A program made the position numbers and the translations under genes. Of a stretch of DNA of 64,000 nt, positions 1 to 64,000 are shown piece by piece; the first letter of the stretch is position 1; every line of letters starts with the position of its first letter. Below the pieces are notes generated by a model. It was not told where the DNA came from, did no database searches, and worked only from the letters and a program-made list of their open reading frames with translations. The stretch comes from an uncultured Actinomycetota bacterium (GTDB lineage Bacteria > Actinomycetota > Actinomycetes > JACCUZ01): assembly GCA_963751035.1 (NCBI GenBank), contig CAVVSW010000004.1, positions 3,142 to 67,141 of the forward strand, written 5' to 3'.

Positions 1-1
1 G

Positions 2-187
2 GCCGACCTCGACGACGCCCAGGCCGAAGCGGTCGAGGCCCTCACCCGCGGCATCATCGGCAAGCTCCTGCACGACCCGTCCGTCGTCCTCAAGGACGCC
101 GCCGGGTCGAGCCGCGGCGAGCGCCTCGATGGCCGCCGCACGCGAGCTCTTCGCCCTCGAGGGCGACGAGCCGCACCGCCGCAGTAG
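2..187 (+). pseudogene. hemA: glutamyl-tRNA reductase, 3' end only (gene begins upstream of window); frame break near nt 130
   Basis: Frame 2 from nt 2 reads [43 protein letters not shown]. The expected continuation [14 protein letters not shown] is in frame 3 (ORF 129..), consistent with one extra G in gatGgccgcc. A frame-2 TAG at 185-187 abuts the hemC GTG at 187. Position directly upstream of hemC fits the usual hemA-hemC order. Confidence 0.6.
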
Positions 188-1096
188 TGCCCGGCGTCCG
201 GGTCGCCACCCGGGGGAGCCCGCTGGCCCGCTGGCAGGCCGAGCGCGTGGCCGAGCGATGCTGCGGGCGAACGACCCCGACCTGGAGGTCGAGCTGGTGC
301 TCGTGGAGACGCAGGGCGACCGACGCCTCGACGTGCCGATCTGGGAGCTGGGCGGCAAGGGCGTGTTCGCCAAGGAGGTGCAGGCGGCCGTGCTCGCCGG
401 CGACGCCGACCTGGCCGTGCACAGCGCCAAGGACCTGCCCTCGACCACGGTGCCCGGGCTCGTCCTGGCCTCGGTGCCCGAGCGGGGGGATCCGCGCGAC
501 GCGCTGGTCGGGTCCACGCTCGCCGACCTCCCGCAGGGCGCGGAGGTGGCCACGGGTTCGTTGCGCCGCCAAGTCGAGCTGCTCCGGCCACCGGCCCGAT
601 CTCCGCTTCGTGAGCCTGCGCGGCAACATGGCGACGCGCCTCGCCCAGGCCGCCGACCACGACGCCGTCGTGGTGGCGGCGGCGGCGCTCGACCGGCTCG
701 GCCTCGGCGACGCAGATCACCGAGCGGCTCGACGTCGCGACGATGCTCCCGCAGGTGGCGCAGGCGCGCCCTGGCGGTGGAGTGCCGGGCCGACGACGCC
801 GCGCTGCGTCCTCCTGGCCGCCATCGAGGACCCGCGGCGCGGCGCTGCGTCGACGCCGAGCGCGCCTTCCTCGCCGAGCTGGGCGGCGACTGCTCGCTTC
901 CCGCCGGCGCCCACGCCGTCGTCGAGGACGACGCCGTGCCCTCACCGCGCTCCTCGCGTCGGCCGACGGCGCGACGCACCTCCGCGGCGAGCGCACCGGC
1001 CCGTCCGCATCGACCGGGACCGAGCTCGCCGCCGAGCTGCTCGATGCCGGCGGCCGCGCCCTGCTCGCCCCGGGCGCTGAACCGGCGCCTCGCTAG
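187..1096 (+). pseudogene. hemC: porphobilinogen deaminase, reading frame broken at least 7 times (sequencing indels or pseudogene)
   Basis: The HemC sequence is split over all three plus frames. f1: [20 protein letters not shown] (187-255). f3: [61 protein letters not shown]...[10 protein letters not shown] (about 258-590). f1: [38 protein letters not shown] (about 590-715). Then f2 [14 protein letters not shown], f3 [14 protein letters not shown], f1 LLAAIEDP, f3 [29 protein letters not shown], f2 [20 protein letters not shown]...[11 protein letters not shown] with stop at 1094-1096. Confidence 0.75.
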
Positions 1097-1106
1097 GCTC
1101 GCCGCC

Positions 1107-2570
1107 ATGACCGTGTACCTCGTGGGCGCCGGGCCCGGCGACCCCGGGCTCCTCACCGTGCGGGGCGACGAGGTGCTCCGCCGGGCCGACGTCGTGGTCT
1201 ACGACCGGCTCTCGGTGGAGTCGTTGCTCGCCCTGGCGCCGGCCGGCCGCCGAGCGCATCAGCGTGGGCAAGGCGCCCGGTCGGGTCACGATGGCCCAGG
1301 ACGACATCAACGCGCTCCTCGTCGAGAAGGGACGGCAGCACGAGACGGTGGTGCGGCTCAAGGGCGGCGACCCGTTCGTGTTCGCCCGCGGAGGTGAGGA
1401 GGCGGCGCGCGCTCATGGCCGCCGACGTCGCCTTCGAGGTCGTGCCCGGGATCACCTCGGCCATCGCCGTGCCCGCCTACGCCGGCATCCCCGTCACCCT
1501 GCGCCACTCGCAGCACGTCCTTCACCGTGGTGACCGGCCACGAGGACCCCGCCGTCGGCGAGGAGGGCTCGGTCGACTGGCGACGCCGTGGCCGGCGTCG
1601 GCGGCACGATCGTCGTGCTGATGGGCGTGGCCCGGCTGCGCGCCATCGCCGGGAGCTGCTGGCCGGCGGGCCTCGCCCCCGACACGCCGGCGGCGGCGGT
1701 GCGCTGGGGCACCCGGCCCGAGCAGACGGTCGTGCGCGCCACCTTGGCCACGCTGGCCGACCACGACGCTCGCGTCCCCGTCGGTGATCGTGGTGGGCGA
1801 GGTCGCCGCCGTCGACCTGGCCTGGTTCGAGCGGCGTCCGCTCTTCGGGCGCCGGGTCGTGGTCACCCGCACACGGGCGCAGGCATCCCAGCTGTCGGCC
1901 GGTCTGCGGGACCTCGGCGCGGAGGCCATCGAGGTGCCGCTGATCGAGACCCACGACCCTGCCGACGGTGGGGCCGCCCTGCGCGCCGCCGCCGAGCGGC
2001 TCGGCGACCTACGACTGGGTGGTGGTCACCTCGCCCAACGGCGCGAGCCCGCTTGCTCGCCGCCGTGCCCGACGCCCGCGGCCTTCGGCACCGCGAAGGT
2101 CGCGGCCATCGGACCCGGCACCGCCGCCGCGCTGGCCGCCGGCCGCATCCGGGCCGACCTCGTGCCCGAGCGCTTCGTCGCCGAGGCGCTGCTCGACGCG
2201 CTGCCCGACCGGCCCGGGTCGTGTGCTGCTCGCGCGCGCCGCGGTGGCGCGCGACGTGCTCCCCGACGGCCTGCGCGCCCGCGGCTGGGACGTCGACGTC
2301 GTCGAGGCGTACCGCACCCAGCCGACGGCCATCTCCGACGAGCAGCGCGCCGCGGTCGCGGATGCCGACGTCGTCACCTTCACCTCCTCGTCCACCGTCG
2401 ACGCGTTCGTCGACGCACTGGGCGTCGACGGCCACCCGCCGGTCGTGGCGTGCATCGGCCCCGTCACCGCCGCCACCGCTCGCGCCCACGGCCTCCCCGT
2501 CACCATCGAGGCGCCGGTCCACACCATCCCCGGTCTCCTCGACGCCCTCGTCACCTGGGGTGGCCGGTGA
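1107..2570 (+). pseudogene. cobA/hemD: fused uroporphyrinogen-III C-methyltransferase / uroporphyrinogen-III synthase, reading frame broken at least 10 times
   Basis: ATG at 1107. f3: [47 protein letters not shown]. f1: [47 protein letters not shown]. f2: [33 protein letters not shown]. f3: [18 protein letters not shown]. f1: AGVGGTIVVLMGVARLRAIAG...LAPDTPAAAVRWGTRPEQTVVRATLATLADHD. f2: VIVVGEVAAVDLAWFERRPLFGRRVVVTRTRAQASQLSAGLRDLGAEAIEVPLIETHDPADGG. f3: YDWVVVTSPNGA. f1: RLLAAVPDA. f2: FGTAKVAAIGPGTAAALAAGRIRADLVPERFVAEALLDALPDRPG. f3: RVLLARAAVARDVLPDGLRARGWDVDVVEAYRT...PVHTIPGLLDALVTWGGR with stop at 2568-2570. Confidence 0.75.
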
Positions 2571-3289
2571 CCCTCGACGCGGTGGTCTTCGACTTCGACG
2601 GCCTGATCATGGACAGCGAGTGGGTGATCTTCGAGTCGGCCCGTGCCGCCTTCGAGTCCCACGGCCACTCGCTGTCGGTCGAGGCGTGGAGCACGGTCGT
2701 CGGGATCAACGACGACCACGAGCCGAGGTGGTGGGAGCTGCTGTGCGACGGCGGCCGGCACCACCGGCTTCGCGCGCGCCGACTTCGATCTGGCCTACGA
2801 CTCGACGAGCCGCGCGAGGCGCTCAAGGCAGCCATGCTCGAGCTGCCGGCGCTGCCCGGCGTGGAGGTGCTCGTCGACAGCCTCACCGCCCAGGGCGTCC
2901 CGCTGGGCGTCGCCTCGTCGTCGTCCCGCGGCTGGCTGGAGCGGAACCTCGAGCGCCTCGGGCTGGTCCACCGCTTCGCCACCCTGGTCGGCGCCGATGT
3001 CGTCGGTGGGGTCGGAAAGCCGGCGCCCGACGTGTACCTGCGGGCCTGCGCCGACCTGGGCGCCGAGCCGGCGCGCAGCGTCGCCCTCGAGGACTCCGTC
3101 CACGGCGTCGCCGCGGCCAAGGCGGCCGGGATGCGCGCCGTCGCCGTGCCGAGCCACATCACGAGCACCCACGACATGGCGCAGGCCGATCTGGTCGTCG
3201 AGTCGCTCGAGCACCTCCACGTGGCCACGCTGGAGGAGCATCCTCGTCGCCGCAGTGATTGCCTTGCGCGCCCGCCACCGGACGGATGA
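2567..3289 (+). CDS. HAD-superfamily hydrolase (beta-phosphoglucomutase-like phosphatase)
   Basis: GTG at 2567 overlaps the upstream stop (GTGA). HAD motif I is DAVVFDFDGLIMDSE. Later motifs are GVASSSSRGW, VGKPAPDVYL and ALEDSVHGVAAAKAAGM. The Arg-rich stretch GRHHRLRARRLRSGLRLDEPR (about 2750-2815) reads better in frame 3 (AAGTTGFARADFDLAYDSTSRAR), so a compensating pair of indels is possible. Confidence 0.7.
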   Translation: MTLDAVVFDFDGLIMDSEWVIFESARAAFESHGHSLSVEAWSTVVGINDDHEPRWWELLCDGGRHHRLRARRLRSGLRLDEPREALKAAMLELPALPGVEVLVDSLTAQGVPLGVASSSSRGWLERNLERLGLVHRFATLVGADVVGGVGKPAPDVYLRACADLGAEPARSVALEDSVHGVAAAKAAGMRAVAVPSHITSTHDMAQADLVVESLEHLHVATLEEHPRRRSDCLARPPPDG

Positions 3290-3300
3290 TCGGCCGTCCG
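3279..3300 (+). terminator. GC hairpin spanning the HAD stop codon (candidate terminator, no U-tract)
   Basis: cggacgg-atgatcgg-ccgtccg: a perfect 7-bp stem with an 8-nt loop. The TGA at 3287-3289 sits in the loop. Confidence 0.3.
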
Positions 3301-3305
3301 AGCAG

Positions 3306-3326
3306 ATGGTACGCTAGGCGTACTAT
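3306..3326. promoter_or_regulatory. palindromic operator candidate upstream of the MarR gene
   Basis: Perfect 15-bp palindrome gtacgc-tag-gcgtac at 3309-3323. It extends to atggtacgc-tag-gcgtactat with one mismatch. It lies 24 bp upstream of the MarR GTG at 3350. Confidence 0.4.
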
Positions 3327-3349
3327 CTTCCTTCGGTGACGGGAGCCTG

Positions 3350-3787
3350 GTGTCTCGGCCCTCCTCGTTCGACGATGGTGACGTCGCTGCTCTCCGCCTG
3401 GTCGTGCTGCGGCTGTCCAGGCGGCTACGGAAGCATTCCGGGACCCAGGTCAGCCCTTCGCAGTTCTCAGCCCTGACCGTCTTGGAGCGCCACGGCTCGC
3501 TCCGACTGGGGGATCTCGCGCGGCGCGAGCAGATCAGCAAGTCCTCCGTCACCCGACTGGTAGCCAACCTTGAGGCCAAGGGCCTGGTGCAACGAGTTGG
3601 TGACGAGACGGACGGCCGGATCACCTACGTGGAACTGACCCCGGGAGGCCGCAGGCACCTGGCCGAGGCGACGAAGCGCGCCACGTCGTACCTGCGCCGG
3701 CAGCTCGAGGCACTGAGCCCGGCCGAACAGTCGACGTTGCTCGCTGCGCTGCCCGCGCTGGAGCGCATGCTGGTCACGAAGCCTTGA
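3350..3787 (+). CDS. MarR-family transcriptional regulator
   Basis: 145 aa. Winged-helix region FSALTVLERHGSLRLGDLARREQISKSSVTRLVANLEAKGLVQRVGDETDGRITYVELTPGG. RBS gggag 5-9 nt upstream of the GTG. The stop overlaps the next gene's TTG start. Confidence 0.9.
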   Translation: MSRPSSFDDGDVAALRLVVLRLSRRLRKHSGTQVSPSQFSALTVLERHGSLRLGDLARREQISKSSVTRLVANLEAKGLVQRVGDETDGRITYVELTPGGRRHLAEATKRATSYLRRQLEALSPAEQSTLLAALPALERMLVTKP

Positions 3788-5163
3788 GGCGCTACCTGCG
3801 AAGGACCTTTGAGTCTCTTCACAACGGGAACTACCGGCTCTTCTTCTTCGGCCAGGGCGTGTCCGTCATCGGCAACTGGATGCAGAAGATCGCCATGGTC
3901 TGGCTCGTTCTGGAGCTGACGGACTCCGGCACGCTCCTCGGTGTGACCGCTGGCCTGCAGCAGCTGCCCACGTTGCTCCTGACCCCATGGGGCGGCCTGC
4001 TCGCCGACCGCGTGGACCGCCGGAGGATCCTGCTGTGGACGCAGTCCGCCTCCGCTGTCCCCGCGCTGGCCCTGGGCATCCTCTCCGCCCTGGGAATCGT
4101 CACCGTCTGGCAGATCATGGCCCTTGCCCTGTTGCTCGGGACCGTGGAGGCCGTGGACAAACCTGCCCGCCACACGTTCGTGATGGACCTCGTGGGACCT
4201 GAACACCTGACCAACGCGATCGCGTTGAACAACACGCTGCAGAACTCCGGGAAGGTCATCGGCCCGGGGATCGCGGGAATCCTCATCAGCACGGTCGGGG
4301 TCTCCGCCACCTTTCTGCTGAACGCGCTCTCGTTCGCAGCCGTGGTGGTGGTCCTGTTGCGAATCCGGGTCGGCAAGCTCCATCGGCGAAGCTTGAGCAG
4401 CCCACAGCGGGGTCAGTTGCGGGAAGGGCTGCGGTACCTGCGCCGGACCCCTGAGCTCAAGGGACCGCTCGTCTTGATGGCGGTGACTGGCTTGCTCGCG
4501 TACGAGTGGACGGTCTCCCTCCCGCTCCTGGCACACGACACCTTCGGCGGCGACGCGAGCGTGGTCGGCCTGTTCTTCACCGCAATGGGAGCCGGAGCCA
4601 TCGTCGGTGGGCTCGCTGCAGCCGGCTGGCTCCGAGCCACGACGAACACCCTGATCGTTTGCGGGCTGGTCTTCTCCGGGGTCATGCTGGCGACGTCGCT
4701 GGCCCCCACCACCGCCATGGCGCTGGTGGCCCTCTTTTTCATGGGTGCGGTCAGCGTCAGTTTCCGGGCCCTGTCGTCATCACTGATCCAGCTCCGTTCC
4801 GATCCGGAGATGCGGGGGCGGATGATCGCCATTCTGATCGTGGCGATCGGCGGGACCACGCCGATAGGCGGCCCGCTGGTCGGCTGGCTGGCCGAGCAGT
4901 TCGGTGCCAGGACCGCCCTCGCAGTCGGTGCCGTCGGGACGGCAGTCTCGGCGGCGCTCACCTGGCTCTATCTGCGCCGTGCCAAGTCCCGATCCGCCGA
5001 GCTCGCGCACGAGCGATCAACGCCGCCCGCTTCGTCGGCCGCGGCCACGCCGACCAGGGACGAGGCCGAAGCGACCGCGTGGTTCCGTGAAGACCTCGGC
5101 ATCGACCCGGACGACCTCGCTGGAGTGCCAACGAAGGAATCGGTCCGCCGCGAGCACTCGTAG
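3784..5163 (+). CDS. MFS transporter (MFS_3 / EntS-like efflux type)
   Basis: 459 aa with about 12 hydrophobic segments. N-terminus: YRLFFFGQGVSVIGNWMQKIAMVWLVLELT...GGLLADRVDRRRIL. Translationally coupled to MarR (TTGA overlap). Confidence 0.9.
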   Translation: MRRYLRRTFESLHNGNYRLFFFGQGVSVIGNWMQKIAMVWLVLELTDSGTLLGVTAGLQQLPTLLLTPWGGLLADRVDRRRILLWTQSASAVPALALGILSALGIVTVWQIMALALLLGTVEAVDKPARHTFVMDLVGPEHLTNAIALNNTLQNSGKVIGPGIAGILISTVGVSATFLLNALSFAAVVVVLLRIRVGKLHRRSLSSPQRGQLREGLRYLRRTPELKGPLVLMAVTGLLAYEWTVSLPLLAHDTFGGDASVVGLFFTAMGAGAIVGGLAAAGWLRATTNTLIVCGLVFSGVMLATSLAPTTAMALVALFFMGAVSVSFRALSSSLIQLRSDPEMRGRMIAILIVAIGGTTPIGGPLVGWLAEQFGARTALAVGAVGTAVSAALTWLYLRRAKSRSAELAHERSTPPASSAAATPTRDEAEATAWFREDLGIDPDDLAGVPTKESVRREHS

Positions 5164-5165
5164 AG

Positions 5166-5933
5166 TCAGGGTCGCGGGAACGGTGCCGCACGCACCAGCG
5201 CATCCAGCATCGGCGACAGCGAAGCCATCTCGGCACTGGTCAGGCTGTCTGGCCCGGGGGGCAGGCAGCCGCCGGCATCCCTGCTGCGCGCGTCGATGGC
5301 CACCAGGTCGGGGCCGACCCGGCCGGCGTACCTGACCACGGACTCGGACGGCGAACCGTCGGCGTTCGTGCCGGTGAACCCGTACCTCACGACCTCGGTG
5401 CCGCCTGCCTGGAGCACGACGGTCCGGTAGGGCTGGACCGCGTAACCGGCCCCGCAGCGGCTCCGCCTGTCCTGTCGTGCGTCGGCGAGGAAGTCCTCGG
5501 CAGCGCCCCGCAGGCCCGCGGCCCCGGTTCCCTGGCCGGACGGTGCGGGTGACGAGGTGATCGCAAGGGCACCGGCAGCGCCGTCCGGCCGCGACACGCA
5601 GACGCGTTCGACCGCCCGGCTGTCGCAGGCGCTGAACGTCCACTCCCCCATGCCGAGGGGCTGCGGGTCGAGCCAGTCGAAGGCCGGCAGCGCCCCGGGG
5701 CTGGGGGAGACGGAAATCGGCTGGCTGGTGTAGCTCGGTGTGATCGTGGTGGACGGGGACGGTTCGGCTGTGGGCAGCCCCGGCGTCGCCGACGAGGCGC
5801 TCGACGACGACGCGGCAGCAGGGGTCGGGCGGGGACCGGCCTCCTCGTCCCCGCCCCCGCAGCCAGCCGCCGCCGCCGACAGCAGGAGAAGAACCGCCAG
5901 CACCCGTCGTACGTGCCCCCCGTGACAGCTCAT
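5166..5933 (-). CDS. hypothetical lipoprotein
   Basis: 255 aa. Signal peptide with lipobox RRVLAVLLLLSAAAAGC, followed by a Pro/Ser/Thr-rich linker. No recognisable catalytic motif. Confidence 0.65.
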   Translation of the reverse strand: MSCHGGHVRRVLAVLLLLSAAAAGCGGGDEEAGPRPTPAAASSSSASSATPGLPTAEPSPSTTITPSYTSQPISVSPSPGALPAFDWLDPQPLGMGEWTFSACDSRAVERVCVSRPDGAAGALAITSSPAPSGQGTGAAGLRGAAEDFLADARQDRRSRCGAGYAVQPYRTVVLQAGGTEVVRYGFTGTNADGSPSESVVRYAGRVGPDLVAIDARSRDAGGCLPPGPDSLTSAEMASLSPMLDALVRAAPFPRP

Positions 5934-6125
5934 GTGCCAACGCTAACCACGACACGGTCGGTGTCGCGGGCGATTTGAGACAGATGTCCAACCGTGACCG
6001 TCGCTGGCCCGAGTGGGCCATGTCGGAATAGTTCCGTCGGGGGATTATCCGGCGCGGCCGCCGCTTCTAGCATCCGGCGGGATCGTCCCGATTTCACCTT
6101 GGGACACGCTCATGGGGGGGTTGCC

Positions 6126-9100
6126 GTGCACGGTGTTCGCGCGAGTCTTGTCCGGTCCCGGCGTGGCCGCGGGCGTCTTGTCGTGGCGTTGACGGTCGCC
6201 GCCGCGATGGGCACGACCATGCTGTCGGGACTGCCTGCGGCGCAGGCGGCTGACCCCCCTGCCGCGGCCTTCGACTACTCGATGCCCAAGCGGTTCGGTC
6301 AGGACGAGAACGGCGACGGGAAGATCGACTACTTCACCGAGACGTCGGAGTCCCCGGTCGTCATCGGTGGGCAGGAGAAGCAGATCGCCCCTGCCAGCTG
6401 GCGGGTGAAGCTCGACGCGTGCGCCAGCACACCCGGCAGCTCCTACGCGTGGGCGGTGCTGGACCACCCCGACCCGGCGCACCCGCTCACCGTCGCCGGT
6501 GGCCCAGGATGCAACGACTTCACTCTCACTGTCCCCGAGGAGGGCACCTACCGGGTCGCCCTCGTCGCGACGAAGGACGGCGTCGCGAGCGCCCCGGTCG
6601 TCCAGGAGGTCGTGGTCCAGGACTGGCTCATCGTCAGCGTCGGCGACTCCTACGGCTCCGGCGAGGGTTCCCCCGACATCCCCGTCGACAACAGCTCCCT
6701 GGCGAACGCCGAAGCCAAGTGGAACGACGCCGGTGCCGCCTGGAACGAGGTCGCAACCACCCGGGCCAGCTACGCAGGCATCCAGGCGGCGATCGACTCG
6801 TGGGCAGCCCACACCGCGGAGGCCTCATACCGCTGCAACCCACTCGACTCGCGCGCCGACGCACTTCGATGTGCGGAGCTCACCGCTCTCATCGCTGCCG
6901 ACGCCATCTGGATCGTCGCGGAAGCGGTCAGCTTCGGTCTCGTGGCCGCGGGCGAGTTCGTCGAGGACGTGATCGCGGCCATCGGGGCCACCATCGCCGC
7001 CCTGATCGCCACCGCTGAGGCAGCGGTGCACGTCGCCCAGACCGTGACGGGTGCGCTGAGCGCCGGTTGGCAGAGCAAGCGGTGCCACCGTTCCGCCAAC
7101 TCCGGCTCGGCCCGCGCTGCCAAGCAGCTCGAGGACGCCGACCCGCACACGTCTGTGACGTTCCTGCACCTGTCCTGCAGCGGGGCCAGCGTCGTCTACG
7201 GCCTGCTCGGGCTGTACGAAGGCACCGAGAGCCTCGGCGTCGCGAACCCCGACTGCCCCACGTCGCCGACCCAGTGCGTCGACCCCCAGGTCAACGTGGC
7301 CAAGCAGCTGATCGGCGACCGAGAGGTCGACGCGGTTTATGTCTCCATCGGCGGCAACGACGCGCACTTCGCCGACCTGATCATCGCGTGCATCACGCAG
7401 AACAACTGCCAGGACCCGGGCAACTGGGTGGCTGACACGCGCGGCAACCTCGAGGCGGGGATCTGCGGCCCGTTGGCGGGGCTCTCCTTCGGGCTGGTCC
7501 AGCAGTCGCTGTGCCACGACCTGCTCCAGAACATCCCCGACTTCGCCGTCAGCGCTGCTGAGCTCTGGGAGGAGGGCAAGACCGGCGACGTCACCCCACC
7601 GATCGACCCGATGTTCGCCGGCCACCCCGTGCTCTACAACCAGCTGAACCAGGCCGTCGTCCAGCAACCCAACGACGCGGACGGCTGGCTGCTGCCGGCG
7701 GGCCGGTCCAACCGGCTGTTCCTCTCGGAGTACGTCGACGCCGTCCGCCACGACAGTGGCCGCTACTGCGACTGGGCGACCGACGGGCTGTCCACCATTC
7801 CGTTCTTCAGCAGCACCGAGGCCCAGTGGGTGAACGAGACGGTGTCCCCCCAGCTGAGCGGAAACATCCAGACCGCAACCACGACGCACGGCTGGAAGTT
7901 CGTCGGCGGGATCTTCAATGGCTTCACGAACCACGGCTACTGCGCCGACGACCACTACATGGTGCGACTCGAGGAGGCGTTCCTCACCGAGGCGTCGTAC
8001 AAGGGCATGGTGCACCCCAACACCAAGGGCTACACCGTCTACGGGAACCAGATCTTCGACGCCTGGAAGAGCGAGATGTACGCCGGCGGTGACCTGAGCC
8101 AGCCGCGCCGGCCCGACCAGAAGCCGTTCGCGGACGCCGGCGGGCCCTACACCCTGGTCGAGGGTGACAGCGTCGCCATGACGAACAACAGCCGAGACGG
8201 CGACCGCGACCCGATGACGTTCGCGTGGAGCGCTTCACCCGCGGGCCGGGTCACGTTCAACACTCCCTCGTCGCCGACCCCGACCCTGGTGGCCGTGGAC
8301 GAGGGTACGGGGACGGCGTCGGTCACCGTGAGCGACGCCGACGGCAGCCGCAGCGACTCAGCCGCGTTCACGGTGACCAACGCGGCGCCGCGGGTCACCT
8401 CGACCGGGCTGTCCGCCGACCCACTGCTCATCAACACCGCCATCGCGCCGCGTGCCACGTTCACCGACGCCGGGGTCAACGACGTCCACACCGCGGTGTG
8501 GGACTGGGGCGACGGCACCACGTCGTCCGGGGTCGTGACCGAGACCAACGGCTCGGGGAGCGCGCTCGGCTCGCACACCTACCGCGCGACCGGGATCTAC
8601 ACGGTCAAGGTCACTGTCGACGACGGGGACCCCGGTGGATCCACCACGGAGATCTTCGAGTACGTCGTCGTGTACGACCCGGAGGGTGGCTTCACCACTG
8701 GTGGCGGCTGGATCGAGTCACCCGCGGGCGCCTACACCCCGGGCGACAGCACCGATGCTGACATCACGGGTAAGGCGCAGTTCGCCTTCGTCTCGAAGTA
8801 CCTCAAGGGCGCCACCGCTCCCGAGGGCTCGACGTCGTTCAAGTTCAAGGCCGGCGAGCTCGAGTTCGACTCCTCGTCGTACCAGTGGTTGGTGATCTCC
8901 GGGACCAAGGCGCAGTACAAGGGGACCGGACGGGTCAACGGCGTGGGCGGCTACGGCTTCATGCTCTCGGCCGTGGACGGGGACGCGTCGAGCAGCCCGA
9001 CGGTCGACAAGTTCCGAATCAAGATCATCACGCCAGGAGGCAGTGTCCTCTACGACAACCAGGCCGGATCCGCCGATGACGCCACCGCCTCGACGGCCAT

Positions 9101-9140
9101 CGCGGGCGGCCAGATCAAGGTTCACTCCGGCAAGAAGTGA
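6126..9140 (+). CDS. secreted SGNH/GDSL-type hydrolase with large helical insertion, two PKD domains and a C-terminal beta domain
   Basis: The ORF is open from 5994; GTG 6126 precedes the signal peptide RLVVALTVAAAMGTTMLSGLPAAQA. SGNH blocks: VSVGDSYGSGEG (about 6631-6670), HLSCSGAS, SIGGNDAHF (about 7350) and MVHPNTKGY (about 8012). PKD signatures: ADAGGPYTLVEGDSV...DPMTFAWS and WDWGDGTTSSG...HTYRATGIYTVKVTVDDG. Confidence 0.8.
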   Translation: MHGVRASLVRSRRGRGRLVVALTVAAAMGTTMLSGLPAAQAADPPAAAFDYSMPKRFGQDENGDGKIDYFTETSESPVVIGGQEKQIAPASWRVKLDACASTPGSSYAWAVLDHPDPAHPLTVAGGPGCNDFTLTVPEEGTYRVALVATKDGVASAPVVQEVVVQDWLIVSVGDSYGSGEGSPDIPVDNSSLANAEAKWNDAGAAWNEVATTRASYAGIQAAIDSWAAHTAEASYRCNPLDSRADALRCAELTALIAADAIWIVAEAVSFGLVAAGEFVEDVIAAIGATIAALIATAEAAVHVAQTVTGALSAGWQSKRCHRSANSGSARAAKQLEDADPHTSVTFLHLSCSGASVVYGLLGLYEGTESLGVANPDCPTSPTQCVDPQVNVAKQLIGDREVDAVYVSIGGNDAHFADLIIACITQNNCQDPGNWVADTRGNLEAGICGPLAGLSFGLVQQSLCHDLLQNIPDFAVSAAELWEEGKTGDVTPPIDPMFAGHPVLYNQLNQAVVQQPNDADGWLLPAGRSNRLFLSEYVDAVRHDSGRYCDWATDGLSTIPFFSSTEAQWVNETVSPQLSGNIQTATTTHGWKFVGGIFNGFTNHGYCADDHYMVRLEEAFLTEASYKGMVHPNTKGYTVYGNQIFDAWKSEMYAGGDLSQPRRPDQKPFADAGGPYTLVEGDSVAMTNNSRDGDRDPMTFAWSASPAGRVTFNTPSSPTPTLVAVDEGTGTASVTVSDADGSRSDSAAFTVTNAAPRVTSTGLSADPLLINTAIAPRATFTDAGVNDVHTAVWDWGDGTTSSGVVTETNGSGSALGSHTYRATGIYTVKVTVDDGDPGGSTTEIFEYVVVYDPEGGFTTGGGWIESPAGAYTPGDSTDADITGKAQFAFVSKYLKGATAPEGSTSFKFKAGELEFDSSSYQWLVISGTKAQYKGTGRVNGVGGYGFMLSAVDGDASSSPTVDKFRIKIITPGGSVLYDNQAGSADDATASTAIAGGQIKVHSGKK

Positions 9141-9169
9141 CCAACGTCAGCCGGGACGGCCCTGGCCGA

Positions 9170-10225
9170 CTAGGAGTCGACGGACTGGCGAGCGGCGACG
9201 GCGAGCGCGGCCACGGCTGCACCGCGCGCACCGGCCATGTCCAGGTGCGGGATCAGCTCGATGGTCGAGAGCGCGCGCTGCTCGGTGCGCAGGCTCGTGT
9301 TCGCCAGCACGGTGTCGACGAACCAGGACCGGAAAGCGAGTTCGGTCTCGACCACGCCGCCGCCGACGAAGTAGGCGTGCGGGTCGGTGAACTGCGCCGC
9401 GATGGTGAACAGCCGGCCGAGCGCGATCGCCTGCTGCTCGAACACCTTCAGCGCAAGGGCATCGCCGCCGGCTGCCAACCCCCGCGCCGACCTCGCGGCT
9501 TGCGCGATGGGCAGTGCGGCGAGCGGATGGTCGGGGTAGCGGGTGAGCCAGTAGGGCAGCAGGTTCTTGACGATGCCGGTGAGCGACGCGACGCTCTCGG
9601 CATCGCCGACGTTGCCGCAGTTGCACTGCGGAAGTGGCTGGTCGGGCTCCAGCAGTCCCTGCATCGGGATCATCACGTGGCCCAGCTCGCCCGCCATGCC
9701 GGCGGCGCCGCGCACGACCTGCCCCCGCTCGACCACGCCCCCGCCGAGACCGGTCCCCACGATGGCGGCAACCGACGACCGGCGTACGGCGTCAGCGCCG
9801 AAGTGCTCATGGTGCGCATACAGCGCGGCCGCGTTGCCGTCGTTGTTGTAGACCACCGGCAGGCCCAGCCGGTCCTCCAGCGCACCCCGGATGTCGAACC
9901 CCCACCACTGCGGGTCGGAGAAGTTGGTCGAGCCCCGGGACGAGATGACACCGTCGGCGCTGGCAGGACCCGGCGTGTCCAGCCCGACCGCGCGCACCGC
10001 CGATCGGCGGATGCCGGTGGCGGCCAGCACGGTGTCCAGCGCGGACTCCATCGCCTCGACGGCAACCGCCGTGCCCTCGGTGACCCGACTCGGCACCTCG
10101 ACAAGCTCGTCGACGAGGAACTCGTTCGCAGCTGTCAGCACGGTCGCGTTGTTGCTGGTGCCGCCGTTGTCGATGCCGACGACGACCCAGGCTGCGTTCC
10201 TCTGAGCGGGGTCCGCTGCGGTCAC
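9170..10225 (-). CDS. ROK-family sugar kinase (variant zinc motif)
   Basis: GTG at 10225 gives VTAADPAQRNAAWVVVGIDNGGTSNN (ATP-binding DxGGT). ROK signature: GTGLGGGVVERGQVVRGAAGMAGELGHV...QCNCGNVGDAES. The 5' extension of the 462-aa track ORF is Arg/Pro-rich antisense to ppk2 and was not used. Confidence 0.85.
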   Translation of the reverse strand: MTAADPAQRNAAWVVVGIDNGGTSNNATVLTAANEFLVDELVEVPSRVTEGTAVAVEAMESALDTVLAATGIRRSAVRAVGLDTPGPASADGVISSRGSTNFSDPQWWGFDIRGALEDRLGLPVVYNNDGNAAALYAHHEHFGADAVRRSSVAAIVGTGLGGGVVERGQVVRGAAGMAGELGHVMIPMQGLLEPDQPLPQCNCGNVGDAESVASLTGIVKNLLPYWLTRYPDHPLAALPIAQAARSARGLAAGGDALALKVFEQQAIALGRLFTIAAQFTDPHAYFVGGGVVETELAFRSWFVDTVLANTSLRTEQRALSTIELIPHLDMAGARGAAVAALAVAARQSVDS

Positions 10226-10282
10226 CGAATCAGCCTGGCACGAAACGGGGCGCGGCACGCCACTTCCTGGCAGGCTCGCACC

Positions 10283-11011
10283 ATGGCCCGGCTCGACGAG
10301 GTGGATCTGACCGTCCGGCTGAAGCGGCGGGACGAGGAGGCGCGGCTGACCGAGGAGCAGGCTCGGCTGCTGCATCTGCGCCTGTTGCTGGGTGGGCAGA
10401 TCGGAGGTGTGCTGGGGCCGCCGCTGTGCGTCGTCTTCGAGGGGTGGGACGCCTCGGGCAAGGGCGGCGCCATCAAGCGACTGGTCGACCACCTCGACCC
10501 ACGCCACGTCCGCGTCTCCCAGTTCGCCGCGCCGACCCACGACGAGAAGCGCCACCACTTTCTCTGGCGCTTCTGGCCGAAGCTGCCTGGCCAGGGCGGG
10601 ATGGCTGTCTTCGACCGGAGCTGGTACGGGCGGGTCCTGGTCGAGCGAGTGGAGAACTTCGCCACCGAGGAGCAGTGGAGACGCGCCTACGGCGAGATCG
10701 TTGAGTTCGAGACCTCACTCGCGGCGGAGGGCATGATCCTCGTCAAGTTCTGGATGCACGTCTCGCCCGAGGAGCAGGCTCGCCGGTTCGAACGGCGGCG
10801 CCACGACCCGCTGAAGGCCTGGAAGCTCACGGACGAGGACTGGCGCAACCGTGACAAGCGCCTGCAGTACGAGCAGGCCGTGGAGGACATGCTCGAGCGC
10901 ACGGACCACGGCGCCGCGCCCTGGCACGTCATCGCTGCGGAGGACAAGCGGTGGGCGCGGGTCGAGGTGCTGCGCATCGTGTCCGACGCCATCGAGGCCC
11001 GCCTGGCTTGA
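10283..11011 (+). CDS. ppk2: polyphosphate kinase 2
   Basis: ATG at 10283. VVFEGWDASGKGGAIKRLVDHLDPRHVRVSQFAAPTHDEKRHHFLWRFWPKLPGQGGMAVFDRSWYGRVLVERV is the PPK2 Walker A/lid region. Only the last 242 aa of the 624-aa track ORF are protein-like. Confidence 0.9.
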   Translation: MARLDEVDLTVRLKRRDEEARLTEEQARLLHLRLLLGGQIGGVLGPPLCVVFEGWDASGKGGAIKRLVDHLDPRHVRVSQFAAPTHDEKRHHFLWRFWPKLPGQGGMAVFDRSWYGRVLVERVENFATEEQWRRAYGEIVEFETSLAAEGMILVKFWMHVSPEEQARRFERRRHDPLKAWKLTDEDWRNRDKRLQYEQAVEDMLERTDHGAAPWHVIAAEDKRWARVEVLRIVSDAIEARLA

Positions 11012-11056
11012 CGATGATCGCAGTCGACCGGGGCGTCGGTGCTCCTGGCTGATCCG

Positions 11057-14000
11057 TCAGACGGCGAGGCGTTCGGCGGACAGCGCTGCCGCTCGGTCCA
11101 ACAACGGCCGGCACCCCAGCCGCTCGCCGATCGCCTGTGCGTCGGCCACGTCCATCGCCGCTGCCGTCACGTCGCCCGCGCCGATCAGGTACTCCGCCCG
11201 GTCGAGCAACCCGCCCGCGAGCAGGTGCGGCGGGCTCATCGCCCGCATCGTGACGACCGCCGCGTCGAGCTGCTCCCCCGCATCCGGCGCGCCGGCCGCT
11301 ATCGCGATCCGGGCCCGCACCAGGTCACGCTCGGCACGCAGCATCGGCGGCAGCCGGCCGGGCATCTCGTCGTCGACCATCGTCAGCAGCTCGGCGATCG
11401 TGTCCCGGTCGCCGACCTCGTGCGCCGCGCGCGCCGCGACGACCCACGCGGTCCGGATGAGGTCGGAGCCGACGCCCAGGCCCTCGTCGATGTGCGACAG
11501 GGCCACCTTCGCGTGTCGCAGTGCTTCGGCCGAGTGTCCGGCCGCAGCAGCTGCCAAGGCGTCGATGACGGCGACCGCGGCCATGTCCTGTGGGTCCTCG
11601 CTGCCGCGAAACGTCGTCAACGTCGCGGCGAGCTGCTCAGCGCTCTCCGCGTCGCCGCGCAGACCGGCCACCTGGGCCTGCACCAGCCGGATCGCCTCCT
11701 CGACGTCCGCCAGGGCACCCGCGTCCCCGTTGGGAGCGAGCAGCTCAGCGACCTCGCCCCACTCGCCGAGCTCCAGCAGCGCGACGACCATATTGAGGTA
11801 GTTGAACGCGATCAGGTCACGGTCACCCCCACGGCGGAGGGGCTCGACCGCGCGCCGATTGGCGTCGAGGGCGGCGGCGGGGTCCTGCATGCCCACCACG
11901 TTGGACAGGTTGCCCAAGCTGTGACCGAGCAGGTCCGAGCGGTTGGCAAGCTCGGCGAGGCGGGCAGCCTCCCGAAGGGACACCGCGGCTTCGGCCCGCC
12001 GGCCGTCCGTCGTCTGGAAGACTCCCCTCGCCATGAACGCGGTCGACATCAGGTCGGGTCCGACTGCCAACCCCTCGCCCATCTTCAGCAGCTCGCTGGT
12101 CAGCCGGTTCGCGGCGTCTACGTTGCCGGAGAAGTTCTCCACTGCCGCCAGCTCGCTCAGCGTCAGCATCGTCTCGACCGTGATGTTGCCGCGCAGCGTC
12201 TCGACCGCGCCGGTGAGCACCTCGCGGGCCTCGGTGTGCCGGCCGAGCCGACGCAGGGCCCGACCCTGGTGTCGCTGGGTGCAGGCGACCGCACGCTCGT
12301 CGCCCAGCTGCCGGTACCGGTCGATCGCCGGCGTGACGTAGTCCAGAGTCGTGTAGGCGTCGCCGGCGGCCATCGACGACTCGGCCGCCTTCTCCCACAG
12401 CTCGGCCGGTCGGCGTACCTCGTCGTCGCCCTCGAGCAGCCGGGCCGCGGATGCATAGCTGCGCGCCGCGCGGCCGGGCGCACCCGTACGCGCCGCTCGC
12501 TCCGCTGTCCGGGAGAGCGCGACGACCGCCTGCTCGCGGATCTCCCCCTCGTCGGGATCGCCCGGTACCGCGGCGAGTGCGTCGAGGTAGTGCTGCGCTA
12601 TGACGTCGACGACCTCTTCGCCGTCGTTGGCGAACACGCCCCGGAGGTGGGCTGCCACGGCGAGGTGGCGGGCCTTGCGGTCCCGGCGGGACAGGGTCTC
12701 GTAGGCGACCTGGCGCAGCATGTCCTGGGCGAAGCGATAGCTGCCGCGCTCCGGCGACAGTGGGTCGGCACTGACCGTGAGGACCTCGCGGCGCAGGAGT
12801 ACGCCGAGGCCCGCGTGCACCGTGTCGGCGTCGAGCCCCGAGACGGCGACCACCGCGTCCTCGGGGAAGCTGGTCCCGAGTACCGCAGCGTCGGACACGA
12901 GCCGGCGGATCTCCGGCGGCAGCGCGTCGAGCCGGGCCGCGAGCAGCGCGTGCAGGCTGTCAGGCACCTCGAGGTCGCCCACGTCGCCGACGAGGCGGTA
13001 GACCCCCTCCACCGGCTGCACCACGTCGCGGTCGATCAGCGCGCGCACCGTCTCTACGGCGAACAGCGGCACGCCCTGCGCCTGCGCGACGATCGCTTCT
13101 CGGACTTCGGTGGGCAGGCCGGGCACCAGCGCCTCCACCAGCGGGCGCATCGACGCGTCGTCGAGTGGGTCGAGGGTGAGCGCGACCCGATTGCGGCCGG
13201 TGCCGAACCCGGGACGCGTCTGCTCCAGCTCGGAGCGAGCGAAGACCAGCACGTAGATCGGCAGGTCGCGCGACCAGTCGACGAGGTGGTCGAGGAAGTC
13301 GAGGAGCCCGCTGTCAGCGTGGTGGGCGTCCTCGATCATCAGCACGACCGGCTCGACCGCCGCCATGCGTTCGAAGAAGACCCGCCACCCGGCGAACAGC
13401 TCTTCCCGCGACAGCTCGCCCCCGGGGTCGCCGGCGTAGCTGACGCCGAGCAGCCTCGCCAGCCTGGCGCCGACGTAAGGCTGCTCGACCGGGTCGGTGA
13501 TCCAGGCCGCCAGCCCATCCTCCAGCTTTGCCGTCGCGGTCTCGGGGAGGTCCTCCTCGGCGATGCCCAGCCGCTGTCGCACGATCTCGGCCAGCGCCCA
13601 GAACGACACGCCCTCGCCGTACGACAGGCATCGCCCGCTGTGCCAGCGGATGACGTCGATCAGCCCGTCGATGTGCTTGCGGAACTCCCAGCCCAGCCGT
13701 GTCTTTCCGACACCGGCCGGTCCGGACACCAGCACGAGGCGCGGCGTACGCCGGTCGACCGCAGCGTGGAACAGCTCGCGGATCGTGCGCATCTCGGCGT
13801 CGCGGCCGGTCAGCGGCGCCTCGAGCCCGTCGACCCGCTGGACGCCGCCGACACCGCCGGACATCACCCGGGTCGCCCGCCACAGCTGCTCCGGCTCTGC
13901 CTTGCCCTTGAGCGTGTGCTCGACCGGGTCGTCGAACGCGATCGCGTTGGCGGCGAGCCGACGGGTGGTCGAGTCGACCAGCACGTCGCCGTGACCCGCG

Positions 14001-14608
14001 ACGCCCTGCACCCGGGCCGCCGTGTTGACCGCGTCACCGGCCACCATGCCCTCGTTGGTCGCACCGATCGTCACCGCGACCTCACCGGTCACCACGCCGG
14101 CCCGGGCGGCCAGGCTCGATATCTCGGCCTCGACGCCCAGCTGGCGCACGGTGTCCATCAGGTCCATCGCGGCGCGGACCGCGCGTTCGGCGTCGCCCTC
14201 GGTCGCGACCGGCGTCCCCCAGACCGCCATCACGGCGTCGCCGATGAACTTCTCGACCACCCCGCCGTAGCGGCGGATCACCGTGCCGGCTAGCTCGAAG
14301 TAGCGGGAGAGCAGCTCGCGGACCTCCTCCGGGTCACGCACCTCCGACAGCGGCGTGAACCCGACCAGGTCGCAGAACAGGACAGAGCAGACCCGGCGTT
14401 CGGCCTGGGGGGCATCGGTGGCGGCCGACCCAGCAGCTGCCGCGGCAGCCGGCACATCGGCCAGCGACGTGCCGCAGTCTCCGCAGAAGACGTCGCCGGC
14501 GGCGATCGGTGCGGCGCAGGTCGGGCAGACGGCGGCCAGCGGTGACCCACACTTGACGCAGAACTTCTTGCCGGCGGGGCTATGAGCCCCGCACGCCGCA
14601 CACTGCAC
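11057..14608 (-). CDS. double zinc-ribbon / class III adenylate-guanylate cyclase / AAA(STAND) ATPase / TPR signalling protein
   Basis: 1183 aa. N-terminus: CAACGAHSPAGKKFCVKCGSPLAAVCPTCAAPIAAGDVFCGDCG. Cyclase core: VLFCDLVGFTPLSE...KFIGDAVMAVWG...GDAVNTAARVQ. Walker A: VLVSGPAGVGKTRL. Walker B: VLMIEDAHHAD. Long helical-repeat C-terminus. No HTH seen. Confidence 0.85.
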   Translation of the reverse strand: MQCAACGAHSPAGKKFCVKCGSPLAAVCPTCAAPIAAGDVFCGDCGTSLADVPAAAAAAGSAATDAPQAERRVCSVLFCDLVGFTPLSEVRDPEEVRELLSRYFELAGTVIRRYGGVVEKFIGDAVMAVWGTPVATEGDAERAVRAAMDLMDTVRQLGVEAEISSLAARAGVVTGEVAVTIGATNEGMVAGDAVNTAARVQGVAGHGDVLVDSTTRRLAANAIAFDDPVEHTLKGKAEPEQLWRATRVMSGGVGGVQRVDGLEAPLTGRDAEMRTIRELFHAAVDRRTPRLVLVSGPAGVGKTRLGWEFRKHIDGLIDVIRWHSGRCLSYGEGVSFWALAEIVRQRLGIAEEDLPETATAKLEDGLAAWITDPVEQPYVGARLARLLGVSYAGDPGGELSREELFAGWRVFFERMAAVEPVVLMIEDAHHADSGLLDFLDHLVDWSRDLPIYVLVFARSELEQTRPGFGTGRNRVALTLDPLDDASMRPLVEALVPGLPTEVREAIVAQAQGVPLFAVETVRALIDRDVVQPVEGVYRLVGDVGDLEVPDSLHALLAARLDALPPEIRRLVSDAAVLGTSFPEDAVVAVSGLDADTVHAGLGVLLRREVLTVSADPLSPERGSYRFAQDMLRQVAYETLSRRDRKARHLAVAAHLRGVFANDGEEVVDVIAQHYLDALAAVPGDPDEGEIREQAVVALSRTAERAARTGAPGRAARSYASAARLLEGDDEVRRPAELWEKAAESSMAAGDAYTTLDYVTPAIDRYRQLGDERAVACTQRHQGRALRRLGRHTEAREVLTGAVETLRGNITVETMLTLSELAAVENFSGNVDAANRLTSELLKMGEGLAVGPDLMSTAFMARGVFQTTDGRRAEAAVSLREAARLAELANRSDLLGHSLGNLSNVVGMQDPAAALDANRRAVEPLRRGGDRDLIAFNYLNMVVALLELGEWGEVAELLAPNGDAGALADVEEAIRLVQAQVAGLRGDAESAEQLAATLTTFRGSEDPQDMAAVAVIDALAAAAAGHSAEALRHAKVALSHIDEGLGVGSDLIRTAWVVAARAAHEVGDRDTIAELLTMVDDEMPGRLPPMLRAERDLVRARIAIAAGAPDAGEQLDAAVVTMRAMSPPHLLAGGLLDRAEYLIGAGDVTAAAMDVADAQAIGERLGCRPLLDRAAALSAERLAV

Positions 14609-14702
14609 GGGCTCGACCTCCGCTCACCCCGATCCCGTCGGAGCCTACGGCAGCGACTGCGTCCCGGACCGGCGATCAGAACGATGGCCTCGCACTGCAG
14701 CC

Positions 14703-15584
14703 CTACCGAGCAAGCGCCTCGCGCACGACACCGTCTGCCTCGGTGAGAGCACGCCGGGCCACGTCGACGGGAACTGCACCCAGCAGGCAGACCAGTGCAA
14801 CCTTGACCTCACCGTCCGCGGTCACGAGGGCCTCGGCGCAGTGGTCCTCGTCGAGACCGGTGGCTTCGACGAGCATGCGGACCAGCCGCCCGCGCAGCTT
14901 CTCGTTGGTGGCGACCAGGTTCACCATGAGGTTCGAGTAGGTCCGGCCCAGCCGGATCATCACGGCGGTGGACAGGCTGTGCAGCACCAGCTTCTGCGCG
15001 GTGCCTGCCTTCATCCGGGTGCTGCCCGCCACGACCTCGGGGCCGGTGTCGAGGCACACGTGGACGTCCGCGGCGGCGGCGAGCGGCGCCGCCGGGTTGC
15101 AGCTCACCAGCGCCGTGCGGGCACCGGCCGCTCGAGCCGCCCGGAGCGCGGCACCCACGTAGGGCGTCCGCCCGCTTGCCGCCAGCCCGACGACCAGGTC
15201 GTCGGGACCGAACGTCACGGCGTCGGCCGCCGCGAGCTCCTCGTCGTCCTCGACATCCGTCACGCCGGCCGCCAGCGCAGTCAGCCCACCGGCATGGTGG
15301 GCGACGAACCGGTCGGCCCCGATGGCGTACGTCGGGTCGAGCTCGGCTGCGTCGAGAACGCCAAGCCCACCCGACGTACCGGAACCGACGTAGTGCACCC
15401 GTCCCCCGCGGCGCAACGAGTCGACTGCAGCGTCAACGACGCGCACCAGCTCAGGGATCGCGGCACGCACCGCGTCCGGGACCGTCTGGTCGGCGTCGTT
15501 GATGCACTCGAGCACCGCGCGCGTGTCCCACGTGTCGATGTCGGCCGTCGCCGGGTTGCGCCGCTCGGTCGGTGGTTGCGCCAC
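14703..15584 (-). CDS. murQ: N-acetylmuramic acid 6-phosphate etherase
   Basis: 293 aa SIS-domain protein. Motifs: RVHYVGSGTSGGLGVLDAAELDPTY, GLAASGRTPYV, AGSTRMKAGTAQKLVLHSLSTAVMIRLGRTYSNLMVNLVATNEKL. Confidence 0.85.
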   Translation of the reverse strand: MAQPPTERRNPATADIDTWDTRAVLECINDADQTVPDAVRAAIPELVRVVDAAVDSLRRGGRVHYVGSGTSGGLGVLDAAELDPTYAIGADRFVAHHAGGLTALAAGVTDVEDDEELAAADAVTFGPDDLVVGLAASGRTPYVGAALRAARAAGARTALVSCNPAAPLAAAADVHVCLDTGPEVVAGSTRMKAGTAQKLVLHSLSTAVMIRLGRTYSNLMVNLVATNEKLRGRLVRMLVEATGLDEDHCAEALVTADGEVKVALVCLLGAVPVDVARRALTEADGVVREALAR

Positions 15585-15597
15585 GTGGGCACGCTAC

Positions 15598-15852
15598 CTA
15601 GCCGGACTCCGAGATCACCCGCTCGAGGTCGTCCAGGACGGCGTCGTCGCCGTCGGTGCGCAGGACGATCTGCTCACCGCCCCGGACGTCGAGGGAGAGC
15701 ACCGCGAGGATGCTGCGGGCGTCGGCGGGCACGCCGCCAGGCTTCGCCACAGTCACCGGTACGCCGGCGGCCGTCGCGGCCTTGACGAACATCGCGGCCG
15801 GACGGGCGTGCAGCCCGACGCCCTGGGGAACATCCACGGTGCGCTCAGCCAT
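15598..15852 (-). CDS. ptsH: PTS phosphocarrier protein HPr
   Basis: 84 aa. The active-site context VGLHARPAA places His at residue 15. The size and the SILAVLSLDV segment are typical of HPr. Confidence 0.85.
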   Translation of the reverse strand: MAERTVDVPQGVGLHARPAAMFVKAATAAGVPVTVAKPGGVPADARSILAVLSLDVRGGEQIVLRTDGDDAVLDDLERVISESG

Positions 15853-15853
15853 G

Positions 15854-16498
15854 TCAGGCGACCTCCTCGATCGGCCAGGGAACTTCGGTCAGGTCCTCGA
15901 CGACCAGGTCGGCATCGGCGAGCACTGCGCGGGGGAACGTCGTCGTCACCGCGACGCAGAACATGCCGGCGGCCTTCACCGCCGCGACACCCGCCGGAGA
16001 GTCCTCGAAGCCGACGCAGTTCTGCGCTCGTACGCCGAGCCGCTGGCAGGCCATCCGGAAACCCTGCGGGTCCGGCTTGCCGACCGACACGTCCCGCCCC
16101 GTCACCATGACGTCGAAGACGCCGAGCAGGTCGGCCGCGAGCAGCCGGGTGGCCACGTGCTCGGGCAGGGCGGAGGTGACCAGCCCGAGTGGCACCCGAG
16201 CGGCGTGCAGCCGACGTACGAACTGGGTCGCACCCGGCACCGGCACGACCTCCGGAAGGTCGTCGGTGACCTCGTGCGCGAGGACCTCGGCCAGCAGCTC
16301 GTGCGGGTCGCGGTCAGGGAAGAGGTGGGGCATCCCTCGGAGCGCGTCCAAGCCGCGGCGGCCGGTCAGCTGGGCGGTCAGCGCGTCGTCGACCTCGATG
16401 CCGTAGCCGTCGAAGAAGCGCTTCCACACGACCCGGTTGCGCTCCTCGGTCAGCACGAGTGTGCCGTCGAGGTCGAAGACCGCCGCGGTCACCGCCAT
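15854..16498 (-). CDS. HAD-superfamily phosphatase embedded in the PTS operon
   Basis: Start at the internal Met (16498): MAVTAAVFDLDGTLVLTE (motif I). Later motifs: LVTSALP, VGKPDPQGF, FEDSPAGVAAVKAAGM. The upstream part of the track ORF is Arg-rich and overlaps EIIA. Confidence 0.75.
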   Translation of the reverse strand: MAVTAAVFDLDGTLVLTEERNRVVWKRFFDGYGIEVDDALTAQLTGRRGLDALRGMPHLFPDRDPHELLAEVLAHEVTDDLPEVVPVPGATQFVRRLHAARVPLGLVTSALPEHVATRLLAADLLGVFDVMVTGRDVSVGKPDPQGFRMACQRLGVRAQNCVGFEDSPAGVAAVKAAGMFCVAVTTTFPRAVLADADLVVEDLTEVPWPIEEVA

Positions 16499-16938
16499 TG
16501 GAAGAGCTCGTCGCCGGCGGCGACCTGCCCCACGGGTCGCAGCTCGAGGGCATCGGGTTGCGCGTCGAGCGCGATGACCGGGCACGAGGGCGAACGTCCT
16601 CCGGCCTCGACCGCGGCGGCGTCCCAGCGCACCACGGCGTCCCCCGCCGCAACGCGGGCACCCTCGGCGATCAGGAGCTCGAACCCGTCACCCTTGAGCT
16701 GGACCGTGTCGATGCCGAGATGCACGAGCACGCCCCGGCCGTCATCGGCGACCACGACGAACGCGTGCGGATGCAGCTTCACCACGGTCCCGGCCACCGG
16801 CGAGACGGCCGTCAGGGGTCCGCGGTCGGGGTCGATCGCACGGCCGGGGCCGACCATGGCCTCCGAGAAGACCGGGTCGGGCACCTCGGCGAGGTCGTGC
16901 GCGCGCCCCGGGACGGGCGCCAGGACCGACAGCGTCAT
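16489..16938 (-). CDS. PTS EIIA component (glucose/GlcNAc family)
   Basis: 149 aa. DPVFSEAMVGPG, the phosphorylatable His region HPHAFVV and GVLVHLGIDTVQLKGDGF are EIIA-Glc hallmarks. Confidence 0.85.
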   Translation of the reverse strand: MTLSVLAPVPGRAHDLAEVPDPVFSEAMVGPGRAIDPDRGPLTAVSPVAGTVVKLHPHAFVVVADDGRGVLVHLGIDTVQLKGDGFELLIAEGARVAAGDAVVRWDAAAVEAGGRSPSCPVIALDAQPDALELRPVGQVAAGDELFQWR

Positions 16939-17171
16939 TCCATCAGTTCCTCGATGTCGCTCGCCAAGGTGTCAGCCTCGGGGCCGACCACCACCTGCAC
17001 CACCCGGCCCGACCGCATGACGCCGTGGGCCCCGGCCGCCTTCAGGGCCGCCTCGTCGACGAGCGACTCGTCGCTGACCTCGGTCCGGAGCCTGGTGGCA
17101 CACGGCTCGAGGTCTTCGATGTTCCCGGCGCCCCCCAGCGCCGCGATGATCTGCTCCGCCTTGGTGGCCAT
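16935..17171 (-). CDS. PTS EIIB component (glucose/GlcNAc family)
   Basis: Start at the internal ATG (17171): MATKAEQIIAALGGAGNIEDLEPCATRLR contains the EIIB active-site Cys motif (C-[AI]-TRLR). 4-bp overlap with EIIA. Confidence 0.8.
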   Translation of the reverse strand: MATKAEQIIAALGGAGNIEDLEPCATRLRTEVSDESLVDEAALKAAGAHGVMRSGRVVQVVVGPEADTLASDIEELME

Positions 17172-17253
17172 GTCCGCCGTCCTCTCCGTCAGCTGAGGTC
17201 CCACATCCCGCTGGGTCCGCCATTTCAGCACGCGCACCGCATCCGGCGACCGA

Positions 17254-18300
17254 TCAGGGGCCGGAGTCCGTCTGAGTGACCTTGCGCAGCCCGCGCGGCA
17301 GGTCGGGGTCGAGTCCTTTCGCCCTGGCGAGCGCCTCGACCAGCAGCTGGCCGGGGACGATCATCGCCAGCGGTGCGAGGTGCTCCGGGAGCGTGGTGCC
17401 CGGCAGGCTCGACCGGCACGCCGCGGCGAAGCCGTCGTCCCCGCCGATGCCGTAGACGTGTGCCCCCACCTCGGTGCAGCGACGCGCCAGCGCCGTCATC
17501 CCGGCGAGCACCGGGCCCTCGCCGGCGGCCACGAGCAGGGTCGGCGTGTCTGCGTCGACGACGGCGATGGGCCCGTGCAGGAGGTCGGCGTACGACAGGC
17601 CGATCGCCGTGACGTAGCAGGCCTCCTTGAGCTTGAGCGAGAGCTCGAGCGCCGTCGATGCGGCGTAGCCGCGGCCGGAGACCACCATGCCGGTGACGTA
17701 GGTCAGCCGCTGCGCCATCGTCTCGGCGGCGGTCGCCGTGCCGAGAGCCGCCTCGATGGCCGGGGGCACAAGGGCCAGCTCGGCGAGTGCCCGCTCCGGT
17801 TCCGGCCCGAGCGCCAGACCGAGGACGGCGAGAGCGGCCAGCTGGGTCGTGTAGGTCTTGGTGGCGGGCACGGCCTCCTCCACGCCGGCCTGCGTGACGA
17901 GGGCGAGGTCGGACCCCGAGGCGAGCGGGGAGTCGCCGTCGTTGGTGACGGCAACCGTGCGCGCCCCGGCCGCGCGCGCCCACGCCGCGGTCTCGACGAT
18001 CTCCTCCGTGCGCCCGGACTGCGACACCGCAACCGCGAGCACGCCGTCCAGGTCGACGCGCGCGTCGTACGCCGTGGCCATCGACGGCGACGCCAGGGTC
18101 GAGAGCCGGCCGGCCCGGATCGTGCAGAGGTACTGTCCGAACACCGCCGCGTTGTCGGAGGACCCGCGGGCGATGAAGAGCACGTGCCGGATGCCGTCGC
18201 CGAGCCGGGCGAGGTCGCCCGCGAGCGGGACGAGCTCCTTGATGGTGCGCTCCACGGCACCGGGCTGCTCACCGATCTCACGCAGCATCGCACTGGTCAC
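17254..18300 (-). CDS. tandem-SIS sugar-phosphate isomerase/deaminase (GlmS C-terminal-like; probable GlcN-6-P deaminase type II)
   Basis: GTG at 18300 overlaps the nagA stop (GTGA). Motifs: FIARGSSDNAA, AVSQSGRTEEIV, and a second SIS repeat GRGYAASTALELSLKLKE. Placement next to nagA supports the role. Confidence 0.75.
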   Translation of the reverse strand: MTSAMLREIGEQPGAVERTIKELVPLAGDLARLGDGIRHVLFIARGSSDNAAVFGQYLCTIRAGRLSTLASPSMATAYDARVDLDGVLAVAVSQSGRTEEIVETAAWARAAGARTVAVTNDGDSPLASGSDLALVTQAGVEEAVPATKTYTTQLAALAVLGLALGPEPERALAELALVPPAIEAALGTATAAETMAQRLTYVTGMVVSGRGYAASTALELSLKLKEACYVTAIGLSYADLLHGPIAVVDADTPTLLVAAGEGPVLAGMTALARRCTEVGAHVYGIGGDDGFAAACRSSLPGTTLPEHLAPLAMIVPGQLLVEALARAKGLDPDLPRGLRKVTQTDSGP

Positions 18301-19460
18301 CGCAGGGCCCCCTCGCCGTAGACGCACGTGCCCGCGACCCAGCTGGCCCGCGTCAGGAGATCGGGCCCGAGCCAGGCGAGATCTGCGAGCGCTCCAGCCG
18401 CGACGCGGCCCAGGTCGGCCCGTCCGAGCAGGTCAGCTGGTCTCCTTGTCGCCGCATCGACGGCAACGACCAGCGCCACCCCGAGGTCGACCGTGTTGCG
18501 CACCGCCTCGTCCAGCCGCAGCCCCGACCCGGCGATCGCACCGTCCTCGCGCACCGGGGGCCGGCCGGTCTCGACCAGCACGGGCTCGCCACCCAGCACG
18601 TAGCGTCCCGGCGGCATGCCGGCGGACGCGACTGCGTCGGTCACCAGCACGATGCGCTCGCCGGCGGCGCGGAAGGCCAGCAGCACCACGTCCGGCGCCA
18701 CATGGTGCAAGTCGACGATCAGCCCGGGGGCGAGCCGGTCGTCCACTAGCGCGTGGCCGGGCACGCCCGGCTCACGGTGATGCAGCGGGCGCTGGGCGTT
18801 GAACAGGTGGGTGACGGCCCGCGCCCCGGCGTCCGCGGCGGCCGCCACCTGGGCACCGGTCGCGTCACTGTGCCCGACGCTGACCATGACCCCGGCGTCG
18901 GTCAGGAGCTTGATCGCCTCGAGGGCATGCGCGCGTTCGGGTGCCAGCGTCACCACCGCAAGGGTCCCGGGCGGCCCCGCATCGATCAGGGTCGCGACCG
19001 CGTCCCGGGTGGGATCACAGAGGTACGCCGGGTTGTGCGCCCCGCGCCGGACCTCCGAGAGGAATGGCCCTTCGACGTGTGCGCCCAGGACCCGCGACCC
19101 GGCCGGGGGTTCGGCGTGCACCTCGGCCAGCCGGCGCAGCGACGCGGCAAGCTCGGCCACCGGTGCTGTGATGAAGGTGGGCGCGAACGCCGTGACCCCG
19201 GTCTCGGGCATCCGGGCGGCGACCACGCTCCAGTCGATGGGGGCCGCGGCCGCGAAATCGACGCCGAAGCACCCGTTGATCTGCATGTCGACCAGGCCGG
19301 GCACGAGCACCCCGTCCGGGAGGACCACGTCGTACCGCTCGCCCGGCGCCTGGTCGCGGATCCCCGTCACGTGCCCGTTCGCGAGCTCGACCACGGCATC
19401 GCTGCGCTGGCGCCCCCCGCTCACCAGGCTGGCGGCCGCGATCGTCGCGGGGCTGGCCAT
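18297..19460 (-). CDS. nagA: N-acetylglucosamine-6-phosphate deacetylase
   Basis: Start at ATG 19460 (MASPATIAAAS). Amidohydrolase motifs: PGLVDMQINGCFGVDF, GAHVEGPFLS, VGHSDA, THLFNAQ. Confidence 0.85.
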   Translation of the reverse strand: MASPATIAAASLVSGGRQRSDAVVELANGHVTGIRDQAPGERYDVVLPDGVLVPGLVDMQINGCFGVDFAAAAPIDWSVVAARMPETGVTAFAPTFITAPVAELAASLRRLAEVHAEPPAGSRVLGAHVEGPFLSEVRRGAHNPAYLCDPTRDAVATLIDAGPPGTLAVVTLAPERAHALEAIKLLTDAGVMVSVGHSDATGAQVAAAADAGARAVTHLFNAQRPLHHREPGVPGHALVDDRLAPGLIVDLHHVAPDVVLLAFRAAGERIVLVTDAVASAGMPPGRYVLGGEPVLVETGRPPVREDGAIAGSGLRLDEAVRNTVDLGVALVVAVDAATRRPADLLGRADLGRVAAGALADLAWLGPDLLTRASWVAGTCVYGEGALR

Positions 19461-19544
19461 CGGTGCCTCCTCCCGCCTCCGGGACGAACTTTCGCCCCGG
19501 ACATCTTGACGCGACATACCGGACAGTGGTCGACTCCCGTGGCA

Positions 19545-19560
19545 ACTGGGCTAGACCAGT
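19545..19560. promoter_or_regulatory. dre-like (DasR/NagR-type) operator palindrome in the nagA / GntR-EIIC divergent intergenic region
   Basis: actgggctagaccagt differs at one position from the 16-bp palindrome ACTGGTCTAGACCAGT, which is the DasR-responsive-element type consensus. A left half-site agtggtc lies at 19525-19531. Confidence 0.55.
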
Positions 19561-19609
19561 CTGTCCCACCCTAGCGAGGACTCGTGAGCAGCGTCGAGGA
19601 GGTCAGATC

Positions 19610-20407
19610 GTGGCCGAGCGGACGACTCGCCCTCCGCGGCGGCTGTGGCTGGGGACGCACCGGATCGACATCCGCAGCCCCGTCCCGAAGTACTCCCAGC
19701 TCCGGACGATCCTGCTCGACGTGATCGCCGAGGCAGCAGTCGACGACCCCGCGCCCTCCGAGCGCGAGCTGATGGCGCGCTTCGGGGTGGCCCGGATGAC
19801 CGCCCGGAAGGCCGTCGACCACCTGGTCGCGGAGGGCCGGCTCTACCGGGTGCAGGGCAAGGGCACCTACGTCGCCCGCCCCAAGATCGAGATGCCGTTG
19901 CGGCTCTCCTCGTTCACCGAGGACATGCGCGCACGGGGGCTGCACCCGGGCTCCCGCGAGCTGGACCGGCGGGTGGTGCCGGCCGGGCGGACCCTGGCCG
20001 CGTCGCTGCAGGTCGGGATCGACGACGAGATCGTGGTGCTCGAGCGGCTTCGACTCGCCGACGACGTGCCGATGGCGATCGAGCGGTGCCATGTCCCGGC
20101 GGCGGTCGCTCCCGGCCTGGTGTCCGCCGACCTCACCAACCGCTCGCTCTACGCCTACCTCGAGCAGGAGCACGGGATCGTGCTCGACGCCGGCGAGCAG
20201 CTGATCGAGGCGACCGTCATCGACCCCGCCGACGCCCGCATCCTCGCCATCCCACCGGCCAGTGCCGTGCTGCTGCTCACCCGGCGCTCCTCATCCCGCG
20301 GCGTACCCGTCGAGTACGTCGTGTCCACCTACCGGGCGGACCGCTATCAGCTGCGGGCCGCTCTCGACGCACCCATCCCCAACAGGAGTCCAGGAGGACG
20401 TCCATGA
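19610..20407 (+). CDS. GntR/HutC-family regulator (DasR/NagR-like, UTRA effector domain)
   Basis: GTG at 19610 preceded by gaggagg. wHTH: PKYSQLRTILLDVIAE...PSERELMARFGVARMTARKAVDHLVAEGRLYRVQGKGTYV. UTRA: SFTEDMRARG...RLRLADDVPMAIERCHVP...YRADRYQL. Confidence 0.85.
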   Translation: MAERTTRPPRRLWLGTHRIDIRSPVPKYSQLRTILLDVIAEAAVDDPAPSERELMARFGVARMTARKAVDHLVAEGRLYRVQGKGTYVARPKIEMPLRLSSFTEDMRARGLHPGSRELDRRVVPAGRTLAASLQVGIDDEIVVLERLRLADDVPMAIERCHVPAAVAPGLVSADLTNRSLYAYLEQEHGIVLDAGEQLIEATVIDPADARILAIPPASAVLLLTRRSSSRGVPVEYVVSTYRADRYQLRAALDAPIPNRSPGGRP

Positions 20408-21786
20408 GCTCGACGACCGGAACCGAAACGGCCAGAAGGGAACGGGGCAGCACGTTCGCGATGCTGCAACGCATCGGCCGAAGCCTCATGATGCCCATCG
20501 CCGTCCTGCCGGCCGCCGCCCTGCTCCTGCGGCTCGGCCAGGACGATCTGCTCGGCCGCACCGACATCGGCTGGCTGGATACCGTCGCCAAGGTGCTCGG
20601 CGAGAGCGGCAACGCGTTGTTCGCCAACCTGCCGCTGCTCTTCGCGGTCGGCGTCGCGATCGGGTTCGCCCGCAAGTCGGACGGCTCAACCGCTCTGGCC
20701 GCGGTGGTGGGCTACCTCATCTTCGACCGGGTGACCCGCGTGGTCTTCGCGTCCATCCCGGAGGGGTGGTCGCCGGAGTTCCAGGCGGTCAAGGCCCGGG
20801 TCGTGGACGCTGACGGCGCGGTGGTGTTCACCACCCCGAACCCGACCGGCGTACTCGGCGGCATCCTCGTGGGTGTCATGGCTGCCTTGCTCTGGCAGCG
20901 GTACTACCGGGTCAAGCTGCCTCCCTACCTGGCGTTCTTCGGCGGGCGGCGGTTCGTGCCGATCGTGACGGCGGCGGCGGCCATCGTGCTCGGCGTCGTG
21001 ATGGGCTTCGTCTGGCTGCCGGTGGGTGCGCTCATCGACTCCCTGGGCAACCAGCTCACCGAGGCCGGCGCGATCGGGGCCGGGATCTACGGCGCCGTGA
21101 ACCGGGCACTGCTCCCCTTCGGTCTGCACCACATCATCAACGCGCTGGTCTGGTTCCAGATCCCGACCTGCCCGGACTTCAAGGCCGCCGGTGACCTGAA
21201 CTGCTACTTCGCCGGGGCGCCCAACACGGGCAACTTCATGGCGGGCTTCTTCCCCGTGATGATGTTCGGCCTGCCGGCCGCCTGCCTGGCCATGGTGCAC
21301 ACGGCGAGGCCGGACAAGCGCAAGTCGGTCGCCGGCATCCTGCTGGCTGCCGGGCTCGTGTCGTTCGTCACCGGCGTCACCGAACCGATCGAGTTCGCGT
21401 TCCTGTTCGTCGCACCGGTGCTGTTCGGGATCCATGCCGTCCTGACCGGGATCGCGCTGGCCCTTGCGACCGTGTTGGACTTCCGGATCGGGTTCGGGTT
21501 CTCGGCCGGCGCGATCGACTACGGGCTGAACTACTCGAAGGACAACACCAGCAACCCCTGGATGCTGTTCATCCTCGGCCCGATCTATGCAGTCGTCTAC
21601 TACACCGTCTTCCGGTTCGCCATCCTGAAGTTCAACCTCAGGACACCCGGGCGCGAGCCGGACGACGCTCCCGATGCCGCCGACTACACAGATCCATACG
21701 CCGACCCCGCTGCCTCCGGCGACGAGAGCAGCAGGGTCGGTACGACGGACACCGGACCCGCGGGGACGGCGCCTACGCGGCCCTGA
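20404..21786 (+). CDS. PTS EIIC permease (GlcNAc/glucose family)
   Basis: ATG at 20404 overlaps the regulator stop (ATGA). LQRIGRSLMMPIAVLPAAALLLRLG and GLHHIINALVWF are EIIC-Glc family motifs. Multiple TM segments and an acidic/Pro-rich C-terminal tail. Confidence 0.85.
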   Translation: MSSTTGTETARRERGSTFAMLQRIGRSLMMPIAVLPAAALLLRLGQDDLLGRTDIGWLDTVAKVLGESGNALFANLPLLFAVGVAIGFARKSDGSTALAAVVGYLIFDRVTRVVFASIPEGWSPEFQAVKARVVDADGAVVFTTPNPTGVLGGILVGVMAALLWQRYYRVKLPPYLAFFGGRRFVPIVTAAAAIVLGVVMGFVWLPVGALIDSLGNQLTEAGAIGAGIYGAVNRALLPFGLHHIINALVWFQIPTCPDFKAAGDLNCYFAGAPNTGNFMAGFFPVMMFGLPAACLAMVHTARPDKRKSVAGILLAAGLVSFVTGVTEPIEFAFLFVAPVLFGIHAVLTGIALALATVLDFRIGFGFSAGAIDYGLNYSKDNTSNPWMLFILGPIYAVVYYTVFRFAILKFNLRTPGREPDDAPDAADYTDPYADPAASGDESSRVGTTDTGPAGTAPTRP

Positions 21787-21819
21787 CCACGCCGGCTCCG
21801 TCGAGCCAACCGCGACGCG

Positions 21820-21856
21820 CGGGCATGCCCGGTTCCTCGGGATCCGGGCATGCCCG
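21820..21856 (+). terminator. 13-bp-stem hairpin built from two copies of the palindrome GGGCATGCCC (terminator or operator candidate)
   Basis: cgggcatgcccgg (21820-21832), ttcctcgggat loop, ccgggcatgcccg (21844-21856). It starts 34 nt after the EIIC stop and is followed by agcgtgtgtg. Confidence 0.4.
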
Positions 21857-21979
21857 AGCGTGTGTGACGGGGAACCGCAAGGGGCTCATCCACGTTGGGG
21901 GAGCCGCCGCATCGGCGACGCTGGCAGCGTGTGAGGACCTGACCACCCTGCAGGTCGACGAGTCCCCGGAGGTGTCGCG

Positions 21980-23389
21980 GTGAGCGGACCGGACCGAGGA
22001 ACGGCTCGCGCCACGTCTCTAGACGGGCGCACCTTCACGTTGGTTGACGACGGGGCATCGACCCTCACGCCCGGCGACCTCGTCGTACTCCGCGCAGCGG
22101 ACAGCGGCCCGTTCCTCGGGCAGGTCCTGGAGCAGCCTGCTGGGACCGGGACCGGCGGAGCTGGCATCCTCATCGGCGAGCTGGATGCGGACGGCGTGCC
22201 GCAGCGGGATCGTCGCCGGCCCTTCGAGTCGGCATCGACGGAACCGGCCACGGCCGCGCAGATCGAGGCCCTCCAGCAGGCCGGCAAGGCGGGGTTGCCC
22301 ATCGGCACGTGGAGCCCGTCCGGTGTCGAGGTCACCGCCCGGCTGCGAGCGGCCGGCTTCGGCCGGCACACGTTCCTGTGCGGCCAGAGCGGTTCGGGCA
22401 AGACCTATGCGCTCGGCGTCATCCTGGAGCAGCTCCTGCTGGGCACCGGACTTCGCATCGTCGTCCTCGACCCCAACGCAGACTTCGTCCGACTGGGCGA
22501 GGCTCGTCCGGACGCCCCCGAGGAGGCAGCGCAGCAGCTTGGCAAGTCCGACATCCACGTGCTCGGTGCGGACAGCACCGCGGCCGAACCACTGCGGATG
22601 CGCTTCGCCACGATGCCCCGGGCGGCCCAGGCCGCCGTACTCCGACTCGACCCGCTCGCCGACCGCGGCGAGTACAACCACTTCCTCCACCTGATGGACG
22701 ACGCCGGAGCTCGGGACATCGGCGATGTCGTGCGCAGCCTGCAGAGCGGAGGTCCTGACGGACAGTCGCTGGCGCAGCGCATCGAGAACCTCGGCATGCT
22801 CGCCTGGGAGGTGTGGGCCCTCGATCGGCCGTCCGCAGCCGAGGTGGTCTCGAGTGGCGCACGTCTGACCGTGCTGGACCTCAGCGGTTTCCGGGATCCG
22901 CTCGAGCCGCTCGCCGTGAGCCTCGACCTGATCGAGCAGCTGTGGGCGCAGCGGGAGAGCCGAACACCCACGCTGATCGTGTTGGACGAGGCACACAACC
23001 TCTGCCCGGCAGAACCGACGGGCTCACTGCAGTCCGCCCTGGTCGAGCGACTCATCCAGATCGCCGCCGAGGGACGCAAGTACGGGCTGTGGCTGCTCCT
23101 CTCGACCCAGCGCCCCTCGAAGATCCACCCGCAGGTGTTGTCGCAGTGCGACAACCTGGTCCTCATGCGCATGAACTCTCCGAGTGACGTCGAGGAGCTG
23201 GCGACGGCTTTCGGCTTTGCCCCGCCGGCGATGATGCGGTCCTCGCAGTACTTCGTCCAAGGGGAAGCACTGGTGGCCGGCGCGTTCGTCCCGGTGCCCG
23301 GCATGATCCGGATGGGTGCTCGGCTGACGTTCGAAGGCGGCAGCGACGTCGCTGTCCCGATGCCCGCGGAAGCCATCTCCGTCCGGTGA
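21980..23389 (+). CDS. HerA/DUF87-like P-loop ATPase
   Basis: 469 aa. GTG preceded by ggagg. Walker A: FLCGQSGSGKTYALG. Walker B: TLIVLDEAHNL. C-terminal GRKYGLWLLLSTQRPSKIHPQVLSQCDNLVLMRM is typical of HerA/FtsK-like ATPases. The N-terminal beta-rich region is compatible with a HAS barrel. Confidence 0.75.
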   Translation: MSGPDRGTARATSLDGRTFTLVDDGASTLTPGDLVVLRAADSGPFLGQVLEQPAGTGTGGAGILIGELDADGVPQRDRRRPFESASTEPATAAQIEALQQAGKAGLPIGTWSPSGVEVTARLRAAGFGRHTFLCGQSGSGKTYALGVILEQLLLGTGLRIVVLDPNADFVRLGEARPDAPEEAAQQLGKSDIHVLGADSTAAEPLRMRFATMPRAAQAAVLRLDPLADRGEYNHFLHLMDDAGARDIGDVVRSLQSGGPDGQSLAQRIENLGMLAWEVWALDRPSAAEVVSSGARLTVLDLSGFRDPLEPLAVSLDLIEQLWAQRESRTPTLIVLDEAHNLCPAEPTGSLQSALVERLIQIAAEGRKYGLWLLLSTQRPSKIHPQVLSQCDNLVLMRMNSPSDVEELATAFGFAPPAMMRSSQYFVQGEALVAGAFVPVPGMIRMGARLTFEGGSDVAVPMPAEAISVR

Positions 23390-23476
23390 GCTCCTCCGGC
23401 GGGACGAAGGCCATCGTCGCGGCGCTGGTGGCGAGATCCTGAGGGCAATCGCATCGAGCTGTGGCAGCCCGCCTGA
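23386..23476 (+). pseudogene. gene-remnant scar: 5' end of a cation-diffusion-facilitator gene joined to the 3' end of a VOC/glyoxalase-family gene
   Basis: GTG at 23386 (overlapping the HerA-like stop as GTGA) reads VSSSGGTKAIVAALVARS*. SGGTKAIVAAL is the stereotyped N-terminus of actinobacterial CDF transporters. From about 23432, another frame reads RDPEGNRIELWQPA*, a typical VOC/glyoxalase C-terminus. Neither gene has a body. Confidence 0.4.
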
Positions 23477-23492
23477 CCTGGGACGACGTGGG

Positions 23493-23565
23493 CGCGCCCG
23501 AAGGGATTCGAACCCCTAACCTCTTGATCCGTAGTCAAGTGCTCTATCCGTTGAGCTACGGGCGC
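23493..23565 (-). tRNA. tRNA-Arg (anticodon ACG)
   Basis: Minus strand: GCGCCCG TA GCTC AACGGATA GAGC A CTTGA CTACGGA TCAAG AGGTT AGGGG TTCGAAT CCCTT CGGGCGC G. This is a full cloverleaf with anticodon loop CU-ACG-GA. CCA is not encoded. Confidence 0.9.
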
Positions 23566-23632
23566 CTGGCCGACTCGGCCGGACACGATGTTACAGGCCC
23601 GGCGGGGCGCCCAAGAACGTCGTACGGTCGGC

Positions 23633-23830
23633 TCAGGTGGGTTCGGCGCTGGTGCTCACGTCGACGTTGGGCTTGTTGACGTCCACGTCGACGTCGGCAT
23701 CGCCGCCGAAGTAGAAGAACGCGGCCACCCCGACGGCGGCGAGGACCAGGATCGCGATCAGGAACCCGGACGCGGTGCTGCCGGCGTCACGGACGAGGCG
23801 GTGCTGCTGGGCGGATCGGCGGATCGACAT
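23633..23830 (-). CDS. small hypothetical membrane protein
   Basis: 65 aa. One TM segment (GFLIAILVLAAVGVAAFFYF) followed by an acidic DADVDVDVNKPNVDV tail. No homology recognised. It could be a chance ORF. Confidence 0.4.
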   Translation of the reverse strand: MSIRRSAQQHRLVRDAGSTASGFLIAILVLAAVGVAAFFYFGGDADVDVDVNKPNVDVSTSAEPT

Positions 23831-23962
23831 CAGGACTCCCGGATGAGGGCGACAGGGGGCGTTTCGGGAGGTACCCCCTCCGTTGCCGTCACAACCCCCC
23901 TGCCACGCAGGGTGCTCCAGGGGTTACCGTGACCGCACGATCGAAAGGGATGCGGACCACAG

Positions 23963-25789
23963 ATGACTGCCGAAGCGATCGACGCTCCGACGACCCACCA
24001 ACGGCTCCTTGCCTGGGTCCGCGACGTCGCCGAGCTGACCCAGCCGGAGCAGGTCGTGTGGTGCGACGGCTCGGACGACGAGTGGAACCGGCTGACGGCC
24101 GAGCTCGTCGACGCAGGCACCCTGGTCCGGCTCGCGCAGGACAAGAAGCCCAACTCGTTCTGGTGCGCGTCCGACCCGTCCGACGTGGCCCGGGTCGAGG
24201 ACCGTACGTTCATCTGCTCGCGGAACGAGGCCGACGCCGGGGCGACGAACAACTGGATGGACCCGGACGAGATGAAGGAGGTGATGACCGACCTCTACCG
24301 CGGCTGCATGCGCGGCCGCACGATGTACGTCATCCCCTTCTGCATGGGTCCGCTCGAGGCCGACGCCCCGATGTTCGGGGTCGAGATCACCGACTCGGCG
24401 TACGTCGTGTGCTCGATGCGCATCATGGCGCGCATGGGCACCTCGGTGCTGGAGCGGATGGGCGAGGGCGACACCGGCGCTGACTTCGTGCCCTGCCTGC
24501 ACTCCGTGGGCGCACCGCTCTCGGAGGGCCAGCGGGACGTGCCGTGGCCCTGCAGCGACACGAAGTACATCACCCAGTTCCCCGAGGAGCGGATGATCTG
24601 GAGCTACGGCTCCGGCTACGGCGGCAACGCCCTGCTCGGCAAGAAGTGCTTCTCGCTGCGCATCGCCTCGGTGATGGCGCGCGACGAGGGCTGGCTCGCC
24701 GAGCACATGCTGATCCTGAAGATGACCTCCCCGCAGAAGCAGGTCTACTACGTCGCAGCGGCGTTCCCGAGCGCGTGCGGCAAGACCAACCTCGCGATGG
24801 TCGAGCCCACCGTCGAGGGGTGGAAGGTCGAGACGCTCGGCGACGACATCGCCTGGATGCGGTTCGGTGAGGATGGCCGGCTCTACGCACTCAACCCCGA
24901 GTTCGGTCTGTTCGGTGTCGCACCGGGCACCGGCTGGCACACCAACCCGAACGCGATGCGCACGATCGCCAGGGGCAACTCGATGTTCACGAACGTCGCA
25001 TTGACCGACGACGGTGACATCTGGTGGGAGGGCATGACCGAGGACCCGCCCGAGCACCTCACCGACTGGAAGGGCCGCGACTGGACCCCGGAGTCGGAGG
25101 AGCCGAGCTCCCATCCCAACAGCCGCTTCTGCACCCCCATCAAGCAGTGCCCGATCATCGCCCCGGAGTACGACGACCCGCGCGGCGTGCCCATCTCGGC
25201 GATCCTGTTCGGCGGACGGCGCAAGACCACGATCCCGCTGATCACCGAGGCCCGCGACTGGCTGCACGGTGTGTTCATGGGCGCCACGCTGTCCTCCGAG
25301 ACGACGGCGGCGGCGACGGGGGCGGTCGGCGTCGTACGACGTGACCCGATGGCGATGCTGCCGTTCATCGGCTACAACGCCGGCGACTACTTCGGGCACT
25401 GGATCTCGATCGGCAAGGAGGCCGACGCCTCCAAGCTGCCGAAGATCTTCTACGTCAACTGGTTCCGTCGCGACGACGACGGCTCGTTCCTCTGGCCGGG
25501 CTACGGCGAGAACAGCCGGGTGCTCAAGTGGGTCGTCGAGCGGATCGAGGGCATCGCCGGCGCGGTCGAGACGCCCATCGGCCAGGTGCCGACCCCCGAC
25601 TCCCTGGACGTGGCCGGACTCGGCCTGACGACGGAGCAGCTGGCGAAGGCCCTGGCAGTCGACGTCGCCGAGTGGCGCGAGGAGCTGCCGCAGATCCAGC
25701 AGTGGTTCGAGAAGATCGGGTCGGACAAGGTCCCGGCGATGCTCTGGACCGAGCTCGACGCCCTCCGGGCCCGCCTCGGCGCCGACTGA
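23963..25789 (+). CDS. pckG: phosphoenolpyruvate carboxykinase (GTP)
   Basis: 608 aa. Motifs: [71 protein letters not shown]. Confidence 0.95.
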
Positions 25790-25838
25790 CCCGAGCGGGT
25801 TTCGACGCTTCTCCCCCGGTAACACAGCCTCCCAGCAC

Positions 25839-25860
25839 GCCCCTGTTGACCTGCAGGGGC
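25839..25860 (+). terminator. hairpin downstream of pckG (candidate terminator)
   Basis: gcccctg-ttgacctg-caggggc: 7-bp stem, 8-nt loop, about 50 nt after the pckG stop. No U-tract. The next gene's RBS ggagga follows. Confidence 0.35.
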
Positions 25861-25877
25861 GGGACACGGAGGACACC

Positions 25878-26659
25878 ATGAGCAACCCATCGGGTGGTTA
25901 CCAGCCCCCCACCACCGCAGGTGCCGGCACGTCGACCGGTCAGAGCTCCACGCAGACCGCCAAGGACGAGGCCGCGAACGTCGGCCAGACCGCCAAGGAC
26001 GCCACCAGCCAGGTCGCCACCACGGCGACCGAGCAGGCGAAGAACGTCGCTGGTGAGACCAAGCGCCAGGCCAAGGACCTCATCGACCAGGCCGGCAGCC
26101 AGGTGACCGAGCAGGCCGGTGCGCAGAAGGAGAAGGCATCGGCTGGCCTGCGGTCGCTGGCCGACGAGCTGCGCTCCGTGGCGGAGGGGAACGGAGCGCA
26201 GAGCGGCATGGTCGGCGACCTTGCCCGGCAAGCGTCGGACAAGGCCCAGGAGTTCGCGGGCTGGCTCGACCAGCACGATCCGGGCAGCCTGGTCGAGGAG
26301 ATCCGTCAGCTGGCCCGCCGCAAGCCCGGCACCTTCCTGATCGGTGCGGCGCTGGCCGGTGTGGCAATGCGGCCGGCTCACCCGCGGCGCCGTCGCGGCC
26401 AGCGACTCCTCCGCGTCGTCGGGCGGCACCGTCGTGCCGGCAGGGAGGCTCGATGCCCAGCGCGACCCCCATCGGCGACCAGGCGAGCACGGCCGTCTTC
26501 AGCACCACCTCGACGGGAGCCGAAGGCTCGTTCACCGGCCACGAGGCGGCCGACGCCCGCAATCCCGAGGCCGGCCCGTTGGTCGTCGAGCCGGAGCGGA
26601 CTCCTGCGCGCCAGGGCGCGACCGGCGCGGGGCTCGGCACGGAGGAGGAGCGGCGATGA
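25878..26659 (+). pseudogene. hypothetical protein (helical Q/A/K/T-rich N-terminal half, one TM segment), two frame breaks
   Basis: f3: MSNPSGGYQPP...KDEAANVGQTAKDATSQVATTATEQAKNVAGETKRQAKDLIDQAGSQV...RRKPGTFLIGAALAGV. f1: GRLTRGAVAASDSSASSGGTVVPAG. f2: PSATPIGDQASTAVFSTTSTGAEG...GTEEERR*, whose TGA overlaps the next ATG (ATGA at 26656-26659). The breaks are near 26367-26372 and 26430-26452. Confidence 0.6.
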
Positions 26660-27135
26660 CGACGTCGCAAGGCGGACGCCCCTCCCGCAGCACCTTCGAC
26701 GAGGAGATGCCGGGCGTCTCGATGCCATCGACCGGCGCGTACCAGAGCGACCGGCCCGACGTGTCGGACACGTCTGTCGGTGCGTTGATCGGGGAGGTCA
26801 CCAACGACCTGTCGACCCTGATGCGGCAGGAGCTCGAGCTGGCGAAGGCCGAGCTCAAGGTGGAAGCCAGCAAGACCGGCAAGGCCGCCGGCATGCTGGG
26901 CGGCGCTGGTTTCGCGGGCTACATGGTCGCCCTGTTCCTGTCCATCGCCCTGTGGTGGGCGCTCGCCAACGGCATGGACGAAGGCTGGGCGGCGCTCATC
27001 GTGGCAGCCATCTGGGCCGTCGTCGCTGCTGTTCTGTACAGCATCGGCCGCAAGCGGATGCGTGACGTCAACCCCAAACCTGAGCGGACCGTAGAGACGC
27101 TCAAAGAGGTGCCCGACGCTCTGAAGGGCCGATGA
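26656..27135 (+). CDS. actinobacterial holin-X-type (phage holin family) membrane protein
   Basis: 159 aa. SVGALIGEVTNDLSTLMRQELELAKAELKVEASKTGKAAGMLGGAGFAGYMVALFLSIALWWALA followed by a second TM segment. This is the pattern of the putative Holin-X family. Confidence 0.7.
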   Translation: MTTSQGGRPSRSTFDEEMPGVSMPSTGAYQSDRPDVSDTSVGALIGEVTNDLSTLMRQELELAKAELKVEASKTGKAAGMLGGAGFAGYMVALFLSIALWWALANGMDEGWAALIVAAIWAVVAAVLYSIGRKRMRDVNPKPERTVETLKEVPDALKGR

Positions 27136-27139
27136 GGAG

Positions 27140-27823
27140 ATGAGCATGACAAGCAACCCCGACGAGATCCGTCGCGACATCGAGCGCACCAGGCGAGAGC
27201 TCAGCACCGACGTCGACCTGCTGACCGAGAAGGTCAGCCCCACCAAGGTCATGGAGCGCCGCGTCGAGCGCGCCCGTGGCGCCGTGAGCAGCGTGAAGGA
27301 GAAGGTCATGGGCAGCGCAACCGACACGAAGAGCGCCCCAGGCGGCGGTCTCGACACCGCACAGGACAAGGTCTCGTCCGCGGCGTCGAGCGTGGCTGAC
27401 ACCGCGTCGTCGGCGCCGCAGTTGGCCCGCCAGAAGGCGCAGGGGAACCCGTTGGCGGCAGGTGTGATCGCGTTCGGGGCCGGCTGGCTCCTGTCGTCGC
27501 TGCTGCCTGCGTCGGAGAAGGAGAAGCAGGCCGCCGCGGCGGTCAAGGACAAGGCCTCCGAGCACTCGGACAAGCTCACCGCCCCGCTGAGCGAAGCCGC
27601 TCAGCAGGCAACGGACAACCTCCGCGAGCCTGCCAAGCAGGCGGTCGAGTCCATCAAGTCCACCGCGACCGATGCTGGATCGACCGTGAAGGGCGAGGCC
27701 GAGTCGGCGACCGAGGATGTCGCGGGCCAGGCCAAGCAGTCCAGGGACGCGGTGGCCGGGCAGGCGGGTGGTAGCAACGGCCCCGGGGGCATCCCCAACG
27801 GGGGCTCGACGTACGGGAGCTAG
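27140..27823 (+). CDS. DUF3618-type membrane protein
   Basis: The N-terminus MTSNPDEIRRDIERTRRELSTDVDLLTEKVSPTKV is the DUF3618 signature. One TM segment (NPLAAGVIAFGAGWLLSSLLP), then a helical A/K/E/Q-rich tail. The start could be ATG 27146. Confidence 0.7.
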   Translation: MSMTSNPDEIRRDIERTRRELSTDVDLLTEKVSPTKVMERRVERARGAVSSVKEKVMGSATDTKSAPGGGLDTAQDKVSSAASSVADTASSAPQLARQKAQGNPLAAGVIAFGAGWLLSSLLPASEKEKQAAAAVKDKASEHSDKLTAPLSEAAQQATDNLREPAKQAVESIKSTATDAGSTVKGEAESATEDVAGQAKQSRDAVAGQAGGSNGPGGIPNGGSTYGS

Positions 27824-27836
27824 CTCCAGCGACTCG

Positions 27837-27884
27837 GGTGGCCGGAGTGCTCTGTGGCGGCGGCCTCAGGGCACTTCGGCCACC
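27837..27884. terminator. 14-bp-stem hairpin between the DUF3618 gene and tRNA-Ser (bidirectional terminator candidate)
   Basis: ggtggccggagtgc (27837-27850) pairs with gcacttcggccacc (27871-27884): 13 Watson-Crick pairs plus one G-U, with a 20-nt loop. It starts 14 nt after the stop at 27821-27823. Confidence 0.5.
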
Positions 27885-27894
27885 GGCTCATCCG

Positions 27895-27988
27895 TGGCGG
27901 AGGCGGAGGGATTTGAACCCTCGATGGGGTTGAAGCCCCAAACCGCATTAGCAGTGCGGCGCCATAGACCGGACTAGGCGACGCCTCC
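27895..27988 (-). tRNA. tRNA-Ser (anticodon GCU), CCA encoded
   Basis: Minus strand: GGAGGCG TC GCC TAGTCCGGTCTAT GGC G CCGCA CTGCTAA TGCGG, long variable arm TTTGGGGCTTCAACCCCATC, GAGGG TTCAAAT CCCTC CGCCTCC G CCA. Confidence 0.9.
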
Positions 27989-28130
27989 CCGCGGCCCGCG
28001 CCGAGCCGGCGGCGACCGCAGGCAAAGGTTACCCGGCGCGCCGATCAGGCGGAAACCGTCACCGGGCACTGCCGGTAAAGGTCAGAATTCGCGTTCTCAG
28101 GTCACCTGGCGGCCCCGCCGATGCCATGGT

Positions 28131-31100
28131 GTGGGAGTGACCGCCGCGCAGGCGACATCCGAGCAACCCGACGCGGCTCCCGCGGGCGGGCCTGCAGCGA
28201 CGCCCTCGGCAGAGGACCTCCGGCGTGTGATCGACGCGCAGCGGCTGCTGGCCTGTGCCCCGACCGATCCCGGGACGATCTTCATCATGCTGGCGGAGAC
28301 CGCTCAGGCGCTGCTCGGCGCCGACGGCGCGCTGACGGCAGAGCTCGCGGGGGACGTCCTGGTCGCCCGCGCCAGCGTTGGAGGCAATGCCCCACCGGCG
28401 GGCACGGAGCTCCCCGTGACCGGCACGCTCGGCGGGCTGGCGGTGACGACCCAGCAGCCGCAGCTGTGCCGCGACGGGTGGGACGACCCCCGGACCGACC
28501 CCGACATCAACCGGCGTACGAGCACCCGCTCCTCGGTCGTGGTCCCGCTCGTCCACGAGGACGCCGCCATCGGCGTGGTCGCGGCGGTCTCGCCGAAGCC
28601 GGACGCCTTCGACGAGAACGACCTCGAGATGCTCAGCATGCTGGCCGAGGTGGCCGCGCACCGGCTCGTGCTGGCGCTGACTCGCCAGGAGGGTGAGCGG
28701 CTCCGGTCCCGGTCGGAGGCCGCGCTCGACGCGATGACCGAGGGGCTGATCGCCCACGACCTCTCGGGTGCCGTCGTGTTCGCCAACGAGAGCGCGCAGC
28801 GCATCCTCGGCATCCAGCTCGACCGCATGCATGGCCGCGGAAGCGCGGAGAACACCTGGCGGGTCGTCCGCGAGGACGGGTCCGAGATCCCGCCGGAACG
28901 CCATCCCACGATGGTGGCCCTGGCCACGGGCGAGCCGCAGCGGGACCAGGTTCTGGGTGTGCACACCACCGACAAGGGGTTGCGGTGGCTGCTCATCAAC
29001 GCCGTACCCACCCGCGACGCCGAGGGTGTGATGACCGGGGTGGTGGGCTCGTTCGCCGACATCACCGAGCAGCGTGCCGTGACCGACGCCCTGCGCGAGA
29101 GCGAGCGGCGCTTGAGTGCGGCGCAGCGGCTGGTGGGCCTGGGCACCTGGCGGGTGAACCTGCACACGAAGGAGATCACCTGGTCGCCGGAGATGTACCA
29201 GGTGTTCGGGCTGGACCCGGAGACCTTCCAGCCCACGACCGAGACACACCGGGCGCTCGTTCACCCCGACGACTACGGCCGGCTCGTGCAGATGGGCGAG
29301 GAGGTGCAGCGGACCCGGCTCCCGCAACAGATGGTGGTGCGCGTCCTGCACGCGGACGGCACCTACCGGATTCACTGGAACCAGTGCGACGTGGCGCTCG
29401 ACGATGCCGGCGAGGTGGAGCACCTGTGGGGGACGGCGCAGGACATCACCGGCCGGGAGCAGTTCGCCGAGGCGCTCGCCGCGAGCGAGCAGCACTTCCG
29501 AGTCGCGTTCGACAACGCGCCGATCGGCATGTCCATGATCGGGCTGGTCGGGGAGACCCGCGGTCAGTACCTCCGCGCGAACGACGCCTTCTGCCGCATG
29601 CTCGGCTACGAGGCGCACGAGATCCCGTTGCTGTCGCTCGCAGCACTGACACATGTCGACGACATCGAGCGCGACACCGAGCTGTTCCACCGGATCCTCG
29701 ACGGCGAGACGCGTTCGGTCGCTTTCGAGAAGAGGTTCCGGCACCGCGACGGGCGGACCGTCTTCGCGTGGCTCACCAGCGCCGTGGCGCAGGACGCCCA
29801 GGGCGAGCCGCTCTACCTGATCTCGCACGCGCTGGACGTCACCGAGCGCCGCAAGGAGCAGGCCGAGCTCGAGCGACTGGCCCTGACCGACACCCTCACC
29901 GGGCTGGCCAACCGCACCCTTCTCAACGACCGGCTCGACCAGGCGCTTGGCGCGACTTCACCGCGAGTCCAGCTGCGCGGCCCTGCTGATGCTCGACGTT
30001 GACCGGTTCAAACTGGTCAACGACTCGCTCGGCCACCAGGTGGGCGACGCCCTGCTCGTGGAGGTGGCCAGCCGGATCGAGGCCGTCACCCGCGCCGACG
30101 CGACGGTCGCGCGACTCGGCGGCGACGAGTTCGTCGTACTCGCTGAGGGGTTGCGCAGCCCGAGCGAGGCGCACGCCGTCGCGGTCCGCCTGCTCAAGGT
30201 CCTCCGCCAGCCCTACGTCCTCTCGCCCGGCGCCGACTCCATCGTCGCGACCGTGAGCATCGGCATCTCCGTCGCCGAGTCGGCTGACCGCACGCCGAAC
30301 GACCTCTACCGCGAGGCCGACCTCGCGCTCTACCGCGCCAAGGACGCCGGCCGCGACCAGTACGCACTCTTCGACGACGCGCTGCGGGCCAAGGCGGTGG
30401 CGCGGCTGGAGTCGGAGGGTCTGTTGCGCCGCGCGGTGACCGAGGACCTGATGGTCCCGCTCTACCAGCCGATCATCGACCTGACGGACGGCCGGATCAT
30501 CGGCATGGAGGTCCTGGCCCGGATCAAGGATCCCGACCGCGGGCTCGTCGTGCCCGAGCACTTCATCGACGTGGCCGAGGAGACGGGGCTCATCGTCGAG
30601 GTCGACGCGCGGATGTTCGAGCTCGCGGTGGGACAGTTCGCCCGATGGTCCGCGACCGAGGGACTGTCGCTGCGCCGGATGTCGGTAAACGTGTCGGCCC
30701 GCTCGCTCGAGGACCCGTCCTTCGTCGACCGGCTGCGCCGGGCCCTTGCGTGGTACGACGTGGCCGGTTCCTCGATCCGGGTCGAGCTGACCGAGCGCAG
30801 CCTGCTGACGACCAACCCGGCTGTCCGCGACTCGTTGCGCCGCATCGCCGACCTCGACATGGCCGTGGGCCTGGACGACTTCGGCACCGGCTACTCCGCG
30901 CTGGCCTACCTGCAGCGGTTCCACCTGCACTTCCTGAAGATCGACCGGTCCTTCGTGAGCCGGCTTGGCCAGAGCGCGCGCGACGACGCGGTCGTCGCGG
31001 CGGTCATCGACCTGGCCCACGCCCATGACCTGCTCGTGATCGCGGAGGGCGTCGAGACGACGGTGCAGCTCGAGCGGCTCCGCTCGATGAGCTGCGACCG

Positions 31101-31179
31101 GGCCCAGGGCTACCTCATGGGCAAGCCGATGGCGCCCGACCTGGTCGAAGCGCTGGTGCGCACCGAACCTCGCTGGTGA
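28131..31179 (+). pseudogene. GAF - 3xPAS - GGDEF - EAL cyclic-di-GMP signalling protein with one frame break at about 29949
   Basis: ORF 28131-30002 carries GAF, PAS and the start of GGDEF (ERLALTDTLTGLANRTLLNDRLDQAL). The continuation ARLHRESSCAALLMLDVDRFKLVNDSLGH...ARLGGDEFVVL is in ORF 29947-31179, which also holds the EAL domain (QPIIDL...GMEVLARI, DDFGTGYSALAYL, LKIDRSF). One extra base in cttGgcg. Confidence 0.8.
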
Positions 31180-31182
31180 GGT

Positions 31183-31845
31183 TCAGGCCCCGGTGGCCTT
31201 GTGCGGTTCCGCGACCGGCTTGGACTCCGACGACCCGCGCTGACGCAGGTAGACCGAGCCACCGACGATGCACGCGACGGCGAGGAACTCGCTCTGCCAG
31301 TTCTGGAACGACTCGAACCAGAACTGGCTGGTCATGACGTACTGCCAGGTGGAGACAGCGGCCTCACCGTGCGCCAGCTGCTCCTCGCTGTAGGCCCTCG
31401 CGCCGCCGACCGCGTGCAGCCAGATCGACAGGAAGAACAGCAGGAAGAAGAACAGCGCCAGCGAGTTCTCGTAGATCTTCAGCACGAGCCCGCCCTTGCG
31501 CACCGGCCACGGCACCGACGTGCGCAGGTCGGCGTCTCGCGGGTCGGCGTCCTGCGGGGCTGTCCCCTCGATCGGCTTGGACTCCGAGGACCCGCGCTGG
31601 AACAGGTACGCCGTGAGCACGACGTACATGCCCATCTGCAGGAACTCGCTCTCCCAGTTCTCGAACACCGCCTCGACGAACGCACCAGTCGACAGGTAGT
31701 GCCAGAACGACACCGTTGCCTGATGGTGCTCGACCTGGTCGGCGTTGTAGGCGCCGGCACCGGCCAGGCTCATCGCGACGAGAAAGATCACGAAGAGCGC
31801 GAGGTTGGTGATCAGGAGTCCGTTGTCCCGCAGGATCTTCCGCAT
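31183..31845 (-). CDS. conserved integral membrane protein with internal duplication
   Basis: Start at ATG 31845 (MRKILRDNG). There are two homologous halves, each with W-x-Y...F-E-x-x-F-x-N-W-x-SEFL...YL-x-QRGSSESKP. The upstream 298 codons of the track ORF are antisense to the aldehyde dehydrogenase and were not used. Confidence 0.75.
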   Translation of the reverse strand: MRKILRDNGLLITNLALFVIFLVAMSLAGAGAYNADQVEHHQATVSFWHYLSTGAFVEAVFENWESEFLQMGMYVVLTAYLFQRGSSESKPIEGTAPQDADPRDADLRTSVPWPVRKGGLVLKIYENSLALFFFLLFFLSIWLHAVGGARAYSEEQLAHGEAAVSTWQYVMTSQFWFESFQNWQSEFLAVACIVGGSVYLRQRGSSESKPVAEPHKATGA

Positions 31846-31902
31846 GTTGATCAAAATTCCCGGCAAGGACGCCTTCAACCGTGGCGGGCTACGGTGAGAC
31901 CC

Positions 31903-33412
31903 ATGCCGACGATCACCTCCCGCAACCCGGCAGACCTGTCCGATCTCGTCACCGAGGTCGAGGGCGCCGATGTCACCGCCTTCACGGCCACGTGCCGCAC
32001 CGCGCGTGGTGCGCAGCCGGCCTGGGCCGCTGTGCCGGCACCGCTGCGCGGCCGGGTCATCGCCCAGGTTGGTCGCCTGGTGGAGGCCAACAAGGAGGCG
32101 CTCGCGGCCTTGGTGACCCGCGAGATCGGCAAGCCCTACGCCGAGGCGCTGGGCGAGGTCCAGGAGATCGTCGACACCTGCGACTTCTTCCTCGGCGAGG
32201 GCCGGCGGCTCTACGGGCAGACGGTCCCGAGCGAGATGCCCGACAAGCAGCTGTTCACGTTCCGTACGCCGGTCGGCGTCGCCGCCGTCATCACCGCCGC
32301 GAACTTCCCGGCCGCGGTGCCGTCCTGGTACATCGTGCCCGGCGCTGCTGTGTGGCAACGCGGTCGTGTGGAAGCCGTCGGAGTCGGCCCCCGCCGTCGC
32401 CGGAGCCCTCGCGGAGCTGTTCTGGCACGGCGGCATGCCCCGCGACGTCCTGCAGGTGGTGCACGCCGACGGGCCGGCGGCCTTCGACGGCATCTCCGCG
32501 GCCCTCGACGACGGCCTGGTCGACAAGATCGGGTTCACCGGCTCGACCGCGGTGGGGCGGCGCATCGGGGAGCTCACGGGGCGCCATCTGCAGTCCGCCT
32601 GCCTCGAACTCGGCGGCAAGAACCCGTTGGTGGTCGCCGCGGACGCCGACGTCGACCTCGCGGTCGAGGGCGCACTGTTCAGCGGGTTCGGGTCGGCCGG
32701 GCAACGCTGCACGTCGCTCGGCACGGCGTTCGTGCACACCAGCGTCTACGACGCGTTCGTGCAGAAGCTCGCCGCGGCCGTCGCGGCCGCTCCCGTCGGC
32801 GACCCCACCAAGGACGTGCTCTACGGCCCGCTCATCAACGAGAGCTACCTGACCAACTTCGCCAAGTGGCTCGACATGATCCAGGCCCACCACTCCGTGC
32901 ACGGCTCCACCGGCACCGGCCGGATCACCGCCGCCAACCCGCGGGAGGGGTTCGTCGGTGACCCGGAGCCGGGTCTGTACGTCCATCCGACGGTGGTCGC
33001 AGGCATCCGCGCCGACGACGCGCTCTACGCCCAGGAGACGTTCGGCCCGTTGGTCGGCGTCGGGGCATGGGACACGTTCGACGAGGCCATCGACCTGGCG
33101 AACGGGCACGGCTACGGGCTGTCCGCGGCGATCTACACGAGGGACGCGACGACCGCGTTCCGGTTCCGGGAGCGCTGCTCGGCCGGGATGATCAGCATCA
33201 ACAACTCGACGTCCGGCGCGGAGGCGCACCTGCCGTTCGGCGGCAACGGGCTGTCCGGCAACGGCTCACGACAGTCGGGGATGTGGGTGCTCGAGCAGTT
33301 CACCCGGTGGCAGTCGATGAACTGGGACTACGCCGGGACCCTGCAGAAGGCCCAGATGGACAACCTGGGCATGCTCACCGACCTCGCCTCCGACCCCGCC
33401 TTCCGCCTCTAG
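31903..33412 (+). pseudogene. NAD(P)-dependent aldehyde dehydrogenase with one frame break at about 32341
   Basis: f1: MPTITSRNPADLSDLV...FTFRTPVGVAAVITAANFPAAVPSWYIVP. f2: ALLCGNAVVWKPSESAP...IGFTGSTAVGRRI...LELGGKNPLVV (catalytic Glu context)...GSAGQRCTS (catalytic Cys)...QETFGPL...PFGGNGLSGNG. There is one extra base between cccG and gcgctgctg. Confidence 0.8.
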
Positions 33413-34758
33413 CGGAGGACGCGGGGGTCGGTGGCCCGCATGGTCGTGGACACGTTGTGCTGGTTGAAGCCCTTGAACCCACCGCGCCGCGCAAGGTTCT
33501 CCAGGTGTGAGCCGGCAGCGCCCTTGACGGCGAACTCCTCGGCGCGATCGGCGTCGAGGCGCCCCGCGGCAACAAGCGCGTCGAGGCGCGCCCGGTCGAC
33601 GGGCCAGCGCTCGGCGACCGTGAACGCCTGCCGCAGGTGCGGGAAGTCCGAGAACGGCGCCATGTGCGCGATCCCTCGGCCGGCGAGGTCCTCCCGCAGC
33701 CGGTCGAAGTCGAACTGGCCCTCCAGGTGGTGCATGCCGGCCGCGAGGAGCGACTCGCCGTGCAGAGCGCACCAGAGCCCGACCGTGCCCAGCTGCGAGG
33801 TCTCGGTCAGGTCGGCCTGCGCGAAGTCGACGTCGACCTCGGCCGGTTCCAGGTCGACGTCGGCGAAGACGACCAGCCCGGCACCGGCGTGTTCGAGCAC
33901 CTGCGCTCCCCAGCCCGCCTCGGCGCCGGCGTGGAAGCGCTCGCGCAGCCGGAATCCCAATGCCTGCAACACATCCAGCAGTGGCCGGAACGCACCGCGA
34001 GAGCTGCGGAACGTGTGGTGGTCGTGGTTGCCCCAGCCGAGACCGAGACGGTCCTGGCGCGCATGCTGCACGACGGCGGCCGTGTTCCGTCGCTGCCAGA
34101 ACGCCCGCTCGATCTCCATCGCGTGCGACGCAGCCAGGTCGGGCCCGACCAGCTCGACCATCTGCGCGGCTCGGGATGCGGCCTCACCCAGACCGTTCGC
34201 CACGTCGTACCCGCGTGGTCTTTCCGCCCAGAGGGCGCGGGCACGTACGGCGGCGGCGAGCCCGGCGTCGGAGGTCTCCTCGGGCGTCACGCCGCAGTCC
34301 CACGACCGCCTTTCGACGCCGGCCAGCCACACCGGTGCGTCCGACCCGGTGACCACGGCCCGCCGCAGGCCGGACAGCGGTGCCCCGTCGACAGCGGCGC
34401 CACCGTGCACTGCCGCGAAGGAGGCCACGTCGTCGACGCGAAGGGCAACGCCGCGGCCGACGCCCGGTACGACGGCCGGCAGCTGGGCGCTCGGGTGCCG
34501 CCAGACGCCGTCGACCGGCGACGTGAAGCCGGCCCCCGTCAGCACCTCGGGTGAGATCGGAGCCGCGATGTGGTCGAGCCAGTCCACCAGCCGGGTGGAC
34601 GTCTCCGCGGACAGCCGCCCGGCCAGCAGACGCGCCTGCGGGCTGGCCTCGATCGCGTCGGCAACGAGGGCGTCAACGAGGGCCTCCGCCTGCGGGTGCG
34701 TGGTCCACTCGAACGTGTCTGAGTCCATGCTCATGACCCCATTCTGGCCCGCCGTCAC
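33409..34758 (-). CDS. conserved hypothetical protein (about 440 aa, cytoplasmic)
   Basis: Long ORF with protein-like composition and His-rich motifs (GNHDHHTFRSS, MHHLEGQFDF). No family confidently recognised. The start may be ATG 34734 or 34728. Confidence 0.55.
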   Translation of the reverse strand: MTAGQNGVMSMDSDTFEWTTHPQAEALVDALVADAIEASPQARLLAGRLSAETSTRLVDWLDHIAAPISPEVLTGAGFTSPVDGVWRHPSAQLPAVVPGVGRGVALRVDDVASFAAVHGGAAVDGAPLSGLRRAVVTGSDAPVWLAGVERRSWDCGVTPEETSDAGLAAAVRARALWAERPRGYDVANGLGEAASRAAQMVELVGPDLAASHAMEIERAFWQRRNTAAVVQHARQDRLGLGWGNHDHHTFRSSRGAFRPLLDVLQALGFRLRERFHAGAEAGWGAQVLEHAGAGLVVFADVDLEPAEVDVDFAQADLTETSQLGTVGLWCALHGESLLAAGMHHLEGQFDFDRLREDLAGRGIAHMAPFSDFPHLRQAFTVAERWPVDRARLDALVAAGRLDADRAEEFAVKGAAGSHLENLARRGGFKGFNQHNVSTTMRATDPRVLR

Positions 34759-34804
34759 CCGGGCGGCGCTGTCCCCGGGGTCCGTTCGCGCCGATCACCT
34801 GAGG

Positions 34805-35770
34805 ATGAGACGACGCATCGTGGCCGCCGCGGTCGCGCTGGCCGCGGCCGTGCCGACCGTGCTGATCGGCACGCCGGCCAACAGCGCGGTGCGATCCGTG
34901 CCCGGCACCCGGTGCGCGACGTTCCCGGCCAACAACTACTGGCATGCCGACATCACCCGCCTGAAGGTGCACCCGCGCAGCGCGGCCTGGAAGTCGCACA
35001 TGTCCCCCACCCGGCGGCTGCACCCCGACTTCGGGCCCTCGGGTGGCGTGCCCTACGGGATCCCGATCACGGTCGTGGCCGGCACCCACCCCAAGGTCCC
35101 GGTGACCTTCACCTACGCCGACGAGAGCGACCGGGTCCGCTACCCGCTCGGGTCGGACAGCAAGATCGAGGGCGGCCCCGCCTCCACCGGCGACCGGCAC
35201 GTGATCATGGTCGACTCCGCGACCTGCCGCCTCTACGAGACGTTCGCGACCCGCAAGTCGGGGACCCGCTGGTACGCCGGCTCGGGCGCCACCTGGGACC
35301 TGGGCAGCAACATGCTCCGCCCCCGCGGGTGGACCTCCGCGGACGCGGCCGGGCTGCCGATCCTGCCCGGGCTGCTCCGGTACGACGAGGTGCGGGCGGG
35401 TCACGTCGACCACGCGATCCGGTTCACCACCAACATCACGGACCGGCGCTTCGTGTGGCCGGCCCGCCACCAGGCCGGCTCGGTCACCAACGCCGACTAC
35501 CCGCCGATGGGAGCGCGGTTCCGGCTCAAGGCGAGCTTCCCGGTCAGCAGCTACCGGGCGGACACCCGCGTCGTCCTGCAGGCCATGAAGAGGCACGGCC
35601 TGGTGCTCGCCGACAACGGCTCGCCGTGGTTCTTCCAGGGCACCCAGGACACCCGGTGGCCGACCGGCCTGCTCGACCAGCTGAAGTCGATCCCCGCGTC
35701 GGCGTTCGAGGCCGTGGACACCGCACCGCTGATGATCAGCCCCGCGAGCGGTCGGGCCCGGGCGCTCTAG
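34805..35770 (+). CDS. secreted conserved hypothetical protein
   Basis: ATG at 34805. Signal peptide MRRRIVAAAVALAAAVPTVLIGTPANSA. Mature region with CATFPANNYWHADI, GDRHVIMVDSATCRLYE, DHAIRFT. Family not recognised. Confidence 0.6.
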   Translation: MRRRIVAAAVALAAAVPTVLIGTPANSAVRSVPGTRCATFPANNYWHADITRLKVHPRSAAWKSHMSPTRRLHPDFGPSGGVPYGIPITVVAGTHPKVPVTFTYADESDRVRYPLGSDSKIEGGPASTGDRHVIMVDSATCRLYETFATRKSGTRWYAGSGATWDLGSNMLRPRGWTSADAAGLPILPGLLRYDEVRAGHVDHAIRFTTNITDRRFVWPARHQAGSVTNADYPPMGARFRLKASFPVSSYRADTRVVLQAMKRHGLVLADNGSPWFFQGTQDTRWPTGLLDQLKSIPASAFEAVDTAPLMISPASGRARAL

Positions 35771-37734
35771 CGCGACTGGGCGGCCAGCAGCCCGGCGGCG
35801 GCGTCGTCGATGGCCCGCGCCGCTCCCTGCACGGCCTGCGCGTCGGGTGGCCGCCCGGCGTAGCAGACCTGCTCCAGCACCGCTATCGCATCCGCCACCG
35901 GTGGCTCGGCCGGCAGCCGCGACGCCAGCTCGGACAGGCTCTCGGCCGGCGCCCGAGGCGTGCCGGCCCGGTCCAGCGCAGCCTCCAGCCGCAGGAACGC
36001 GGCGACGACCGGGGACGACGACCGGGCGGCTGCCGATGCGGCCGGGGAGCGGGTACGCCGGCGGGCCGCCCACCACGCCAGGCCGAGCAGGGCAAGCAGC
36101 GCTCCGGAGGCACCCAACAGCCCGGCCCGGTCCTGCAGCGAGCGGAGCAGATTGTCGATCCGGGTGAGCAACGACCCGGTCCCGTCGGCGAGCTGCGCTC
36201 CCGCGGTCGGGTCCGACGCGACCCACCCGACGCCGGGATACCAGACCTCGACCCACGCGTGCGCGTCCGCAGCGCGCAGCAGTCGGCCGCCATCCGTTGG
36301 CTTACCGCCGGCGAACCCGGTGACGAGCCGGGCCGGGATGCCGACGGCACGGAGCAGCACCACCTCGGCCGACGCGAACTGCTCGCAGAAGCCGGTCCGC
36401 GCGTCGAACAGGAAGTGGTCGACGGCGTCACGACCGGGCGGTGGCACGGGCGAGTCCAGCCGGTACGTCGCGCGCTCGGCGAGGAACAGCTCGACCGAGC
36501 GCACCGCGTCGTACCTCGTGGCCGCGCCGCTCGTCACCTGCCGGGCGAGCTGAGCAACCCGGCTGGGCAGCTGCGCGGGAAGCCACAACGGCCCCACACC
36601 CTGGTCACTGCCCGTGGCCCCGCGGAGGACGACGACCGGCGGGTCCGACACCGAGCTGGTCACGGTGTAGGACTCCGGGTAACCCGCACCTTGCGGAACG
36701 GCGAGCACGTAGCCCCCGGCCCCGGTCAGCAGCCGCCCGGCCACGTTGACGTCGAGCGGCCGGCCAGGCGCCAGCAGGACACCGGAGAAGCCCGCCCGGA
36801 TGCGCACCCGGTCCGTCCGGACCGAGCCCGGCGCAGCACCCGGGCCGGGAGAGGCCCAGGTGTCGCCGTCGGCAGCGCGCCACGTGACCCCGTCGTAGTC
36901 GGACAGCACGGCCCCGCGCCAGAGCACCGGGCTGTCCGCGGGGACCTCGGCGACCGGGGTGTCCGGCAGCGTCCCGCGTGCGCGCAGGTCCAGGATGCCG
37001 CTGGAGTAGGCCTCCGCGCTCCTGCCCCCAGCGCCGGCGGCACCGTCGCGGCCGGGAACTCCGCTCCGGTTGGCGATGCCGTCCGGCGGCGGGACCACCA
37101 TCGCCACCACCAAGGCGAAGACCGCTGCTGAAAGGCCGACCAGGACGATCTGCCGCCGGGGGAACGGCACGCTGGCGGCCCCGTCGGCGCGGGCGAGCAC
37201 CACGTCCGGGCGGGCCCGGGACCGCGCGACATGGGCCTCGTGGCACGCCACGACGACAGCGGGCCAGGCGACCAGCAGCGGCAGGGCCACGGCCGGCCGC
37301 GCGGCCATCCCCAGAACCAGCAGGAAGGTCATGCAGCCGAGCCCCATCGCCACCAGCACGTCGCGCGGACGGTCGGCGACCAGGAACTGCCCGATCAGGA
37401 CACCGGTCATCAACGGTGCGATGACGTGACCGAGCTCGGACATCGCGGCGGTCAGGTCCACGACCGCAGCGGGGTCCGGCCCGGAGAGGAGGGCGAATGC
37501 TCCCGCCGTCACGATCACGATGGCAGCGGCAACCCGGCGCGCGGACCTGCCTTCGGCCGACGCGAGCCGAACCGGCGCGGCAGCCGCCGCGCAGAGCAGG
37601 GCAACCGCCCCAACGGCACCCACCATGAGCAGCATGCCGGTGACGGCGAGGGCGACCACACCCGAGCACCCGACGACGAGGGCGCTGACGCGAAACGTCA
37701 GCGTGACCTCACCGCCGTCGGCCGCCGTCGTCAT
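35767..37734 (-). CDS. transglutaminase-like (TgpA-type) polytopic membrane protein
   Basis: Start at ATG 37734 (ATGA overlap with the DUF58 stop). About 6 N-terminal TM segments. Cys-His-Asp core: GFCEQFASAEVVLLRAVGIPARLVTGF...DAHAWVEVWYPGVGWVASDPT. There is a further TM segment and a C-terminal tail. Confidence 0.8.
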   Translation of the reverse strand: MTTAADGGEVTLTFRVSALVVGCSGVVALAVTGMLLMVGAVGAVALLCAAAAAPVRLASAEGRSARRVAAAIVIVTAGAFALLSGPDPAAVVDLTAAMSELGHVIAPLMTGVLIGQFLVADRPRDVLVAMGLGCMTFLLVLGMAARPAVALPLLVAWPAVVVACHEAHVARSRARPDVVLARADGAASVPFPRRQIVLVGLSAAVFALVVAMVVPPPDGIANRSGVPGRDGAAGAGGRSAEAYSSGILDLRARGTLPDTPVAEVPADSPVLWRGAVLSDYDGVTWRAADGDTWASPGPGAAPGSVRTDRVRIRAGFSGVLLAPGRPLDVNVAGRLLTGAGGYVLAVPQGAGYPESYTVTSSVSDPPVVVLRGATGSDQGVGPLWLPAQLPSRVAQLARQVTSGAATRYDAVRSVELFLAERATYRLDSPVPPPGRDAVDHFLFDARTGFCEQFASAEVVLLRAVGIPARLVTGFAGGKPTDGGRLLRAADAHAWVEVWYPGVGWVASDPTAGAQLADGTGSLLTRIDNLLRSLQDRAGLLGASGALLALLGLAWWAARRRTRSPAASAAARSSSPVVAAFLRLEAALDRAGTPRAPAESLSELASRLPAEPPVADAIAVLEQVCYAGRPPDAQAVQGAARAIDDAAAGLLAAQSR

Positions 37735-38783
37735 GACGTCACCGGCAACCTCTGCGCCAGTGCTCCCCCGCGCTGGGCCGCCTGGCGAACCTGCTCCCAC
37801 CACTGCTCGGTCGCCGAGGCGGAGGCGGCCACCAGCACATCCGCTGCGTCGATGGACGTCAGGGCGCGGGCGAGGGAGTCAGGTGCCGGCAGGTCCGACA
37901 TGGGCAGCACGGCCCACCAGTCCAGCAGGCCCGGAACGGACTGCACGGGTGGTGGCCCGAGGGTCTTGCCGTTCGCCCACACCCACAGGGTCAGCCGGTC
38001 GCCGGCCAGCTGGGCAGCCCGGCAGGCTCCCGCCGCGGCAGCGATCACGTCTTCCCAGTCGGGGGCGTCGCTGCTGCACGCGAGGGCGACCACGACGTGG
38101 CGGGAGGTCGCGGCCGCGCGCTCGCGGACCACCAGGGTCCCCCGGCGGGCGGTGCTGCGCCAGTGCACACTGCTCGCGGCGTCCCCCGCCCTCCACTCGC
38201 GGACCCCGGCCACATCGGTCCCGGGTCCGGGCACGGAGTCCACCTGGTCGTCAGCCCGCGCGCGTGATGAGGCCCGGCCCATGAGCACGGCGCGCGGGTG
38301 AACCACCAGCCGATGTCCATGGTCGACGGTGGCCTTCGCGATGGCCAGGCCCAGTCCACCCTGCGCCACCACCGCGATCCGACCGGTGAACGTGACTCCT
38401 CGCGACAGGGCGACGCGGGAGAGCTCCGCGACGGCCCGCCCACCGGCGGGGAGCGGCTCGACGTACACCCTCGCGATCGCGAGCCCGGGCAGATGCTCGG
38501 TGATGCAGAGCGCCGGCGTCGGGCGGTCTGACCGGTTGTGGACATGCAGGGTGTGCACGACCTGCTCGCCGACCGCGGCCCGTCGCGGTCCGGAGAAGCA
38601 CAGCTCCAGGCCGTCCAGCTTCGGGGTCCAGATCCGGGCGCCGACCACCAGACCGACAGCACCAGCGGCCAACAGCGTGAACCACAGGTTTCCGGTGAGG
38701 ACTGCGAGCGCGTACAGGGCGGCGGCGAGGAAGACCGGAACGACGATCAGCCCCGACAGGTGCACCTGCGCCTTGGGGATCAC
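37731..38783 (-). CDS. DUF58-family protein (MoxR-associated, VWA-like)
   Basis: GTG at 38783 overlaps the MoxR stop (GTGA). Two N-terminal TM segments. DUF58 signature: VAGVREWRAGDAASSVHWRSTARRGTLVVRE. Confidence 0.8.
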   Translation of the reverse strand: MIPKAQVHLSGLIVVPVFLAAALYALAVLTGNLWFTLLAAGAVGLVVGARIWTPKLDGLELCFSGPRRAAVGEQVVHTLHVHNRSDRPTPALCITEHLPGLAIARVYVEPLPAGGRAVAELSRVALSRGVTFTGRIAVVAQGGLGLAIAKATVDHGHRLVVHPRAVLMGRASSRARADDQVDSVPGPGTDVAGVREWRAGDAASSVHWRSTARRGTLVVRERAAATSRHVVVALACSSDAPDWEDVIAAAAGACRAAQLAGDRLTLWVWANGKTLGPPPVQSVPGLLDWWAVLPMSDLPAPDSLARALTSIDAADVLVAASASATEQWWEQVRQAAQRGGALAQRLPVTS

Positions 38784-39823
38784 GGCCCGACGGGGACCGG
38801 CACCCGGTCCACCAGCTCGGCGACCACTGCTTCCGCGACCGCGCGCGACGTCCCGCCGTCCAACAACAGCCGGTGGGCCAGGACGGGGACAGCCAGGGCC
38901 TTGACGTCATCGGGGAGCACGAAGTCGCGGCCGGCGAGGATGGCGCAGGCCTGTGCGCAGCGCAACAGCGCCAACGTCGACCGTGGGCTCGCGCCCAGCA
39001 GTACGTCGGCGTCCTCCCGCGTCGCTCGGGCCAGGGCGACCGCGTGGTCGAGCACCTGGTCCGACACGTGCACGGCTCGGGAGAAGGCCCGGAGCTCGAC
39101 CAGCTCCGCCGCGGTGATCACGGGTTGGAGGTCGTCGACGGTCGGCCGGACCAGCTGCTCGCGAACCACGAGCCGTTCCGCGGCCAGGTCGAGAGAGCCG
39201 ATCCGCAGGGAGACGCTGAACCGGTCCAGCTGGCCTTCGGGCAGCGGGAACGTGCCGTACTGCTCCAGCGGGTTCTGCGTGGCGATCAGGAAGAACGGCT
39301 CGGGCAGCGGGTGACGGCGGCCGTCCACGGTCACCGCCGCCTCTTCCATCGCCTCGAGGAAGGCGGACTGGGTTCGGGGGGAGGTCCGGTTCAGCTCGTC
39401 GACGAGGACGACCTGCGCGAACAGCGGGCCCGGGACGAAGCGGAAGGCGTGCGACTGGGGGTCCCAGATGCCGGACCCGGTGATGTCGGCCGGCAGGAGG
39501 TCGGCGGTGGCCTGGATGCGCGCGAACGACGCGCCGATGCTGCGCGCGAAGGCTCGGGCGAGGGTGGTCTTGCCGCTGCCGGGAGAGTCCTCCACGAGGG
39601 CGTGCCCTCCGGAGAGCAGCGCGCAGGTGACCAGGTCCACCGCGGCGTCATGTCCCCGGACGACCCGCCGCACGTTGGCGGCGACCTGCCGGGCGAGCGA
39701 GGATGCCCACTCCGAGCGGGCCGGGTCACCGCCGTACGGAGGGCGCGCCGGCCACGGGGGCGCCACCGGCGGGCTCGTCGTCACAGCCGTCCCCTCGTGG
39801 CGCGGATCCGTCCCCATTGCCAT
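38780..39823 (-). CDS. MoxR-family AAA+ ATPase
   Basis: Walker A: EDSPGSGKTTLARAFA. Walker B: VVLVDELNRTSPRTQSAFLEAMEE. ATQNPLEQYGTFPLPEGQLDRF is the AAA_3/MoxR signature. Confidence 0.9.
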   Translation of the reverse strand: MAMGTDPRHEGTAVTTSPPVAPPWPARPPYGGDPARSEWASSLARQVAANVRRVVRGHDAAVDLVTCALLSGGHALVEDSPGSGKTTLARAFARSIGASFARIQATADLLPADITGSGIWDPQSHAFRFVPGPLFAQVVLVDELNRTSPRTQSAFLEAMEEAAVTVDGRRHPLPEPFFLIATQNPLEQYGTFPLPEGQLDRFSVSLRIGSLDLAAERLVVREQLVRPTVDDLQPVITAAELVELRAFSRAVHVSDQVLDHAVALARATREDADVLLGASPRSTLALLRCAQACAILAGRDFVLPDDVKALAVPVLAHRLLLDGGTSRAVAEAVVAELVDRVPVPVGP

Positions 39824-39870
39824 CGACCATCCGCGCGCCCGACTGAAGGGGCGCCGTGCCTACGTGCGGG

Positions 39871-42800
39871 TCAGCGGACCATGCCGAACGAGTCGACCAC
39901 GACCGGCTTGCCCTTCGACACCACCTTGACCGTCATCGTCGCGTTGCGCGCCGGCCGGACCTTGGAGATCCAGGTGGTGATACCGGTGCTGCTCGACTTC
40001 AGGCTCAGCGTCTTCAGCAGGGTGGAGCCGGAGTAGATCTGGATCGTTCCGCAGGTGGGGCACTTGAGGGCCGTCACGGCGACCCGGGTGTGCTGACCCG
40101 ACTTCGTCAGCTTGGCGCCGTAGGAGGAGCTGCGGCTGTAGGTCTTGCCGTAGAAGCCGGCCTTGCCGCCGGGGCGGTACCAGCTCGGCGTGGCCTTGAA
40201 AGAGCGGTCGTCGAACATCCGTGCGGTGCACAACGGCTGGCTCCACGCGCTGATGTTGCCTGCCTTGTCGCGCACGCGCACGGAGAAGCAGTAGGTGTAG
40301 CCGGCGTCCATGCCGGTCAGGGTCTTCGCGGTGCTGGTGGTGTTCTGCCAGCTGCCCCAGTAGTGCCAGGCGCCGAACGGCGTGTTGGGGCCGCCGCGCT
40401 GCCAGCGCACGTCGTAGGACTTGACGCCGGTCCTGTTGTCCACTGCCGCGTAGGTGATGCGTTGCGACGTGAACTGGGTGAACGCCGGGATGCTCGCGAG
40501 GCCCAGCGCCGGAGCGGCGACGTCGACCAGCTTCAGCTCGACCGACTTGGCGTCCACGGGCGCGGTGCTGCTCGCCGTGTCGTCGTACGTCGGCTTCCAC
40601 CCGAGACCCGACGGCGTTCCCCGCCACGAGGCGCTTGCAAAGGTGCCCGTGCGCTCAACGAACGTGACCAGGTTGGGCATCGTGGTGCCGTACGCCGGGT
40701 TGAACCCGGCCGCCGAGACCCCGGTCACCTTGCCGGCGAGCTCGATCCGCCCGGGCGCCTTGGTCTCACTCGGCGCTCCCGCCGGCGTCGCGGGCGTGTA
40801 GACGAGCGGGGTCACCTCGAGCACGTCATAGGTGATCGGTTTCGCGGGCACCGCGGGGCTGGTGGGCGTCTCCGCCACCGCGGGGACGGCCGGTCGCATG
40901 ACGAGCTGCACGTCGCTGGTCGGAGACAGCTTCACCACGCCCTGAACGGTGAGCTTGCCGGCGCGGTCGCCGAAGCCGGGGTGCACCCACGCGCTGCCGA
41001 ACGTGAGCTGGCTGGTCGCGATCGTGCCGGCACCGCCGAGCCCGCCCTTCTTCAGCTCGATCGGTGGGAAGTGGCCCGCGCCGTCTCCGGTGCTCAACGT
41101 GACCGCGTTGGTGTTGAGCAGGCCGGTGATCGGCTCGGGTGCGGTCGTCGGTGCTCCCGCCTGAACGTCCTGGCTGTAACCCGCCGGGACGTTCAGCGAG
41201 GTCTCCAGGGTGACGGTGCCGTAGTTGACGACCGGAACGTTGACGGTCGTCGTCCCGGAGCTCGTCGAGCTGCCGCCGGGGGTGGTGGCCTGCGCGATGC
41301 GGCGCAGCGAGCCACCGGCGTTGATCGTGAGCTTCTGGCCCTCGAGGGTGGTGGGGTCGCTGCGCTCGAACCCGGAGCCGACACTGGCGATGACCAGAGC
41401 GCCGCTCACGGCGACCCGGGCGTTGGGCTTGAGGGTCACCATGGTCGCGTTGACGGCCACCGGGCCCAGGAACGTGATGGTGGCGGCGTCGGCCGGGTCG
41501 CTCGCCTCGAGGTAGCGCCGGGTGGTGCTGCCGATCGCACCCACGTCGGTCGGGACCTTCTCGATCGTGATGGGTCCCTTGACCGTGCCGCTGCGCCACT
41601 GGAAGGTGCCGTCGGTCAGGGCCGCACCGGTCACCTTAGGCGCCGTGCCGCGTTCGCCGATCAGTCTCGCCTTGGTGCCATCGGTCGCGTCGTCGAGCTG
41701 CAGGATCGCGCCGCGCTGCAGTTTCGTCTCGCCCTTGAGCAGGAGTGACGAGCCGCTGGCGACCTGGACCGTGCCCTTGTTCGGCGTGCTTCCGCCCACG
41801 CTGCCGGTGAACGGGTCGCTGACCGTGGTCAGGGCCTCGAAGATGGACTGGGTGGGCGGCAGGACCGCGTCGCCGAGCAGCAGGAGCTTCGAGCCGGAGA
41901 TGACTGTGACCTTGCCGCCGGTCTGATTGACCAGCGGCACGCGGTCGACGCGCAGCTGTCCGGAGCCGGCCACCGTGTCGGATGCGCCGACGGCCAGCGT
42001 TCCGGTGGGCGTGTTGTCCAGGATCCCGGCGGCCGCCGTCGTACGCGTGATCATCGGGCCCGGGTTGCCGGGGAAGCCACGGAGCAGGCCGCGGTTGACC
42101 AGTTGCCCGCCGAGCTCCAGCTTGCCGGCCCAGATCTGCAGGCCACGGCCGGTCTCGTTGTTGTTGTTGGTCAGCTTGCTGCCCTCGGGCACCGTGCGGG
42201 TGCCCTCGCTGTCCATGACCGTCTGCAGGGCAAGGGTCAGGTCGCCGAGCAGGGTGCCGGCCTGCCAGTTCAGCGCCCCGGTGCCGCCGAGGGTGGCGGG
42301 CACACCGCCGGTGCTGATCGTCGAACCGGTCACCAGCCGGACGATCGCCGGGGTGAGGACCGTTGCGCCGGTCGTGACCTCGAGAGTCGCGCCGCTGCCG
42401 ACGTAGAGGCCCGCGCCGGTTCCTCCGATCGTGTCGACGACACGGCTGCCGGGCGCCATGGTCGAGGTGGAGGCGCCGGTCAGGAAGAGCTTTTTGGCCT
42501 TCAGGTCGACCGTGCCACCGGGTTCGCCGGCCAGGAGCTCCAGCGAGATGCGGTCGAACGTCGCATCAGCGGTCAAGGAAACGCTGCCGGCGACCCGCAG
42601 GGTGAAAGGGGTGCCCGACGCTGCACCGGCGAAGCCGGAGAGCCGTGCCTCCCCGAAGACGGTGAGCGTCCCGGTGAGCTGGGGTGCAGTCGCGATGTCA
42701 GCTGCGCCGGCGAGCACGAGGTCGCACACCGGTCCGGAGACGCCCTCGATGGTCGCTGACGCGCCTACGGTGGCCGTGTCGTTGCTGTCCGGGACGGCTG

Positions 42801-42993
42801 CCGGGTCCCAGTTGGCCGGATTGGTCCAGGCATCGTCCTCGCCGCCGCCGGTCCACGTCTTCGACGAGCCTCCGGTGGCGCAGTCGGACGTCGCCGCTGC
42901 AGGGCCGGCCAGGCCGACGAGCGTTCCGGTGGTCAGAGCGGCCACCACCAGGGCGGCACAGACACGCGGCAGGCGGGCAAAGCGGCGGCTCAT
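39871..42993 (-). CDS. large secreted protein: predicted beta-helical Gly/Thr-rich region + FN3-like domain + C-terminal beta domain
   Basis: Start at internal ATG 42993: MSRRFARLPRVCAALVVAALTTGTLVGLAGPAAA (signal peptide). About 750 aa of G/T/A/V/L-rich quasi-repeats follow. FN3-like segment: YDVRWQRGG...GYTYCFSVRVRDKAGNISAWSQPLC (about 40230-40520). Lys-rich terminal domain ends VSKGKPVVVDSFGMVR. Confidence 0.75.
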   Translation of the reverse strand: MSRRFARLPRVCAALVVAALTTGTLVGLAGPAAATSDCATGGSSKTWTGGGEDDAWTNPANWDPAAVPDSNDTATVGASATIEGVSGPVCDLVLAGAADIATAPQLTGTLTVFGEARLSGFAGAASGTPFTLRVAGSVSLTADATFDRISLELLAGEPGGTVDLKAKKLFLTGASTSTMAPGSRVVDTIGGTGAGLYVGSGATLEVTTGATVLTPAIVRLVTGSTISTGGVPATLGGTGALNWQAGTLLGDLTLALQTVMDSEGTRTVPEGSKLTNNNNETGRGLQIWAGKLELGGQLVNRGLLRGFPGNPGPMITRTTAAAGILDNTPTGTLAVGASDTVAGSGQLRVDRVPLVNQTGGKVTVISGSKLLLLGDAVLPPTQSIFEALTTVSDPFTGSVGGSTPNKGTVQVASGSSLLLKGETKLQRGAILQLDDATDGTKARLIGERGTAPKVTGAALTDGTFQWRSGTVKGPITIEKVPTDVGAIGSTTRRYLEASDPADAATITFLGPVAVNATMVTLKPNARVAVSGALVIASVGSGFERSDPTTLEGQKLTINAGGSLRRIAQATTPGGSSTSSGTTTVNVPVVNYGTVTLETSLNVPAGYSQDVQAGAPTTAPEPITGLLNTNAVTLSTGDGAGHFPPIELKKGGLGGAGTIATSQLTFGSAWVHPGFGDRAGKLTVQGVVKLSPTSDVQLVMRPAVPAVAETPTSPAVPAKPITYDVLEVTPLVYTPATPAGAPSETKAPGRIELAGKVTGVSAAGFNPAYGTTMPNLVTFVERTGTFASASWRGTPSGLGWKPTYDDTASSTAPVDAKSVELKLVDVAAPALGLASIPAFTQFTSQRITYAAVDNRTGVKSYDVRWQRGGPNTPFGAWHYWGSWQNTTSTAKTLTGMDAGYTYCFSVRVRDKAGNISAWSQPLCTARMFDDRSFKATPSWYRPGGKAGFYGKTYSRSSSYGAKLTKSGQHTRVAVTALKCPTCGTIQIYSGSTLLKTLSLKSSSTGITTWISKVRPARNATMTVKVVSKGKPVVVDSFGMVR

Positions 42994-43110
42994 GAACTGG
43001 CTCCCCCAGTGCGACTGCGACGCTCCCCGCGTCGTCACGCGCGCCAGTATTTCGATGACTACGGGGCGCGGAGCCGAAACGAGCAGATCGGACGCCGCGG
43101 GCGCAAATCT

Positions 43111-43137
43111 AGCCCGGAAGGACTAGTCCGCCGGGCT
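43111..43137 (-). terminator. hairpin about 60 nt downstream of the giant ORF (weak terminator candidate)
   Basis: The minus-strand RNA would read AGCCCGG-CGGACUAGUCCUU-CCGGGCU followed by AGAUUUGCG: 7-bp stem, with the loop containing the self-complementary GGACUAGUCC. Confidence 0.3.
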
Positions 43138-43196
43138 CCCAAGGTCATGCTGAGTAGTCGTTCGGTTATCCTCCGTGCTCGTTTCCTCTCGTGCCG

Positions 43197-46100
43197 TCAG
43201 GTGAGCTTGGCCGAGCCGGTGGGCATCGGCGAGAGCGTGGGGGCCATGAACGAGTAGGTGGCCGCGTCATCATGGGTGAGGCCGACCACGTGCCCGAGCT
43301 CATGCATGATCGCGGAGCGCAGATCGATCAGGCCGGTCTTCGTGGTCCCGTCGGTGGACCAGCCGTAGCCCGCGGCGTTGACGTCGAAGTAGATCGTCGT
43401 GTCCAGCGTCTGTGCCAGGGTCGCCGCGGCCAGGTCGACGATCGCGTACTGCACCTGAGCCAGGCGTTCGGCGTCAAAGCCCATCGCGACCATGTCCGCG
43501 ATCGCGTCCGCCATCAGACCTGCGAGCACGGTCTCGGTGAGGGCCGTCACCGGTCTCGAGGGTGGTGGGATCGACGCATTGAGCGTCAGCGCGTGGGAGG
43601 GTGGCGCGAAGGCCGGGTCGTTCGTGCGCAGGCGCAGGCTGTCGAAGGACGTGGTGCCGTTGCGCGTGAACAGGCCTGCCCGCCCGTCCACCACCGCGCC
43701 GTTGTAGCCCCACGTGGTCACGTAGCTGCCGTTGAGCTCGACGGCGACCGAGGCGCCCTTGAGGCTGACGAGGAGGGTGTAGTTGGTGTTCAGCGCCAGC
43801 ACCTTGCTGATGGCCGTGTCGACCACGTAGCCCTGACGCGGTGACCAGTGCCCGATCAGAACCTTCTGGTTCGCGACGTCGAGCGCAACGAACTTGAAGT
43901 CGTTCGGCCCGTAGTAGTCGAACACCACGCCGCCGATCGCACCGGCCGTCTTGATCTTCACCGTCGCGGTCAGCTCGATGTAGGAGCTCGCCTCGAGGGT
44001 CGCCCCGAGGTCCAGGGTGGTGATCGAGGTGCTGCCGGCCGCCGCTGTGGCGCTGTAGCTGCCGGCCGCGATGGACCAGACTGACCCGACGGCGGGAATG
44101 TCGAACAGGTCGGCCAGGCCGTCGTCGAACGTCTCGGTGAAGTCCAGAGTGAACTGCGGCGGCAGGATCTGGACCGCGATGTTGTCGAAGACGCCGCGAG
44201 ACTGGTCGCTCCCGACACCGACCATGCCCTTGTTGAGACCATAGGCCTCGCCGTCGATCATCCGGGCCGGGAAGATGTGCGACAGGGCCTTGACGCCCAT
44301 CGTCACGGTGACGGCGGTGCCGTTGATCGCGATCAAGATGTCGTAGAAGATGTCCGGCTTGACCTGCAGCGGCGCCGCCTTGTCGACGATCCACCCAGCA
44401 GCGGTGCGGTGACCCAGGACGAACCGGTTCGTCGAGATGTCGATGCCGGCGAACTTGAAGTCGGTCGGGCTGAAGTAGTCGAAGATGATGTAGGCGTTGG
44501 CCTTCCAGCCTGCGGTCGGCTTGGTGACCTTGATCTTTGCCGTGATCTCATAGTAGATCGGCAGGTAGTCGTCGAGGTAGAACACTGCGGCCGCGTCGCC
44601 CGACGTCGACGCCGCCGACACCGACATGGCCCCACCGCTGACGGACCACACACCGCTGTCCGGTGCGAACGCGCTCAGCGACCCGTCGTTGAAGTCCGCG
44701 GTGCGGAGCACGTCACGCCGACCGCCTGGCACGTTGCCGGGCTGCGGATCGCTGGGTCCACCGGTCTGCGTCTGCCAGAGGCCGTGGTCCTTCTGCGTGA
44801 TGAGGCCGATCTCTCCGTCGGGCTCGCCGTTGCGGGCGGCGGTGTTCCCCGTGTCGGCAACCCGCGTCGGGTCCGCGCCCTGCGCCCGCGAGAGCGCGTA
44901 CAGGAACTCGTCGAGTGCCGGCGGGCGCTGACGGCTGACCGTCGCGATGCCGAACGGCGCGAACGGGACGATGTAGGAGTTGAACTCGCCGACCCAGTCG
45001 ATCAGGCGGTCGCCGCCGGTGTTGCCGATCAGGACGTCGAGCCCGGCACCACCGAAGGCGCGGTCCTCGTACGTCGGGTGCGTGTCGGGGGTGTCGTTCG
45101 GGCTGGGCTGGATCTTGCGCGGCTTGCCGTCGCCGTAGGTGCCTGCTCCGACCGTCGGGATGACGTCGTCGGCCTGAAGCAGGTCGTTGCCCCAGCCGCC
45201 CCAGAGCGTGTCCTTGCCGGTGCCGCCGACGAGCCAGTCGTTGCCGAGGTCGCCGAAGATCACGTCGTCGCCGTCGGTGGCGCGCAGGCCGAACTCCAGG
45301 CAGGTCGCGCCGTTCGTCGAGAGGCGGATGCAGCCGTTGACCAGCGGACCGTCCGTGCTGCTCGCGTTGAGGAACCAGTTCCAGGCCGAGCCGAAGCTGT
45401 CCTTGAACGCCGTGCCGTCGTCGTTGAGCAGGATCGCCCGGCGCGGGTCGAACTCGTCGTACAGCGCGAACTCTCCACCACGGCTCGGCTTGCTCGGGTG
45501 CCACGAGTCGCCGTCCTCGCCGTGGGCCAGCGCGTCGCCCGGGTTCCACGGCGAGACCCAGTCGCTGCGGTCGACGCCGACGAGGGCGCCAGCGGCGTTG
45601 TAGCGCTGGGTGAACGTGCCGACGACGGACTCGCCACCAGAGATCGCGTCGTCGCCGGAGCCGCCGTGCAGGAAGTCGTCACCGAGTCCGCCGAAGATGA
45701 TGTCGTCAACGTAGAAGGTGATGAACAGCGGGTCGTCGCCGGTGATCGCGTTCGGCGTCAGGTTGAACGGCGTCAGGTCCACGGCCTTGTTCAGGGCGTT
45801 GGCCTTGTTGATGGTCGCCGTCTGCACCTCGCCGGGCGTGTAGATGTACTCGTTGAGGACGTCGCCGTTGCTGAAGCGCGTGTCCGGGTCGGTCGGCAGC
45901 AGAGCGAGGATGCCGTAGAGCCGCTCGGCGAAGCAGGTACCCGCGGTGCTTCCGGTGCAGGCCGCGCCGGCCGCCGTCACGCCGGTCGCGGAGTTGCGGC
46001 TGGTGAACAGGCGCCCGTCGTCGCCGAGGACGCCGTCCTGGCCGGTGCCGCCCGAGACCCAGTCGTTGCCCCAGCCGGTGATGATGTCGTCGTCGTCGCC

Positions 46101-49100
46101 GTCACCGAAGACGATGTCGTTGTCGGCGCCGGTGTAGACCGTGTCGTCGCCGCTCTCACCGTGCACCTCGTCCACGCCACCGAGGTCGGCGCCCGGACCC
46201 ACGACTGGGCCGCTGGCGGTGTCGAACACGATCGGCTGGAAGTCGGGGCCGCCCTGCGTGTAGTCCAGCAGCGTGACGCCACGCACCACGATCTGCTCGA
46301 GGTAGGCGTTGTCGTAGACGAAGGACACGTACTTGGTCACCGCGCCGACGTCGATGTGGTTGATGCCGACGATCCGGATGATCTGGCCGTTGTCACCCAC
46401 GATGGTGTCGGCGTCGCGGCCGTGCATGTCGGTGAGTGGCAGGTCGTCGTAGCCGGCCCGGGTGCCCGCGCCGCCGAAGATGATGTCGTCGCCGTCGGGG
46501 CGGTTGGCGCGCGTGGTCAGGCTGAAGAAGTCGCTGCTGCCGCCGAGGATGTCGTCCTGGCCGAGACCGCCGAACACGACGTCGTTGCCGCCGCCACCCT
46601 CGATGTAGTCCTGGCCGTCCGTGGTCGCCTCGAAGCTCGCCACGGTGGTCAGCGGGCCGACCGGGTCGCAGACGGTGCCGACGCAGCCGCCGGGGGTCCG
46701 CGAGGCGCCGACGTGCGAGACCGCGGCGTGCGCGGACTCGATGCCGCCGTCACCCTGGATCACGTCGTTGCCGAGCTGGCCGAAGAGCAGGTCGTCGGCC
46801 GCGCCACCGGCGATGTAGTCGTTGCCGAAGCTGCCGGCCCCGGCGCCACCGGCGTCGAACGTGGCTGTGTGCAGAGCGGCGTAGTTGACCGAGTAGGAGG
46901 CCCACCACGGGACGCTGACGTCGGTGTCGCGGTAGGTGCGCGGAGCGCCGTCCACCAGGAGGACACCGGAGCTATCGGCGTTCGGGATGCCGAAGCCGGC
47001 AGGCACGGGACGGTCGGTGCGGCTGTAGATCAGCGTGCCGGCCAGCGTCTGGAACCGGAAGCTCGTGAAGTCGGTGAACCGGTTGGTGAGGACGGTCACG
47101 TTGTCGCCGAAGACGAGGTCGTCCTGCTCGTCGCCGTCGAGCATGTCGTCGCCGGCGCCGCCGATCACGATGTCCTGGCCCAGGCCGGCGAACACGACGT
47201 CGTCGTCGCCGTCCTGCAGTGAGTCGGAGGAGATGGTGAGGACCTTGTCGAGCTCGGTGGTCTGGATCCGCTGCAGCTTCGGGCTGGGCGAGTTCGGGTC
47301 CGCGACGTCCATGGCGATCACGCCGTGGTCACCGAAGATGATGTCCGCGTAGACGCCGTCCGTGCTGCCCGTGACGGTCCCCGTGCCCTCGCCGTAGATC
47401 AGGTCGCGGCCGGCGGTCACCGGGTCGGCGTTCGGGAACGTGCTCTGGTTCGACGTCGGGATGCTCAGCGCGCGGGTGAGGATGTCGACGTTGATGCCCG
47501 AGTCGCCGTAGATGTGGTCGACGCCGCGGCCGCCGATGATGGTGTCGTCGCCGGAGCCGCCGGCCAGGTGGTCGCCCGCCTGGCTGCCGATGATGGTGTC
47601 GTCGCCGGCGCCGCCGTAGATCGTCAGGCCGACGGTCGGCAGCACACCGGTGGCGCCCGCGAAGAGCAGGCTGGCGTCGATCACGTCGTTGCCGCTGTCC
47701 CGGAACGGGTTGCCGAGTGCGAAGACCCACTCGTCGTCCTCGTTCTCGGCGTCGGGCACCGTGGTGAACGGGTTGAACGGCTTGTCCCCGAACTCGCGCC
47801 CGTCGACGGTCGCCGGGTCGCCGCTGTACCAGAGGCCGTCCTGCGAGGTGTCGCCGTAGATGACCAGCGGTGAGTTGGGCCCACCGAGCACGCCACCGGT
47901 CACCGGCTGGAGCACGATGTAGTCGCCGCCCATCCGGGTGGGACCGGCCAGGTCGCCCCGGTAGCCGTGCACCGTGAGGCCGACCACGTGCGCCGGCGTC
48001 AGCGCCGCACCGGCGAGTGTGAGCGTCGAGGCGGTGACTCCGGTCACGGTCCAGGAGCCGGCCAGGCCGGAGATGAAGGCCGCCATGCCGACGACGAAGC
48101 CGTCAGCGATCCACGAGCCCGCGGCGCGGGTGATGGAGCTGGTGGCGATGTCCATCGTGCCCGTGGCCTGCGCCCGCTGCGCGTCGACCACCGAGACGAG
48201 CGCGTCGGTGAGCGATCCGGCGGCGGTGGCCTGTCCGGACAGGGCCTGCAGCTGCATCCGGCTGCCGGTGCCGCAGCCCTGGAACGGGTCGCTGAGCGGG
48301 CAGGCCGTGTTGGCGAAGCCGGTCACGAGCCAGACCCCGGGCAGCCCGGCCACGGTCACGTGCTGGCCGACCTGGTAGCCGTCGCCGGTCCAGGCGAGAC
48401 CGTCGGCGCGGGCGATGTGGAGCTGGCCTGCCGCCGGCGCGGTCGTCGTCCCGGAGGCCTCGATGGACAGCGCGGTGTTGCCGCCGCCGTGGACCACGGT
48501 GAGGCCACCGTGCGGTCCGGGGACCGCTGCGGAGGTCACGGTCGAGCTGCCGGTCGGCAGTGTCGCGCCGGCCAGCGGAGCGAAGGTCAGGACGTTGGCG
48601 GTCACCGCGATGACCCGCCAGGTGCCGTCCCGGCCGCCGAGCATGACCTGCTGGCCCACGACGAAGCCCTGGGTGATCCAGCTGAAGCCGACCACGGAGT
48701 GGGTCAGCGTGGCGCCGCCCACGATGGGCGCGAAGACGGCCGACCCGGCCCAGGAGACCGTCTCCACCGGCGAGACCGTGCGCGTCATGGAGGAGCCGGT
48801 CAGCGGCACCGAGGCGCCCGCGAACGGCCGGAGCTTGAGCACCAGCGCGGTGAGGTCGACGACCTGCCAGGTCCCGCTCAGGCCGGACACGGTGACCTGC
48901 TGGCCGATGGTGTAGCCGTCGGTGACCCAGCTGCCGGTGCCGCGGGTGAGGGAGATGCCAGGCACCGGCACGGTCCCGCCGAAGAGGTCGGCGATCGGCG
49001 CGAGCGCGAGCGGGGCAATGACGTTGACGGCGGTGAGCGGGTCGAGGGTGCCGGTGATGACGAGCTTGTCGTTGCCCTGGCCCAGCAGCAGGTTAAGGAC

Positions 49101-52100
49101 CTCGATCGTGCTCTTGGCGCCGTTGGTCCCGAACGAGCCGCCGACCGCGTTGACCGCTCCGAACGAGATGCCGCCGGGGACGACCAGAGACTCGCCGAAG
49201 CCGATGTCGCCAGCGGTGAGGCTCGGGTCGTTGGTCATGAAGTTGAGCTCGCCCGCCATGCCGAACCCGGTCAGCGTCGTCGACGACAGGGTGCCGGAGG
49301 TGTCGGACTGGCTGGAGTCGTTGAAGATGTTCAGCACGTCGATCTGGGACGACTCCGGTGCCTGTGCTGCGATGTTGAACAGCGGCGCGTCGGTCTCGCC
49401 CGGCAGCTTGACGCCGTTCTTCAGGCTGCGGTCAGCACCGGCGGCCACGCCACCCTCGACGGCCAGCGGCCCGCGCAGCTTGGAGAGCAGGTGCGTCGAG
49501 ACCGGGAAGACCTTGACGTTCTCGTGGCGCGGAGGCAGCGAGTAGAGCGTGTCGGCCTGCAGCTCGACCCGCTGCTCCATCCACCAGTCCGAGCCGGTGA
49601 AGGTGACGACGGGGGCGATCCGGGTGACGGTGACGTTGGCGAGGTTGCCGTTGACCAGCCACGCCGGCGCCGCGCCGTACGTCGTGAACTGGATCTTGTC
49701 GTCCTTGGCCTTGTTGTCGCCGCGGATCAGCGCAATCTTGAAGCGGCCGCAGACGGCGCCGGAGCAGGCCTCGACCCACTGGCCCTCGAGGAACCCGTCG
49801 GTGAGCCAGCCGGGCAGCTCGGTGCCGGCCAGGCCGGTGCGCACGAGGCGGCGCTCGGTGCCGACGATCTCGACCCGGATCTGACCACTCCAGAGGCCGG
49901 CCCGGGTGAGCCGGTTGACCAGCACGCCGGTGTACGTCGCGGGCAGCGTGGCCAGCTGGGTGGTCAGCGTCAGCGTGGTGTCGGTCACGCTCTGGACGTA
50001 GACCTCGCAGCCGAGCGCGGGGCAGCCGCCGATGACGATGCGGAGGAACTGGCCGGCGAGCAGACCGTCGTCGATGAAGCTGCCGAGGTCACTGATGCCG
50101 GTGCGGGTGAAGGTGGTCTTGCCGCCCGCGTGGCTGACGATGACGCTGCCCTCGAAGGCGCGGCTGGCCTGGTAGCCGCCGATCGTCACGTAGTCGGCCG
50201 GGGTGACGGCAATGCCGTTGATGCTGACGACGTCGACCAGGCCGTCGGTGAGCACGGCGACCTGCACCGGGGCGATCGGCGCCTTGGTGAGGCGCAGGAA
50301 CTCGTCGTCGGTCGCGCCACCCAGGACGACGAGCGTGCTGCCGCCCGACTCCTGGACCACGACGTTGGCCGTCTCGTCGTCCCACACCTCGACGGCCACG
50401 CGCACCGGCGGCGCGTACTGGCTCGGGAAGACGTAGCCCGGGGCGGTGCTGGAGGCGTCCTTGACGAACGTGATCACCGCGGTGCGCGGGTCCGAGCGGC
50501 GGCTGTCGTCGCGCGGGGTGACGATCAGGCGGACCGCCTTGTCCCAGGTGGACGAGTTGAAGGTGATCGTGCGCGCAACCGCGTCCCAGCAGGTCGGGTT
50601 CTCGGGCGGGCAGACGGCCGAGACCGAGATGGCCGCGTCGCTCTCGGCGTCCATCACGAGCCGGACCACCACGGTCCCGGAGGTCGGCGCCATCGCCAGC
50701 CGGACCAGGAGGTCGTCGGTCAGTCCGGTGATGCTGTCGCCCTCGATGACCACCGTGCGACGGTCCTCGGTGCTGGTGCCGTGGCCGACCTCGACGACGT
50801 AGACGCCAGGCGTGTCGTTGTCGCGCAGGTTGACCTCGACGTTGCGCACGGCGGTGCCGTCGAAGCGCGCGTCCTTCGAGATCACCGAGTGGGACACAGT
50901 GACGACTCGGTCGCCCTCGGAGCGCAAGTCGTCCTCGGCGAAGACGTAGACGTACTGGTCGGTCGTCCCGTTGCCGGGGGTGAACGTCAGCACGACCGCG
51001 CGGCCGTCGGCGTAGCGCAGCTGGCCGTCGACGTAGATCGCGCGGCGGAAGTCCGAGCGCGCGGTGCACGCTCCGGCACCGCCGGTGCACACCCAGAGAC
51101 TGTCGCCGGCGGGGCTGCCGTCAGCCTCTTCCTGGAACGTGCGTGCGGCGGAGACTGTGACGTAGACGTTGTGGGTCGGGAGAACCGCGAGGCGCACGGC
51201 GTAGCGGTCGATCGAGATCGGGCCGCCCTCGCGCACGGAGGTGAAGCCGTCGGTCTCGGTGATGACGACGTTGCCCTGGTTTGCGGTCGCCACGTTGAGG
51301 TCGATGCCGTCCACGATCAGGCCGTCGTAGGCCGGGTCGGGCGAGGTGACGCTGTGGTTGACGCTGCCGCTGATGCCCTCGAGCTCGCGGACGATGATGT
51401 CTTCGACGACATCGCCGGTGACGTTGATCGAGTCGCTGCCGAGGCCGCCGATGACGCGGTAGGCGACACCGAAGGCCGTGGACTGGACGAAGAACTCGTC
51501 GTCGCCCTCGAGCCCGTCGACCTCGACCACCTCGACGGTGGCGTAGCGAACGTTCAGGCCGGCGCCGAAGATGCCCTTGGCGGTGATGACGAAGTCGTCC
51601 GCGAACTCGGTGCCGAGAACGACGATCTTGTCGAAGCCGCTGCCGCCGTCGATGGAGACCGGCGCGTTGACGTTGTAGGAGACCTCGTCGTCGCCGCCGC
51701 CGGCGCGGACGTCCATCGGCCGGGCGGTGGAGAAGCCGAGCCCGATGCGCGGGCGCGCCACGCCGTCGGCGTCGAGCGGGATGGTGTCGTCGAGCCAGTC
51801 AGCCGTCAGGCCCATGGCGTCCGCGGCGTTGCACACGCCGTCGCCGTTGTTGTCCTTGCGGAGCGTGGCGCCGGAGCCGCAGGTCCCGAAGGGCACGGTG
51901 GTCGGGTAGGTGCCCGTGGCCGGGTCGAGCGGGCTGGACACGTCAGCGATGTCGCAGTCGGTGTCGCCGTCGGCGCTGCGGTCGCAGATGGCTGCGAGGG
52001 CGAACGCGCGGACGGTGAAGATGTCGTTCTGGTCGCCGCCCTCCAGGCGCAGCTCGGCCTGGTTGGAGTAGACCGTGAACGAGTCGTTGCCGGTGCCGCC

Positions 52101-55100
52101 GAGCGCGACCAGCGGGGCGCTGGTGCCTGGGCTGAGCCAGCCACGCGTGGTCGCCACCAGCGTCGGGAACGTGTCAGCCGGCGCGACCCCACCGTCGATG
52201 GCGTTGCGCTTGGAGCCGAAGATCTGGCCGATCTGGAAGCTGTCCGCACCTGACCCGCCGTCAAGCGTGATCGTCACGGTCGTGTCGTCGACGAAGAACG
52301 AGTCGTTGCCGCCGTAGCCGAAGACGTCGAGCCGGGCGTTCAGGCCGGTGTCGTAGTTGACGCGCTGAACTGCGGTCGGCTGCCCCAGCGGGACGTTCGT
52401 CTGCTGGTACTGGCTGACCGTGCCGTGGAGGAGGGCGACGAAGCCGGGGTGGTCTGCGCTCTCGGTCGGGCTCAGGCAGGTGCCGTCGGGGTTGAGACCG
52501 TAGGTGCCGTCGGTGTCGATGCAGCGCGAGGCCCGCAGCAGGAAGATGTCGTCGGTGGTCTCGCGGCCGAGGACGAAGCCCTCGTCGACGCCGTCGTTGC
52601 TCGCACCGGTGTCGAGGATGTTGATCACGTAGTTGCGGACCGAGCCAGTGCTGCCGGTGGTCTGCACCGTGTAGGTGTCGCTGTCAGCCTGGCCGTCGAG
52701 GGTCAGCGTGTGACCAGCGCCCGCAGGCTGGCCGACCTGGCCGGAGCCGACAGCCATGTTCTGCAGGTAGTAGACGAAGAACCGGTCCTCGCCGTCGTCG
52801 CCGGTCGAGAGCTTGGAACCGTCAACCTGGACGACGGGAGCGACGCTGCTTCCGTATGCCCGCGTCTTGGAGCCGAGGCGGATGTAGCCGGCGCTGCCGA
52901 GGGTGGTGCCTCCGGCGGCCCCACTCGGGTCGCCGAACTGGATCGTGTCGATGTCGCTGTTGCCGAAGATGGTGGTCAGCCACAGCGGTGGGCTGTTCGC
53001 CCCGTTGACGAGGTAGCCGGACGTGATGTCGCCACGGAAGACCATCGTCGACCCGTAGTTGAGGTCGGCGTTGGAGTAGTCGCCGTAGACGTCGATCGCG
53101 TTGGTGGCGCGGATCATGCTGTTCTGGTGGGAGCGCAGGTCGTCACCCACGCGCAGCAGCACGGAGCCTGAGCTGGCGTTGATCATGCCGTTCGGCACCG
53201 GCAGCCCCGGCAGCGGCGGTGCCGGGTCGTCCTCGTGGAACCGAACCCCGCCGTCCTTGGTGAGGAACAGGTCGTCGTCCTCGCCCAGCAGGCCGTCGTT
53301 GCTCTCGCGAACCGTCAGGCGGACGTTGCCGTTCTGGGCGTCGGCGAGCACCAGTCGCAGGTAGGAGTCGGTCTCGGTGAGGTAGATCGAGTTGCTGGCG
53401 CGCAGGCCGACGTCGGATGCACCGGGCAGCGCCTCGAGGGCTGTGTCGTCGTCGACGACCACCGTGTCTCCGCGCGAGGAGTCGATCTCGAGGTCGTTGA
53501 GGTCTGCGCCGATGCTCCCACCGCGGGCGATCAGGTCGATGCTGCGGCCGAGCACGTCAGCAGCGTCGTCACCGGCACCGCTGTTGCGGGCGTCCACGAT
53601 GGACCCGTTGAGCGTGCCGAGCGCGACGTCCTTCAGCGAGTGAACGGTGTGCACCTTGAGGTCGCCCGACGTCTCGGTGATGTAGATGCCCTCCGAGTTG
53701 GCGGTCGTGTTGTCGAACGCCTTGAGTACGCCGAGCGGCGAACCGTTGAGCACGTCCACGTCGATCTCGAGCCAGTTGGTCGGCGTGCCGATGCCGCCCT
53801 GCACGTTGCCGAGCCCGGCGTACATCGTGATGTTGACGCCGCGCACGTCCGTTCCCGTGGTGGGAGTGCTGGCGGTGAATCCGGAAATCGGGTCTGGCGT
53901 CGCCTGCGCGTCGTCCTCGGCGTCCAGGATCCGGCCGAGGGCCCAGAGCGTGACGTCGCTTCCGCTAGACGAGATGTCGTTGACCCGGAAGTCGCCGAGG
54001 CGCTCCTCCGCGTTGATGAACGAGGTCGTGAGCAGGATCACCGAACCGGTTCCGTCGCCGTTGCTGTCCGCGTTGACGATGCCGGTGAAGCTGATCTGGC
54101 CGCTCGTGAGGTGGCGCACCGAGACGAAGTCGCCCGCCGACAGGTAGGCGGTACCGCCAGCGGGCCGGTCGCCGATCGAGATCGAGCCGCCGAGCCCCGT
54201 GTAGTGCTCCGCCGAGGCGGCGAAGAGGTAGTGGCCCGTGACGGCAACCTCGGAGGTGGAGTACACGCCGAGCGCCTGCACCGGGCAGTTGCCGGCTGGC
54301 TCGCCGACCGGCGTGCAGTCGGGGCGGAAGAAGCGCTGCCAGGCCGCCTGCCCGAAGTTCGTGACGGTGCCGACCGACTCGCGGTGGACCTCGACGCCAC
54401 CGGGGCCACTGAGGCCGGTCCGGTCGAAGCTGTCGAGGACGAAGATGTCGATGTCGTCGCCGGCGACGATCGGGCCGAAAGTTATGACGAACTGATGGGC
54501 TGCGCGGCGACCTGCGTCGGCGTGCCGCTCGGACTGGACGTTCAGGACGACATCGTCGGCGGCGTCCGCCGTGATGACGATCTCGCGGGTGAACAGGCCG
54601 GCAAAGCCGGGCGCCGCGCCGACGTGGCTGGGGACGTACGTGCCGCGCGCCATGCGACGGAGCGGGTCGCTTGCCGGGGCGACACCGGTCTCGGTGTAGT
54701 CGCTCTCGATCAGCTCGACGTTGAGCTGCACGCGGCTCGACGGGCTCGTGTGCGTCCCGATCGAGCCGTTCGGCGCGTCGAGGTCGAGAACGTTCGTCCG
54801 GATCAGCTGGCTGCCCGAGAGCCGCTCGATGTCGCCGCGGTTGGAGCGGATCCTGGTCACGCCGATCGGGTTCTCGATGACGCCGTTCAGGAAGATGTCC
54901 CAGCCGTTCTCCGCGACGGGCGCGTTGACGACCTGGAGGTTGAAGATGTCGACGGCGGTCTCGATGTACGAGTGGATGATCTCGAAGTCGAACGTCTGGC
55001 CCTCGCCCACGTTGTCGGTGCGGAACGTGAACGAGTCGCTGTTCGGGACGTTCTTGACGTTGATGACGATCTCGTCCGCGCCGGGCGTCAGCGTCACGTC

Positions 55101-58100
55101 GACGGCGTTCACGATGATGTCGTGCTGTGAGCGGTTCGTGATCTTGACGTAGTCCCAGGTCTGCTGGAAGTCGAAGATCGCGGCGTTGCCCCAGATCTCG
55201 CTCTGCGGCATGCCACCGAACTCGTCCGACTCGAACAGGACGGACGCCCCGAGGTTGTAGACGATGTCATTGATCGTGATCGTGCCGCTGACGGTTCCTC
55301 CGAGCACGAGCGCCCCGGCTGCGGAGCTGCCGGTGATGTTGACGAGCGTGACGACCACGCCGTTCTCGTCGATCTCGATCTCCGGGTTGGGCTCGCCGAG
55401 CAGGATCGCCGTCGACTCCCAGTCGATGTGACGCTCGATGTTGTTCGACGAGCTGCCGTCGCCACCACCGAAGACGATGAAGCCACCGCCCGTCCTGGCG
55501 TCGTCCGTGGCCTTCGTGCCCGTGGCCTTGGCGAACACCTGGAGGTCGGCTGTGGTGATGAACGCGTCCTTGGCGCCGGTCACGAGCGATGTCCCGTTGG
55601 CCGATGAGGTGGCGTCCGCATCCTTGCCGCCGGCGAAGCAGTCGCAACGGCCGACGGCCTTCGAGTTGATGGTCTGCAGCTGGTCGGCCGTGATGACGAC
55701 CGACTCAGCACCGATCAGCTTCGCCAGCGTCGCCAGCGTGACCGAGCTGGTGCTGTCGGAACGCGAGATCGAGTCGGCGTCGGAGTCGCAGAACCCACAG
55801 TCGGCGTCGGAGTCGGAGTCCGAGACTGCCGTGCCGTTGGTCTGTGCCGTGAGCGCGATGGTCGCGCCCTTGAGCGTCGCGCTGCCCTCGATCGTGACGG
55901 TGTCGAGGCCCCGCATCGTGATCGTGTCGTCGTCGAGATTCTTGGAGCGACCGACGTAGGCCTCGGCGCGTGAATCCGCGTCACCACCGAAGGAGCCGAA
56001 GTCGGACTCCGCCTCTGCGGCGGCGGCGGCATCGGTGATCGCCTTGACAGTGAGCGAGGTCCCAGCGGTGAGGGTGCCGCCGACCTCGACCTCGGTCGCG
56101 TACGCGCTGTAGGCGAACGCATCCGTGCCGTCGCTGCCGAGGAACCCGCCCGAGTCCGACGTGGCGAGCGCGCCGACATCGCTGGTGGTCCGCCCCTGCA
56201 CGAGAATCGAGTGGAGAGCCGTCAGCGCGGCGCCGCTCTGGATGTCGATCTTGCTGTTGTTCGTGCCGCTCGCAGTGGAGCGGGCGCCGCTGATCGAGAT
56301 CCCTCCGCCACCAGTGCCGTCCGCGGTTGCCGTGATGTTGAGGATCGACCGCGTAAGGACCTCGATCACGTCGGCCTCGAGCGACGCACCAGTGTTGATG
56401 GTGATGTTCGTGTCGAGCGTCGCGCTCGCCTTGGTCTCGACGTTGCCGACGTTGATCGCGCCGCCCGTCGTGCCGCTCGCCGACGCCACGGCCTCTAGGT
56501 CGCCGGCCGCGGATGCGGAGAGCGTGGAGGCACCGCCGACACCCGAGAAGCGTCCGTTGTCGTTGCCCGCAGACGCGCTTCCGATGTCGACGATCAGGCT
56601 GGCGGTCCCGCTGCCGGCCGAGGTGAGGTTGATGCCCTCGTGGGCGAACCGGTGGCCGCTGAACGACAGGTTGGCGGTGTAGTTGGCCAGGCCGCCACCG
56701 AGCTCAGGGTTGAAGCCGTTGGTCTTGGTGATCGACGACGAGATGCCGATCGCCGTGCCGCCGAGCGTCTCGAGCCGGAACTGGTTGGCGCCGAGACCGG
56801 TCGTGTCGACGAGGTAGGTGGCACCGTCGGTGAGACCCGGGATCGGGGCGTTGATGGCCAAGGTGAGCGTGTGCCGGTTCTCGCTGTTCGCCTCGGTCTT
56901 CGTTCCCGGGTTGAGGGAGATCGGGTTCCGGCGAGCGGAGCGTGCATCAGTCTCCGTCCCGTCGTCACCGCCGTCGGGGAGTGCGCAGTTGCTGCCGGCA
57001 GCACCGCCGACCGCGTCGCAGTAGGACGTGTGCAGCTGGATCAGGTAGCTGCTGCCGGACACGAGCGAGACGAAGTACATCGTGCCGTCGGTGAGCCCGA
57101 TGTTGCTGCCGTCGAGGCTGTGGTAGATGACGGCGTCGCCGGCTGCGAAGGTGTGGGCCGACCAGGTGCCGCTCGAATTGGGGGTACCGGCGAAGATCGC
57201 GTTGTTGTTCACCGAGTTGAGCGGGAACGACGTGCCGATGTCGGGCCCGGAGCTCCCGAGGCTCGCGACGTCGACCATCGCGTTGGTGAACTGCAGCGTC
57301 GGGGCGGGCGCGTGGTACGTCACGTTGGTTCCGTCGCCGAACCCGTGGTTCGTCGTCGTGGTTACGACGTCGGTCCCACCGTTGACGCTCGAGACGTTCT
57401 GGGAGTTCTCGGACTGCCCGTCGGGCAGGAGCTTGATCGTGCGCGAGTCGATGACGTTGACCGAGTAGCGCGTGCCGTCGGTGAGGCCGCCGATCGTCGT
57501 GCCGCCGTTCCGGTAGTACTTGACCGACTGGCCGTCGTAGAAGTTGTGGTCCTGCGAGAACGTGATGGTGTCGTTGGTCGTGTCGACCTGCGTACCGGCG
57601 TTGAAGAGGTTGCCGAGTGAGATCGTCTGGTTCGTCACCTTGATCACGTTGTAGGACTGCCCGCTGACCAGACCGCAGCACGAACCGCTGTAGATGATCG
57701 TCTCGCCACCGTTGAGCTGGTGGTTGAGCGCGGTGTTCTCGCCGAGCGCGGTCAGGGTCACGACATCCGTGGCCCCGTCGATGCTCAGCACGGTGCCGTC
57801 ACTCACGCTGTTGGTGCCCCCGCCGTGCTGCGCGGTGATGGTGATCTTCGATCCCGCGATGACACGGTTGGTGTCGCCCACGTTGACCGACACGTCGGGG
57901 CTCATCTTGATCGTCGAGTCGAACCCGGAGACGGAGATCACGCCGCCGCCGCCACCACGGGCGCGCGCATCCGCGTCGGACGCCTGGTTCCCGACGACGT
58001 TGATGTTGCCGCTGACGTGGACGATCATCGAGCCGACGCCGAAGTTGACCGTCAGGTCGGGCGAGGTCGTCGCGACTGCCGATCCACCGCCGGCGTTGAC

Positions 58101-61100
58101 GATTCCGCCGCTCAGCGACGACATCGCTGCGTCGGAGGTCGCGAAGCCGACCGCAATGACGTCGAGCTGGCCCGAGCCTGCCGTGGCGACGGAGCCGATG
58201 CTGCCGTTGAACGTCGTCGTGGTCGATCCGAGGGCGTCGGCGTGGACGTCGACGCCGACGGTGAACGCGACCGCGCCGATCGCCTGCGAGTTGACGGCCG
58301 CGACGACCACATTTGCGTTGTAGGAAGCGGCGATCACGTTGCCACCGTTCGTGGCGAACGTCGCGTCGCTCGAGACGAGCGTGGCCACGTCCGCAGCCGC
58401 GGTGGCGTTGATGTCGGAGCCGATTCCGGCGCCGAGGCCGTAAGCGGCGTTGGAGGCGGACGCAATGGCGCCGGTGTCGGCGATTGCGCCGGTCGTGCCG
58501 AAGTTGTGGCGGGCGATCAGCTCGACCTTCTTCGTCGCCGCGTTCGCGGTGAGCGACGCATTGGATGCGACGGCCGCAAGCACGGTCGGGTCGTGGTCGG
58601 CATCGGCCTTGGTCTTGGTCCCGGCGATCGCGGCGCCCGAGAGACCGGCGGCGCTGGCCTCGGTCTTCCCCACGAACTCGGCCTGGACGTGGATATCGCC
58701 CTGTTGCGCGACAAGCAGGGCCCAGGCACCGACCGTCGCTCGCGCAGTGCCGTCCTGCCGGGCGACGGACGTCGCGCCGCCACCGGCACCGAAGAGCGAG
58801 AACGACTCGAACCGCGGCTCTGCCTCGACCGTCGAGTTCAGCGTCGCATCGGCGCTGATGCCGCCCGCGCCGGTCGCCGTCACCTGGGTGCGGTTCCCCG
58901 ACGAGCCGCTGGCGCCGCCGCCGAGTGCCCACATCGAGCCGCTGGTGGCATTGTTGAGGGCCGGGTTGGTGGGTCCGGACGAGACGTGCGACCGCTTCGC
59001 CGTGTACTGCTGGCCGTTGGAAGCCGTGACGATGTCGCCCTCGTAGTAGACGACGTCGGCGCTCGACCAGGTCCCACGGCCGCGTGCCGGGCCGATCGTG
59101 ACGCTGGCCGAGCCGAAGTCCTCAGCAACTGCCTTGACCAGGTTGATGTCGAGGACGGCACTGAAGCCCCCGGTGCTGACCGACGAGACCACGTTGTGCG
59201 TGGCCGTCGCGTTGAGGTCGATGCCCGCTGCCGTGACGTTGGCGCCGTTGCCGATCAGCGCCGTCGTGTTCGACGTCACTCTGGCCGAGGCCGTCAGGAC
59301 GCTGATCGACAGCCCGAGCGAGACGTCCGTTCCGCTGATCGAGGGTGTCGCCTTCGACGTGCCGTTCGCGGTCGCCGTGAGGTTGCCCGAGAGGGTGAGC
59401 GTCGCGTCGTCGTCGATGCGGCTCGACGTGTCGTGCCCGGCGGTCGCCAGCGTCGACGAGACCGAGACGCCGAAGAACAGGCTGATGCCGACGTAGCTCA
59501 GGTCTGCTTTCGCCTCGGTGTTCGACGTGGCGGTCATCGCGACGTGCCGGGCAGTGACGGACGAGCCCGTTCCGATGTACGTCTCTGTCGCGCCACCCTG
59601 CGCCCCGACGGTGGCCACTGCCTCGTAGGTCGCGACCGACCCGATGCCGCCGGAGCCGCCTTCGATGTCCGCGAGTGCGTGCGGGCCGGTCGGGGTCGTC
59701 GTCGCGTTGAGGGTGAGGTCGTGGCCGGTCATGTTCAGCGTCGACCCGGCGCCGACGAATGCCGCCGTGTCGCGGTCGAAGTTCGCGATCGCGCGCATGA
59801 TGTTGACGCCGGCGAGGAGCCCGACCGCGCCGCCGGTCGCTTCGGCCTTCGCCTGGGCGACATCGTCGACGGCGTTCGCGGTGACGTGGCCGCTCGTCAG
59901 AGTCGTGCGCGGGCCGACGTAGGCGCGGGTGGCGCCGCCGACGTTGGCAGTCGGGATCGAGACGTTGACGGCGAAGGCGATGCTGCCCGCGCCACCCGTG
60001 GCGATGGCGATGCCTTCGACATCCGAGTGCGCGTCGAGCGTGACCGAGCCAGGGTTACCACTCTCGTTCCGGATGTCGACGACGCTCGAGCTCGAGCCCG
60101 GGCCGGCGTTCTCACCGAGGTATGCCTCGACGATGCTGTTCGCGTTCGCGATGACCTCGACGCCCGTTCCGGCACCCAGACCGGAGACCGTGACGGCGAA
60201 CGCGTCGGCCTTCGCGAGAACGTCGGCGTCGGCGTCGATGTCGAGGGACCTCGCGCGGATGTCGGTGCCGTCGCCTGCGTAGGCCCGCGTCGCGCCGTTC
60301 ACCGTCGCCGTCGGGCGCATGACGGTGACCGTCGCGATGAGCGATCCACCGCCACCCTTGGTGGTTGCGAGGGCGTCCATCGTCGAGTAGGCGTCGATGT
60401 CGATCACGCCGCTGCCCGCGCTGTTGACATCGAGGAGTGCGTTGGCCTTGCCGCCGTCTGCGACGCCGTTTGTCGACCCGATGTACGCCTCGACGACCCC
60501 GCTGATCGTGGAGTTCGACTTGACGCCTGCCCCGGAGGCGCCCATCGCGACCGCGATCACGAAGTTGGTCGCGGTGGCGTCGTAGTCGACACCGTCACCG
60601 ACGGTGCCGGCGTGGACGTCCAGGCTGCCGGCATCCATGTTCACGCCGTCGCGGACGTACGCGCGGGTGGTTCCCGAGACGGTCGCCGAGGCGTCGATCA
60701 CCGCGATATCGGCGGCCAGCGCGGCACCGGCGCGAGTCGTGGTGGCGATCGCTTCCATCCACGCGTCCGCGTCGACGTCGACGCTTCCTTCGTTGACGTC
60801 GACATCGGTCGTGACGTCGGCCGCCACCGACGACGCCTGCGCCCCGATGTACGCCTCCACCGTCCCGTTCACGGTGGACTCGGCGGTGACCCCCGAGCCG
60901 CCGGCGAGACCGGAGAAGTTGAGGCTGTTCGAGACGACGTTGGCCTTCAGGTGGCCGTCGGCGTCGATGTCGACGGATCCTGCGTCGACATCGACACCCT
61001 CGCCGATGTAAGCGCGGATCGTGCCCGTGACCTCACCGACGAGCTTCAGCATGGTCACCGCGATGGCCGCGACGGAGCCACTCGCAATCGTCGGCACCGC

Positions 61101-64000: not shown

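Follow-up and report, generated by a model that had tools for sequence, protein, structure and literature searches.

As judged from its sequence, the giant open reading frame (ORF) on the minus strand of the window (the whole 64,000-nucleotide stretch of DNA analysed here) is a member of a phylum-spanning, colinear family of giant proteins of which no member is characterised. The visible C-terminal part of the protein (43197..63998, minus strand) comprises 6,933 aa with a mass of 701.5 kDa and a pI of 4.28, and its N-terminus lies past the window edge. Our favoured interpretation, held with moderate confidence, is that the protein is a secreted, acidic, Ca2+-stabilised all-beta fibre with a lectin-plus-mini-metzincin tip.

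A profile of the central core (aa 3142-3900) detected 54 genome loci in seven phyla, as well as 1,633 cluster representatives among 1.84 billion. The ORF was open across the entire 21-kb locus in 41 of the 49 loci that were at least 15 kb long. By tblastn, aa ~1900-6800 were colinear with the orthologues at 40-53% identity, with some blocks at 80-86%. In Salsipaludibacter albus, 53% identity was observed over window aa 597-6793. Two complete orthologues were examined, WP_114295156.1 of Pseudosulfitobacter sp. DSM 107133 (12,918 aa) and an ORF of Ensifer adhaerens pCTYH.Ch1_1 (9,028 aa), both LEPR-XLL members that were colinear with the window protein by blastp at 35-50% identity. Window aa 466-4647 and 5370-6916 corresponded to residues 5821-10077 and 11109-12800 of the Pseudosulfitobacter protein, while aa 3142-6909 aligned to residues 4904-8849 of the Ensifer protein at 43-50% identity. 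The family includes Actinobacteria, Proteobacteria, Planctomycetes and Bacteroidota, most of its hosts being ordinary soil or water heterotrophs, and cultivable, genetically tractable carriers include Ensifer, Mesorhizobium, Arthrobacter and Microbacterium. A Rhodococcus plasmid copy occupies ~30 kb of a 55-kb plasmid, and copies were also found on Ensifer and Rhodobacterales replicons. A sequence-only reading of the window had described the protein as a mosaic that could not be assigned to a characterised family. No characterised family could indeed be named, but the same module order recurred in at least 54 genomes of seven phyla. The same reading held proteins of this size to be rare in Actinobacteria-like genomes, which was not borne out: 26 of the 54 loci were from Actinomycetota (including Microbacterium, Arthrobacter, Agromyces and Curtobacterium), and giant genes outside Omnitrophota come most often from Actinobacteriota (West-Roberts et al., bioRxiv 10.1101/2023.11.21.568195).

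The visible protein begins with a putative extender of 14 contiguous ~115-120-aa all-beta repeats (59067..63998, minus strand; aa 1-1644), delimited by self-comparison and iterated HMM searches and matching the array of 115-130-aa repeats that had been read by eye at 59.2-64 kb. Each repeat consists of two half-units of ~52-62 aa, with the anchor motifs G-x-TRAYVG and G-x-VEA-[YF]-[IV]-G, and the iterated HMM placed three further dispersed units at aa 1701-1759, 2001-2086 and 2496-2592. An AlphaFold2 model of aa 1-720 (pLDDT 90.6, pTM 0.92) contained long beta strands only, and had no Foldseek match with TM>0.3 in PDB or BFVD. Some clades have the N-terminal array and Ensifer does not, against a constant C-terminal core, which suggests an extender role for the repeats. 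Between repeat units 14 and 15 lies a candidate CBM5/12-like insert (58899..59069, minus strand; aa ~1644-1700), for which the proposed resemblance came down to a weak CBM_5_12 match in Pfam (aa 1644-1676, E 0.0076, 16.7 bits, under the cut-off of 26.2); a homologue in the nearest relative (L001) is annotated with a 'faint' CBM_5_12. Four small G-L-x-x-G-x-x-Y-x-V modules follow between dispersed units 16 and 17 (56799..57701, minus strand; aa ~2100-2400), with regex sites starting at aa 2109, 2171, 2301 and 2388. Three of these matched the G-L-T-D-G-x-x-Y-x-V form originally given, and one more was a variant only. The motif was kept in 20 orthologues, in none of which a Pfam family was matched.

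The family-defining central core (52299..54575, minus strand; aa 3142-3900) is predicted to be beta-solenoid-like. The model of aa 2950-4050 had pLDDT>90 over aa ~3250-3750, with short beta strands. Its Foldseek list against PDB held almost exclusively beta-helix or solenoid proteins, mostly beta-helical passenger, adhesin or tailspike proteins, none of them significant and with TM-scores <=0.2. The most conserved block of the family comes next (51249..52301, minus strand; aa 3900-4250), with D-G-G-x-G-x-D-x-F motifs and EF-hand/dockerin-like Asp loops. Against 20 orthologues of several phyla, identity in 50-aa windows here rose to 0.79-0.86, with many invariant columns, and a weak similarity to the CyaA RTX was observed (E 0.04). 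Cys-bracketed Asp loops had been proposed, and EF-hand or dockerin models matched at the Asp-loop region, in a few orthologues only. A motif search located in the giant protein all the strings that had been quoted, the 12-residue strings at aa 3912, 3985, 4116 and 4160, VEVNLRDNDTPGVYVV at aa 4387 and VAVEVWDDETANVVV at aa 4534. The Calx-beta-like segments claimed were not supported by HMM searches, as the Calx-beta profile had no match in the window sequence even at E<=5, nor in 23 orthologues over aa 4440-4990 and 23 over aa 3880-4480.

A further conserved block (aa 4830-5000) and four ~90-aa W-x2-[DQ]G[FY]-x2-G[QM] modules (aa 4981-5333) were observed at 48000..49511 on the minus strand. 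The block had invariant columns in 22-23 orthologues and a conservation of 0.70 at aa 4851-4900, its pattern after a 15-residue string being ...ADRSL...KLPGE.D...QAPES.QIDVLNIFNDSS. The modules were also seen as internal repeats in the self-comparison; of the six W-x2-DG[FY]-x2-GQ modules originally counted, three matched strictly and six were reached with a relaxed pattern only. Neither Pfam nor PDB gave a match over aa 4830-5333. Dispersed RTX nonapeptide (GGxGxD) blocks, as had been claimed, were evident at 45009..47621 on the minus strand (aa ~5460-6330), where Pfam HemolysinCabind matched six stretches at E 1e-28. This region also matched RTX-containing families of NCBIfam and the CyaA RTX in PDB, showed a DNA periodicity of 27 nt and held 12 of the 17 GGxGxD sites in the visible protein. 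A highly conserved post-RTX segment and linker follows (44703..45101, minus strand; aa 6300-6432), with invariant columns and identities to 20 orthologues of 0.84 (aa 6301-6350), 0.65 (aa 6351-6400) and 0.73 (aa 6401-6450); this segment may form the RTX cap. Altogether ~5,400 residues of the visible protein had no match in Pfam, NCBIfam or PDB.

The C-terminal region contains two putative tandem ConA-like (LamG-like) jelly-roll domains (43599..44702, minus strand; aa 6433-6600 and 6621-6800), assigned from a duplication and from orthologue matches. Self-comparison resolved two copies of a ~150-aa domain, one at aa 6433-6585 and the other at aa 6621-6774. The LamG-like character put forward for the pair was recovered through aligned orthologues, in which the ConA-like clan members 3keto-disac_hyd (9 of 12, best E 4e-9) and Laminin_G_3 (6 of 12, 2.3e-7) matched, along with Laminin_G_1/2 and Gal-bind_lectin, but the window copy itself had no Pfam match even at E<=5. 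A profile search of the region against PDB gave galectin-10 as the sole match (E 0.4). The protein ends in a mini-metzincin (43200..43556, minus strand; aa ~6815-6933) with HELGHVVGLTHDD, an SFM Met-turn and a stop 15 residues past that Met. The HExxHxxGxxH motif reads HELGHVVGLTH at aa 6899 and is followed by SFM, and the isolated module scored 28.5 bits against Pfam Peptidase_M10 (cut-off 24) over profile positions 77-146 of 159, in agreement with the metzincin-signature module first proposed. The module lies at the C-terminus in Ensifer and at the N-terminus of the plasmid copy of Rhodococcus antarcticus. Being about half of a matrixin catalytic domain, it could be a non-catalytic zinc site.

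Several properties are consistent with the proposed fibre. All 32 cysteines in the visible protein fall into 16 short-range pairs, and acidic residues outnumber basic ones (D+E 750 vs K+R 341; pI 4.28). No transmembrane segments were found in the visible protein with a strict Kyte-Doolittle criterion, the sole window over the threshold lying inside the beta-repeat array, and the AlphaFold2 models of the array and the core consist of beta strands and almost nothing else. The RTX blocks and their GGxGxD sites, the EF-hand or dockerin matches in orthologues and the signal peptide of the Rhodococcus antarcticus copy likewise fit an extracellular protein. We infer that the protein is almost certainly extracellular and that it is fibre-shaped, with the C-terminus as its distal end and an adhesive or proteolytic role. 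Export in Actinobacteria would rely on a Sec signal peptide at the N-terminus, of the kind found on the Rhodococcus plasmid copy, and in diderms on the LEPR-XLL N-terminus and dedicated HlyD, M50-HlyD, SapC and truncated-SecA genes. Outside the cell, the protein would fold with Ca2+ into a long rigid fibre, in which a variable number of ~118-aa beta repeats would form the extender, followed by the conserved ~4,900-aa shaft of beta-solenoid, Ca2+ motifs, small inserted barrel-like modules and RTX rolls. The distal end would then carry the two ConA-like lectin domains together with a minimal zinc-metzincin module, and this tip may bind glycans on a surface or on another cell and perhaps cut the target or the fibre itself. 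Counting against a fibre or adhesin are the blocks of 80-86% identity across phyla, which are unusual for normally fast-diverging adhesins; a conserved partner, an enzymatic site or a constraint on export, none of them accounted for by an adhesin, may lie behind these blocks. Also against it, the visible 6,933 aa show no LPXTG, SLH or LysM wall-anchoring motif.

The N-termini and neighbouring genes of the orthologues bear on export. The Ensifer and Pseudosulfitobacter proteins scored 33.4 and 30.3 bits against NF012209 (cut-off 17), and genes for HlyD adaptors, an M50-HlyD fusion, SapC and a truncated SecA were observed downstream of diderm orthologues. The Rhodococcus antarcticus copy, the sole actinobacterial N-terminus read, had no NF012209 match and begins with a Sec-type signal peptide and then a linker rich in Pro and Thr. 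Downstream of the ORF in the window are genes for a secreted 1,040-aa signal-peptide protein, MoxR, DUF58, TgpA and housekeeping functions.

These gene neighbourhoods also bring in a contact-dependent device for delivery or cell-cell interaction, in which the C-terminal lectin/metzincin region acts on or enters a neighbouring cell. Several hosts, Ensifer adhaerens among them, are known for their attachment to other bacteria, which counts in favour of such a device, as does the zinc-protease signature at the tip. Cag_663 and Cag_665, LEPRxLL giants of Chlorobium chlorochromatii, have been proposed to work in this way, and SapC and TolC are reported as neighbours of that organism's LEPRxLL giants (bioRxiv 10.64898/2026.03.19.712371). 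A similar proposal exists in general terms for the giants of predatory Omnitrophota. The diderm orthologues have the LEPR-XLL N-terminus and the SapC neighbour in common with Cag_663/665, and truncated SecA paralogues, which accompany giant proteins in Omnitrophota and Actinobacteriota (bioRxiv 10.1101/2023.11.21.568195), also occur with the Ensifer orthologue. We nevertheless consider this explanation unlikely, given that the C-terminal region, far from being polymorphic, is kept across phyla (the last 550 aa at ~50% column identity), that no small immunity-like gene follows and the next gene encodes the 1,040-aa secreted protein, and that ordinary heterotrophs of soil or water make up most of the hosts. 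A polymorphic toxin of the CdiA or Rhs type was rejected on the conserved C-terminal 550 aa and the next gene, which encodes the 1,040-aa signal-peptide protein and not an immunity protein.

The annotations that were retrieved could also fit a released or tethered giant exoenzyme, in which the ConA-like (3-keto-disaccharide-hydrolase-like) domains, the CBM-like insert and the metzincin would break down polysaccharide or protein, with the beta-rich bulk as a mere spacer. The best Pfam match of the orthologues was 3keto-disac_hyd, the metzincin motif and Met-turn are intact in three distant copies, a weak CBM5/12 match is present and the ultra-conserved unannotated blocks could be catalytic. However, the putative catalytic modules make up <10% of the protein, the metzincin module is truncated when compared with active matrixins, and Pfam, NCBIfam and PDB profiles revealed neither a glycoside hydrolase nor a lyase nor any other enzyme family in ~5,400 aa, so that we give an enzyme scaffold little weight.

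The giant ORF is a single minus-strand frame from 63998 to a TGA at 43199-43197, with 6,933 sense codons and no internal stops, and the two remaining bases up to 64000 keep it open, which agrees with the 20.8-kb ORF without start or stop originally described. The 'GTG start' listed at 63998 is merely the first in-frame codon; as the visible protein opens inside a repeat unit, the true start lies outside the window. In the nearest relative, a 5,052-aa N-terminal gene call stops at about window aa 1900, which would place ~3,100 more residues beyond the window if repeat numbers are equal. The full protein may thus have roughly 10,000 residues, with the visible part representing the C-terminal two-thirds or so. 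The GC content by codon position was 0.63/0.52/0.93, and each of the five remaining frames contained between 11 and 353 stops, which together with the open frame identifies coding sequence and not a chance frame. Chimeric or collapsed repeats, or a pseudogene open by chance in GC-rich DNA, would be suggested by the frameshift confirmed in at least one ordinary gene of the window (a GGDEF domain split over two frames near 29.95 kb, in line with the indels noted previously in ordinary genes) and by the closest relatives, ENA long-read assemblies full of frameshifts. The giant gene has no homopolymer runs of six or more and is roughly fourfold depleted in runs of five or more (0.43 per kb, vs 1.76 per kb elsewhere in the window), which explains an intact frame beside neighbouring genes with indels. 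The repeat units share only 60-80% DNA identity, making the collapse or expansion of near-identical repeats, a concern raised earlier, unlikely. Furthermore, intact orthologues in isolate genomes are colinear with the frame from one end to the other. The 1,040-aa neighbour recurs in identical form in an independent assembly of run ERR11592907, where an end-truncated gene of 390 aa comes before it at the position of the giant's C-terminus. With a GC3 of 0.93 and so many stop-free codons, an artefact or dead gene is highly improbable.

The earlier picture of a lineage-specific mosaic from recent domain shuffling, without relatives of the same architecture, is hardly credible, since the ~5,400 aa lacking Pfam, NCBIfam or PDB sequence matches and the 16-26 'hypothetical' fragments from a word-index protein search (which returns only fragments <=1,566 aa, so that few matches do not mean an absence of relatives) are set against colinear orthologues at 40-53% identity over ~4,900 aa in 54 genomes of seven phyla, which rule out a one-off.

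It is usual to write off giant secreted proteins as adhesins that are built of repeats and evolve fast, and the present family behaves differently. That ~4,900 residues remain colinear at 40-53% identity, yet ~5,400 are unmatched, points to a conserved surface function in many soil and water bacteria. The truncated-SecA, M50-HlyD and SapC neighbours in diderms suggest a dedicated export route for ~10,000-residue proteins, and this export-gene link ties the family to the Omnitrophota giants and the Chlorochromatium symbiosis proteins. More tentatively, the family may represent an undescribed surface organelle, a 'megafibre' formed by one polypeptide of 9,000-13,000 residues, its ~4,900-aa shaft conserved in at least seven phyla, moved by plasmids and with its own export machinery in diderms. 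This possibility includes a beta-repeat architecture that is confidently predicted and has no structural relatives. If it were true, the window copy would be a Sec-dependent version of the same organelle, and the blocks of >80% identity between Actinobacteria and Proteobacteria would mark a conserved partner or activity. For the window alone, the result is one more family member, cut by the window edge.

Among known systems, the T1SS RTX adhesins (LapA, MpIBP, FrhA, SiiE) are likewise giant, acidic and Ca2+-dependent, with RTX near the C-terminus, and follow the same logic of a repetitive extender and then ligand-binding domains near the C-terminus. Their extender is BIg-like, whereas the giant uses ~118-aa long-strand beta repeats without a PDB match, and no Big or cadherin Pfam domain matched the visible protein. 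They end in a T1SS signal rather than a metzincin module, do not have the ~4,900-aa non-repetitive conserved shaft and are accompanied by ABC/MFP/OMP genes, none of which were found downstream within the window of this apparently monoderm actinobacterium. TPS exoproteins (FhaB, CdiA, HxuA, EtpA) and autotransporter passengers are elongated, all-beta and solenoid-type, as predicted for the giant, and were the nearest Foldseek neighbours of its core, albeit non-significant and with TM-scores <=0.2. The haemagglutinin-repeat and TPS Pfam domains of the former had no match in the giant, which also lacks a polymorphic C-terminal toxin with an immunity gene.

The minimal metzincins (M10 matrixin/serralysin, or of snapalysin size) have the HExxHxxGxxH zinc motif and Met-turn in common with the giant's module. 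The complete M10 catalytic domain is ~160 aa; here the module has only ~120 residues, its match covers profile positions 77-146 of 159, and it is placed at the end (or, in Rhodococcus, the start) of a giant protein. The likeness of Cag_663/Cag_665 to the diderm orthologues rests on the LEPRxLL N-terminus and the SapC neighbour, while the Omnitrophota/Actinobacteriota giants are accompanied by SecA paralogues without scaffold and wing domains, as is the Ensifer orthologue. These giants also contain large unannotated beta-rich stretches, as in the present protein, but are 20,000-85,000 aa in size, and those of Omnitrophota have many transmembrane helices and enzyme domains, neither of which was seen in the visible part here. 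As for the LEPR-XLL giants (NCBIfam NF012209, 'LEPR-8K'), PGAP calls the diderm members 'LEPR-XLL domain-containing protein', an automatic-rule label only; a size of ~8,000 aa or more would be expected of a member, compared to >6,933 aa visible here. Their defining 24-residue N-terminal domain would fall beyond the window edge for the present copy, and their set of HlyD, M50-HlyD, SapC and truncated-SecA genes is absent from the 43 kb downstream of its ORF. The module order is common to both, namely the solenoid core, the Ca2+ block, the W-x2-DG modules, RTX, the two putative ConA-like domains and the mini-metzincin.

The giant gene occupies positions 43197-63998 on the minus strand as one frame of 6,933 sense codons, closed by a TGA stop at 43199-43197 and still open at the window edge. 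The GTG listed as its start is merely the first in-frame codon, and since the visible protein opens within a repeat unit, the true start lies outside the window. GC at codon positions 1, 2 and 3 was 0.63, 0.52 and 0.93, and the remaining five frames of the same DNA contained between 11 and 353 stops, which together indicate that the ORF, first proposed by eye, is genuinely coding. The visible product (701.5 kDa, pI 4.28) is acidic, with 750 D+E against 341 K+R, and contains 17 GGxGxD sites and 32 cysteines, all of them in 16 short-range pairs. No transmembrane-like stretch was detected in the visible protein by a strict Kyte-Doolittle scan, the lone window above threshold lying within the beta-repeat array. 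This is the profile expected of an oxidised protein that binds calcium and lies outside the cell.

An iterated HMM and internal comparison recovered the repeat array described in the sequence-only reading as 14 contiguous units of ~115-120 aa (aa 1-1644, numbered on the visible protein), with three further units dispersed at aa 1701-1759, 2001-2086 and 2496-2592. As these dispersed units lie beyond the array, the repeat region is longer than the array itself, with the G-L-x-x-G-x-x-Y-x-V modules and the CBM-like segment inserted in it. Every motif string quoted in that reading was found in the protein. Tiled Pfam and NCBIfam scans recognised two things only, both also called by eye: RTX repeats (HemolysinCabind, E 1e-28, aa ~5460-6330) and a C-terminal matrixin-type signature, for which Peptidase_M10 scored 28.5 bits on the isolated module against a cut-off of 24. 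The metzincin motif, HELGHVVGLTH, lies at aa 6899 and is followed by an SFM Met-turn. The other modules fared less well. The CBM5/12-like insert gave a weak match (E 0.0076) with a score under the cut-off; the LamG-like pair had no match in the window sequence, and it was in the aligned orthologues that 3keto-disac_hyd (9 of 12) and Laminin_G_3 (6 of 12) were matched. For the Asp-rich loops, EF-hand or dockerin matches were found in a few orthologues only. The Calx-beta reading was rejected, with no match in the window protein or in 23+23 orthologue segments, and FlgD_tudor matches in the repeats fell below cut-off and were judged spurious.

No match to aa 1-5,400 was found in Pfam, NCBIfam or PDB sequences, and single-sequence and profile searches of the PDB with the giant protein returned nothing except RTX. 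An AlphaFold2 model of aa 1-720, built with 18 homologous fragments, was purely beta (pLDDT 90.6, pTM 0.92), with each repeat contributing two strand runs, 20-44 residues long, in a ~52/62-aa alternation; Foldseek searches with this model never exceeded a TM of ~0.3 in the PDB or BFVD. A second model, covering aa 2950-4050 (38 fragments; pLDDT 68.6, pTM 0.74, above 90 at aa ~3250-3750), was all beta with short strands. Its Foldseek neighbours, none significant, were mostly beta-helical passenger domains, adhesins, lyases and tailspikes. The strand patterns and these structural neighbours suggest that the protein may be a fibre.

A profile built on aa 3199-3699, in the central region, and run against one genome per GTDB species found at least 54 loci, a lower bound given that the genome scan used just two peptide patterns. 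Nearly half of these (26 of 54) were in Actinomycetota, including Micropruina, Ilumatobacteraceae, Salsipaludibacter, Microbacterium, Arthrobacter, Agromyces, Curtobacterium and others, and 19 were in Pseudomonadota (Ensifer/Sinorhizobium, Mesorhizobium, Rhodobacterales, Marinobacterium, Rhodoferax and others). The remaining loci were in Planctomycetota (4), Desulfobacterota or 'Deltaproteobacteria' (2), Verrucomicrobiota, Bacteroidota and Chloroflexota (1 each). Of the 49 loci that span 15 kb or more, 41 had the ORF open across the entire 21-kb locus, and tblastn of the window protein was colinear over aa ~1900-6800 at 40-53% identity. There is hardly any doubt that the giant protein is a member of a colinear family. 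When the core profile was searched exhaustively with HMMER, 1,633 cluster representatives out of 1.84 billion matched, 428 with an E-value of 1e-30 or below. Searches of protein databases with shorter queries matched fragments of at most 1,566 aa, all labelled 'hypothetical', a method that yields neither full-length relatives nor family names; our literature search on the family found nothing beyond incidental LEPR-XLL mentions and general giant-protein papers.

In a neighbour-joining tree of the core, Actinomycetota fell into several clades with proteobacterial, planctomycete and Bacteroidota sequences interleaved, a pattern that would fit old paralogy, horizontal transfer or both. Copies were observed on the 54.8-kb Rhodococcus antarcticus plasmid, on Ensifer and Sinorhizobium megaplasmids and on Rhodobacterales plasmids, which supports mobility of the gene. 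Measured in 50-aa windows, identity to 20 orthologues reached 0.79-0.86 at aa 3951-4200, 0.70 at aa 4851-4900, 0.81 at aa 5451-5500 and 0.84 at aa 6301-6350. The conserved blocks lie at aa 3900-4250, 4830-5000, 5400-5500 and 6300-6450 (nt ~51249-52301, 48999-49511, 47499-47801 and 44649-45101, respectively). They lack annotation and hold many invariant residues, e.g. KLPGE.D and GDRLIDWVGEFNSYIVPFAPFG, in orthologues from other phyla; such identity across phyla (70-86%) is unusual in a surface protein.

The nearest relatives of the window protein were found on two frameshift-ridden ENA long-read contigs (L001 and L002), with 80-90% identity in the core and only 40-67% elsewhere. A 5,052-aa N-terminal gene call on L001 stops at about window aa 1900, which implies ~3,100 further upstream residues and a full length near 10,000 aa, if repeat numbers are equal; an apparent start on L002 was rejected as a frameshift, and loci L061 and L062 were set aside for the N-terminus as too fragmented. 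Pseudosulfitobacter sp. DSM 107133 encodes a 12,918-aa CDS (WP_114295156.1, named by PGAP 'LEPR-XLL domain-containing protein'), to residues 5821-10077 and 11109-12800 of which window aa 466-4647 and 5370-6916 were matched. Ensifer adhaerens pCTYH.Ch1_1 carries a complete 9,028-aa ORF that lacks the N-terminal repeat array and is 43-50% identical to window aa 3142-6909 over its residues 4904-8849. Both proteins begin ...LEPR[FY]LLSAD and matched NCBIfam NF012209 ('LEPR-8K') above cut-off.

The Rhodococcus antarcticus copy begins with a Sec-type signal peptide (SARIRIPIAIVLVVALATGG...ALAAASA) and a Pro/Thr-rich linker, followed by a mini-metzincin (HELGHFLGLDH...GLMAP) that is the same module as the C-terminus of the window protein. 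This copy lies at 900-32602 of its locus (L058) and takes up over half of plasmid NZ_CP110618.1 (54,865 bp). Its annotation consists of two 'hypothetical' CDS (6,747 and 2,189 aa) and an unannotated gap between them, through which the colinear frame runs on; the open frame also reaches upstream past the annotated start to the signal peptide, linker and mini-metzincin. Its signal peptide and linker, from the sole actinobacterial N-terminus read, suggest that the N-terminus may be cell-proximal and the lectin/protease end distal.

We consider it fairly probable that the giant protein is a secreted, Ca2+-stabilised, all-beta fibre of three parts. The ~118-aa repeats would form a variable extender on the N-proximal side. 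A conserved shaft of ~4,900 aa would come next, in which a solenoid, Ca2+ motifs and RTX rolls are combined with small inserted modules, and the C-terminus would end in a tip that carries a pair of ConA-like lectin domains and a minimal zinc-metzincin. A simple adhesin model does not account for how strongly several unannotated blocks are conserved. A device for contact-dependent interaction or delivery, as proposed for the Chlorochromatium LEPRxLL giants (bioRxiv 10.64898/2026.03.19.712371), is an unlikely reading here, and a mainly enzymatic exoprotein is somewhat less likely still. Two further readings were rejected: a polymorphic toxin, with the C-terminal region conserved in aligned orthologues, and an S-layer protein, on size and architecture.

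That the gene is an assembly artefact or pseudogene is very improbable. DNA identity between repeat copies was only 60-80%, which makes mis-assembly of the repeats unlikely, and repeat collapse was rejected on this divergence. The sequence-only reading had set the intact giant frame against indels in ordinary genes of the window, and a frameshift was confirmed in at least one, a GGDEF gene. This GAF-PAS-GGDEF-EAL signalling gene (27978-31179, plus strand) reads in two frames with a junction near 29,950 inside the GGDEF domain, which starts as LALTDTLTGLANR... in one frame and continues as AALLMLDVDRFK...GGDEF in the next; the split is due either to a true frameshift or to an indel introduced in assembly. 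An aldehyde dehydrogenase ORF (32117-33412, plus strand) covers Pfam profile positions 148-460 only, the N-terminal third being missing or in another frame, and may be a second indel; its stop-to-stop extent overlaps the opposite-strand DUF6766 gene (31186-32745, minus strand). Homopolymer runs of at least 6 were absent from the giant gene and numbered 12 in 1-43196, and runs of at least 5 occurred at 0.43 per kb in the giant gene versus 1.76 elsewhere in the window. Should the indels stem from long-read errors or from real slippage, far fewer sites for them exist in the giant gene. Codon and amino-acid usage may account for this depletion, as may selection against slippage in a gene of 30 kb. 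The least credible alternative, the orphan mosaic of the sequence-only reading, is refuted by the colinear family.

Other genes observed in the window encode a protein of 1,053 aa that carries PKD domains towards the C-terminal end (5979-9137, plus strand), a 1,188-aa zinc-ribbon/adenylate-cyclase/AAA_16/TPR regulator (11060-14623, minus strand), a HerA-like ATPase (21935-23386) and a holin-X protein (26341-27132). The next gene downstream of the giant one, separated from it by a 203-nt spacer, is an ORF of 1,040 aa (39871-42993, minus strand) with a good ribosome-binding site. A terminator and promoter consensus scan of this ~200-nt spacer found nothing, and by eye it holds just a weak hairpin and the ribosome-binding site. 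The 1,040-aa product has a Sec/Tat-like N-terminus (MSRRFARLPRVCAALVVAALTTG...AAATS), a beta-rich body and a C-terminal part FN3-like in look, and had no match in Pfam or NCBIfam. An independent assembly of run ERR11592907 in Logan also contains the identical protein, and synteny was observed in the closest relative L001 only (71% identity over the first 231 aa). Both large secreted-protein genes are followed on the same strand by a MoxR (AAA_3)-DUF58-TgpA-type transglutaminase operon (35767-39823, minus strand); that the transglutaminase might act on the large secreted proteins, e.g. by cross-linking, is pure speculation.

A conserved gene set was observed directly after the diderm orthologues (32390-40241 of the Ensifer locus, L060; 33352-41149 of the Pseudosulfitobacter locus, L057). 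In Ensifer the first two genes encode a HlyD-type adaptor with a GAF domain and a fusion of an intramembrane HExxH (M50-like) protease with HlyD; these are followed by SapC, by a SecA paralogue that is missing the C-terminal third and scored 558 bits where the cut-off is 814, and by an additional HlyD adaptor. The Pseudosulfitobacter genes match this set in size and order, the SecA-sized one being labelled 'prepilin peptidase' by PGAP. The set is a candidate dedicated export system for proteins of ~10,000 aa, and the family would be of greater significance should it turn out to form a distinct surface organelle that has an export route of its own.

Among known systems, the likeness of the giant protein to TPS and autotransporter beta-helices is in general fold class only. 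Its mini-metzincin meets the motif definition of the metzincins, yet amounts to about half a catalytic domain. The RTX adhesins are alike in working (extender, ligand-binding end, RTX), but three of their defining features are missing, namely the BIg extender, the T1SS signal and the T1SS genes. By homology its only family is the automatically named LEPR-XLL/'LEPR-8K' group, whose defining N-terminal domain has probably been replaced in Actinobacteria. The giant protein is an edge-cut new member of this widespread, wholly uncharacterised family, and is best filed among giant Ca2+-binding extracellular beta-fibres.
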